A program made the translations under genes and the position numbers. Source: Macrostomum lignano (Eukaryota). Taken from it: DNA of 64,000 bases. The notes under the pieces were generated by a model that saw only the letters and a program-made list of their open reading frames with translations, ran no database searches and had not been told where the DNA came from. Where the stretch lies: NCBI GenBank assembly GCA_002269645.1, contig NIVC01001535.1, forward strand, positions 1-64,000. The letters are read 5' to 3'. Shown one piece after another: positions 1 through 64,000 of the stretch; within the stretch, counting starts at the first letter, position 1; each line of letters begins with the position of its first letter.

Positions 1-933
1 ACACACACACACACACACACACACATACCGACAGACCATTTTTAGTATATGGATAGAATATAGTAATATTGGGGTCTCTATGAATATACATTGATACTTA
101 GTGCAACATGCAAAATTTTCAAATGGTCTAGTGCATGTTGTGACACTTTCCTGGCTATAGGTTTAAGTGGATAAACTATTTGCCATAGCATAGACCTCTG
201 GCAAACAAACTGACAATAGACAAAACAATCTATACTAAAATTAATAATTCTTATACAGGGTGGCCCACATAATATACCTAATATAAAATGTTATAACTTT
301 TGTCATTTGCAACTTATGTTGACAAAATTTTAACATAAGGTTGCTGGAAGATAGCCTTTTTTGTCACAAAAGGGGGGTTTAATGTGTGCTGCGCTAGTGC
401 ATTCTAGCACAAAAGCATACAAGGAAGAAAAATCTGACGCAGTACAGCACAAGACAAAAAATTGGCACAATTTGATGCAATAAAAACTTCTAACAAGACA
501 ATATTTTATTTGACAGAAAATTAAGCATGTACAAATATAGAATTTCTTGTTATTAGCACTTTTTGTTTGCCAATATATTGATCGCTTTTAATTAATTTAC
601 ATTAACATTGCATTTTCTATGAAACAGATTCAAATACAAGTTTTACCAGTATTTTTCAAACAGAAAATTATTGATTTTTGCATTTTTTCTCAGAGTTGTG
701 GTACATGGTACAAGAAAACTTATTTGATAGGAATAGTTCCGGTGCATGGTACAAGCAAACTTTTTTGATAAGATTTCTTCTGGCAAATAGCACAATCAAA
801 CTTTTTTGATTGAAATCATTCCAGTGCAGGCATGCCATGATCCTGACTATGGGGTTGCTATCCAGATGCTGGAAAGGGAGCAAATGTTTGCAGGCAAACT
901 TCTGGTAGGCAAACATTGGTAGGCAAACTTCCG

Positions 934-1050
934 GCATACAAATGACCCCTTACAAAGTTTGCATACAAATGACCCCTCACAAAGTTTGCATACAAATGAT
1001 CCCTACAAAGTTTGCATACAAATGATCCCTACAAAGTTTGCATACAAATT
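934..1050. repeat. 26-27-bp tandem repeat (CATACAAATGATCCCTACAAAGTTTG) x~4
   Basis: Directly visible. Confidence 0.85.
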
Positions 1051-1074
1051 CCTGCAAATTTTATTGGCATACAA

Positions 1075-1960
1075 ATTTTAGTGCCCAAATTCATGCCAAT
1101 TTTTTGGTGTTCCATGTAAATTAATGTTTTTACATAAAATAAAGGAAAATTTATATAGTCTAGAAAGTTGGTAATAAACTTTTTGCTTTTTTTAAAATTA
1201 ATAATAAATAAAATTAGTGTAAATGATTGCTAAGAATGTAAACTTTGCATTATTATTTCTGTAGGTTTAATTTAAATTTGTTTAAAATGAAAATATTTTA
1301 AATATTTTATAGACTTTTTATACAAAAGCCTTTCTTTGGAAACTCTAGGCCTATTCGTGAAAATTGAATGACATTTTTTAAGAATTTTTTTTTGTTTTTG
1401 GCATACATTTACCTGAGATAAGGATTCTGATTCTTGTTCCAGTATACACTACTACACAATTTGGACCCTGGGTTGCCATATGTATACCATTATATTTGCA
1501 AAATTTATATATGCAAGCAAGCACTTACATACAATGTTAAAATTTTGTCAGCATTGGTTGCATACTGGTATGCGGATCATGTACCCATATACGCCAGAAA
1601 AAATTCGGTCGTCAAAGACTTTGTATGCCAGTATATGCCAAAAACAAAAAGTTGCACTAAAGTGTATAACAAAAATTCCTAAAAAAAGGTCATTTGGTTG
1701 TCATGAGTAAAGTTTTCTAAGAAAGGCTTTTGTATAAAAAATGTTTTTACAACATTATGAATTGTTTCAATTTTAACAAACTTAAATTATACCTACAAAA
1801 AATATGATGCAAAATTAATACTCTTAGCAAAAATTTACACTAATTTTATTTATTTTTAATTTAAAAGAAGCAAACTGACATATAAATTTTCCTTTATTTT
1901 ACATAAAAACGTTAATTTACATTATAATTTTCATGCATGGCATGAATTTTTTTCACCAAA
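1075..1960. repeat. Long imperfect inverted repeat (arms ~1075-1345 and ~1710-1960), foldback/MITE-like
   Basis: AATTCATGCCA/TGGCATGAATT, TTTACATAAAATAAAGGAAAATTTATAT and TTTTATACAAAAGCCTTTCT each have inverted counterparts in mirrored order. Confidence 0.7.
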
Positions 1961-4900
1961 ATTTGTACGCCAAAAAAGTATGCGTGGCTGTGTTACTTGT
2001 GTATGTCAATAGTGTATACCAACAAAGTGCGCCAGGGGTTGTGTATGCCAATTGTGTATGCCAAGGACTTAGGGTGGCCGTTTTGTATGCTGGAAAGTTC
2101 CATGCATACTATCTGCAACCTGGGTTGTATATAACAAAAGTTATTAACATTTTAAATCAAACATAATGAACCAAAGCTGGCTATAAGAAATTATGTCAAA
2201 TGACAAATATAACAAATAGTCATATGCAGAAAACCACTACTCATTCCAGACTCAGGGCATCAAAATCCCCTTTCACCTTTAATTTATAATTATTTCCATA
2301 TATGCACTCTGCTAAAATGATCCCAAACCAAAGCTGGTAATATTACCTTTACTTTAAGGCCTAAGTGCATATACGCATTATGTACAATATTAATTTTAAC
2401 CCAGCTTTGGTTCACAATCATTTTTATATGCATTACACATTCAAATGATTATATACCAAAGCTGATATATAAGCATCATCCAACAAACAGCACTTTGTAT
2501 TTAGCATATTTTATTTAGTATTTTTAGTTTTTTAGTTTTGAACATACCATTTTTGCATTGCAATGAGCAAATTATAAGTTCATTGTAAAACAAAATGGGC
2601 AAAATAGAAGGTGATTGTAAACCCAAGGAATGCCTAAAGTTATTGTTTTACTTTAAATCAGGTGCATTTTGTGGGCCACCCTTTATATATAAAATATAGC
2701 ACCATAACACAACAACAAAGACAAGATTGCAAGAATTGATATTTAATTCAATAGGCTAGTGTTTTATAATTACAATCAATTTCATTAATACACATTTTGG
2801 TACAGTTATGACTAGCTAGTCTCTACTCTAGGCTTAATATTAATAAATAGTTAGTTTGAACTTGTATTGTAGAATGAAGCTGATAAACAGGATTCGGATT
2901 TTAAAACAAGGTCAAAAGAATACTTAGGTGTAGCTAGTTTAGACATACTTAAAAAACTAAGATATAAAAACTCATAGATAGAAACACTTACCGATTAACA
3001 ACCTTCGAAGCCTTTTTCATTGTTTCTAGAAAATTAAGTGAACTCAAGTAAGCACTATTACGGGATAACGATTTCTATAACGATTTACGACAATAAAAAT
3101 GGTTGAATGCTCGTTAATTTACGCTACAAAAAACGATTCGGATTTTTTGCTAAAGACCGAAAATAAAGTTGCAAAACTTGCTTTTATTGCTGGTTCCTAT
3201 ATGGGAATAAGTTATTTACAGCATTTTATGCATTTTTTTAGTTTTTAACATAAAAGCAGACATAAGGAGAATTTACTTTGTTTAACTGCGGTAAAAGAAG
3301 TTTTTTTCAAACCATTTTGTAGCTAACATTTTAAATCCTATTTTTAATAGCATTTCTGGTAACCTTTCGAACTTTAATCTCATTTGATACAATAAAAAGG
3401 ATGACAAAACGTAACAGTCAAAGTTATTGAGGAACGTTTTAAAAAATGAAGTATCTGATCATAACTTTAATATGGCAGCAAAAAACCAGATAGATAGACT
3501 TATTCACCAAATTGAATTCTGAATTTACAGAACCGGGAAATTGATGTGGGCAATTGTCAATTGAGTTAAATAATCGGCTGGTTCTCACTGATAGCTGTGC
3601 TAGTGATATTATTAATGCTTTCTGTTGCTTCGAGTTTATCACTTGTTACCATATTTCTAACTGATTCGGAGCATAAGGAAGCACGCAGTGCGGGTAGGTT
3701 TGGTGCAATGCAAGAAAATCCAGAAATTTGTCGTACAACAATACCACAAACAAATTGTTCTAAGATTGATGGGCTGTCTACTGCGGTGAATTGGTGGCTG
3801 GTACATTGTGTTTAACCGTCCATATTACAATGTACTTTGTATGCTCTTGCTAAATGACAAATTAAACTGTCTATTCTTTAATTTGTCTCATGAATTGCAA
3901 ATGCGCATGTATTTCTATAAATGGCCAACTATAGTGTCAAGTACGTACAAAATGATTTATACAAAAAATGAGCGTACTACGTGTGACATAGCTAGCAACC
4001 TATATACATGTATAGAATGCACCAATTTCCTAATATTTTCGTTATTGTTTTACTGCTGCAGGTGAAAAGCTCTATGCTTTTTCAGTCAAGTGTTTTAGTG
4101 CTGACTTGTATACTGCATCTGCATGTACATGTATACGTTCAAACCAAGCATGCTGTGCGACTTGTTTATATGCTGTAATTGCAGTCGAATAGTAGTTTAA
4201 CCTTTTGGGTTCCAACACAATTGCAGTTATGCTGTAATATATACTACGTCGCTGAGATTTGTAGATGCTCCTGCTAATACACTTTGATGAGAAGAGGACA
4301 TTAGACATCGTCTAAGTGTCCTAAATATAAATTTATTACATTCATAATTAATTGAATGGATACCCTGCGAATTAAAACAAAAAATACAAATGTGTCTTTT
4401 TGAATTATTTATCATTTATAAATGTATAAATGGCTTTTTAACTAATAAACTGATTAAAAATACATCTGGATCAAAAGCTTAGTAAAACTAAACAATCAAA
4501 TTTCATTGACAAATTTAAGCTGTCGAATTTTGTAAATTTAAAAATGTTTATTATTTAAAACAAAATACGTTAACCTGATAAATAACGACTAGAGTTACAA
4601 AGTTTTGAAAACACAGTTTAAAGCCTTTAAAAATGTAGTACATGTATAATTAAAGTTGAGATATTGATAATTGTACATATTTTTGCACTATGTCAGATTG
4701 CTTTTTATGATAAAAATGAAAACGATGTGTTATAAATATTGTGTTACTCTTTAAACACGTGTCGGTTTAGATAAACAAATTGCTTGTAAAACAAATAAAA
4801 TTTATAGGTAATTATTACATTTTTGAAATGTCAATAGCCTGGAATGTTTCAAACCGCGGTTAACAACAGTCAATCATTTATCGCAAAAATTCATAGGGTT

Positions 4901-5274
4901 ATTGTTTAAAAAATTGCACAAGCAGACATACAGTAAATAACTTAAAAAGGAATGCAATATTAATAAACGACAAACTGTGAGTTGGATCAAGCAACAGTAA
5001 TTGTGACGCAACACAATGTAAATAAATACCATTACATATTTATGCGTATTAATGATTTTATGATAAATTATAAATATGAATGTTATGACAGTGATACAAC
5101 AATAGATAATATTGTGCTTGTTATGTAATCAGAAGTGTCGCATCTTCGCACGTTCGCATCGCATCTTCGCACGAGTTGTTAATTGCCAAGCGTGACAAAA
5201 ATACACCCAGGTAAATTTAAAACGGAATCAGAGCTACAGGAGATACAGTATTACGAAGCAGTTTTGAGGAGATG

Positions 5275-5500
5275 CAGGTGAGACAGTAGAGGCTTCCAGG
5301 TAAGATAACAGATTTTCAGATGAGACGTAGCCTTCCAGGTGAGACAGTATAGGGACTTCCAGGTGGAAAAGTACAGAGACTTCCAGGTGAGACAGTATAG
5401 AGACTTCCAGGTGAGACAGTAGGGGACTTCCAGGTGAGACAGTAAGGGACTTCCAGTTGAGACAGTAAGGGACTTCCAGGTGAGACAGTAAGGACCTCCA
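5275..5500. repeat. 23-24-bp minisatellite (CTTCCAGGTGAGACAGTAGGGGA)
   Basis: Directly visible, about 9 copies. Confidence 0.85.
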
Positions 5501-5600
5501 AGTAAGACCATTCTTTGTGTTATTCAGAAAAAATCACGTCAAACATTGCTTTAACCAAATAGATTCAATATTAATTTAGAGTGCAGTCATTCCCCAGGCA

Positions 5601-5819
5601 TCAAGCCTGTGCGTACACATCCGAAGCGGCATAAGAGCCAATGGCCGAATATGGATTTCCGCCGTGCATCAGAAACTGCTGCTGCTGCTGCTGCTGCTGC
5701 TGAGCATCAATATTAATTGGGTCGTCGCCATTGCCAAAAGCGGCTTTGTCGCCTGAACTGCTGCCAAGTTCGGTGTCAATCTCGCATGCGTAGGAATATA
5801 TTACTAGACAGAAGCCCAC
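5601..5819 (-). CDS. Four-TM membrane protein, terminal exon 5 (VGFCLVIYSYACE...polyQ...DVYAQA*)
   Basis: Acceptor TTTTGTCTCCTTCACGCAG, 219 nt to TGA at 5603-5601; C-terminal part of track ORF 5601..5957; total spliced CDS 720 nt. Confidence 0.85.
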   Translation of the reverse strand: MGFCLVIYSYACEIDTELGSSSGDKAAFGNGDDPINIDAQQQQQQQQQFLMHGGNPYSAIGSYAASDVYAQA

Positions 5820-5924
5820 CTGCGTGAAGGAGACAAAACCATACAGAATAATGAGGCTGAGCGATACGGTTGGCATATCAATGAAGGTAGGTCTAGTGGC
5901 ACATTCGTGGGGTAGACAGTGACA

Positions 5925-6100
5925 CATTAGGAAAGACAGTGACATATTAGGGAGCACAGTGGCACATTAGGGATGACAGTGACATATTAGGGAGCACAGT
6001 GGCACATTAGGGATGACAGTGACATATTAGGATTTAGGAAAGACAGTGACACATTAGGGATGACAGTGACACAAAAGGGAAGACGGTGACATATTAGGGA
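5925..6100. repeat. ~20-bp minisatellite (GACAGTGACACATTAGGGA) in the last intron of the four-TM gene
   Basis: Directly visible. Confidence 0.8.
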
Positions 6101-6183
6101 AGACTAGTAGTGAGAGTAGTGACGCACACCAACCCAATAAAGGCAGCAAAAAAGGTCAAAGCTCGCGATGGCGATGCACTTAC

Positions 6184-6240
6184 ATTGCACAGAAATCGAA
6201 TAATGTAGAAGAGATTCTTCCACACCAGAAACGGTAGGCG
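6184..6240 (-). CDS. Four-TM membrane protein, exon 4 (RLPFLVWKNLFYIIRFLCN)
   Basis: Acceptor CGCTTCAG, donor AAT|GTAAGT, 57 nt, phase 0/0. Confidence 0.8.
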
Positions 6241-6379
6241 CTGAAGCGATTAATGATAGAAAATACCTTTAGAAAGTATATTTCGATACGAAAATCAATA
6301 TACTTTACTTTCGATAACCAGAAAGTTTCGTTAAAGGAAGACAGACAGCAGGGGATATAAAAGTGGTGGTGGTCCAGAA

Positions 6380-6650
6380 ACTGAGGATCTGGGAGGCTGG
6401 CTCAGCAACTGAGGATCTGGGAGGCTGGCTCAGCAACTGAGGATGTGGGAGGCTGGCCCAGCAACTGAGGATCTGGGAGGCTGGCCCAGCAACTGACACT
6501 CTGGGAGGCTGGCCCAGCAACTGAGGATCTGGCAGGCTGGCCCAGCAACTGACACTCTGGGAGGCTGGCCCAGCAACTGAGATTCTGGGAGGCTGGCCCA
6601 GCAACTGAGGATCTGGGAAGCTGGCTCAGCAACTGAGGATCTGGGAGACT
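6380..6650. repeat. 28-bp minisatellite (CAGCAACTGAGGATCTGGGAGGCTGGCC)
   Basis: Directly visible, about 9 copies; explains the three overlapping - strand ORFs. Confidence 0.9.
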
Positions 6651-6796
6651 GGCAAGGCCAAGAAACTAAGAAAGACAGCAGCAATAAATAGATACATGCA
6701 GTTAAAAAGGTTTTTCTAACAGCTTCGATTGCTAATAAATACTGAAATAGTAGTCGTAGATAAGATCATATGTAAATTGAATTTTAGCTAACTTAC

Positions 6797-6913
6797 CCAT
6801 CCAGCAAGGCCATACCAGGAATATACATAGCAGCTGATGCCCAGTTCAACAAGAATATAGATGCTCAATAAAATGTAGAACCCTTTCAGAGCTGGTAGTA
6901 GATCATAAATTTT
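6797..6913 (-). CDS. Four-TM membrane protein, exon 3 (KIYDLLPALKGFYILLSIYILVELGISCYVYSWYGLAGW)
   Basis: Acceptor TTTTTTAG, donor TGG|GTAAGT, 117 nt open, phase 0/0; hydrophobic TM3. Confidence 0.85.
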
Positions 6914-7021
6914 CTAAAAAATATGGTAGGCAGATGACAAAATATTGGCTTGAACAATTTAGAGTATAATATTTTAAAGTTATCAACAGTTAATGAAACC
7001 AGAATGCTTCAGAATGCTTAC

Positions 7022-7237
7022 ATAGACTCTTGGGCGCAGGATGGCCACCAGCACATAAACAGCCATGACAATGATAATAATGTGGGCCAAAGTCATGATG
7101 CCATCGCAGATGGCAAAACCTTTCCAAAACAGTCTCTTCCAGAATGATCGAAATGCTCCATGAATTTCAAACTTGAGATTCTCATCATAGGTTAGCCAGT
7201 CAAGGAACACGGTGACTAGCTCAACAAATGCAGTGAT
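7022..7237 (-). CDS. Four-TM membrane protein, exon 2 (ITAFVELVTVFLDW...ILRPRVY)
   Basis: Acceptor TTTTATTCTTTAG, donor TAT|GTAAGC, 216 nt, phase 0/0; overlaps track ORF 6983..7210; encodes the end of TM1 and TM2. Confidence 0.85.
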
Positions 7238-9648
7238 CTAAAGAATAAAATGAAATTCAAACATAATAAATTTTTGATATTTTATCAAATGACAATTGAT
7301 TTTTATAAAATTTTAACCATTTCTTTTTTTCATAATTATAAACCAAAACTTCTATGCATTGTGAAATTTTATAAATCTTTAAAGCAAAAAGTCCAAGGTT
7401 TAATTCTCTATGATAAATCACTTTTATCATTGAGATCCTTAAACTATAAACCTTATAAAAACCCAAAATCTTTATAATTACAAAATTCTAAAGTTAATTT
7501 TCTAGGCCAATTTCAATAAGAGTGTCCTATATAGACATGCTTGGATGCATTTTAAATGCAGAGTTTTTTGTCAATATCATGGTGCTTGTGACATTGTCAG
7601 TTTAAAGTGGTCCCGTAAAAGGGCCGTTGGACTGCAGCTCCTCTACAATTCCTCCAATCGTTTATTTTAACGTTTACTTGTAGTAGTGCCCAACGAATCT
7701 GTGCCTATTGCTAATTCACTGCGCGTTTTGCTATCCTTTCATGCGACCGTAAAAACTGGCACGATCGATAATTTTAAGTTCTTTAGCCAGCCAATGAAAA
7801 CCGCTCGTGCTTCGCGCTACCCCCCTCTGCGTTCCTTTATTAAACCCTGCCTGGTGGGCTGGGGGCCTCCTCCCTGTCTAGCCTGTTTAGCTGTTTAGGC
7901 TTCTTGGCCTCTTGGCGTCTTGTTTTCCTTTTCTTGTCTGGCTGCCTTGAGCCTCCTTATCTCTCGCCACGGCCCCTCTGTCTGGGCTAGCCTGTTTACA
8001 CACTACTTCACTGTGTTCCACCATGGCTAACGCCAATCTCGCCACTACTCATCTGCCTACCTACTGCTACTCACTGCCTTCACCGTGCTCATCGCCATTG
8101 CTGATCACGTTGCGTTGCCACCGCATCATTCGCCTGCCACTGACTTCATATTCTATTGCCTTCAAAACCATTGTTGCAGCCGCCAGTGCCCAGAACGCTA
8201 TAAGCTTGCATTGACATTAGTAACCAAGTAAATATTGATCTCGACAATAAAACAACCACGGCAGTTTCCTGCCCTTATCGCCAAGTGCTCCGCTACACAA
8301 TCCGCTTTATAAGAATTGACTTCAATTCATTTTGGGACTACGACTTACAGCAACTCTCATCAAAATGGCCCTTTTAAGGGTCATAGCCATAGCCGCTACA
8401 CCAATAATCGTGACAGTGCTATTTGCAACCTTGGGCCCAAAATCAGGGTGCCAAATTAGAAATCAGGGTGCCAATTGGCACTGGTCAGAGTTTTAGTTTA
8501 AGAATTTAAATTTAATGCTTAATTTTTACACTTTTACAAAGTCAATACATAGTATACATTACATTGTGAGGAAGGGCTATTAATAATACTGTATAAATGT
8601 TGTAAAATTATTTGTGTTGCATACTGTTTCTTGGTAAACCATTTTTTGAGATTCATACTAAAAACAATTATTTTTGTTTAATTGTTGTGATTTACAAAAA
8701 TATTCTCACAAATTAGTATTTGTTTTAAATGGTGAGAAATCTTGGTATAAATAGAAGCCCTAAGTGGGCCAAGAGAAGCAACTCACCACAAGCATCCAAT
8801 TGCAAGCAAAGTTTAATAACTCCTTACTAAATCTTTAAAAAGCAATTGTTCAAATTGACTTATTCATTTTCTAGAGTATTAAGCCCCTTATTAGGAGAAT
8901 TAGAGAACTGCTAAGGAGCAGGAATCGCCTCAGGGCAATAACCCTATTGAGAATATAGTCACCTCAGGGCAGGAGAAGTCACTTAAGGGCAGAGCAAACT
9001 ACATAAGGCTGTGACCCTCTGATCCTGGGAATGCCCAGGACTAAGAGATAGTAGGAATATACAATGCCATTAGACTACTCAGGCCAAAGAGTACAGTGAA
9101 TGTACAACCCCTACCAATAGATAGACGCTACCAAGATAAGAATAAAAGTAGTCATGCTACCCATAAATAAAGTACATGCAAGAGTTATATAACATGCAAC
9201 ATTAACTAAGAGAAGATAGAAATTTGATAGCTTTTGGTGGCAGCTTTAGGAAACTAGAAAATAGGAGTTAGAATAGTCCTACAACAGCTGGTGACAATAG
9301 TGGGGATATTATTATTAAAGAAAGTACCCTACAACATTGTATATAATTATGACTACATCAAAGATATTCTAGCAGTTCTGTAAGAATTATTTCATTGTTT
9401 ATTAATCATAACTCATTGGTCACTAGATGACATTATGACATTATGACATTAATATATAGACTATATATTCATTTATGTGAAAGTTTTTTAATTGAAAATT
9501 GAAAAATTGAAAATTCCTAGAAAAAGTTATAAATAGTTGTTAGACTCATTATTCATTTAACTCTTTTTCATACATGAGATAAGATACACACTAGCACAGC
9601 CACATACACTACATTTCAATGATCTCAGTTGTATTTCATTATAATATA

Positions 9649-10267
9649 CTCAGCAACAGTCAAAAGTTTCACCCCACTAAGCGAGATGATTTCTTCACTT
9701 ATTGTGAGTGATGCAACCTACGGCAAGTGCAAAGCTTATTGCCGCTTGGGGGTGGCTTAGGTCTGCTTAATGGTCCAGGCCTAGACATTAAGCAGACCCA
9801 AGCCCAGGAACAATGCCCCGCCACACCAAGCCAATGCTGTTAGTCAACTGAAGGAACAGCTACAGCTGCACACTCTGCGCTGGCCTTCCCAGTCCCCAGA
9901 CATGAATCCCATTGAGCATGTATAGGACTTCCTAAAACGTAGCATTCAAAAAGAGAATCCACCATAGAATGTTGCAGAGAGCTCTGCATCATGCCATTGA
10001 AAACACTTTGGAGCGGCTTCCCCAGGACTTTCTGCGTTGCCTCATCATTGGGATGCCCCACAGAGTCATTGCACTTTTGCATGCAAGGGATCCCACATGC
10101 ATCGCAATTCTAACTGAATATTGCATAAAAAGTTTATGATTTTACTACGAGTATTGATAGTCAATCAACTTTCTCTTCCTTGCGGTGCTTAGTTGCGTAA
10201 CTTGTGGGTTGAATTGTGAGTGTGAATTTTCACAATTTGGAGGGTGGAACTTTTGACTGTTGCTAAG
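9649..10267 (+). mobile_element. Internally deleted Tc1-family (DD34E) transposon relic
   Basis: 26-bp TIRs CTCAGCAACAGTCAAAAGTTTCACCC / GGGTGGAACTTTTGACTGTTGCTAAG with TA flanks; frame from 9809 reads NNAPPH...WPSQSPDMNPIEHV*DFLKR, with 34 residues between the mutated D (N) and E; internal stops. Confidence 0.9.
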
Positions 10268-11218
10268 TATATTTAGCATAAAAAACTCTAATATATATAT
10301 TTAATAAACATTTTTGCTAAATATATTAATTGTAAGACAATAAGAATATGTTATTATTTTGCAACAAAATTTAAAAAGAAATAGCATTTTTTATAGTATT
10401 ATATTTTGTACTTTATAAAAGTTATAGGCTCTTATACTAATAAGTTTAGATTTAATTCTGAAATTTCCAGCCTAAAAGTTCCAACATACAATAGATGTGA
10501 AAAAGGGTTGTATAAAAATATTGCATATAGAATAATGTTAGAAAATTGCACCATAGAGCCAGTGCATAGAGTAGCTGTTGCCTGTTGGTATACAAAATAG
10601 GCCCTACCAAAATAGGCCTATAGATTATAATTCAAAAAGGGTCCTTTAATATTGCAATACAAAAAGGTCCTTTATTTTTGCTATCTCTTCCAATAATGTC
10701 TAGCTTATATACCACAAGTAAATTTGTTTTTTTTGGTGTAAACTTGAAAATATAATGAAAGAGTCACTTTTATGGTATGCTGTATAACAGATATGAGTAT
10801 GATACAAGTGTAAATCTAGAAAAAAATTGGGGCAGGAAAGCAAGCTACGAGCATATACTAAACACTATAAGTATAACCCAATATTGAAAAATAGACCTTG
10901 TAAGTGGCAGGCCAAAAGAAAATGGTATAATTTTTTGTTTCTCTATTATTTCTCTATTAGCGAATTATAATATAATTTAATATAAATAAATTCTAGACTA
11001 TAGCTTTCAAAGAAATAAATATAATGATGCATATAAGGTTATTTAAAAGCAAAAAAACTGTGCCTAGCCCTAAAAATTAACTGTGTGCAGTGTGCAGTGT
11101 GCATAGCCATAGTATACAAGACATATAGGCAAAGCTAGGACTAGGTCCCTTTTCCAAACATTTAAATATGAAATGTTTCTGCTTTATAATGACACAATGA
11201 AACTTCTTCCATACTTAC

Positions 11219-11329
11219 TGTTATAATAATACATCCAATGAACGTTCCCATCCGATTATCAAAGCAAAGACAATGTTTAAGAGGTAACATTGGTTCAACG
11301 TCAGTTCTTTTTTTAAGCTTCCAACCCAT
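11219..11329 (-). CDS. Uncharacterised four-TM membrane protein, exon 1 (MGWKLKKRTDVEPMLPLKHCLCFDNRMGTFIGCIIIT)
   Basis: ATG at 11329 (- strand) with an in-frame upstream TGA at 11371-11369; 111 nt ending at donor ACA|GTAAGT, phase 0; CxCF..R.G..I motif before the first hydrophobic segment. Confidence 0.8.
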
Positions 11330-13422
11330 TATTCGGCTTCGGGTCTTATTATTCGCACAGGTACAGAGTCACACTTTTTATAAATAATTTAGTTTCTATT
11401 TTTTCTATTGCAAGAAATGATAAGCAGGTTACATTACATGGAATATTTATTAAATACACTAGTGAATCTGATGTGCTAATAGAATAATCGAAACCTTTAA
11501 AAATGGCGGAACAAGAATAAGTTAAAAGTGATCTAAAAGAATTATCAATTGCGCTATAAATGTTCAAAATAGTCACTTCATATTTAAAAAATATTTTCAA
11601 AAGCTTTTTGTAGTATAATTGTTTTTTTATAAAAAATACAAAAATATTATCGTTTTGTTTGTTTAACATAGGTCTTTCTAAGTTTGATACGTAAATTTTA
11701 CGGATGTTTTTTCGACGGCGCTTAAATTGATGTATAACCACACAGCTATTTTCTGAATTTTGAACCGATTTTCCAGGATTTTCCCTGGTGGTCAGCTGTA
11801 GAATCCACTTGGAACCGGCAGTGAGTTCCAGCTCTGAGCATGAAAACGTACATGTACGTATTGTACTTGAGCATTTAACTACACATGTATATTTGTGAGA
11901 AGGGAAAACGTAAAATTCTGTTTCCCGGGGGTTTGCTTCTGTGATGAACCCCTCCCCCTTATAATTTTTTGTGGGTTGGCTGCCTCAGTGCATGGGTAAA
12001 ATACAGTACCTACATTGCCTGTACAGTGTATGCAGGATTTTCTTTAAAAAATTATCCTGAAATACATTTATAGTTCCGCGTTGCATGCATCAGCTCCATC
12101 ATGTACCATGGTCCATGGAGAAGTTAAAAATTTAAACAGTCCTACACACATATTAGCAAAGTAATTTTAGCAAATCGATTATTTAATTAAATTTGATTTT
12201 TTGGTATATTAACAAAGTAATATTTAAATTGTTGCATATAATTAATATATTTTATATTGTCTGTTGTCTCGAAAAAAATTCGTCTACAGAGAGAAGCTTC
12301 GTTTTTCAGCTGCATTCGTCAAAAAATATCAAATCATTTATAATTTTAATTAAATACGCCATGTCCTATAGCAGCTGGCAAAATTATGAAACTCTTAGAC
12401 GGCTACATGTATTATGCTGCAACTTTGCTAGCCTGAAAGAAGAGGGAGGTTCACGTACGAGATGGCCCACAGCATTATTACTGAAGATTTTGTGTGCCTA
12501 GCTGTGATTATTGCAGCAAACCAACCCAGCGAATAGAAGCAGGCTAGGAGGAGGCTACCCTGCAGCCAACCACAAACCCAGCCAACCCCAGCAATTTACT
12601 ACCTCCCTCACACCCTCCCTCAGACTGTTCAAAGCGGCCCCTCCTCTGGTGGAAATCGCCCCCGCCCCTAAAACCACAGACCAGACCAGCACGAAGCTAC
12701 TAGTGTGGCCCAATTTCCTTCCTTCAAGTCTACAGCCACCAACGGTCCAACTTAGGCTTGGAAAGCATACAAAATCCCCCAGCGGAATAAAAAAAACAGC
12801 TGATTAAGACAAACCCGCTAAACTTCTTCCCACAAGCATTTTACCCCTATTCAATCCGTCTCCCAACTCCCTTAGGGCTCGCCAAAGCGTTATAATAGAA
12901 TTAAACCAGAGAAATGCGGATTTGAAAGCCAAATCCTCAATTGCATTTGGCCTTCTTCTCTAAAGACCACTTCACTCTGGTGCAGTCTAACTCTGCGCTC
13001 GTAAATTAAAAATTAACGATCGAAGTCTGCCAAAAAGCTTAACGCGCGGGGCAGCGCAGATCTGCACAGAACACCTTGCGCCCGAAGCTTGCAGACAGGT
13101 TTGTCTGGTTTTTTCCTAGGCGAGACCCGGTAAGAAATCATACCTGGCATCGTAAAAGCCAAGAGTCAGTAGATATACATTGGATCTGGAATTTTTTGAC
13201 GCCGCTCAACCAGAACTAGAACGTCTTTGACTTTGTCTTTTTTAAATCTCTACCCTCCAGCCTAAACGATTTAAAAGCGAAGCAAAACGCATTCGAGCTG
13301 CTAACATAAAAAACTTCAAAATGTCGACGATTCGAACACCTGGCTGACATTTGGTCCGCACTCTGGGTTTACCTTTCGGTGTCGAACTATAACTATTTCG
13401 GACAACTACGGCCAGCACAGAG

Positions 13423-13921
13423 ATGTCTTCAACTGATCGAGTGCGGCTGAAGAATCTGCCACCAGTGCAGCTTTGCAGCGCCGGGAATCAAGGACATCCT
13501 GCGCTGCTGTTCCAGCAACAGCTTCAGCAGCAGCAGCAACAGCAACAACCTGGCTTTGGAACCCTGCCGGCACGTCGCGGAAACCTCGGTGCCGGATTAG
13601 GCGCAGGAGGGGCCGGTCAATCAGTTGCTCGACCGAGACGACCGCTATCGCAGACGATTGACGACGAGTTCAACAACAGCCAGCCAGCAGGAGACGACAA
13701 TCGTAACGATGACGACAACGATGATCAGCATCGATCGGCGGCAGCTGCGGATTATAACGACGAAGTGGCAGTTCGTGACCGGCTGTTGGCGTTCGCGCCT
13801 CCGCCACCTCCGCCTCCGCCACCGCCGCCGCCGCCGCATTCAAGAGGCCGCTCCTACGGACAGCATCAGATGCAGCCGCCAGCTGCCGCAACTGGTGGCA
13901 TCTATGGTCACTATGGAAACT
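13423..13921 (+). CDS. TENM: Teneurin exon 1: intracellular domain N-terminus (polyQ, poly-Pro)
   Basis: ATG 13423 after an in-frame TAA at 13390; donor ACT|GTGAGT at 13922, phase 1, compatible with the next exon; PPPPPPPPPPP tract typical of teneurin intracellular domains. Assigned to the gene by phase chain, not by homology. Confidence 0.7.
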
Positions 13922-14498
13922 GTGAGTTCTCACATTGACGGATAGAATTATAATTACACTAGCTATATAAGTCGCAATCAATACCGTCTTAGTCATCATC
14001 TCTTGCAATCAGTAAGAGCGCAATTAATTGTTATCACAGAAAGCTCCCACTGCACCATGGCTTCAGTTTAGCGCCCCGGGGGCAATAAAAACTTATTTCA
14101 GTTGAAATCGTCTCTCAGTGCTTAGGAATGATGACTCGGCGTATATAGAGAACATTTCCTTCTCTTTTAATAGCTCTGCCCAGGCAGGCAAAGGTAAAAG
14201 GGTTCCGGATTGAGATGTGACTCATCGACTATTATAAGTTTTAAGCCGTGAAAAAAATAATTAATAGCTCTTTGCCTTGTGGATTGACTGCTTTTAGCTA
14301 CAACACCTCACCAACCAACAACAACAACACCGCATCATTGAGCGCAAAGTTTTAGCTTTCATTCTACGAATTTTTGTTCCAATAACATCTGTTGCGTCAT
14401 TACCCATAAGTTTGGCTTACTCATAATTTAGGAGTAGAATCGACCGCAATAGCAGCATTGACCTCACACTTCTAATTCTAAATTTATTCCAACCGAAG

Positions 14499-14777
14499 GC
14501 AACGCTGGAGTGAACAACAACAACTCGACGCGCCAGCAGCAGCCACCGCCTGCGTTTCTGCCGCCCACAATCGGCATTCCGATTCCGCCACCACCAGCGG
14601 AACCGCCACCGGGTACGCCCAGGGACTCCATCGTGCTGGGAGGCGGCGGCGGCGGCGGCTGTCACTATGCGGAAACCGGCTTGCTGCAGCAAACCTTGAA
14701 GAGCCAACAGCAGCAGCAGCAGCAGCAGCAGCAATACTGCAGCGTAGATTCCGCTAATACCTTTTATCTGCCAGCAG
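14499..14777 (+). CDS. TENM: Teneurin exon 2: intracellular domain (Pro-, Gly-, Gln-rich)
   Basis: Acceptor CCGAAG with upstream CTAAT branch-like motif; donor CAG|GTGAGA; phase 1/1; matches track ORF 14510..14827. Confidence 0.7.
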
Positions 14778-14829
14778 GTGAGAAGTGCAGAATAGGTTTA
14801 TGTGTTCTTGATTCCATCTTTCTATGATT

Positions 14830-15310
14830 CTTTAATCTCTTGTCTCATCTCTCTATTGAGTATCTAATCTCATATCTCATCTCTCATCGATCCTCTAATC
14901 TCATGTCCTCTAATCTCATGTCTCATTTCTCTATGATTATCGAATCCCATGTGTTATTTCTCTAAAATTATCTAATCTCATGTCTCATTTCTCATCGATT
15001 CTCTAATCTCATGTCCTCTAATCTAATGTCACATCGCTCTATGATTATCTAATCTCATGTCTCATTTCTCGATGATTATATAATCTCATGTCTCATCTCT
15101 CTACGATTCTCTAATCTCATGTCTCATTTCTCATCGATTCTCTAATCTCATGTCCTCTAATCTCATGTCTCATCTCTCTATGGTTCTCTAATCTCATGTC
15201 GTCTAATCTCATATCTCATCTCTCTATGATTTTCTAATCGCATGTCTCACTTCTCCTTGATTCTCTAATGTCATGTCTTATCTCTCTGATTCTCTAATCT
15301 CATGTCTCAT
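14830..15310. repeat. Degenerate minisatellite (CTCTAATCTCATGTCTCAT core)
   Basis: Directly visible just after the exon 2 donor. Confidence 0.8.
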
Positions 15311-15827
15311 TCCTCTACTCTCCAATCTCACTCTTCCAATCCAACTCTGCGATGATACTAGTAGATACCCATCGAGTCCTTCAGCTGAGTCACAGCTGTT
15401 ACTCCACTCTGTTGACTCCATCTCGAACAAAGAAATCCTGCAGATCCCCCACAAATGGGACAATTGCTTGAATTTCTATAATAGAAAAAAATTTATTCGA
15501 ACAAAATATATCATTCTCAATCAATGGACTGCTCGACTCGCTTCATACGGATAAATATTGAATCAGTTGTGTCTACAGGTAGATAAACTCTACAGAGAAT
15601 TCTGATTGACTCATCCATGCAAGGGGAGGAGCGGAGGATCAGGGTGGGGATTTGGAACCCACTTGACCGTCTCCCCAGTTGAAGCTAGGAGATTTGCCTA
15701 CAGGGATTTGTGGGGACAAAGACCCACTTTAAAATCCCAGGTCCCAGGATAGGATAATGATCGGCTCGTGGAATTCCCGCCTCCTATACCCGGATTAAAT
15801 CGCAATATTTACACATAAAATCCCAAC

Positions 15828-16104
15828 CAGGGGCGGATTAAGGGGGGGGGGGCGGGGGGGGCGGCCGCCCCCCCCCCAAATAGCTTAACCGAACATATCG
15901 CGCCCCCCAAAAAACCTAAATTTGCACCCCTAAACGTGATTTTTCGCCCCCAAACGCCTCTATAGCGCCCCTAAGCTTGATTTTTCGCCCCCTACGCGCA
16001 TTTTTTGCGCCCCCTAGCTTAAAAATTGGCGCCCCTTACACTCGTGTTGGCGCCCCAAACTTGGACCGCCCCCCCCCAAAAATGAAACTCTGGATCCGCC
16101 ACTG
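15828..16104. mobile_element. hAT-type MITE, 277 bp, with perfect 8-bp TSD ATCCCAAC
   Basis: TIRs CAGGGGCGGAT / ATCCGCCACTG (10/11); ATCCCAAC at 15820-27 and 16105-12; internal CGCCCCC subrepeats. Confidence 0.88.
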
Positions 16105-16254
16105 ATCCCAACTCCCGATAAGAATGAAGTCGGCTTCGAAAATCCATCGAAAATGGGGGAAACTGGAGACGTCCGATTTATTCTTTGTTCCAAAAGTGGG
16201 GAAAATTATCATCTGTGTACAAAGATAATCGTTAGCTATAAAGACCAGGAAAGA

Positions 16255-17418
16255 CCTGGGATCTGGGAGCTGACTGAAGGGGATCTGGGAGCTGACTGAA
16301 GGGGATCTGGGAGCTGACTGAAGGGGATCTGAAATCTGACTGAAGAGGATCTGAAATCTGACTGGGGGGGATCTGGGAGCTGACTGAAGGGGATCTGGAA
16401 GCTGACTGAAGGGGATCTGGAAGCTGACTGAAGGGGATCTGGAAGCTGACTGAAGAGGATCTGAAATCTGACTGAAGGGGATCTGGGAGCTGACTGAAGG
16501 GGATCTGGAAGCTGACTGAAGGGGATCTGGAAGCTGACTGAAGAGGATCTGAAATCTGACTGAAGGGGATCTGAAATCTGACTGAAGAGGATCTGGGAGC
16601 TGACTGAAGGGGATCTGGGAGCTGACTGAAGGGGATCTGGGAGCTGACTGAAGAGGATCTGGAAGCTGACTGAAGGGGAACTGGGAGCTGACTGAAGGGG
16701 ATCTGGGAGCTGACTGAAGGGGAACTGGGAGCTGACTGAAGGGATCTGGAGCTGACTGAAGAGGATCTGGAAGCTGACTGAAGGGGAACTGGGAGCTGAC
16801 TGAAGGGGATCTGGGAGCTGACTGAAGGGGAACTGGGAGCTGACTGAAGGGGATCTGGGAGCTGACTGAAGGGGATCTGGGAGCTGACTGAAGAGGATCT
16901 GGAATCTGACTGAAGGGGAACTGGGAGCTGACTGAAGGGGATCTGGAGCTGACTGAAGGGGATCTGGAGCTGACTGAAGGGGATCTGGAGCTGACTGAAG
17001 GGGATCTGGGAGCTGACTGAAGAGGATCTGGAATCTGACTGAAGGGGATCTGGGAGCTGACTGAAGAGGATCTGGAAGCTGACTGAAGAGGATCTGGAAG
17101 CTGACTGAAGGGGATCTGGAAGCTGACTGAAGAGGATCTGAAATCTGACTGAAGAGGATCTGAAATCTGACTGAAGGGGATCTGGGAGCTGACTGAAGAG
17201 GATCTGGAAGCTGACTGAAGAGGATCTGAAATCTGACTGAAGGGGATCTGGGAGCTGACTGAAGGGGATCTGGAAGCTGACTGAAGGGGATCTGGAAGCT
17301 GACTGAAGGGGATCTGGAAGCTGACTGAAGAGGATCTGAAATCTGACTGAAGGGGATCTGGGAGCTGACTGAAGGGGATCTGGAAGCTGACTGAAGGGGA
17401 TCTGGGAGCTGACTGAAA
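16255..17418. repeat. 22-bp minisatellite (GGATCTGGGAGCTGACTGAAGG), ~50 copies
   Basis: Directly visible; explains the 399/401-aa - strand ORFs. Confidence 0.93.
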
Positions 17419-18965
17419 CGAAGAGTGACAAATATCTTCACCGTCTTGAAGAGGCTAAGGGTCCGTATAATTCAGTTTTATTGCAAGTAAAATACAAGAA
17501 TTGAGTAAGAAAAGTGACTATAAGCAACCAAATTATAGGTGAAAAATTAGCTCAGCTTAAAGCACTAAATCTGGCTCGTTCAAAGTCACTCTGGCTGAGT
17601 TATTTTTTGCGACTCAGAAAAATATGATACCCTGCAAGGTTATTATGCAATATCTAAGAAATATATGGTATATTCCTTATACACACGCAGGAAACTTTAC
17701 ATTCCCTCCGATTCAGTAGTTGCTTTTGCCTGTGTAATCGTCTTTCGATTTGCTAGAGAGAGAGACGGGGAGAACGCCATGCAATGAGCCTCGGGTCTGG
17801 GTGTGCCTCCCTGCATGTTACGTAATTAACAAGAGACGAAGCGACAGGCAGACAGACAGAAAGAGCCAAAATGAGAGACTTTTTTCGGAGTCTTTCTTTG
17901 GAGACAGATAGTATATTCTCTACTAGAAGAAGAATTTCTCTTTTTTTCTGCTTCGGGTCACCCGCCCGAGACGCTTCAATTTGTCCTTTGGGGAGCACAC
18001 TGGGTCTGCGTTCGAGCAAAACAACCCGACGACCCACCCTTAACGCTCTCGGCTCATTATCGCAGAATTAGTTTGGCACCGCGAGGGGGGGGGCTGTTGT
18101 GGAATCATTTGCGCTAATTATCGTTTCTTTGCGGATCAGTTTAAAGCTCCCTAGGGTATTACGTATTATTACGTTGAATTGGGGGCTAGCCATTAAATCC
18201 GCGAGAATCTATACAGCGTAATCGTGTAATCACTGTTTCACGGGGCTTAAGAGTTGACTACCTCTGGCAAACCAGAGCCCCGGTTGTCTTACAGCAGGTT
18301 CTTAATTGTTTATTTATCTGTCATGATGGTATCTGCGTTGTGCAGTGGTTTATAGTGCCATCAATCATTTATTTGTCAGGTCAACCAGTGGCATGGCCAA
18401 CGGAGGGGTCACGGGGGGGCAGTACTGAAATTTTCAGTTTTAATTTTTACAATTGTCAATGCAATAACGATTAGAAAGTCAGGACCTGTACAACCCTGTG
18501 TGAGCGTGTTGTATGGGTTCGTGCCTGCGCTTGCATGTGCACAGGAGTCAGCGGAATGGTTGTAGGACCATGTCGCCGAAGACTGTCTAGAAACTTGACT
18601 GTAATCTGTACTTTTAAGATGGAAAAAATCTTTTAAAACTACAGCTACTCGAACGGCCACTCGATTAATTAAATCCCCACCCAGAGTCTGGGCTTCAACG
18701 AATTCACCGAGAAGAAGCTGAGGATTGAGTCGAGAGGACATGACCCACTTTAGGGACTTGAGTGGTATTATAGTGCCGAGATATAATCGTAAATTCTCGA
18801 AAACTTAAAAAAAGTCTCCACGCTAAAAATCCAAAAAAGCTTCGAGATCCATCAATTTTATATTGGTTAAGCTACGAGCTATAAATTTCAGTTTTTTATT
18901 TACTCAAGAGAGAAAGGTTTTCTTCGATCAACTGACTCATCTTTGCACCGGTTGAACTTCTGCAG

Positions 18966-19122
18966 GTCAGCTGCAGTCGGGTCTGGGCCTTCCCTATGGC
19001 AACGGTGGCGGCGGTGGCGGAACAACCAACGATCGACGTCTGCTACAACAACAGCAACAACAACAGCAGCTGTTTGACAGCAGGACAGGGGTTTATGACA
19101 CAGCTGGCTCACTCAGACACAG
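18966..19122 (+). CDS. TENM: Teneurin exon 3: intracellular domain (GQLQSGLGLPYGNGGGG...QQQQ...GSLRH)
   Basis: Acceptor TTCTGCAG, donor CAG|GTGAGA, phase 1 in / 2 out, open frame. Confidence 0.7.
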
Positions 19123-19389
19123 GTGAGAGGACAAGTTAAGAGGTGCAGACAGGCTAGAAGTTGGTATAGTTACGGAGCCATGAGAGTTGCATGCGAAACA
19201 GCAAGGTGTTGCCGAGGTGGAAAATTTTCTCTTTCTTCACGTCTTCATTGAAGCCAAAATTACGCAATCATGGGTTTCGAAACCCTTTATGCAGGGGCTG
19301 GCAAACCCTCAACTGCGTGACCAGATGGAGAACCTAGCGCATGACTGCGGGCTAGAGGAGGGGAATTGGAGATGGAATAGAAAATAGGA

Positions 19390-19805
19390 GATGAGAGAAG
19401 GGAGATGAGACGAGAGAAGAGAGAGAGGAGAGAGAAGAGAGAAGAGAGGAGAGAAGAGAGGAGAAGAGAGAAGAGAGGAAAGAGGAGAGAGGAGAGAAGA
19501 GAGGAAACGAGAGAGAAGAGAGGAGAGAAGAGATGAGAGAAGAGAGAAGAAAAGAGCAAAACGAGGAGAGAGGAGAGAAGAAAGGAGAGGAGAGAAGAGA
19601 GAAGAGAGGAGAGAGGAGAGAGGATAGATCGAGGAGAGGAGAGAGAAAAGAGGAGAGGAGAGAAGAGAGAAGAGAGGAGAGAAGAGAAGAAAGGAGAGAG
19701 GAGAGAAGAGAGGAGAGGAAAGAATAGAGAAGAGAGGAGAGAGGAGAGGAGAGAGAAGGAAATGAGAGGAGAAAAGAAGATTATGGAAGAGAGCTGAGAA
19801 GAGAC
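19390..19805. repeat. Polypurine (GA-rich) low-complexity tract
   Basis: GAGAG/GAGAAGAGAG units. Confidence 0.85.
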
Positions 19806-20569
19806 ACAAACCTTGAGCGGGCCGGATTGTTAATGTGAAGTTTCAAAGGACCCGAGGGCCGGATAGAGAGGCTTGGCGTGTCGCCAAGCCGTGGCTTTTC
19901 AAATATATAATACTTGAATCTTGTAATAATAACTTATTCAAACTGCTAGAAGGAGTCGCATTTTAAGCCGCTTCTAAAGGTTAGGAGGCCTTAGCAACAC
20001 GTGGCCACAGAGTCTAAATATGATTGATAGGCATAAATTCTATATAGGTAAGAGCCAAACTCCATGCAGGAAAATATTCTGTCATTTTTCATATTGAATT
20101 CTAACATGCAGTTTATACTACATGCCCCCAACCCCAAAGCATGCCCCCCGCCATTAAGCTTGGCGTGCCAAGGTACACAGGTAGACAATTAGCGAACCAG
20201 TTCGCACACACACGCAGAGACAGGGTCACGGTTGCGTAAACGATTGCGGTTGCGTCATCTGCCAACTGGGGTAGAAGGCAGAGGGTAAAATTTCCAGTAG
20301 CTTAAATGAGAGTTAAAACTTTGTTAGCGGTAAGTTACTTGAAATAATTTAAAATTTTTAGATTTGTTTATTATGTCAAAATCAATTCGATTTAAGGCAG
20401 TTCATTTAGCAAAAAGTTAACCGTATAGTTAACTTTGTGAGGGATGAAATAAATAAACTTTTTCTATCGTAATCAAATATAATTTATGAGTCGTGCGATT
20501 GTAAAAAGTGCAACTGTGGGTTGTGGGATGATAGCTCCCTTGGGGTTGAGGCTGAAAAAAACTGGCGGG

Positions 20570-20960
20570 AGAGACGAGAGAGGGAGAAGAGAGAGGGGAG
20601 AAGAGAAAGGGAGAAGAGAGGGAGACGAGAGAGGGAGAAGAGAGAGGGGAGAAGAGAAAGGGAGAAGAGAGAGAGGGAGAAGAGAGAGGGAGAAGATAGA
20701 GGGGAGAAGAGAGAGGGAGAAGAGAGAGGGAGAAGAGAGAGGGAGAAGAGAGAGGGAGAAGAGAGAGGGAGAAGAGAGAGGGAGAAGAGAGAGGGAGAAG
20801 AGAGAGGGAGAAGAGAGAGGAGAAAAGAGAGGGAAAAATAGAGAGGAGAGAGGGAAGAGGGGAGAAGGCAGAAGAGAGGCGAGAAGAGAGGGGAGAAGAG
20901 AGGGGAGAAGAGAGGGAGAGAACTATAGAGAGTGGATGTCAGAAGAGGAGAGCAGAGAGG
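20570..20960. repeat. Polypurine (GAGAGGGAGAA) low-complexity tract
   Basis: Directly visible. Confidence 0.85.
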
Positions 20961-21335
20961 AGAATTGACAGAAACGGCTCATTAGTATGATAAGGCATTA
21001 GAGTTCTAGCAAAAAAGAGCAATGTAGAAAAATTTAGATGTTCATACATCTAATTAGTAATTAGTGGAATCCTTATGCATTCATCTCTTCATTCGAACGT
21101 CCTATCTTGTTAGCAATGAGATGTTCTTCTCGATTTCATCACACAACTAACAAACAGACTGGAGCTAATTGAATCCCAAGCTTTGTAGAGCTCTAATATT
21201 ATTCTGTTATGGCTGTGTTTGCTTAGTGTAGAGGATTCGAAATCCTATATTGTAGCTTGGGCGTGAGTGCAATGCCCCGGACGTTCTAGATAAATCTCAT
21301 ATTTCTGTGGATCTGTGGAAGCAGTTTGCGAACTC

Positions 21336-21723
<388 letters not shown>

Positions 21724-22526
21724 GTCTAGCCAGAGGGGATAGCTGTGAACGGCCCAAGTTCAATATGCTTCACACAATGACTCATTTGGCATCAAAGATA
21801 TTTTCAAGTGAAACAGGGTCCTGATTTGTTTGACCAAGAGGGATTCGACATCCTCTTTCTGCTTTGTGTCTCCGCTGGTCGATAGTTAAAAAGGAGGAGA
21901 GAATGTGTGGTCATTTGTCTGTTGCTTCAGAAAATAATTTTGCAATACCATGGGGCCAATGGCTTCTATGGGGGCTATGCTGGCAATATTAATAACATTA
22001 TTGCATAACGCTATTAAAGATTGGTTTATAGGCTTGGTCGGCAGTTAGTCATGGTCAAGCTGCATGGCCAAGAAGAATTGTCTGAGGAGGAGTGACTCAC
22101 ACTCACACTCTGAAGCCACTTTCTCCTATCTGCTTCCCGCCTCTCTGCATGTTTCCATAGCTCTGGACTAAAGTTTAAGGGAGAATCGGGTTCCTATGCT
22201 ACACGAAATGCAGCGGTGCTTCACAGTCTTCACAATTGCGCCTTGCTAAAATCAATCGTTAGACCGGATCGAAATCCACTCGTTTAGGGTTTTTTTTTAT
22301 AATTTTCCGTCTCAATACCTTGCCGTAGGTTAGAGATAGTGATCGCAGTGGGGGGTCTCTGTTTGCTTGGATCTCGTGCGATATTGGTTAGGGGCGAATG
22401 AGTGGCTTTGATCATGGTGAGCAAACACTGGGAACGGACTGGGGTTAGTGACACGGATCCGGTGAGGTTCTGCATTTGTTCAAACTGCATTTGGGATTGT
22501 ATCGACAGACTTAATGCAGGTGGTGA

Positions 22527-22660
<134 letters not shown>

Positions 22661-22706
22661 GACACTGAGGCAGACAACAATAATGCAAGCCGCTCCCCTC
22701 TCCCAG

Positions 22707-22963
22707 GTCCAACAAGCTGGCATCCCCATTAATAAACGAGTCCAGTTTGGGCGCAGTCGGCTTCGTTGGCGGCCAGTACCTACCGAGCGACTCAAGCGGC
22801 GGCGGCGGCGGTGGCGGCGGCGTTGGGGTCGGCGGCAACTTCGCCTATTCGAGTTATTCGGCAAGCAAAAAGTCGAACAGGCTGCATTGGTCCACAAGGA
22901 TCATCATCGCCATTCTGCTGCTGTTCATCCTCCTGCTCATTGCCGCCGTGGGATTCTTTGCCG
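22707..22963 (+). CDS. TENM: Teneurin exon 4: end of the intracellular domain and the transmembrane helix (RIIIAILLLFILLLIAAVGFFA)
   Basis: Acceptor CCCCTCTCCCAG, donor CCG|GTGAGT, phase 2/1; single TM preceded by basic KK..R..R, as in type II teneurins. Confidence 0.85.
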
Positions 22964-22969
22964 GTGAGT

Positions 22970-23520
22970 TGTCTCCCCTGTCTCACCCTCTCATGTCTCA
23001 CCCTCCCCTGCCTCACCCTCTCATGTGTCACCCTCTCCTGTCTCACCCTCTCGTGTGTCACCCTCTCCTGTCTCACCCTCTCATGTGTCACCCTCTCCTG
23101 TCTCACCCTCTCATGTGTCACCCTCCCCTGTCTCACCCTCTCATGTCTCACCCTCCCCTGTCTCACCCTCTCATGTGTCACCCTCCCCTGTCTCACCCTC
23201 CCCTGTCTCACCCTCCCCTGTCTCACCCTCCCCTGTCTCACCCTCCCCTGTGTCTCCCTCCCCTGTCTCACTCTCTCATGTCTCACCCTCCCCTGTCTCA
23301 CCCTCCCGTCTCATTCTCCTCTGTCTCACCCTCCCGTCTCACCCTCCTCTGTCTCACCCTCCCGTCTCACCCTCTCCTGTGTCTCCTGTGTCTCCATCTC
23401 CTGTCTCACCTTCCCCTGTGTCTCCCTCCCCTGTCTCACCCTCCCCTGTCTCACCCTCCCCTGTATCATCCTCTTCTGTCTCGCCCTCTTCTGGTCCCAC
23501 CCTTCCCTGTCTCACTTCTC
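22970..23520. repeat. 15-bp minisatellite (TGTCTCACCCTCCCC / CTCATG variants)
   Basis: Begins within ~7 nt of the exon 4 donor. Confidence 0.9.
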
Positions 23521-24224
23521 TGTCCTCATTTTACAAATACAACATTGTTAATCAGATTGTAAGACCATACAAGCCTCACCAAAAATGGACACAAAACATC
23601 GTGTCTGTCTGCCTGTCTGTCTATCTATTCATTCCCTTTGTGTTTACAGAAACCAGCAGTCCACCAACTACCCGTACAATCCCACTAGCACTAGCAACAA
23701 CTTCAAACATCAATATAGATACGAACCTAGCCAAGCCACCGCCCGCAATAATAAAAAGGCTTGGAGTTTAGACACTGTCTCCATAGCAACGATAGCCCAG
23801 CTGCGGGGGAGGGTAATAATAACCTCCGCTCTTCAAGTCCTCGAGTGCAAAATTTTATCGCTTTCAGTTTCCCATTTTTTCCATTATCCACCCCTCTCGA
23901 CCGCGTGGTCAAATAATATTTACACTACCATATGTAGTTCTTTGTTTGAAAGAATTCCAGCTTTTAATGGACCAACGAACCGCAATATTGGCTATGCTTA
24001 TGTGTGGTTGGAGAAAACACCGAAGTTTTTGTATATAGTTTAGCAAGTTGGTTCGGCTGCGGTGTCATTGGTGTTGCTGCAGATCCTAGGCATGCAGCAA
24101 GGAGACTCCACTGCACAGAGTCAGTTCCTTGGCTTTGGCTCTGAACTGCAGGGTTCAGGTTCCGCGTTTTGCTGTTCTCTCTCGGTGTTACCTGACCTTT
24201 GTAAGGCAGTTTCACTGTCTCAGT

Positions 24225-24884
<660 letters not shown>

Positions 24885-25619
24885 TGGCAGTGGTTTGTAG
24901 GCACCGCCGAGCTCCATGTCATGAGGCACATTCCAATACAGACTGTTCAGTGATGGATGGCAGCCAAACAGTGCCGCATGCAACAATAACAACTGCCACT
25001 GCCCAGCTTGCAACACAAGGGCAGGCCGCCAGCACACTCAATGCCTCTCGCACAAGCCTCGCCAGTTTTCTAATTTGCAACCAAACTCCCGCATGATTAA
25101 TTCCCCGAAACGCTCCATCAACTGTCACATTTCTTTCCTTATTCATTTCTTGATCTTTGCCTTTACTATATATCGCCCCCAGCCCTACTAAATCTCTTCC
25201 CTCACCATATGCTGTAGCAAAATCCCAAGACGTCAGTGGATATAATGAGAGTGGAACAATTACTGCTGTTGGTAGTGCAGCGGTGCCCGACTTAATGGCA
25301 AAGCTGGCTTGCAAGATTACGCGATAGGGCTGGCGGATAGGATCCACTGTGTGTGTGTCTATTAGACTCCCTAGCTACTGTTACGCCTAGCTTCTACTCC
25401 AAGCGTTTGTGTGCGCGCGTGTGTCACTCTAAATGTCAGGCTTGACCAAATTTTTAATAATAGTATTCTACCATATTTGTACTTTTATATTCGCCGATTT
25501 TTGTGTACACACATGTACCTTTACGAGGCTGGATAAGACTTCTCTTGTTCAATACCTACATGTACTGATGCGACAGTTTGTGCGCCACCAACGGGCGAAG
25601 TTGAATTGGCGAGCAAAAA

Positions 25620-27078
25620 ACGGCACCCTTAGCATCAAAAAATGGCACCCTGAACATCAAAAATGGCACATCGAACATTAAAAGTGGCATCACTAAAAGT
25701 GTCAAAAGTGGCACTGCTATCTTCAAAAATGGAACCCCTAAGCAGCAAAAGTGGCACCACTAAGCATCAAAATGGAACCCCTAAGCATCAAAATGGAACC
25801 CCTAAGCATCAAAACTGGCACCACTAAACATCAAAATGGCACCACTAAACATCAAAATGGCACCACTAAACATCAAAGTGGCACCCCTAAGCATCAAAGT
25901 GGCACCCCTAAGCATCAAAGTGGCACCCCTAAGCATCAAAACTGGCACCCCTAAGCATCAAAATGGAACCCCTAAGCATCAAAATGGAACCCCTAAGCAT
26001 CAAAACTGGCACCACTAAACATCAAAATGGCACCACTAAACATCAAAGTGGCACCCCTAAGCATCAAAGTGGCACCCCTAAGCATCAAAGTGGCACCCCT
26101 AAGCATCAAAACTGGCACCCCTAAGCATCAAAACTGGCACCCCTAAGCATCAAAACTGGCACCCCTAAGCATCAAAATGGAACCCCTAAGCATCAAAATG
26201 GAACCCCTAAGCATCAAAACTGGCACCACTAAACATCAAAATGGCACCACTAAACATCAAAGTGGAACCCCTAAGCATCAAAGTGGCACCCCTAAGCATC
26301 AAAGTGGCACCCCTAAGCATCAAAACTGGCACCCCTAAGCATCAAAACTGGCACCCCTAAGCATCAAAACTGGCACCCCTAAGCATCAAAACTGGCACCC
26401 CTAAGCATCAAAACTGGCACCCCTAAGCATCAAAACTGGCACCCCTAAGCATCAAAACTGGCACCCCTAAGCATCAAAACTGGCACCCCTAAGCATCAAA
26501 ACTGGCACCCCTAAGCATCAAAACTGGCACCCCTAAGCATCAAAACTGGCACCCCTAAGCATCAAAACTGGCACCCCTAAGCATCAAAACTGGCACCCCT
26601 AAGCATCAAAACTGGCACCCCTAAGCATCAAAACTGGCACCCCTAAGCATCAAAACTGGCACCCCTAAGCATCAAAACTGGCACCCCTAAGCATCAAAAC
26701 TGGCACCCCTAAGCATCAAAACTGGCACCCCTAAGCATCAAAACTGGCACCCCTAAGCATCAAAACTGGCACCCCTAAGCATCAAAACTGGCACCCCTAA
26801 GCATCAAAACTGGCACCCCTAAGCATCAAAACTGGCACCCCTAAGCATCAAAACTGGCACCCCTAAGCATCAAAACTGGCACCCCTAAGCATCAAAACTG
26901 GCACCCCTAAGCATCAAAACTGGCACCCCTAAGCATCAAAACTGGCACCCCTAAGCATCAAAACTGGCACCCCTAAGCATCAAAACTGGCACCCCTAAGC
27001 ATCAAAACTGGCACCCCTAAGCATCAAAACTGGCACCCCTAAGCATCAAAACTGGCACCCCTAAGCATCAAAACTGGC
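25620..27078. repeat. 22-bp minisatellite (AAAACTGGCACCCCTAAGCATC), ~65 copies; degenerate 5' edge, homogeneous 3' half
   Basis: Directly visible. Confidence 0.95.
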
Positions 27079-27136
27079 GTAGGAAGCCACAACATGACGC
27101 ATAAATAATCCCGCCCCGTAATTTCCCTTCCTCAAG

Positions 27137-27438
27137 CCCGCTCAGCCGATCTGGAGAGCCGCATCGAGACCAGCCGGTTGCAGAACCTCACCCTGTTCGG
27201 CCTGTTCGATCCAAACGCCCCACCGCCGAAAGAGATTTCCACCACGGAACCGTTGCAAATCAGCCTGGAACCAACCGGCTATTGGTCTGGAAAACTAACA
27301 ATCTCTGCCACCTGCTACCTGCTGATCAATGTCAGCCTGCCCTACCAGCAGGTGGTCGGGCTCTACCTGAGGCGGAACAGTCTGCCTACGGCTGTCCGAC
27401 ATGACTTCTTTCATCGATTGGTGAATGTGCAGAGCCAG
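27137..27438 (+). CDS. TENM: Teneurin exon 5: N-terminal extracellular Ig-like domain
   Basis: EPTGYWSG...VVGLYLRRNSLPTAVRHDFF resembles the teneurin GvYgRRgLPPthtqyDF motif; acceptor TTCCTCAAG (alternative CTCAG at 27145, same phase); donor CAG|GTGAGC, phase 0. Confidence 0.85.
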
Positions 27439-28146
27439 GTGAGCTGATTCTGCTCATTCCGCTGACTCTTGAGCACAGTACAAGCGCGCCAATACTGTAC
27501 GTGACCCTTTGACTTTCTAATCCTCAGGCATGTGCACTCTCTGTACAGAGTTGGGTGAGCTTAAAGAGACTTAAATTTAGTTGCTACCCTATAAATATTA
27601 GAGCCTGAATACATTTGCACAACGTTCCAAGTTTTCAAGTTCGATCAGAAAGTCGTCAGGACTGCGTCTTCGTCGAGAGCTGAAAGCTGAATTCGAACCC
27701 GGAACCTCGGGGCTATACAAACCTCGCTTGAAAAAATATTCGGTCGTATCTCGAGGCTAAAAAGAGCTTTACACAAGCTTTTTTCCCGCGGTGATTACGC
27801 AATCGCGCAGATGGGAATCTGTGCCCGCGGTGGTAAAATCTCTGGCGAAACATCGATAAAGGAATGCACAAGATAATAACTGTTGGGGGCGTTTTTTTTA
27901 CTTTACGAATATCAGACTTTCCAAAAATGGGACTTTAATAATTCAAGATAAAATAGCTAGGATTTTTTGGGATGTTTGGAACACAGCTATGCTTGCTGGC
28001 ACTAATTAGCACATGTTCAAGCAAGGCATACGCAACTCTTGACTTGATCCTGACATCTCACCTTGACGCTTCATGAATAGCAACTTTAAGCTTCTCTCTT
28101 CTGATATAAAAGTTTAAATCCTTCCCTGACTTCTCAATACAAAATT

Positions 28147-29430
28147 GGGCTTCCTGACACCCAACATGGCTTGTTCCTGATACCCAACTTGTAGCTTCCT
28201 GACACCCAACCTGGCTTGTTCCTGACACCCAACTTGTAGCTTCCTGACACCCAGCCTGGCTTGTTCCTGACACCCAACTTGTAGCTTCCTGACACCCAGC
28301 CTGGCTTGTTCCTGACACCCAACTTGTAGCTTCCTGACACCCAGCCTGGCTTGTTCCTGACACCCAACTTGTAGCTTCCTGACACCCAGCCTGGCTTGTT
28401 CCTGACACCCAACTTGTAGCTTCCTGACACCCAACCTGGCTTGTTCCTGACACCCAACTTGAAACTTCCTGACACCCAACCTGGCTTGTTCCTGACACCC
28501 GACTTAAAGCTTCCTGACACTCAACTTGTAGCTTCCTGACACCCAGCCTGGCTTGTTCCTGACACCCAACTTGAAACTTCCTAACACCCAACCTGGCTTG
28601 TTCCTGACACCTAACTTGTAGCTTCCTGACACCCAACCTGGCTTGTTCCTGACACCCGACTTGTAGCTTCCTGACACCCAACCTGGCTTGTTCCTGACAC
28701 CCAACCTGGCTTGTTCCTGACACCCGACTTGTAGCTTCCTGACACCCAACCTGGCTTGTTCCTGACACCCGACTTGTAGCTTCCTGACACCCAACTTGGC
28801 TTGTTCCTGACACCCAACCTGGCTTGTTCCTGACACCCAACCTGGCTTGTTCCTGACACCCGACTTGTAGCTTCCTGACACCCAACCTGGCTTGTTCCTG
28901 ACACCCAACCTGGCTTGTTCCTGACACCCAACCTGGCTTGTTCCTGACACCCAACCTGGCTTGTTCCTGACACCCAACCTGGCTTGTTCCTGACACCCAA
29001 CCTGGCTTGTTCCTGACACCCAACCTGGCTTGTTCCTGACACCCAACCTGGCTTGTTCCTGACACCCAACCTGGCTTGTTCCTGACACCCAACCTGGCTT
29101 GTTCCTGACACCCAACCTGGCTTGTTCCTGACACCCAACCTGGCTTGTTCCTGACACCCGACTTGTAGCTTCCTGACACCCAACCTGGCTTGTTCCTGAC
29201 ACCCAACCTGGCTTGTTCCTGACACCCGACTTGTAGCTTCCTGACACCCAACCTGGCTTGTTCCTGATACCCGACTTGTAGCTTCCTGACACCCAACCTG
29301 GCTTGTTCCTGACACCCAAACTGGCTTGTTCCTGACATCCAACGTACCTGGCTTGTTCCTGACACCCAACCTGGCTTGTTCCTGACATCCAACCTGGCTT
29401 GTTCCTGACACCCAACCTGGAACTTCTTGA
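28147..29430. repeat. 22/23-bp minisatellite (CCTGACACCCAACCTGGCTTGTT / CCTGACACCCAACTTGTAGCTT) with 45-bp dimers
   Basis: Directly visible; explains the long - strand ORFs at 28058-29442. Confidence 0.93.
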
Positions 29431-30057
29431 CACCTTACTCAAAGCTTTCGGACAGTCTTCAGGAGCTTCCTAAAAACCATATTTTCTCTGGTAGTAGCTC
29501 GTATCTCCAGGCGACCAAAATGGCACTTCAGTTTGGACCCCTAGTTACTGAAGATCGGTGTTTTCTTATTATCAAGGTCAGGGGTCAAGAGGCCTTGAAT
29601 AGAGCAATGATGTGTCAGGGGTATGGAGGCTCCCACCTTTCAAGTGTTTCCTTAAAAACCCGACCTTTTTGTCGGTTTGTGGGTTCTCTCTCTCTCTCTC
29701 TCTCTCTCTTTCATGGTGTGGGGGTCAAGGACCCCGTCAGTCTGAAGACCCCGCTTCAATAAGTTTGTTGTATTTTTTCACAGATTCAATCAGCCCCTAT
29801 TATATATTTGAAGTTGGTTTCTAAGGGAAGGAAGGGAAGGCCGACTACGGAGCGTGGAAGCTTAGTAGTCAGCTGACGCGATTTTGTTACAATAACAGCG
29901 CTTCTGAAGCCTGACGACTATTTCTTAGAAAATCAGTTGTGAAGGATTCCATCCGCTGCTTGTTGCTAACTCGCTTTTTACCTGACACGTGTTGGTCCTG
30001 GTTGTCGATTTTTTCATAGAAATTCCAGCTAAAACTTTTCATGGCTGAAACTGGGTC

Positions 30058-30815
30058 AGAGAGATCAGAGTGTGTCGGTACTAGATCAGATAGTGTGTCG
30101 GTACTAGATCAGAGAGAGTGTCGGTACTAGATCAGATAGAGTGTCGGTACTAGATCAGATAGAGTGTCGGTACTAGATCAGAGAGTGTCGGTACTAGATC
30201 AGATAGAGTGTCGGTACTAGATCAGATAGAGTGTCGGTACTAGATCAGAGAGTGTCGGTACTAGATCAGATGGAGTGTCGGTACTAGATCAGAGAGTGTG
30301 TGGGCACTATATCATAGTGTTTCGGTACTAGACAGAGAGCGTCGGTACTAGATCATAGAGTGTGTCGGTACTAGATCATAGAGTGTGTCGGTACTAGATC
30401 AGAGAGTGTCGGTACTAGATCATAGAGTGTGTCGGTACTAGATCATAGAGTGTGTCGGTACTAGATCATAGAGTGTGTCGGTACTAGATCAGAGAGTGTC
30501 GGTACTAGATCATAGAGTGTGTCGGTACTAGATCAGAGTGTGTCGGTACTAGACAGAGAGCGTCGGTACTAGATCAGAGAGTGTGTCGGTACTAGATCAG
30601 AGAGTGTCGGTACTAGATCAGAGAGTGTGTCGGTACTAGATCAGAGAGTGTGTCGGTACTAGATCAGAGTGTGTCGGTAATAGACAGAGAGCGTCGGTAC
30701 TAGATCAGAGAGTGTGTCGGTACTAGATCAGAGAGTGTCGGTACTAGATCAGAGAGTGTGTCGGTACTAGATCAGAGAGTGTGTCGGTACTAGACAGAGA
30801 GCGTCGGTACCAGAT
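30058..30815. repeat. 21-23-bp minisatellite (GTGTCGGTACTAGATCAGAGA)
   Basis: Directly visible, ending ~65 nt before the exon 6 acceptor. Confidence 0.93.
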
Positions 30816-30881
30816 GTCGGCAATACTAACAACCCTAAGCAATTAAATCTTCAACTCTGCTCTGTCATCTCCACACCGCAG

Positions 30882-30999
30882 AAGAAGCCCCACGCGCTGC
30901 CCGTGGTTCACCTGGCCCAACCGGCTGTCTGGTACGTGTCGCTTATCAACGATCAGCGTCATTCAAAAGCGCGCCTGGAAATGCGGGTTACAAAAACAG
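30882..30999 (+). CDS. TENM: Teneurin exon 6: Ig-like domain C-terminal part (KKPHALPVVHLAQPAVWYVSLINDQ...)
   Basis: WYVSLIND corresponds to teneurin WhLAfYND; acceptor CACACCGCAG, donor CAG|GTACGC; phase 0/1. Confidence 0.85.
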
Positions 31000-31236
31000 G
31001 TACGCGCAAAGAAATCTCCACCAACCCCCCCCCCCTTTACACGCTTTGCTTGTCTGACGATCAGCGATTTTGGCTTCAAGCAGCCCTCAAAGCCCCCCTC
31101 CCCAAACCCACCAGCCAAAGCAGCTGTTTTTGATGACACATCCTTCGCCTGAAGCTGAAGCTGGTCAGCATACCGTAAGAGTTTCTTTCTTCTTTTCCTC
31201 TGACCCCGGCAAACACCTGAACTTCCCGCAACGCAG

Positions 31237-31347
31237 ATTTGGATTACCGACTGACCGACTGCCACGGCGGCTGCAGCAACCGGGGCGCCTGTCAGAGCGG
31301 CGTTTGCCACTGCTTCGCGGGATTCAAAGGGGCGGACTGCTCGCTGG
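31237..31347 (+). CDS. TENM: Teneurin exon 7: EGF1 (DCHGGCSNRGACQSGVCHCFAGFKGADCSL)
   Basis: 6-Cys tenascin-type EGF; acceptor AACGCAG, donor TGG|GTGAGT; phase 1/1. Confidence 0.92.
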
Positions 31348-31419
31348 GTGAGTGACGGCCGGGGATCTCTCCTCTATTGTGCGGAGGATCGTTTGTACCT
31401 TGATGCCGAGTCTTATTTG

Positions 31420-31730
31420 TGTCAGTCTGTCACTGTGTCTGTCAGTCTGTCACAGTGTCTGTCAGTCTGTCACAATGTCTGTCAGTCTGTCACAGTGTCT
31501 GTCACAGTGTCTGTCAGTCTGTCACAGTGTCTGTCAGTCTGTCATAGTGTCTGTCAGTCTGTCACAGTGTCTGTCAGTCTGTCATAGTGTCTGTCAGTCT
31601 GTCACAGTGTCTGTCAGTCTGTCATAGTGTCTGTCAGTCTGTCTTAGTGTCTCTCAGTCTGTCACAGTGTCTCTCAGTCTGTCACAGTGTCTGTCAGTCT
31701 GTCACAATGTCTGTCATAGTGTCTGTCGGT
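31420..31730. repeat. 20-bp minisatellite (TCTGTCAGTCTGTCACAGTG)
   Basis: Directly visible. Confidence 0.9.
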
Positions 31731-32149
31731 CAGTATGTCAGAAGTTCGACAACCCTGGCTTAGAAAGCAACACACACACAAAACCGAACCCATAAAATTG
31801 CTTCGGAAACTTTTTATACACTATCCTCAAAAAGTCACGACCAGAACACATATTGCCTCCTGAGCCAAGTATTTTATCCCAGAGCGGAATAGCAAATAAA
31901 AACTTGAAGAGATGGTCATCAAGCAATAAGAAGCCCGAGGCTGCATCCGCCAACTCCTCAGCGCCCTCGGCTATTTCGAATTTATTATTGGCCATTTTCG
32001 GGTTTTTCGGCGTATCCGCATCTGCCGCATTCGATTTCGGGAGGAGGCACCGGAGCCACATATGGTGGCTTTTATTTTTGTTACGGCATTTTGGCTGAGC
32101 GGAAAACTCGATGGGAAAGTTTAGCGAATTGAATTTTTAGCGTCTATAT

Positions 32150-32665
<516 letters not shown>

Positions 32666-32717
32666 CTCCTTTGATTAACTCTGACATCGCTCCTGCCCGC
32701 CTCTCCCCCAATCGCAG

Positions 32718-32912
32718 AGGACGCAGTGCAGGTGTGCAGCGGCAATGGCTACTTTGACCGCGGCGTCTGTCGTTGCCACCCCCAGTGGAAGGGAGCGGAC
32801 TGCAGCGTGCCCTGGACAGAGTGCCTGGATCCGCTGTGCTCGGGCAATGGGCGCTGTGTTGCCGGTCAATGTCAGTGCTCGGCTGGCTTCGCTGGCGAGA
32901 AGTGCGAGAATG
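32718..32912 (+). CDS. TENM: Teneurin exon 8: EGF2 and EGF3
   Basis: EDAVQVCSGNGYFDRGVCRCHPQWKGADCSVP-WTECLDPLCSGNGRCVAGQCQCSAGFAGEKCEN; acceptor ATCGCAG, donor ATG|GTGAGC; phase 1/1. Confidence 0.93.
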
Positions 32913-33593
32913 GTGAGCAGATTGAGTTGGTGAATCGGAGGATGCCATTTTCGGTAGATCTGTAGACATGGTATAAGGTATGTCTATAGATATAACATTA
33001 AATGTCATCTACATCTATAGATCTGGCAGTAGCTACATCTGTAGACCTGACACTATTCTATAGATCTTGTAGTAATCTATAGATATGACAGTAGCGAAAT
33101 CTACAGATTTAGCTACAATCTATCAATCTGAAAGTCAATAAAATTTATAGATGCGTTTCATCCACGTTTAGATAAATCTATAGATCTAGAAGTAGATGAA
33201 TCCTTAGATCTGGAGCATTACAAATCCAACAGATCCAGAAATGATTTAAATCTGCAGAATCCATCTGACCCTAGTAGACCCAAAGAGTCCATAAAGTTTA
33301 ATCTTTAGTAAATCGTTAAAATTTGGATGAAATAAAGTTTAGTAAATCACTTCAGGAAAGTTTCTGTAAGCGATATAAAAAACTGGCATTTTAATTAATT
33401 TTATGGTCAGGCATCTCCTCACCGCCTCTCAGAAACAAACAGCTACTGTTCTTGCTTCCCCAAACTCCACCTGTCAGACCTGTCATTGATAGCATTTTAT
33501 TGGTCTCATCGATCTGACAGCTGGTAAGCCTCGGGGTCAGTCCGTCCATCTAGCTAATTAAATTCTAACTCACTTTTAGCCTTGCCTTGCCGA

Positions 33594-34143
<550 letters not shown>

Positions 34144-34639
34144 TGCAAAAATGTAGCACGAAAGAAAAAAGTATTCTTTAATAAGCAATGAGTAACAACA
34201 ATGAATCTCTTCTGGCTTGAGGGGAGAAAGGCGGAGTAACTCCAGACATCTCTCTCTCTTTCTCTCTCTTTCTCTCTCTTTCTCTCTCTCTCTCTCTTTC
34301 TCTTCCTCTTGCTTGCTCCAAGAAGCGTGGCGTCTCCAGGCCCAGCAAAAAATCCCACCACTAGTCCATGGACAGTCAATTGATTGATTGGCCTCAGACC
34401 CCAAGCAGTGGTTGGGAAATTATGAAAGAAGAGAAAATAAAGAGAACGAGAGAGACACAGAGAGAACTACTTGATGAAGCTGAGAGGCTGACAGACTAGG
34501 CCCTCCTATACTGAAGATGTCGTTCCCCAGTAGTCATCGATTGGAGCTGTAAAACAGTGAATCTGAGGATGTCACTGTAGATCTGTTGTATTAGATATTT
34601 CCATAGATCTAATAGTACATGCAAATAAATATATGGATC

Positions 34640-37600
34640 TAGCACTAATCTATAGATCTGGCAATAGCTACATCTATAGATCTGACAGTAGCTTCATCTA
34701 TAGATCTGACAGTAGCTTCATCTGTAGATCTGACAGTAGCTTCATCTATAGATCTGACAGTAGCTTCATCTATAGATCTGGCAGTAGCTTCATCTATAGA
34801 TCTGACAGTAGCTTCATCTATAGATCTGACAGTAGCTTCATCTATAGATCTGACAGTAGCTTCATCTATAGATCTGGCAGTAGCTTCATCTATAGATCTG
34901 ACAGTAGCTTCATCTATAGATCTGACAGTAGCTTCATCTATAGATCTGACAGTAGCTTCATCTATAGATCTGACAGTAGCTTCATCTATAGATCTGACAG
35001 TAGCTTCATCTATAGATCTGACAGTAGCTTCATCTATAGATCTGACAGTAGCTTCATCTATAGATCTGGCAGTAGCTTCATCTATAGATCTGACAGTAGC
35101 TTCATCTATAGATCTGACAGTAGCTTCATCTATAGATCTGACAGTAGCTTCATCTATAGATCTGACAGTAGCTTCATCTATAGATCTGACAGTAGCTTCA
35201 TCTATAGATCTGACAGTAGCTTCATCTATAGATCTGACAGTAGCTTCATCTATAGATCTGACAGTAGCTTCATCTATAGATCTGACAGTAGCTTCATCTA
35301 TAGATCTGACAGTAGCTTCATCTATAGATCTGACAGTAGCTTCATCTATAGATCTGACAGTAGCTTCATCTATAGATCTGACAGTAGCTTCATCTATAGA
35401 TCTGACAGTAGCTTCATCTATAGATCTGACAGTAGCTTCATCTATAGATCTGACAGTAGCTTCATCTATAGATCTGACAGTAGCTTCATCTATAGATCTG
35501 ACAGTAGCTTCATCTATAGATCTGACAGTAGCTTCATCTATAGATCTGACAGTAGCTTCATCTATAGATCTGACAGTAGCTTCATCTATAGATCTGACAG
35601 TAGCTTCATCTATAGATCTGACAGTAGCTTCATCTATAGATCTGACAGTAGCTTCATCTATAGATCTGGCAGCAGCTTCATCTATAGATCTGGCAGTAGC
35701 TTCATCTATAGATCTGACAGTAGCTTCATCTATAGATCTGACAGTAGCTTCATCTATAGATCTGACAGTAGCTTCATCTATAGATCTGACAGTAGCTTCA
35801 TCTATAGATCTGACAGTAGCTTCATCTATAGATCTGACAGTAGCTTCATCTATAGATCTGACAGTAGCTTCATCTATAGATCTGGCAGCAGCTACACCTA
35901 TAGATCTGGCAGTAGCTTCATCTATAGATCTGACAGTAGCTTCATCTATAGATCTGACAGTAGCTTCATCTATAGATCTGACAGCAGCTACATCTATAGA
36001 TCTGACAGTAGCTTCATCTATAGATCTGACAGTAGCTTCATCTATAGATCTGACAGTAGCTTCATCTATAGATCTGACAGTAGCTTCATCTATAGATCTG
36101 ACAGTAGCTTCATCTATAGATCTGACAGTAGCTTCATCTATAGATCTGACAGTAGCTTCATCTATAGATCTGACAGTAGCTTCATCTATAGATCTGACAG
36201 CAGCTACATCTATAGATCTGACAGTAGCTTCATCTATAGATCTGACAGTAGCTTCATCTATAGATCTGACAGTAGCTTCATCTATAGATCTGGCAGCAGC
36301 TACACCTATAGATCTGGCAGTAGCTTCATCTATAGATCTGACAGTAGCTTCATCTATAGATCTGGCAGCAGCTACACCTATAGATCTGGCAGTAGCTTCA
36401 TCTATAGATCTGACAGTAGCTTCATCTATAGATCTGGCAGCAGCTACACCTATAGATCTGGCAGTAGCTTCATCTATAGATCTGACAGTAGCTTCATCTA
36501 TAGATCTGACAGTAGCTTCATCTATAGATCTGACAGTAGCTTCATCTATAGATCTGACAGTAGCTTCATCTATAGATCTGGCAGCAGCTACACCTATAGA
36601 TCTGGCAGTAGCTTCATCTATAGATCTGACAGTAGCTTCATCTATAGATCTGACAGTAGCTTCATCTATAGATCTGACAGTAGCTTCATCTATAGATCTG
36701 ACAGTAGCTTCATCTATAGATCTGACAGTAGCTTCATCTATAGATCTGACAGTAGCTTCATCTATAGATCTGACAGTAGCTTCATCTATAGATCTGGCAG
36801 TAGCTTCATCTATAGATCTGACAGTAGCTTCATCTATAGATCTGACAGTAGCTTCATCTATAGATCTGACAGCAGCTACACCTATAGATCTGACAGTAGC
36901 TTCATCTATAGATCTGACAGTAGCTTCATCTATAGATCTGGCAGTAGCTTCATCTATAGATCTGACAGTAGCTTCATCTATAGATCTGACAGTAGCTTCA
37001 TCTATAGATCTGAGTAGCTTCATCTATAGATCTGGCAGTAGCTTCATCTATAGATCTGACAGTAGCTTCATCTATAGATCTGGCAGCAGCTACACCTATA
37101 GATCTGGCAGTAGCTTCATCTATAGATCTGACAGTAGCTTCATCTATAGATCTGGCAGCAGCTACACCTATAGATCTGGCAGTAGCTTCATCTATAGATC
37201 TGACAGTAGCTTCATCTATAGATCTGGCAGCAGCTACACCTATAGATCTGCAGTAGCTTCATCTATAGATCTGACAGTAGCTTCATCTATAGATCTGGCA
37301 GCAGCTACACCTATAGATCTGGCAGTAGCTTCATCTATAGATCTGACAGTAGCTTCATCTATAGATCTGACAGTAGCTTCATCTATAGATCTGACAGTAG
37401 CTTCATCTATAGATCTGACAGTAGCTTCATCTATAGATCTGGCAGCAGCTACACCTATAGATCTGGCAGTAGCTTCATCTATAGATCTGACAGTAGCTTC
37501 ATCTATAGATCTGACAGTAGCTTCATCTATAGATCTGACAGTAGCTTCATCTATAGATCTGACAGTAGCTTCATCTATAGATCTGACAGTAGCTTCATCT

Positions 37601-40600
37601 ATAGATCTGACAGTAGCTTCATCTATAGATCTGACAGTAGCTTCATCTATAGATCTGGCAGCAGCTTCATCTATAGATCTGACAGTAGCTTCATCTATAG
37701 ATCTGACAGTAGCTTCATCTATAGATCTGGCAGTAGCTTCATCTATAGATCTGACAGTAGCTTCATCTATAGATCTGACAGTAGCTTCATCTATAGATCT
37801 GACAGTAGCTTCATCTATAGATCTGGCAGTAGCTTCATCTATAGATCTGACAGTAGCTTCATCTATAGATCTGACAGTAGCTTCATCTATAGATCTGACA
37901 GTAGCTTCATCTATAGATCTGACAGTAGCTTCATCTGTAGATCTGACAGTAGCTTCATATATAGATCTGGCAGCAGCTACACCTATAGATCAGACAGTAG
38001 CTTCATCTATAGATCTGACAGTAGCTTCATCTATAGATCTGACAGTAGCTTCATCTATAGATCTGACAGTAGCTTCATCTATAGATCTGACAGTAGCTTC
38101 ATCTATAGATCTGACAGCAGCTACATCTATAGATCTGACAGTAGCTTCATCTATAGATCTGGCAGTAGCTTCATCTATAGATCTGACAGTAGCTTCATCT
38201 ATAGATCTGACAGTAGCTTCATCTATAGATCTGACAGTAGCTTCATCTATAGATCTGACAGTAGCTTCATCTATAGATCTGGCAGCAGCTACACCTATAG
38301 ATCTGGCAGTAGCTTCATCTATAGATCTGACAGTAGCTTCATCTATAGATCTGACAGTAGCTTCATCTATAGATCTGACAGTAGCTTCATCTATAGATCT
38401 GACAGTAGCTTCATCTATAGATCTGGCAGCAGCTACACTATAGATCTGGCAGTAGCTTCATCTATAGATCTGACAGTAGCTTCATCTATAGATCTGACAG
38501 TAGCTTCATCTATAGATCTGACAGTAGCTTCATCTATAGATCTGACAGTAGCTTCATCTATAGATCTGGCAGTAGCTTCATCTATAGATCTGACAGTAGC
38601 TTCATCTATAGATCTGACAGTAGCTTCATCTATAGATCTGACAGTAGCTTCATCTATAGATCTGACAGTAGCTTCATCTATAGATCTGACAGTAGCTTCA
38701 TCTATAGATCTGACAGCAGCTACATCTATAGATCTGACAGTAGCTTCATCTATAGATCTGGCAGCAGCTTCATCTATAGATCTGGCAGCAGCTACACCTA
38801 TAGATCTGGCAGCAGCTACACCTATAGGTCTGGCAGTAGCTTCATCTATAGATCTGACAGTAGCTTCATCTATAGATCTGACAGTAGCTTCATCTATAGA
38901 TCTGACAGTAGCTTCATCTATAGATCTGACAGTAGCTTCATCTATAGATCTGACAGTAGCTTCATCTATAGATCTGACAGCTAGCTATAGATCTGACAGT
39001 AGCTTCATCTATAGATCTGACAGTAGCTTCATCTATAGATCTGGCAGCAGCTACACCTATAGATCTGACAGTAGCTTCATCTATAGATCTGACAGTAGCT
39101 TCATCTATAGATCTGACAGTAGCTTCATCTATAGATCTGACAGTAGCTTCATCTATAGATCTGACAGTAGCTTCATCTATAGATCTGGCAGTAGCTTCAT
39201 CTATAGATCTGACAGTAGCTTCATCTATAGATCTGACAGTAGCTTCATCTATAGATCTGACAGTAGCTTCATCTATAGATCTGACAGTAGCTTCATCTAT
39301 AGATCTGACAGTAGCTTCATCTATAGATCTGACAGCAGCTACATCTATAGATCTGACAGTAGCTTCATCTATAGATCTGACAGTAGCTTCATCTATAGAT
39401 CTGGCAGCAGCTACACCTATAGATCTGGCAGTAGCTTCATCTATAGATCTGACAGTAGCTTCATCTATAGATCTGCAGCAGCTTCATCTATAGATCTGAC
39501 AGTAGCTTCATCTATAGATCTGACAGTAGCTTCATCTATAGATCTGACAGTAGCTTCATCTATAGATCTGACAGTAGCTTCATCTATAGATCTGACAGTA
39601 GCTTCATCTATAGATCTGACAGTAGCTTCATCTATAGATCTGGCAGTAGCTTCATCTATAGATCTGGCAGTAGCTTCATCTATAGATCTGACAGTAGCTT
39701 CATCTATAGATCTGACAGTAGCTTCATCTATAGATCTGACAGTAGCTTCATCTATAGATCTGACAGTAGCTTCATCTATAGATCTGGCAGTAGCTTCATC
39801 TATAGATCTGACAGTAGCTTCATCTATAGATCTGACAGTAGCTTCATCTATAGATCTGACAGTAGCTTCATCTATAGATCTGACAGTAGCTTCATCTATA
39901 GATCTGACAGTAGCTTCATCTATAGATCTGACAGTAGCTTCATCTATAGATCTGACAGTAGCTTCATCTATAGATCTGGCAGCAGCTACATCTATAGATC
40001 TGACAGTAGCTTCATCTATAGATCTGACAGTAGCTTCATCTATAGATCTGACAGTAGCTTCATCTATAGATCTGACAGTAGCTTCATCTATAGATCTGAC
40101 AGTAGCTTCATCTATAGATCTGACAGTAGCTTCATCTATAGATCTGACAGTAGCTTCATCTATAGATCTGACAGTAGCTTCATCTATAGATCTGACAGTA
40201 GCTTCATCTATAGATCTGACAGTAGCTTCATCTATAGATCTGACAGTAGCTTCATCTATAGATCTGACAGTAGCTTCATCTATAGATCTGGCAGCAGCTA
40301 CATCTATAGATCTGACAGTAGCTTCATCTATAGATCTGACAGTAGCTTCATCTATAGATCTGACAGTAGCTTCATCTATAGATCTGACAGTAGCTTCATC
40401 TATAGATCTGACAGTAGCTTCATCTATAGATCTGACAGTAGCTTCATCTATAGATCTGACAGTAGCTTCATCTATAGATCTGACAGTAGCTTCATCTATA
40501 GATCTGGCAGTAGCTTCATCTATAGATCTGACAGTAGCTTCATCTATAGATCTGACAGTAGCTTCATCTATAGATCTGACAGCAGCTACACCTATAGATC

Positions 40601-43600
40601 TGACAGTAGCTTCATCTATAGATCTGACAGTAGCTTCATCTATAGATCTGGCAGTAGCTTCATCTATAGATCTGACAGTAGCTTCATCTATAGATCTGAC
40701 AGTAGCTTCATCTATAGATCTGACAGTAGCTTCATCTATAGATCTGGCAGTAGCTTCATCTATAGATCTGACAGTAGCTTCATCTATAGATCTGGCAGCA
40801 GCTACACCTATAGATCTGGCAGTAGCTTCATCTATAGATCTGACAGTAGCTTCATCTATAGATCTGGCAGCAGCTACACCTATAGATCTGGCAGTAGCTT
40901 CATCTATAGATCTGACAGTAGCTTCATCTATAGATCTGGCAGCAGCTACACCTATAGATCTGGCAGTAGCTTCATCTATAGATCTGACAGTAGCTTCATC
41001 TATAGATCTGGCAGCAGCTACACCTATAGATCTGGCAGTAGCTTCATCTATAGATCTGACAGTAGCTTCATCTATAGATCTGACAGTAGCTTCATCTATA
41101 GATCTGACAGTAGCTTCATCTATAGATCTGACAGTAGCTTCATCTATAGATCTGGCAGCAGCTACACCTATAGATCTGGCAGTAGCTTCATCTATAGATC
41201 TGACAGTAGCTTCATCTATAGATCTGACAGTAGCTTCATCTATAGATCTGACAGTAGCTTCATCTATAGATCTGACAGTAGCTTCATCTATAGATCTGAC
41301 AGTAGCTTCATCTATAGATCTGACAGTAGCTTCATCTATAGATCTGACAGTAGCTTCATCTATAGATCTGGCAGTAGCTTCATCTATAGATCTGACAGTA
41401 GCTTCATCTATAGATCTGACAGTAGCTTCATCTATAGATCTGGCAGCTTCATCTGACAGTAGCTTCATCTATAGATCTGACAGTAGCTTCATCTATAGAT
41501 CTGACAGTAGCTTCATCTATAGATCTGACAGTAGCTTCATCTATAGATCTGACAGTAGCTTCATCTATAGATCTGGCAGCAGCTTCATCTATAGATCTGA
41601 CAGTAGCTTCATCTATAGATCTGACAGTAGCTTCATCTATAGATCTGACAGTAGCTTCATCTATAGATCTGACAGTAGCTTCATCTATAGATCTGACAGT
41701 AGCTTCATCTATAGATCTGACAGCAGCTACATCTATAGATCTGACAGTAGCTTCATCTATAGATCTGACAGTAGCTTCATCTATAGATCTGACAGTAGCT
41801 TCATCTATAGATCTGACAGTAGCTTCATCTATAGATCTGACAGTAGCTTCATCTATAGATCTGACAGTAGCTTCATCTATAGATCTGGCAGCAGCTTCAT
41901 CTATAGATCTGGCAGTAGCTTCATCTATAGATCTGACAGTAGCTTCATCTATAGATCTGACAGTAGCTTCATCTATAGATCTGACAGTAGCTTCATCTAT
42001 AGATCTGACAGTAGCTTCATCTATAGATCTGGCAGTAGCTTCATCTATAGATCTGGCAGTAGCTTCATCTATAGATCTGACAGTAGCTTCATCTATAGAT
42101 CTGACAGTAGCTTCATCTATAGATCTGACAGTAGCTTCATCTATAGATCTGACAGTAGCTTCATCTATAGATCTGGCAGTAGCTTCATCTATAGATCTGA
42201 CAGTAGCTTCATCTATAGATCTGACAGTAGCTTCATCTATAGATCTGACAGTAGCTTCATCTATAGATCTGACAGTAGCTTCATCTATAGATCTGACAGT
42301 AGCTTCATCTATAGATCTGACAGTAGCTTCATCTATAGATCTGACAGTAGCTTCATCTATAGATCTGGCAGCAGCTTCATCTATAGATCTGGCAGCAGCT
42401 TCATCTATAGATCTGACAGTAGCTTCATCTATAGATCTGACAGTAGCTTCATCTATAGATCTGACAGTAGCTTCATCTATAGATCTGACAGTAGCTTCAT
42501 CTATAGATCTGACAGTAGCTTCATCTATAGATCTGACAGTAGCTTCATCTATAGATCTGACAGTAGCTTCATCTATAGATCTGACAGTAGCTTCATCTAT
42601 AGATCTGACAGTAGCTTCATCTATAGATCTGGCAGTAGCTTCATCTATAGATCTGACAGTAGCTTCATCTATAGATCTGACAGTAGCTTCATCTATAGAT
42701 CTGACAGTAGCTTCATCTATAGATCTGACAGTAGCTTCATCTATAGATCTGACAGTAGCTTCATCTATAGATCTGACAGTAGCTTCATCTATAGATCTGA
42801 CAGTAGCTTCATCTATAGATCTGACAGTAGCTTCATCTATAGATCTGACAGTAGCTTCATCTATAGATCTGACAGTAGCTTCATCTATAGATCTGACAGT
42901 AGCTTCATCTATAGATCTGACAGTAGCTTCATCTATAGATCTGACAGTAGCTTCATCTATAGATCTGACAGTAGCTTCATCTATAGATCTGGCAGTAGCT
43001 TCATCTATAGATCTGGCAGTAGCTTCATCTATAGATCTGACAGCAGCTACACCTATAGATCTGGCAGCAGCTACACCTATAGATCTGGCAGTAGCTTCAT
43101 CTATAGATCTGACAGTAGCTTCATCTATAGATCTGACAGTAGCTTCATCTATAGATCTGACAGTAGCTTCATCTATAGATCTGACAGTAGCTTCATCTAT
43201 AGATCTGGCAGCAGCTTCATCTATAGATCTGGCAGTAGCTTCATCTATAGATCTGACAGTAGCTTCATCTATAGATCTGACAGTAGCTTCATCTATAGAT
43301 CTGACAGTAGCTTCATCTATAGATCTGACAGTAGCTTCATCTATAGATCTGACAGTAGCTTCATCTATAGATCTGACAGTAGCTTCATCTATAGATCTGA
43401 CAGTAGCTACATCTATAGATCTGACAGTAGCTTCATCTATAGATCTGACAGTAGCTTCATCTATAGATCTGACAGTAGCTTCATCTATAGATCTGACAGT
43501 AGCTTCATCTATAGATCTGACAGTAGCTTCATCTATAGATCTGACAGTAGCTTCATCTATAGATCTGACAGTAGCTTCATCTATAGATCTGACAGTAGCT

Positions 43601-46494
43601 TCATCTATAGATCTGACAGTAGCTACATCTATAGATCTGGCAGTAGCTTCATCTATAGATCTGACAGTAGCTTCATCTATAGATCTGACAGTAGCTTCAT
43701 CTATAGATCTGACAGTAGCTTCATCTATAGATCTGACAGTAGCTTCATCTATAGATCTGACAGTAGCTTCATCTATAGATCTGGCAGTAGCTTCATCTAT
43801 AGATCTGACAGTAGCTTCATCTATAGATCTGACAGTAGCTTCATCTATAGATCTGACAGTAGCTTCATCTATAGATCTGACAGTAGCTTCATCTATAGAT
43901 CTGACAGTAGCTTCATCTATAGATCTGACAGTAGCTTCATCTATAGATCTGACAGTAGCTTCATCTATAGATCTGACAGTAGCTTCATCTATAGATCTGG
44001 CAGCAGCTACACTATAGATCTGGCAGTAGCTTCATCTATAGATCTGACAGTAGCTTCATCTATAGATCTGACAGTAGCTTCATCTATAGATCTGACAGTA
44101 GCTTCATCTATAGATCTGACAGTAGCTTCATCTATAGATCTGACAGTAGCTTCATCTATAGATCTGACAGTAGCTTCATCTATAGATCTGACAGTAGCTT
44201 CATCTATAGATCTGACAGTAGCTTCATCTATAGATCTGACAGTAGCTTCATCTATAGATCTGACAGTAGCTTCATCTATAGATCTGACAGTAGCTTCATC
44301 TATAGATCTGACAGTAGCTTCATCTATAGATCTGACAGTAGCTTCATCTATAGATCTGACAGTAGCTTCATCTATAGATCTGACAGTAGCTTCATCTATA
44401 GATCTGACAGTAGCTTCATCTATAGATCTGACAGTAGCTTCATCTATAGATCTGACAGTAGCTTCATCTATAGATCTGACAGTAGCTTCATCTATAGATC
44501 TGACAGTAGCTTCATCTATAGATCTGACAGTAGCTTCATCTATAGATCTGACAGTAGCTTCATCTATAGATCTGACAGTAGCTTCATCTATAGATCTGAC
44601 AGTAGCTTCATCTATAGATCTGACAGTAGCTTCATCTATAGATCTGACAGTAGCTACATCTATAGATCTGACAGTAGCTTCATCTATAGATCTGACAGTA
44701 GCTTCATCTATAGATCTGACAGTAGCTTCATCTATAGATCTGACAGTAGCTTCATCTATAGATCTGACAGTAGCTTCATCTATAGATCTGGCAGTAGCTT
44801 CATCTATAGATCTGACAGTAGCTTCATCTATAGATCTGACAGTAGCTTCATCTATAGATCTGACAGTAGCTTCATCTATAGATCTGACAGTAGCTTCATC
44901 TGTAGATCTGGCAGTAGCTTCATCTATAGATCTGGCAGCAGCTACACCTATAGATCTGACAGTAGCTTCATCTCTAGATCTGACAGTAGCTTCATCTATA
45001 GATCTGACAGTAGCTTCATCTATAGATCTGACAGTAGCTTCATCTATAGATCTGACAGTAGCTTCATCTATAGATCTGACAGTAGCTTCATCTATAGATC
45101 TGACAGTAGCTTCATCTATAGATCTGACAGTAGCTTCATCTATAGATCTGGCAGTAGCTTCATCTATAGATCTGACAGTAGCTTCATCTATAGATCTGAC
45201 AGTAGCTTCATCTATAGATCTGACAGTAGCTTCATCTATAGATCTGGCAGCAGCTACACCTATAGATCAGACAGTAGCTTCATCTATAGATCTGACAGTA
45301 GCTTCATCTATAGATCTGACAGTAGCTTCATCTATAGATCTGGCAGCAGCTTCATCTATAGATCTGACAGTAGCTTCATCTATAGATCTGACAGTAGCTT
45401 CATCTATAGATCTGACAGTAGCTTCATCTATAGATCTGACAGTAGCTTCATCTATAGATCTGACAGTAGCTTCATCTATAGATCTGACAGTAGCTTCATC
45501 TATAGATCTGACAGTAGCTTCATCTATAGATCTGGCAGCAGCTACACTATAGATCTGACAGTAGCTTCATCTATAGATCTGACAGTAGCTTCATCTATAG
45601 ATCTGACAGTAGCTTCATCTATAGATCTGACAGTAGCTTCATCTATAGATCTGACAGTAGCTTCATCTATAGATCTGACAGTAGCTTCATCTATAGATCT
45701 GACAGTAGCTTCATCTATAGATCTGGCAGTAGCTTCATCTATAGATCTGACAGTAGCTTCATCTATAGATCTGACAGTAGCTTCATCTATAGATCTGACA
45801 GTAGCTTCATCTATAGATCTGACAGTAGCTTCATCTATAGATCTGACAGTAGCTTCATCTATAGATCTGACAGTAGCTTCATCTATAGATCTGACAGTAG
45901 CTTCATCTATAGATCTGACAGTAGCTTCATCTATAGATCTGACAGTAGCTTCATCTATAGATCTGACAGTAGCTTCATCTATAGATCTGACAGTAGCTTC
46001 ATCTATAGATCTGACAGTAGCTTCATCTATAGATCTGACAGTAGCTTCATCTATAGATCTGACAGTAGCTTCATCTATAGATCTGACAGTAGCTTCATCT
46101 ATAGATCTGACAGTAGCTTCATCTATAGATCTGACAGTAGCTTCATCTATAGATCTGGCAGTAGCTTCATCTATAGATCTGACAGTAGCTTCATCTATAG
46201 ATCTGACAGTAGCTTCATCTATAGATCTGGCAGTAGCTTCATCTATAGATCTGACAGTAGCTTCATCTATAGATCTGACAGTAGCTTCATCTATAGATCT
46301 GACAGTAGCTTCATCTATAGATCTGACAGTAGCTTCATCTATAGATCTGACAGTAGCTTCATCTATAGATCTGACAGCAGCTACATCTATAGATCTGACA
46401 GTAGCTTCATCTATAGATCTGGCAGCAGCTACACCTATAGATCTGGCAGCAGCTACACCTATAGATCTGGCAGCAGCTACACCTATAGGTCTGG
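34640..46494. repeat. 24-bp satellite (ATCTATAGATCTGACAGTAGCTTC), ~11.9 kb, ~490 copies, in teneurin intron 8
   Basis: Directly visible; unit length confirmed by the 8-aa periodicity of the track ORFs (SDSSFIYR / RSIDEATV). Confidence 0.98.
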
Positions 46495-47151
46495 GTCCTT
46501 GGTCTCGCAGTCCTCATTGTTTCTCTGGCTAGTTTATGACATGATTCACGTTAACCTTGGATTAGAAAATTTCTAGGACATATTTCTCGGTGTAATAGTT
46601 ACCCTTTGAAGTCTTGTAGCAAAGTTCTTTACTCTTTTGCGTCTCGCAAATTCTTAGTTCTGAGTTCAAATCTCGATTGATTTCTTAATCATATACAGAA
46701 GATTCTAGCTGAATTTTGCCTGAGTTTAGCAATGCTCATCGCCTCCCAAAGCATCTGATTGATACTCAAAGACCACGAAACATCCGCAATCCATATACTA
46801 AAAATCAATGACTAAAAACCGGAGTCGCCGTCCACTTCGTGTTTCTTTCTGCTTTTTCGAGCAGTTTTCCTAAGTTGCAGAGAAATTAGGCTTGAAGAGG
46901 CACAGCGCGAGGATTCGAACTGAAGGGGGAGCAGGCAGGGCGGGCAGCGGGAGCGCTAGACAGCCTAGCCGGGATATAAAAGTCGATATTTCTTCTCTCA
47001 TCAAAGGATGAAGTTTACAGAATAGCATACAGAGGAGGAAGGCCCAATGCCGGCTGAGAGCTCTCGGGCGAGTGTAGTGCCTGCATGGTTGGCGATATTG
47101 ACTGTGTACTGGGCCAGCCGCGAGCTTGTGACTGCATACAGATGTGCCGCA

Positions 47152-47975
47152 TCTCTGATCTCTCTGATCTCTCTGATCTCTCTGATCTCTCTGATTTCTC
47201 TGATGTCTCTGATCTCTCTGATGTCTCTGATCTCTCTGATCTCTCTGATCTCTCTGATTTCTCTGATCTCTCTGATCTCTCTGATCTCTCTGATCTCTCT
47301 GATCTCTCTGATTTCTCTGATCTCTCTGATCTCTCTGATCTCTCTGATCTCTCTGATCTCTCTGATTTCTCTGATGTCTCTGATCTCTCTCTGATCTCTC
47401 TGATCTCTCTGATCTCTCTGATCTCTCTGATCTCTCAATGATCTCTCTGATCTCTCTGATTTCTCTGATGTCTCTGATCTCTCTCTGATTTCTCTGATGT
47501 CTCTGATCTCTCTGATCTCTCTGATCTCTCCCTGATCTCTCTGATCTCTCTCTGATCTCTCTGATCTCTCTGATCTCTCAATGATCTCTCTGATCTCTCT
47601 GATCTCTCGATGATCTCTCTATGATCTCTCTGATCTCTCTGATCTCTCTCTGATCCCTCTCTGATCTCTCTCTGATCTTTATCTGATCTCTCTCTGATCT
47701 CTCTCTGATCTCTCGATGATCTCTCTATGATCTCTCTGATCTCTCTGATCTCTCTGATCTCTCTCTGATCCCTCTCTGATCTCTCTCTGATCTTTATCTG
47801 ATCTCTCTCTGATCTCTCTGATCTCTCTGATCTCTTTCTGATACCTCTGATCTCTCTGAGATCTCTCTGAGATCTCTCTGATCTCTCGCTGATTTCTCTC
47901 TGATCTCTCTGATCTCTCTGATCTCTCTGATCTCTCTCTAATCTCTCTGATGTCTCTCTCTGATCTCTCTCTAAT
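47152..47975. repeat. 9-bp minisatellite (TCTCTGATC)n
   Basis: Directly visible. Confidence 0.93.
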
Positions 47976-48561
47976 TAAGTTAAGAATCCCTTTTCGTGCC
48001 AGATCTAGCCGATGAACTATTTCCAACTCACTTTTATCTAGCAACCCTTTTTCTTTTGAAGCTTTTCTCCCGAAACCCGATACTCACGCTCCCCTTGCTC
48101 CTCATCTCAACCCTCACGGATACAAAGGCATCCAAGGTTTCTCCCAGTCTGAACAAAGTCGCATCGTTTTGTGCCGCATTCGTTCGCCGCTCCCATTGGG
48201 AGACACTGCATCGGAGAAAAGTGCAAGAATATTAACATTCCCAAAACACACACAGGAAGTCCAGTTTCGACATTTGATGAACTTTTTTCCCCTACTCAGT
48301 TGGATGTGTGGTTGACAGCCAATTAGAAATTGGGGCCACTTCCTCGTGGCTAAATGTTTTCATGGAAACTGGATGGTTTAAAGATAACAATTATCCTGCT
48401 TACATACACTACGGTGAAATTGCTCCACAAATTGGGGTCCGGTTTGTGGGCTCATGATGAAGTTTAACTTTTTTTAATTTATTGCCCAATTGTGGTTTTC
48501 CGAGTAGATGGCTGTTGTGAGAATGATGAGAGCGAATGAAGAGCGTTAGAGACAGTGCGGG

Positions 48562-49116
48562 ACATGGTGGGCAGGGAGATGGTGGGCAGGGAGATGGTGG
48601 GCAGGGAGATGGTGGGCAGGGAGATGGTGGGCAGGGAGATGGTGGGCAGGGAGATGGTGGGCAGGGAGATGGTGGGCAGGGAGATGGTGGGCAGGGAGAT
48701 GGTGGGCAGGGAGATGGTGGGCAGGGAGATGGTGGGCAGGGAGATGGTGGGCAGGGAGATGGTGGGCAGGGAGATGGTGGGCAGGGAGATGGTGGGCAGG
48801 GAGATGGTGGGCAGGGAGATGGTGGGCAGGGAGATGGTGGGCAGGGAGATGGTGGGCAGGGAGATGGTGGGCAGGGAGATGGTGGGCAGGGAGATGGTGG
48901 GCAGGGAGATGGTGGGCAGGGAGATGGTGGGCAGGGAGATGGTGGGCAGGGAGATGGTGGGCAGGGAGATGGTGGGCAGGGAGATGGTGGGCAGGGAAAT
49001 GGTGGGCAGGGAAATGGTGGGCAGGGAGATGGTGGGCAGGGAGATGGTGGGCAGGGAGATGGTGGGCAGGGAGATGGTGGGCAGGGAGATGGTGGGCAGG
49101 GAGATGGTGGGCAGGG
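48562..49116. repeat. Near-perfect 15-bp minisatellite (GGGAGATGGTGGGCA), ~37 copies
   Basis: Directly visible. Confidence 0.95.
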
Positions 49117-50125
49117 AGAAACACACAGGGGGAGACACACAGGGGGAGACACACAGGGGGAGACACACAGGGGGAGACACACAGGGGGAGACACACAGGG
49201 GGAGACACACAGGGGGAGACACACAGGGGAGAAACACACAGGGGGAGACACACAGGGGGAGACACACAGGGGGAGACACACAGGGGGAGACACACAGGGG
49301 GAGACAGACAGGGTGAGACACACAGGGGGAGACACACAGGGAGAGACAGGCAAACAGGGGAGACAGACAGGGAGAGACACACAGGGGGAGACACACAGGG
49401 GGAGACACACAGGGAGAGACAGACAGGGAGAGACACACAGGGGGAGACACACAGGGAGAGACAGGCAAACAGGGGAGACAGACAGGGAGAGACACACAGG
49501 GGGAGACACACAGGGGGAGACACACAGGGAGAGACACACAGGGGGAGACACACAGGGGGAGACACACAGGGAGAGACAGGCAAACAGGGGAGACAGACAG
49601 GGAGAGACACACAGGGGGAGACACACAGGGGGAGACACACAGGGGGAGACAGACAGGGAGAGACACACAGGGGGAGACACACAGGGGGAGACACACAGGG
49701 AGAGACACACAGGGGGAGACACACAGGGGGAGACACACAGGGAGAGACAGGCAAACAGGGGAGACAGACAGGGAGAGACACACAGGGGGAGACACACAGG
49801 GGGAGACACACAGGGAGAGACACACAGGGGGAGACACACAGGGGGAGACACACAGGGAGAGACAGGCAAACAGGGGAGACAGACAGGGAGAGACACACAG
49901 GGGGAGACACACAGGGGGAGACACACAGGGGGAGACAGACAGGGAGAGACACACAGGGGGAGACACACAGGGGGAGACACACAGGGAGAGACACACAGGG
50001 GGAGACACACAGGGGGAGACACACAGGGAGAGACAGGCAAACAGGGGAGACAGACAGGGAGAGACACACAGGGGGAGACACACAGGGAGAGACACACAGG
50101 GGGAGACACACAGGGAGAGACAGGA
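49117..50125. repeat. ~15-bp minisatellite (GAGACACACAGGGG variants)
   Basis: Directly visible, abutting the previous array. Confidence 0.9.
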
Positions 50126-50711
50126 AGAAACAAACGGACAAATCCGGTCAATAAACAGCTGAAAGAAGCAAATCGAACTCGAGTCCTTCACAGTATAATG
50201 AAGTGTCTCAGCTGAAGTTGCCACGGCAACTATCTAGGACAAGTACGCTCGAATGTGTAGTAGCATAGGGCCATTAAAGAGTTGGGTGCACTTTCCAGAT
50301 CTCAGCGCGGAGGAGATGATGAGATGGTAGCTAGTGGCCAGCTACTAAAATGATGGATGAATTGATGGTACTGAGTAGCGGCCTCATTGAGCTGAGAGAT
50401 CGGCGAATCAAATTACCATCGACTGGATGCGGGGCGGGTCGAGTACTCTCAAGTTTGCTGGCGAGTTTCGAACGCGATTTCGCGTCACGTGACTGAGCTC
50501 GCTTGAAGGTCAAAGGCAGCCTGAAAAAACAGCAAATTTGCACTGATTTGATAAGCACAGGAATTGGGAAAAACTTTTTTGGTTGTAAACTTCGAGTTAG
50601 GATGAATAGACTGTTTTATTGATACAATTTATGACCCACTCTTACAGCCCACTGATGTACTTTAGTTCCGACTGATTTGGTCATTTGTTATTTTAGTTTA
50701 ATAATTCACTA

Positions 50712-51058
50712 ATTTATGACCAACTTTGTGACCAAGTTTGTGACCAAGTTTGTGACCTACTTTGTGACCAAGTCTGTGATCAAGTTTGTGCCCTACTTTG
50801 TGACCTACTTTGTGACCCACTTTGTGACTTACTTTTTGACCCACTTTGTGACCTACTTTGTGACCCACTTTGTGACTTACTTTGTGACCAAGTTTGTGAC
50901 CAAGTTTGTGAACCACTTTTGGACCTACTTCTTGACCTACGTAGTGACCCACTTTGTGACCTACTTTGTGACCCACTTTGTGACCTACTTTGTGACCAAG
51001 TTTGTGACCTACTTTGTGACCCACTTTTTGACCTACTTTTTGACCTACGTAGTGACCA
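50712..51058. repeat. 12-bp minisatellite (TTTGTGACCCAC/CTAC/CAAG)
   Basis: Directly visible, ending ~25 nt before the exon 9 acceptor. Confidence 0.9.
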
Positions 51059-51084
51059 AACTATTTCACTCACTCCCGCCGCAG

Positions 51085-51303
51085 TCACCTGCCAGCCGTC
51101 CACAGACTGCAGCGGTCACGGCCAGTGCCAGGCCGGCAGGTGCCGCTGCTTCTCCGGCTTCAGCGGCCCGGCCTGTGAGCGTCGCGAGGCCGCCTGCGAG
51201 CAGCCCAGGCCGCTGCTGCCCTGCTCCGGGCGGGGCCGGCTGCGGCTGGATGGCCGGTCCTGCGACTGCGACTCCGGTTACCATGGCAACCTGTGCCAGT
51301 TTG
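51085..51303 (+). CDS. TENM: Teneurin exon 9: EGF4 and EGF5
   Basis: VTCQPSTDCSGHGQCQAGRCRCFSGFSGPACERREAACEQPRPLLPCSGRGRLRLDGRSCDCDSGYHGNLCQF; acceptor CCGCCGCAG, donor TTG|GTGAGT; phase 1/1. Confidence 0.92.
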
Positions 51304-51379
51304 GTGAGTAAAAAATTGTGAAAAAAAACCTCTGGTGGGATAGCTTGGGTGGAGAGCTTCTCCTCTTTACCTCCCTCTC

Positions 51380-52290
51380 CACTCTACGAGCTACCTATCT
51401 CTCCCCACTGCATCCCTCTCCCCTCTACCTACCTCTCCCCTCTGCCTCCCTCTCCCCTCTGCCTCCCTCTCCCCTGTGCCTCCCTCTCACCTCTGCCTCC
51501 CTCTCTCCTGTGCCTCCCTCTCCCCTGTGCCTCCCTCTTCCCTGTGCCTCCCTCTCTCCTGTGCCTCCCTCTCCCCTGTGCCTCCCTCTCCCCTCTGCCT
51601 CCCTTTCCCCTGTGCCTCCCTCTCCCCTGTGCCTCCCTCTCCCCTCTGCCTCCCTCTTTCCTGTGCCTCCCTCTCCCTCTGCCTCCCTCTCCCATGTGCC
51701 TCCCTCTCCCCTGTGCCTCCCTCTCCCCTGTGCATCCCTCTCCCCTGTGCCTCCCTCTCCCCTGTGCCTCCCTCTCCCCTGTGCATCCCTCTCCCCTGTG
51801 CCTCCCTCTCCCCTCTGCCTCCCTCTTCCCTGTGCCTCCCTCTCCCCTCTGCCTCCCTCTCCCATGTGCCTCCCTCTCCCCTGTGCCTCCCTCTCCCCTG
51901 TGCATCCCTCTCCCCTGTGCCTCCCTCTCCCCTGTGCATCCCTCTCCCCTGTGCCTCCCTCTCCCCTGTGCCTCCCTCTTCCCTCTACCTCCCTCTCCCC
52001 TCTACCTCTCTCTCCCCTTTACCTACTTGTCCCCTCTACCTCCCTCTCCCCTGTGCCTCCCTCTCCCTGTGCCTCCCTCTTCCCTCTACCTCCCTCTCCC
52101 CTCTACCTCCCTCTCCCTCTACCTCTCTCTCCCCTTTACCTACTTGTCCCCTCTACCTCCCTCTCCCCTGTGCCTCCCTCTCCCTGTGCCTACCTCTTCC
52201 CTCTACCTCCCTCTCCCCTCTACCTCTCTCTCCCCTTTACCTACGAGTACTTGTCCCCTCTGCCTCCCTCTCTCCTATGCCTCCCCTCTC
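51380..52290. repeat. Polypyrimidine ~17-bp minisatellite (CCTCCCTCTCCCCTGTG)
   Basis: Directly visible; fills most of intron 9. Confidence 0.9.
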
Positions 52291-52397
52291 CCCTCTGCTT
52301 TTGGTCTAACTGTTTCTTTCCCCTTTCCCTCTATCTCTACACTGCCATCTTCAGACCTTGTAACCAACCTCGCCGCCCATCTCAACCATCACAACAG

Positions 52398-52580
52398 AAA
52401 CTTGCCTGTTCCCCTGCGACAACGGCGTCTGCAGCAACGGCACCTGCCAGTGCTACCCTGGCTGGTCCGGCCTTCGCTGCCATCTGCGCCAGTGCGACTC
52501 GCGCTGCAAACGCAACGGCGCCTGCGTCAATGGGACCTGCGCCTGCAACAGAGGCTGGAATGGGCCCAGCTGCACTCTGG
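52398..52580 (+). CDS. TENM: Teneurin exon 10: EGF6 and EGF7
   Basis: ETCLFPCDNGVCSNGTCQCYPGWSGLRCHLRQCDSRCKRNGACVNGTCACNRGWNGPSCTL; acceptor CACAACAG, first donor TGG|GTGAGT at 52581; phase 1/1. Confidence 0.92.
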
Positions 52581-52842
52581 GTGAGTCTGGAATGGGCCCA
52601 GCTGCACTCTGGGTGAGTCTGGCGCCTGCAACAGAGGCTGGAATGGGCCCAGCTGCACTCTGGGTGAGTCTGGAATGGGCCCAGCTGCACTCTGGGTGAG
52701 TCTGGCGCCTGCAACAGAGGCTGGAATGGGCCCAGCTGCACTCTGGGTGAGTCTGGCGCCTGCAACAGAGGCTGAAATGGGCCCAGCTGCACTCTGGGTG
52801 AGTCTGGAATGGGCCCAGCTGCACTCTGGGTGAGTCTGGCGA
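52540..52842 (+). repeat. Tandem repeat of the exon 10 3' end plus splice donor (32- and 51-bp units)
   Basis: TGCACTCTGG|GTGAGTCTG recurs with GT at 52581, 52613, 52664, 52696, 52747, 52798 and 52830. Confidence 0.95.
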
Positions 52843-53149
52843 GCGCTTTGGTTGGAGGCTATTAGGCGATTTTAGTTGAGTTCAGGTGAGTGTAGGTAAA
52901 GTTAAGCGTTTATTTAGGTGATTTCAGGCGCGTTTAGGTAGGTTTAGAAGAATTTAGGTGAAATCAGGTGTGTTTAGGTGAATTAGACAATTTAGGTGAT
53001 TTTAGGTGAGTTTGGGTAATTTTTTAAATGAATTTAGCCGAATTTATGTAATTTCAGCTGAGTTTAAGCGAGCTTTACTAAATTTAGATTAGTTTTTAGT
53101 AAGTAAGTAGGCTTAGGCAAGTTTAGTTGGAGCTTAGGCGAGTTTATTT

Positions 53150-53370
53150 TAGTATTTTTAGATTATTTTAGGTTAGTTCCGTTTGAGTTCATATGAAATT
53201 AGGTTGGTTTCGGTAGAGTTTAGATGATTTCAGGTTGGTTTCGGTAGAGTTTAGATGATTTCAGGTTGGTTTCGGTTGAGTTTAGATGATTTTAGGTTGT
53301 TTTCGGTAGAGTTTAGATGATTTTAGGTTAGAGTTTAGATGATTTCAGGTTGTTTTCGGTAGAGGTGGAT
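53150..53370. repeat. 31-bp minisatellite (TTAGATGATTTCAGGTTGGTTTCGGTAGAGT)
   Basis: Directly visible, about 5 copies. Confidence 0.8.
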
Positions 53371-53929
53371 TTAGGTCAGTTTAAAAGCAAGTGAGTTTCG
53401 ATGAGACATTGCAAAGTAATCGACAATAACAGGTAAATGTGTGTGTGTGTCAATGAGCTTTAACAAGAAGGAAACGAAGCAATTATTCGCAACTCAGTGC
53501 GCCCATTAAAGAGTTCAACAATTCAAAGGACACAGTAATTCTTCCAATTTGCTTTGCTCAGAATTTCATAAACACTTCAAGGCAACAACAGTAAAGCTAC
53601 ACCAGTGTACGAGAGCTCCTGTCTTTAGCAGAGACTACTGAGTCAGCTCAGTTCAATTCCCAGATGTCTTCCTCTATTTCTGTGCCTATGCAGCCCTAAC
53701 TTCTTTGCATAGAGGCATTCTTGAAGGCTTTGCTATACGCTTGAATGAGCTCTGGGCAAAATATTGGGCGGGGCAGAGTCTTCTGCGCACTGCTCACTGA
53801 GTTTGGCAGACTCCTCTGCATTGTCTGACTAGCACTGAGATGCTGCTTGCCTGTCTTCTCTGCCCTGATGCGGGTATCGCCTCTGTTTATTAATGTTCTC
53901 TGCTTTGGGCATGCTGTTGCACTCAGCTC

Positions 53930-54470
53930 TTCCTCTCTCTGCCCATCTCTCCCCATCTCTCCCCTTCTCTCCCCTTCTCTCCTCTTCTATCCCCTTCTCT
54001 CCCCATCTCTCCCCTTCTCTAGCCATCTCTCCCCTTCTCTCACCATCTCTCTCCATCTCTCCCCATCTCTCCCCTTCTCTCCCCATCTCTCCCCTTCTCT
54101 CACCATCTCTCCCCATCTCTCCCCTTCTCTCCCCATCTCTCCCCATCTCTCTCCTTCTCTCCCCATCTCTTCCCTTCTCTCTCCCCTTCTCTCCCCTTCT
54201 CTCCTCATCTCTCCCCTTCTCTAGCCATCTCTCCCCTTCTCTCACCATCTCTCACCATCTCTCCCCTTCTCTCCCCTTCTCTCCCCTTCTCTCCCCATCT
54301 CTCCCCTTCTCTCCCCATCTCTCCCCATCTCTCCCCTTCTCTAGCCATCTCCCCTTCTCTCCCCATCTCTCCTATTCTCTCACCACCTCTCTCAATCTCA
54401 CCCCATCACTCCCCATCACTCCCCCTCTCATCCCATCAATCCTCATCACTCCCCATCTCCCCTTCCCCTC
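53930..54470. repeat. Polypyrimidine low-complexity tract (TCTCTCCCC(A/T))n
   Basis: Directly visible. Confidence 0.88.
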
Positions 54471-55169
54471 TACACCATGAGAGGTTATTTTTCCCTCTCA
54501 TTCCCTTTTGTACCTACGGCAGCCTCGAATCAGTGCTATAGAAATAAAACAAACAGACACTTTGCTTTCAATACGGAAATCCAATGCTTTAAAACCTACC
54601 ACTTATCAGTAGAATCTGATTAAAAAAAACAAACCTAAAAGACAGTTTAGGTCTTTAACAATCAGGATCAGGATTTCTCTGGGGCATGCGCTTCTCAAAG
54701 CAATATTTTTAAGTAGCTGTAGCGTGTATGGTAACAAAATCGATTACTGCATCGCATTGATCAGCATCGGATGAGAGCGCTAAAGGATTCTGGGGCGTCA
54801 GGGAATATTCCTAATCACGCTTGGTTGCCAGCAGATAAAAGATAAAAAAGGTTTCCCGCTACACCTGGATTAGCTAGTCATAAAACGCCCCAAGCTATTG
54901 CATCCTCACAAAGGATCCGGGAAGCCTAGCGGCTCTAGTGAGAACTGGCAGGGTTGGGTGATTTTGGCGGGAACGATTTCCTAATAATTTGTTGTAATTT
55001 ATGATTCACCAGATGGTACACAACGCAGAGGGATCTTCGTTATTATTTGTCGCTAATAGAGCCGTTAGTCGAAAAGCAGCCACTCACTCACACACACGGA
55101 TGTGTACGCATGTACACACGCTCCGTGCGTATAAGGATTGACACAAAAATGGCACAAAACTGCCACAAA

Positions 55170-55521
55170 TTGTCACTGGGCAGTCAAATTGTCACTGAGT
55201 AGTCAAATTGTCACTGAGTAGTCAAATTGTCACTGAGTAGTCAAATTGTCACTGAGTAGTCAAATTGTCACTGAGTAGTCAAATTGTCACTGAGTAGTCA
55301 AATTGTCACTGAGTAGTCAAATTGTCACTGAGTAGTCAAATTGTCACTGAGTAGTCAAATTGTCACTGAGTAGTCAAATTGTCACTGAGTAGTCAAATTG
55401 TCACTGAGTAGTCAAATTGTCACTGAGTAGTCAAATTGTCACTGAGTAGTCAAATTGTCACTGGGAAGGCAAATTGTCACTGGACACTCAAATTGTCACT
55501 GGACACGCAAATTGTCACTGG
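55170..55521. repeat. 19-bp minisatellite (CAAATTGTCACTGAGTAGT), ~18 copies
   Basis: Directly visible, ending ~17 nt before the exon 11 acceptor. Confidence 0.93.
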
Positions 55522-55538
55522 TCTGATTTAATCCGCAG

Positions 55539-55697
55539 ACGGCTGCCCCAACGGCTGCAATAATCGAGGCAATTGCGAACGGAGCGGACCGAATGGCGAC
55601 TGGCACTGCGTGTGCGTTGGCGGCGGCAAGTGGAGGGGCTCCGCCTGTCAGTTCCCTGTGGAGGGCGACTGCAACGACGGAGTGGACAACGACGGAG
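55539..55697 (+). CDS. TENM: Teneurin exon 11: EGF8 and start of the Cys-rich domain (…VEGDCNDGVDNDG)
   Basis: DGCPNGCNNRGNCERSGPNGDWHCVCVGGGKWRGSAC plus ExxCxDGxDNDG, diagnostic of teneurins; acceptor ATCCGCAG, donor GAG|GTGAGA; phase 1/1. Confidence 0.95.
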
Positions 55698-55759
55698 GTG
55701 AGATCGGTGCCAAGGCTTTGGAGTGTCAGATATGGCTGACTTTGCGATGTCAGGTGTTG

Positions 55760-55925
55760 CCGTTGTGAGTCAGGTGATGCTGTTTTGAGTCAGGTGATGC
55801 TGTTGTGAGTCAGGTGATGCTGTTTTGAGTCAGGTGATGCTGTTGTGAGTCAGGTGATGCTGTTGTGAGTCAGGTGATGCTGCTGTGAGTCAGGTGATGC
55901 TGTAGTGAGTCAGGTGTCGTTGTGA
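55760..55925. repeat. 20-bp minisatellite (GTGAGTCAGGTGATGCTGTT), ~8 copies
   Basis: Directly visible in intron 11. Confidence 0.9.
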
Positions 55926-56010
55926 GCCAGTTGTGATAATAGTCAAATAGTCAACTGTTTTCAATTTAGTAGCCAAGCTCTCAAGACGCATTTCCGCTAT
56001 CATCTCGCAG

Positions 56011-56215
56011 ACGGCTTGATCGATTGCAACGACCCAGACTGCTGTCAGCAGCCGGCCTGCCGATCCGGCGACAGCTGCATCTCCGGCACCAATCCGCGCC
56101 AGGTGCTGCTGTCGGAGCCGCCGCTGCCTCTAGTCAGCAGTTTCGAGCGTCGGGTGAAATTTCTCATCGGCAAGGAAAGCGTGCAATTGTTCGCCAGCAT
56201 TAGCTTCGATCCCAA
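56011..56215 (+). CDS. TENM: Teneurin exon 12: Cys-rich domain (DGLIDCNDPDCC...SFERRVKFLIG...FDP)
   Basis: DGLIDCxDPDCC motif; acceptor ATCTCGCAG, donor CAA|GTAAGC; phase 1/2. Confidence 0.95.
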
Positions 56216-56261
56216 GTAAGCTTTTCTATTTTAGTAGGTTGAGCTCCTGGTATTAAAGTAG

Positions 56262-56500
56262 GTGTCCTGACACTAAAGTAGACGTCCTGACACTCAATTA
56301 GATGTCCTGACACTCAATAATACGTCTTGACACTTAAGTAGACGTCCTGACACTCAGTTAGACGTCCTGACACTCAATTAGACGTCCTGACACTCAATTA
56401 GACGTTCTGACATACAATTAGACGTTCTGACACTCAAGTAGACGTTTAGACACTCAATTAGATATCCCGACGCTTAAATAAGGTATCTTGACACTCGAGT
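56262..56500. repeat. 20-bp minisatellite (AGACGTCCTGACACTCAATT), ~11 copies
   Basis: Directly visible in intron 12. Confidence 0.85.
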
Positions 56501-56608
56501 TGTCGATCTTACTCTTTAGTATTCATCCTGACACACAATCAAGCAATCAAATAAACTTCCTCACTTGAGTTTTTTTTAGTTTTTGCACCACCACTTCCTC
56601 CTACTCAG

Positions 56609-57351
56609 CTTCATGTCCGTGGTCGTTGGGCGCTTAATCCTCCCGGACGGCTCCTCGGTGATGGCGTGCAGAGTCTGGGACGAGCAGAACGCGCTTGTCG
56701 GCAACACGCTGTCCCGGTCAGACGGCACCTTTCTATTGGTGGTCGTCGGCGGAAAGGCTGTTAAGCTGAGTTTTGCTCGAGTTTTCAATCGCGATCAAAA
56801 CTTCAACTTGGCCATACCAATTTTTGTGCCGACAAATACGTTTCTACACTTGGGCACGGTAGTAATGAGTTCGAATCCTGGCTATAATCCCGACGAGTTG
56901 CCCCTAGGCGGACAGATGTACGCGCCAACCGCGGGTGTGCAGAGCTGTCCTAGGGGGGGCCACGACTACTATCGGCTCAGACCGCGCGTCCACGTCAGCT
57001 ATCACGTCGACGAGCTTCCATCGGCTTGGTCGACTGTTTCTAGCAGCGCCGAGCCTCTCTCGAGCGTCTACTTGGAGAAACAGTCGCTCAGACTGCAAGT
57101 ACCGGTACCCGATGCTCCGTTCAATCTAGTGTACGTGTCCACCAGATCGATCGGCTACCACACTGTGTTGGATATTGAGCTTACTGGGGACAGCATACCG
57201 GATAACCTAGCCGAGGTACTGTGCCACGTCAGCATCGGTGGCAGCATGTTCCGACGTCGTTTTGAGGCCAACACAAATTTGACGTACACTTTTCAATGGG
57301 ACAGGATGGACATGTTCGGCAGGCCCTACACAGGACTGGTCGAGGCCAGAG
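56609..57351 (+). CDS. TENM: Teneurin exon 13: TTR-like and FN-plug region
   Basis: SVVVGRLILPDG..., TLSRSDGTFLLVV, RRRFEANTNLTYTFQWDRMDMFGRPYTG match conserved teneurin motifs; acceptor CCTACTCAG, donor GAG|GTGAGG; phase 2/1. Confidence 0.93.
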
Positions 57352-57711
57352 GTGAGGACACGTATTTTAATGCCTGATAACACTCACGAATTTGTTTTTA
57401 GATAGACCTTGAAATCTGCAACGCTTAATTACATTTTTTACATCATTGTAAAAAAGAAGAACGCCTCTCTTTGACGTTGAAGTTGTTTCGTCACCCTTTT
57501 TTAAGGCAGCGACTGTGAGCGAGTGGAAAGTTAACCTTAGTTGACGACTTGAGCTGTTCTCCACCGTACAAAATGTACATTTCACCCGGTCTGATCCCTA
57601 AGCCCTTATCCTTAGCAATAAATAGCCCTGATCCTACTGTAGCTGACTTTGAAAAGATACTATCCACGGTGCTGAACTAATGACACTGAACTCATACTTC
57701 ACTCAAAATAG

Positions 57712-57852
57712 TCTCCGTGGGCTACAAGTACGCCAACTGTCCGGACATCGTGTGGGATTTCACCTCGGCCCTGATGTCGGGCATCGAACTGGTGCCGTCC
57801 AGGCTTGGTCAGTGGAGTCTCAACATTGTGCACGCCTACGATTTTGTCAAGG
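57712..57852 (+). CDS. TENM: Teneurin exon 14: FN-plug (VSVGYKYANCPDIVW...LGQWSLNIVHAYDFVK)
   Basis: VSVGYxYxxC...W and lGgWsL..H.y motifs; acceptor CAAAATAG, donor AGG|GTAAGT; phase 1/1. Confidence 0.92.
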
Positions 57853-58896
57853 GTAAGTCTAGTCTTTTAATAAACTCTCTGTATAAGGCACACAATTTGC
57901 GGCCTAATATTTCCTAATTAATCACGAACTTGAGCTCTCTAGTTTGACAAAAAACCAGTACTTGACGAAGCCACGACTACTAAGTTGGGCGTGACGGAGA
58001 GGACTCAAATTCAATCGAAATTGAGGTCTCTTATTTTCTATTAATTTTTTTTCGACCTGGAGATCCAATTCCGAATTTCGATTTCCCTCTCCCTCTTTCT
58101 TTTCTCATCTCCAATCCTACTTGAGACTTTTTTGCGGCTAAAGAGACACAAGAGACGAAAATGAGATTGAAAATGAAGAGCCTCTTGTCGCGTCACCTGC
58201 CTGACCAGCCATGCCGCGCGGTGTGACCTTAAAGGTTAAGAGGCTGCTTGCCAAAGCGAATCATCCAGAAGCTGTCTTGGCTCATGAGTGAGTTAGCTAG
58301 TTGCAAGGTGACGAAGGGTGAGGCAAAGCCAGGCAGGTAAGGGGGTTGAAGGCACACCAACATTCTCCCTAATCCCCTGAATTCTGTTTTCATACCCCAC
58401 CCCTTGGCTTGGCGCGTGTCTCAGAGGATTTTTCTCCCACAGCTCTCTGATCGTCGTGTCACGCATCGCCTGTTCAGTTCAGGCAGCAGTTGAAAGTGGG
58501 AGGTGCATGGAAACACCGAAAGCGCGAGCTCAAAGAGCGAGTCGAGTGTTGAGACCGATCTCAACAGAGACTACTGAGCCGCTGAATTAGAAATATGAAG
58601 TAGGAATTCTGGAGCAAAAAAATTATACATGTAGTTCCACTGTGCTGTGTCAAGCAGTCATAAGAGGATACTTACCAATGCTAAAGCGAGTTGCAATTTC
58701 TCAAGTGTTGAGAACTCCCTAAAAGTATCCACTTTGCCCCGGCTGTTGCTCCAGATTCTGGTCGCCAAAAGCTGGCACAGAAAATGCCAATGAGTTGAAT
58801 AAACGGCACGGGAGGACACAATTGTACCCATCGAGCTGCTATTCAAGCTCTGAGCAGGATTATTTACTAAACAGTCAACTCCACCCCGTTTTCAAG

Positions 58897-60137
58897 GTGT
58901 AATCCATCGGGGTGACGGTGGCACCGAGTACCTGAGCCAGCGACCATGGACAATCAGCACAGAAGCCGGCAACGGGGCCAAGCGTCCGCCAAACTGCGGC
59001 GCCGAATGCCGGCTGTCAGCTTCTTTGACATCGTCGTCCGATGGTATCGAGTTGACCGCGGCCAGGCTGCTGTCGCCAGTGGCTCTCGCGGTGACAAACG
59101 CGGGGCATTTGGTCATTGGTGACGGCCGGTTCATCCGCGTGGCCGACTGGCCCGCAAACGCCGTCCCAGGCGAGCGGAGGTCCCGGCTTCGAACTCTGTA
59201 CGAGCAGCCAATAGAATTGGACGCTACCGTCTACCACCTGGCCAACGACATTACTCAACGATCGGGTAGAGCCGCAGTGTTCATCAGCGACCCGTTCCGT
59301 CGCCAGATCTACCAGCTGCGATTCGGAGAACGAGACAGCGTCGAGCACCAGCTGATTGCCGGCAGCGGCGATGCCTGCCACGGTGATACGATGCTGTCCT
59401 GCGGCGACGGAGGCCCGGCGCGTGCTGCAAAGCTAATCGAGCCGAAAGGCTTGGCCATAGACAGGCGCGGAGTGCTCTACTTCGCCGACGGGCCAAACAT
59501 CAGGCGCCTAGTGCCCAATGGGGATTCGAGCATCGACGATCGAGCCACGGTTGAGACGGTGGTTGGTCAAGGCAACTCTGTAATCGACTATTCCCCGTGG
59601 CCGTGCTACCGGATGGTCACAGCCCGAGCAATCAAACTGCGATGGCCGTCAGCCTTGACCTACAATCCGGTGGACGACAGTGTGTACTTTCTTGACGACC
59701 AGAGCGTGCTAAGACTAACACCGGACGGTTTTGTTCACGTAGTTGCTGGACGACCGCCGCACTGCCCTCCACCGCCTGATTCAACCGTTCGCCCGATAGC
59801 CGCTTTTGAAGAGAAGCTCCTGGAACCTAGCAGCATTGCGTTTAGCCATCGAGGCGAGCTGTACATCACAGAGACGATGGTGGCGGGATCGACGCCGCGG
59901 GTTCGGGTCATGCGATCTGACGGTCGCTTGCACCTGTTCGCCGGCCAGGAGGCCAGCCCCGAGGAGCCCTTGGCTGGCGATGTTCTGCTTGGCCCAGCGT
60001 CGCGAGCTCGATTCCGATCGCTCGGAGCTCTAGCGATTAGCCCGTTTGGCGAAGTGTTCCTAGCCGATCGAGAGGCGGCGCGAGTCCACAGAGTGCATCA
60101 GCAACTGCCCCTGCTCAGCGAGTCGCGCACCTATCAG
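58897..60137 (+). CDS. TENM: Teneurin exon 15: NHL beta-propeller
   Basis: GVIHRGDG...GNGAKRPPNCGAEC, LIAGSGDACHGD...CGDGGPARAAKLIEPKGLAIDRRGVLYFADG, LRWPSALTYNPVDDSVYFLD; acceptor TTTTCAAG, donor CAG|GTGGGT; phase 1/0. Confidence 0.95.
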
Positions 60138-60414
60138 GTGGGTACTCTATAGTCTAACTATTGGTTGAAATAGATACAATTGTAAGACATCTCTATAGTA
60201 GAAAGTTGTGTTTTCGAATCGTACAATAATACATTTTTGTAATCCATCTTGTACTTCATAAAACGAATATGCATATAGGCCACCCAGTATACTATTGGAG
60301 ACTTGGCTATAGATATTCCGATCTCAGACCTGTCCCGCGCTGTCTCTCTGAGCACGATAAATCTAAATGAAGTTATTATGTACGAGCGTATCTCGGTCTT
60401 GTTCTTTATTCCAG

Positions 60415-61054
60415 GTGATGTCGGCCGATGCGACAGAGTTGTTCACCTTCAACTCAGACGGCAAACATGTCCTAACCGAAGATACCGCAACCGGGGTGGT
60501 GAAGTTCAACTTCTCGCACTCAAGCTTCGACAACAACCTCGGCGCTGCGGTGCTAGCAATTCACGTTGGCAGCAGAAAGTTCGATTTTAATCATTCGCGC
60601 TCGGCCTGCGAGATTATCAACCCCAACGGGCGTCGACTTCAGCTGACTTACGACGAGAATTTTGGCTACGTGAAGACAATCAAAGATCTCCAGGGTAGGC
60701 TCAACCTCTCGGCGACGTACGATCGGTTCTACACTCGATTTGGTGACTCGGTCGAAGCCAAATCGCGCGGTTACCTCATCGGCCTGGCAACTGGTGATGG
60801 TCGCGTCTGGCAGTTTGAGTACAACCAATTGGACTCAAGTACTGCGCCATCCGGTGACGGAAGCACCGAAGCTCTGGGCCACCTGACGGCTATGACTAGT
60901 CCGGATGGTCGAAGACGCGTGCTACGACGTCGGATATTACGGGAGAAAGGTGTGCGCACAGATTGCATTGTCCATAGTGGTGGTGACAGCCTCGTACAAT
61001 CGGGTGTGCCTGTTGCATCAGCCTCAGTCAGCGGGATGCATGACTCCAATACGG
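60415..61054 (+). CDS. TENM: Teneurin exon 16: start of the YD-repeat shell (3' end uncertain: 60949, 61003 or 61054)
   Basis: ELFTFNSDGKHVLTEDTATG and GHLTAMTSPDG match teneurin YD motifs; acceptor TTCTTTATTCCAG; the frame closes at TAA 61072-74, so a donor must lie earlier. Confidence 0.82.
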
Positions 61055-62507
61055 GCAAGTTTCGCTCAGTTTAACAGTTCCCGAACTCGGGACCAAGTCG
61101 GCTTGTCGTCGCTGTCGTCGTCGTAGTTGTCGTCGTCTCTTTATCTTTAGTATCGATGTTTTTGCAACTTCTCTTTGGCTTCTGGGTGTTGTTTCTGATT
61201 GTTTAATGCATGCGACACATTACTACTATTATCTGCAATTCTGAATTTTTACAATTTCTTCTTAGTAGCAGCAAAAGCATTACTAAGATAACTTATACGT
61301 TTCATAGTATTTTAGACGAGCTTCCTGTTACGTAATAGGACTAGAAGAACCGAAAAGAGGCTAGTAGGTAAAGCAAATCGAAAGGTGATTTATCAAGACT
61401 GCGATCGAGCACAGGTCGAGCTGCTCATTTCCTTCTTTATCGGCGGCATAGAGCTGCCAATAAACTATGCATCAAGCATCATCAATACTGTACGGTCATT
61501 CTCCACTTCCTTTCTGTCTGCTTCCTCAAATGCGTGCATTTTTGGCACTCATTTCTGTAGCAGAAAGCGCTTGACTTTGTAAATTATTCAACAAAAAATC
61601 TGCTTCAATACTAAGTTAGCGATTGCTTCTACAAGGTGTAAACTTGTTGGAAGCCGTGTACCCAATGTGATCCAATCAATCATCCAAGTCTACCTATAGA
61701 GGTGTAGAATTAGCCGAATGATATACTTCCCCTCTTTCCCCTCATGCTGCATTTTTTTACGCCTCTCTCTCTCTCTTTTATTACTGCAGTGGAAATGGCT
61801 TTGCCTACGTACCTATCAGCCTGTGATGCTGCAGGATGGAAGCCCTGTGGGGTATCTGAGGCCATGAGAGAGAGGGACTGAATTCTAAGCGATGGAATTG
61901 ACACAATTCTAAGAGGCGTGCTAAAACCCAGGTATTCCAAGATACGAGGTAGTGTTGGTACCGTAGTTACCTCTCGCTTCGCTTCTGCCTATCCCACTTT
62001 TCCAGTCCTCGCAACCCTGTCATTAACCGCGCACTCGCACACTTAAGAAACTGTAGGACCCACCCAATACGCGCGACGCGCGAGGGACAAAACCTGGGAG
62101 AATTCTCCTACTAAGGCGTTTCCCCCAATTATACAAGCACGCTTGTAGGAGGCGCAGCCATGCCCGCAGAGATTCCAAAAATCTTTGGGAATCTTCTTTC
62201 TTGTCTGTCAGGCACGCTTACACGCCGAGCCACATTCCACTATATCGGTGCGTTTCAGCAACAGCCAGATGCAGTCCTACAATCTGTGGTTGGATGCTAC
62301 TTTTCCTACTAAAAGTCCCGCTAGTATAATAATGCCCAGCAGCTACTTGCATTACTGGGTGGAGTTCATATCATGTTTCTCTGTGGTTGCCAAAAATAGA
62401 CATCTTAGTCAAGGGAGGGGGAGCAACAGGATGTCAGAGCTGATGCCTAGAGCTGAAAATCGATTCATTTTCGGTGGGTGAAGCATGAAAGTTCTGCAGG
62501 AAAAAAA

Positions 62508-62508
<1 letters not shown>

Positions 62509-62585
<77 letters not shown>
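62509..62585. repeat. (CA)n microsatellite
   Basis: Directly visible; another (CA)n runs off the left window edge at 1-24. Confidence 0.95.
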
Positions 62586-62587
<2 letters not shown>

Positions 62588-63037
62588 CAGTTCATCGAAC
62601 TCAAACGCGCTAACCCATACCTGCCTATCTAGCTGCTTCTGCGAGAAAGCAACTATGTATTATTTAGGTTTTTCCACAGGTTTAAGGCGAAGTACGAGGG
62701 TAGAACCCGGTAATTATGAGTGTTGGCACATCCTGCTTTTGGCTTATTTAGCGCGGTTCTCTCTACTCTATACTTAAAGCGCGCCGAGCGAGCAGGATGT
62801 GCTGAAATGCAGCTTCAGTGTTTCTTTTTGCGTGTGACATTCTTTATGAAACTTTAATATTGATGCCCAAATGAGGCAGAAAACTTAGTGATAAAGGTTT
62901 GCTGCAAATGAGTTTTCTTGGTACTTTTGGCAAAAAACTGATTAAACTATTGAAGCTTTTAATTAGGTTGTATCTATATTCAAATTTTGATTTCATTATT
63001 ACTTGTGTCTAGTTGACTTCAATGATAAAAATCAGGT

Positions 63038-64000
63038 TGTGACTCCCCTGACACAGATTCCAACGCTACTGACACGGGTTGTGACACCCCTGACACAGAT
63101 TCCAACGCTACTGACACGGGTTGTGACACCCCTGACACAGATTCCAACGCTACTGACACGGGTTGTGACACCCCTGACACAGATTCCAACGCTACTGACA
63201 CGGGTTGTGACACCCCTGACACAGATTCCAACGCTACTGACACGGGTTGTGACACCCCTGACACAGATTCCAACGCTACTGACACGGGTTGTGACACCCC
63301 TGACACAGATTCCAACGCTACTGACACGGGTTGTGACACCCCTGACACAGATTCCAACGCTACTGACACGGGTTGTGACACCCCTGACACAGATTCCAAC
63401 GCTACTGACACGGGTTGTGACACCCCTGACACAGATTCCAACGCTACTGACACGGGTTGTGACACCCCTGACACAGATTCCAACGCTACTGACACAGGTT
63501 GTGACTCCTCTGACACAGATTCCAACGCTACTGACACGGGTTGTGACACCCCTGACACAGATTCCAACGCTACTGACACAGGTTGTGACTCCTCTGACAC
63601 AGATTCCAACGCTACTGACACAGGTTGTGACTCCTCTGACACAGATTCCAACGCTACTGACACAGGTTGTGACTCCTCTGACACAGATTCCAACGCTACT
63701 GACACAGGTTGTGACTCCTCTGACACAGATTCCAACGCTACTGACACAGGTTGTGACTCCTCTGACACAGATTCCAACGCTACTGACACGGGTTGTGACA
63801 CCCCTGACACAGATTCCAACGCTACTGACACAGGTTGTGACTCCTCTGACACAGATTCCAACGCTACTGACACAGGTTGTGACTCCTCTGACACAGATTC
63901 CAACGCTACTGACACAGGTTGTGACTCCTCTGACACAGATTCCAACGCTACTGACACGGGTTGTGACACCCCTGACACAGATTCCAACGCTACTGACACA
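63038..64000. repeat. 42-bp minisatellite (CCCCTGACACAGATTCCAACGCTACTGACACGGGTTGTGACA), runs off the window
   Basis: Directly visible; 14-aa periodicity in the track ORF. Confidence 0.95.

Follow-up and report, generated by a model that had tools for sequence, protein, structure and literature searches.

Apparent loss of the unpaired EGF2 cysteine in a teneurin of Macrostomum lignano and in other flatworm teneurins

In vertebrates, the free cysteines of the teneurin repeats EGF2 and EGF5 form the two inter-chain bonds of a constitutive cis-dimer (PMC11058771, PMC9058538), and this two-disulfide lock has been stated for 'all teneurins' (PMC11058771). The SAXS data of Meijer et al. were unable to separate parallel (2-2', 5-5') from antiparallel (2-5') links (PMC9058538). 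The unpaired cysteine of EGF2 is not a universal feature of teneurins (PMC3278476). According to Tucker et al. (2012), the sea urchin protein carries the substitution in EGF2 only, EGF5 of Caenorhabditis elegans is incomplete, and Monosiga has no such repeat; the teneurin of Schistosoma mansoni, described as having 'four EGF repeats, all with a full complement of cysteines' and no free EGF cysteines, 'probably fails to dimerize' (PMC3278476). The arrangement was later reported as 'not found in lophotrochozoa' (Tucker, 2018; PMC6297184). A full-text search of the papers covered retrieved none pairing teneurin with Macrostomum.

The window, i.e., the whole stretch of 64,000 nucleotides of Macrostomum lignano DNA analyzed here (Platyhelminthes, Rhabditophora, Macrostomorpha), contains a large part of a gene that the first-pass annotation had identified as a teneurin. 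This identity is borne out by the Pfam profiles EGF_TEN (215.8 bits, the cut-off being 65, with 232 of the 234 profile positions covered), GBD_Tenm3 (E-value 2.4e-11), TTR_TEN1-4 (3.1e-15), FN-plug_TEN1-4 (3.2e-11), and TEN_NHL (5.3e-54). The latter three matches are all above the Pfam cut-offs and are colinear, in + strand order, with the tblastn matches obtained with teneurins of Opisthorchis, insects, and vertebrates as queries. In a phmmer search of PDB with the spliced EGF1-3 peptide, the top matches were teneurin-2 and teneurin-3 (E-value about 1e-39). The domain order, comprising the pre-EGF domain, eight EGF repeats, Cys-rich domain, TTR, FN-plug, NHL, and YD shell, is the same as in vertebrate teneurins 1-4 (PDB 9g42 for teneurin-2; 8r50 and 8r54 for teneurin-3). 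The reconstructed features of the gene are as follows.

22900-22959, + strand: candidate transmembrane helix IIIAILLLFILLLIAAVGFF, preceded by RLHW (hydropathy scan of the + strand, 12000-27200)
27137-27438, + strand: exon 5, first part of the pre-EGF galactose-binding-like (Ig-like) domain (identity to P0219, GBD_Tenm3, tblastn)
30882-30999, + strand: exon 6 KKPHALPVVHLAQPAVWYVSLINDQRHSKARLEMRVTKT, end of the pre-EGF domain (identical to P0219)
31237-31347, + strand: exon 7, EGF1 with 6 Cys (tblastn, PDB alignment; P0219 stops at the same donor)
32718-32912, + strand: exon 8, EGF2 with 4 Cys and EGF3 with 6 Cys (PDB alignment, 12-teneurin alignment, junction in P0235)
51085-51303, + strand: exon 9, EGF4 with 6 Cys and EGF5 with 5 Cys (reading of Cys codons, flatworm comparison)
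52398-52580, + strand: exon 10, EGF6 and EGF7 with 6 Cys each (tblastn, splicing model)
55539-55697, + strand: exon 11, EGF8 with 6 Cys and the start of the Cys-rich domain (tblastn, splicing model)
56011-56215, + strand: exon 12, Cys-rich calcium-binding domain (tblastn; consensus match jointly with exon 11)
56613-57350, + strand: exon with the TTR-like domain and the first part of FN-plug (Pfam, tblastn)
57708-57854, + strand: exon with the end of FN-plug (tblastn, weak Pfam FN-plug match)
58893-60146, + strand: exon with the NHL beta-propeller (Pfam TEN_NHL, tblastn)
60367-61071, + strand: open frame with the start of the YD shell (PDB phmmer matches to YD shells of teneurin and teneurin-like proteins; weak Pfam RHS_repeat and TEN_YD-shell)

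The eight teneurin-type EGF repeats are encoded by exons 7-11 and contain 6, 4, 6, 6, 5, 6, 6, and 6 cysteines, respectively. AG/GT borders are present at all six consecutive EGF and Cys-rich exons (31237-31347 to 56011-56215), and each of the five EGF exons has phase 1-1 and a length that is a multiple of three. Such exons, with phase 1-1 and lengths divisible by three, are the usual pattern of EGF modules. The WY.SL.ND motif in exon 6 is common to all the teneurins compared. The Cys-rich domain that follows EGF8 in the spliced exons 11-12 fits, at every position, the published teneurin consensus ExxCx(D/N)xxDx(D/E)xDxxxDCxxx(D/E)CCxxxxCxxxxxC (PMC3278476). The gene runs past base 64000, and its C-terminal half lies beyond the window; of the C-terminal domains of teneurins (YD shell, ABD, and Tox-GHH), the window includes the first part of the YD shell, with weak matches. 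The 235-aa YD-shell frame (60367-61071), used as a protein query, gave no match at E<=1e-10, its sequence having diverged too far for a word-index search.

Upstream of the EGF repeats, the 20-residue hydrophobic segment at 22900-22959 is a candidate for the single transmembrane helix that, in the type II topology of teneurins, separates an N-terminal cytoplasmic domain from the ectodomain. The basis is its hydropathy and the donor of its exon, which at 22963 is in phase 1 and thus compatible with the start of exon 5. No match to the teneurin intracellular domain (Pfam Ten_N) was found in the upstream frames 13393-13935, 14462-14824, 14482-14754, and 23552-24040. The first of these (+ strand) is a long open frame upstream of the candidate transmembrane exon that encodes poly-Gln, an acidic segment, and a run of 13 prolines; no Pfam or homology match was found for it, and it might be a part of the intracellular domain. 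Proline-rich SH3-binding motifs are known in teneurins. In addition, the last ~40 nt of exon 10, encoding the end of EGF7, and the donor CTCTGG/GTGAGT are tandemly repeated at 52539-52841 (TRF period 83, 100% matches), so that the donor motif occurs seven times (52575, 52607, 52658, 52690, 52741, 52792, and 52824). Use of any later donor copy in this array leads to a frame shift or a stop. The array is located at the EGF7/EGF8 boundary; vertebrate teneurins have the splice site A at this boundary.

Satellite, minisatellite, and microsatellite arrays fill the introns. An 11.8 kb satellite at 34648-46493, with a 24-bp unit ATCTATAGATCTGACAGTAGCTTC in about 494 copies (96% matches), takes up most of the 18 kb intron that separates exon 8 (EGF2-3) from exon 9 (EGF4-5). 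At 9785-9922 (+ strand), within the first 12 kb of the window, which are richer in AT, a short reading frame LRWPSQSPDMNPIEHV has a match to the Pfam DDE_3 transposase domain (E-value 3.5e-06; 27.4 bits, just below the cut-off of 28.6) and is probably a decayed fragment of a Tc1/mariner-type transposon. The other repeats are mini- and microsatellite arrays.

24224-24884, 32149-32665, and 33594-34142: (TGTC)n arrays
16258-17417, 25617-27078, 28151-29420, and 30067-30815: arrays of 22-23 bp units
63035-63999: array of 42 bp units

Public protein models of M. lignano teneurins (P0001, P0015, P0018, P0212, P0219, and P0235) are fragmentary, and two of them, both retrieved by a flatworm profile search, match the locus. 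P0219 (UniParc UPI0007A2C9F5) is 100% identical to the spliced exons 5-6-7, and its last residue coincides with the exon 7 donor. P0235 (A0A1I8FN35), a model of this or a twin locus, is nearly identical and is a frame-hopping model that changes its reading frame inside exons 5, 6, 7, and 8; these frame hops suggest either that the older assembly contains indel errors or that the copy is a duplicate in decay. The two matches place the window in M. lignano or an extremely close species.

The departure from the vertebrate scheme is found at the junction of exons 7 and 8. The 3' end of exon 7 reads GGG GCG GAC TGC TCG CTG G (last base 31347), i.e., GADCSL and the first base of a Glu codon, and is followed by a gtgagt donor. 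Exon 8 starts at 32718 with AG GAC GCA GTG CAG GTG TGC AGC GGC AAT GGC TAC TTT, the intron sequence before its acceptor being ccccaatcgcag / ctcctgcccgcctctcccccaatcgcag. The two exons join in phase 1 to give the spliced peptide GADCSL-E-DAVQVCSGNGYFDRGVCRCHPQWKGADC (in summary form, GADCSL followed by EDAVQVCSGNGYFDRGVCRCHPQWKGADC), and this junction is a prediction from the splice signals and their phase, from homology, and from gene models that are themselves predicted. The position of the first cysteine (C1) of EGF2 is occupied by Ala (GCA, 32723-32725) and that of the third (C3) by Phe (TTT, 32753-32755), which leaves the Cys codons at 32735, 32768, 32774, and 32801. Residues 6-101 of the spliced peptide align without gaps on EGF1-3 of the PDB teneurin-2 and teneurin-3 sequences (phmmer). 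In this alignment with the vertebrate teneurins, Ala takes the column of the initial Cys of 'CPVLC', and Phe that of Tyr. Thus, the codons and the PDB alignment uphold the first-pass reading of EGF2 as a four-cysteine repeat with Ala at C1 and Phe at C3, and the exact consensus spacing claimed for it holds in both the gapless PDB alignment and the 12-teneurin alignment. An aromatic residue at EGF2 C3 is shared with vertebrate teneurins; however, the hallmark of five cysteines with C1 unpaired is absent, as the vertebrate C1 (Cys549 of mouse Ten3, PMC11058771) is Ala here and the repeat has four cysteines instead of five. With both C1 and C3 replaced in this way, EGF2 therefore has no spare thiol. 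Canonical EGF repeats pair C1-C3, C2-C4, and C5-C6. By analogy, the M. lignano EGF2 would keep the C2-C4 and C5-C6 bridges.

Some properties of the data could favor an artefactual origin of the missing cysteine: the junction 31347/32718 is modelled from DNA and predicted proteins; intron 7 is rich in repeats, and its many AG...GT pairs create Cys-containing pseudo-micro-exons; and the older model P0235 is full of frameshifts. Nevertheless, P0235 joins exons 7 and 8 at the same junction, in a shifted frame, and its residues R-T-Q set bases 32724-32725 to C and A, so that the codon 32723-32725 has to be NCA, which encodes Ala, Ser, Pro, or Thr but in no case Cys. GCA differs from TGC and TGT by three substitutions, one at every position, and the possibility raised by the first-pass annotation that GCA is an assembly error is thus not upheld. 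Nor was any credible micro-exon or alternative acceptor, the other source of a cysteine that it had suggested, found in intron 7 or in the exon extensions. The in-frame stretch upstream of the exon 8 acceptor (14 residues, with a stop before 32675) contains no Cys, and readthrough past the exon 7 donor meets a stop after two codons. A regex scan of 27000-56500 for a second or alternative EGF2-like exon found only the known exons. Within intron 7, 36 AG...GT candidates for micro-exons with an in-frame Cys were rejected, as all of them fall in CAGTCTGTCA-type repeats and break the spacing.

The first-pass annotation had proposed an alignment of EGF2 across animals, and the comparison places the loss of C1, among the teneurins read, in flatworms only. 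The residues at the EGF2 C1 position of the flatworm teneurins are as follows.

Macrostomorpha, M. lignano window gene: Ala
Macrostomorpha, M. lignano paralogue P0001: Glu
Macrostomorpha, M. lignano paralogue P0018: Val
Trematoda, Opisthorchis felineus, O. viverrini, and Clonorchis sinensis: Val
Trematoda, Trichobilharzia regenti cluster: Leu
Cestoda, Rodentolepis nana: Asn
Cestoda, Hydatigera taeniaeformis and Hymenolepis weldensis: Asp
Monogenea, Cichlidogyrus casuarinus: Lys

The distance between C6 of EGF1 and C2 of EGF2 is eight residues in every flatworm sequence, as in vertebrates, and any micro-exon would disrupt it. In a motif-anchored count over all fetched proteins, EGF2 C1 was absent from 8 of 8 flatworm teneurins and present in 45 of 45 others, which include sequences of vertebrates, amphioxus, a hemichordate, insects, a tick, nematodes, and a mollusc; the annelid Helobdella, read directly and outside this count, also keeps the cysteine. 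The C1 loss is thus not peculiar to the window gene and is common to every flatworm teneurin read. Since the mollusc and annelid sequences keep the cysteine, it is a flatworm trait and not a lophotrochozoan one, which refines the earlier generalization (PMC6297184). The replacement at C1 varies, whereas the C3 position of EGF2 stays Y, F, or L in flatworms; such free variation at C1 would be as expected of a site without remaining function. The flukes O. felineus (TGZ59579.1) and C. sinensis (GAA54969.1) resemble the window gene in having lost EGF2 C1 with an aromatic residue at C3. EGF2 of flukes is thus not missing and persists as a four-cysteine relic, which the published fluke description does not mention (PMC3278476).

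In contrast to EGF2, EGF5 retains its odd cysteine. C1 is encoded by TGC at 51195-51197, the C3 position by CTG (Leu) at 51240-51242, and the repeat has five cysteines; the teneurin hallmark of a replaced C3 with an unpaired C1 is therefore present, with Leu rather than Tyr or Phe. The first-pass description of five cysteines, Leu at C3, and a QPRPLLP insertion proved correct, the C1-C2 loop consisting of eight residues (EQPRPLLP) as compared with 3-4 elsewhere. Vertebrate teneurins share with the window gene an EGF1-3 that aligns without gaps and an odd EGF5 cysteine; however, their C1-C2 loop of EGF5 has three residues. In all three M. lignano paralogues, EGF5 has five cysteines, its C1-C2 loop is enlarged, and the residue at C3 is Leu, Ile, or Phe. 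In three cestodes, EGF5 has four cysteines, without C1 and with Tyr or Phe at C3, and in Opisthorchis and Echinostoma a Cys-free linker takes its place, so that the trematodes read have no odd cysteine where the window gene keeps one. Among the sequences read, the odd EGF cysteines thus number two in other bilaterians, one in Macrostomum, and none in neodermatans. As predicted from its codons, C1 of EGF5 is the sole odd cysteine left in the EGF stalk of the window gene. A separate observation concerns the pre-EGF domain, where the codon TGC at 27313-27315 (TISATCYLL, exon 5) encodes a lineage-specific cysteine, the second odd one in the stalk. It is not conserved: paralogue P0018 has Val at the aligned position, and other species have Arg, Ala, Gly, Lys, or Ile.

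Other teneurins with one altered dimerization repeat differ in the repeat affected. According to its published description, the teneurin of Strongylocentrotus purpuratus resembles the window gene in having one substituted EGF repeat and hence one potential covalent link (PMC3278476); however, the remaining site is EGF2 in a protein with six EGF repeats, whereas it is EGF5 in the window gene with all eight. In C. elegans TEN-1L, one dimerization repeat is likewise altered, but this is EGF5, which lacks the C2-C3 segment (PMC3278476), rather than EGF2; the nematodes Plectus, Onchocerca, and Panagrolaimus keep EGF2 C1.

We consider that these observations are probably explained by a C1 loss in the flatworm lineage that left a four-cysteine EGF2 and, for any covalent dimer, a single EGF5-EGF5' link. 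The ancestral bilaterian EGF2 would have carried an aromatic residue in place of C3 and a free C1 available for an inter-chain disulfide; flatworms would then have lost the partnerless C1 as well, leaving a repeat with the C2-C4 and C5-C6 bridges and without a free thiol. As the odd cysteine of EGF5 is the only one in the EGF repeats, covalent cis-dimerization, if it occurs, would proceed via a single EGF5-EGF5' disulfide. Judging by cysteine parity within the stalk, the dimer is probably held, as the first-pass annotation had proposed, by one disulfide instead of two; the remaining EGF5 cysteine would presumably still make an inter-chain bond, and any effect on dimer geometry is likewise presumptive.

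A rather unlikely alternative is that no covalent dimer forms, because the odd EGF5 cysteine is buried, capped, or paired in-chain with the pre-EGF cysteine, in which case Macrostomum teneurins would be monomers or non-covalent dimers, as proposed for flukes. Neodermatan flatworms do lack any odd EGF cysteine, and monomers have been suggested there (PMC3278476, PMC6297184); moreover, the window gene has a second odd cysteine at 27313-27315, and its EGF5 combines an enlarged C1-C2 loop with a non-aromatic Leu at C3. However, C1 of EGF5 is kept in all three M. lignano paralogues despite differing surrounding residues, and the pre-EGF cysteine is absent from the other paralogues and all other species and therefore is not a general partner of EGF5 C1. 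The same pre-EGF cysteine might instead substitute for EGF2 as a second inter-chain bridge, so that two links were kept. The presence of two odd cysteines in the stalk and the position of the pre-EGF domain, which adjoins EGF1-2, speak for such a bridge, but we regard it as very improbable, given that this cysteine occurs in the window paralogue only, is replaced by other residues elsewhere, and shows no sign of exposure. Finally, an artefact due to an assembly error at GCA, a missed micro-exon, or a wrong acceptor is scarcely credible, as the cysteine is missing, at the same eight-residue spacing, from at least 10 further flatworm sequences, which represent two M. lignano paralogues and eight other species; these comparative data are the strongest evidence that the predicted C1 loss is an artefact of neither assembly nor splicing.

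Flatworm teneurins may represent a stepwise dismantling of covalent cis-dimerization, EGF2 first and EGF5 later, a view for and against which we hold the balance to be even. The free EGF2 cysteine would have been lost in the common ancestor of the sampled flatworm groups, whereas the free EGF5 cysteine would have been retained in the free-living Macrostomum, in its three paralogues, and then lost in cestodes (four-cysteine EGF5) and trematodes (EGF5 gone). The retention of EGF5 C1 without its EGF2 partner argues for homotypic pairing (EGF5-EGF5'). If true, such self-pairing would be natural evidence for a parallel arrangement of the stalks, and the M. lignano protein would be a natural single-link teneurin for probing the role of the second link.

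The absence of free EGF cysteines from fluke teneurins has been reported before (PMC3278476, PMC6297184). What appears to be new is the phylum-wide four-cysteine EGF2 together with a one-link intermediate in Macrostomum, whose single link we infer. Earlier exceptions to the two-link scheme were scattered single species; here, a whole phylum would have dropped the EGF2 link and kept the repeat, and a free-living flatworm would retain the EGF5 link later lost by its parasitic relatives. For the field, the consequence is incremental, a modest lineage-wide variation on a known property without a change of concept. The natural series of two, one, and zero links nevertheless bears on whether covalent dimerization matters for teneurin function and on whether the links are homotypic. 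M. lignano is amenable to transformation and RNAi in the laboratory, which would make the question of the covalent link testable in this organism.
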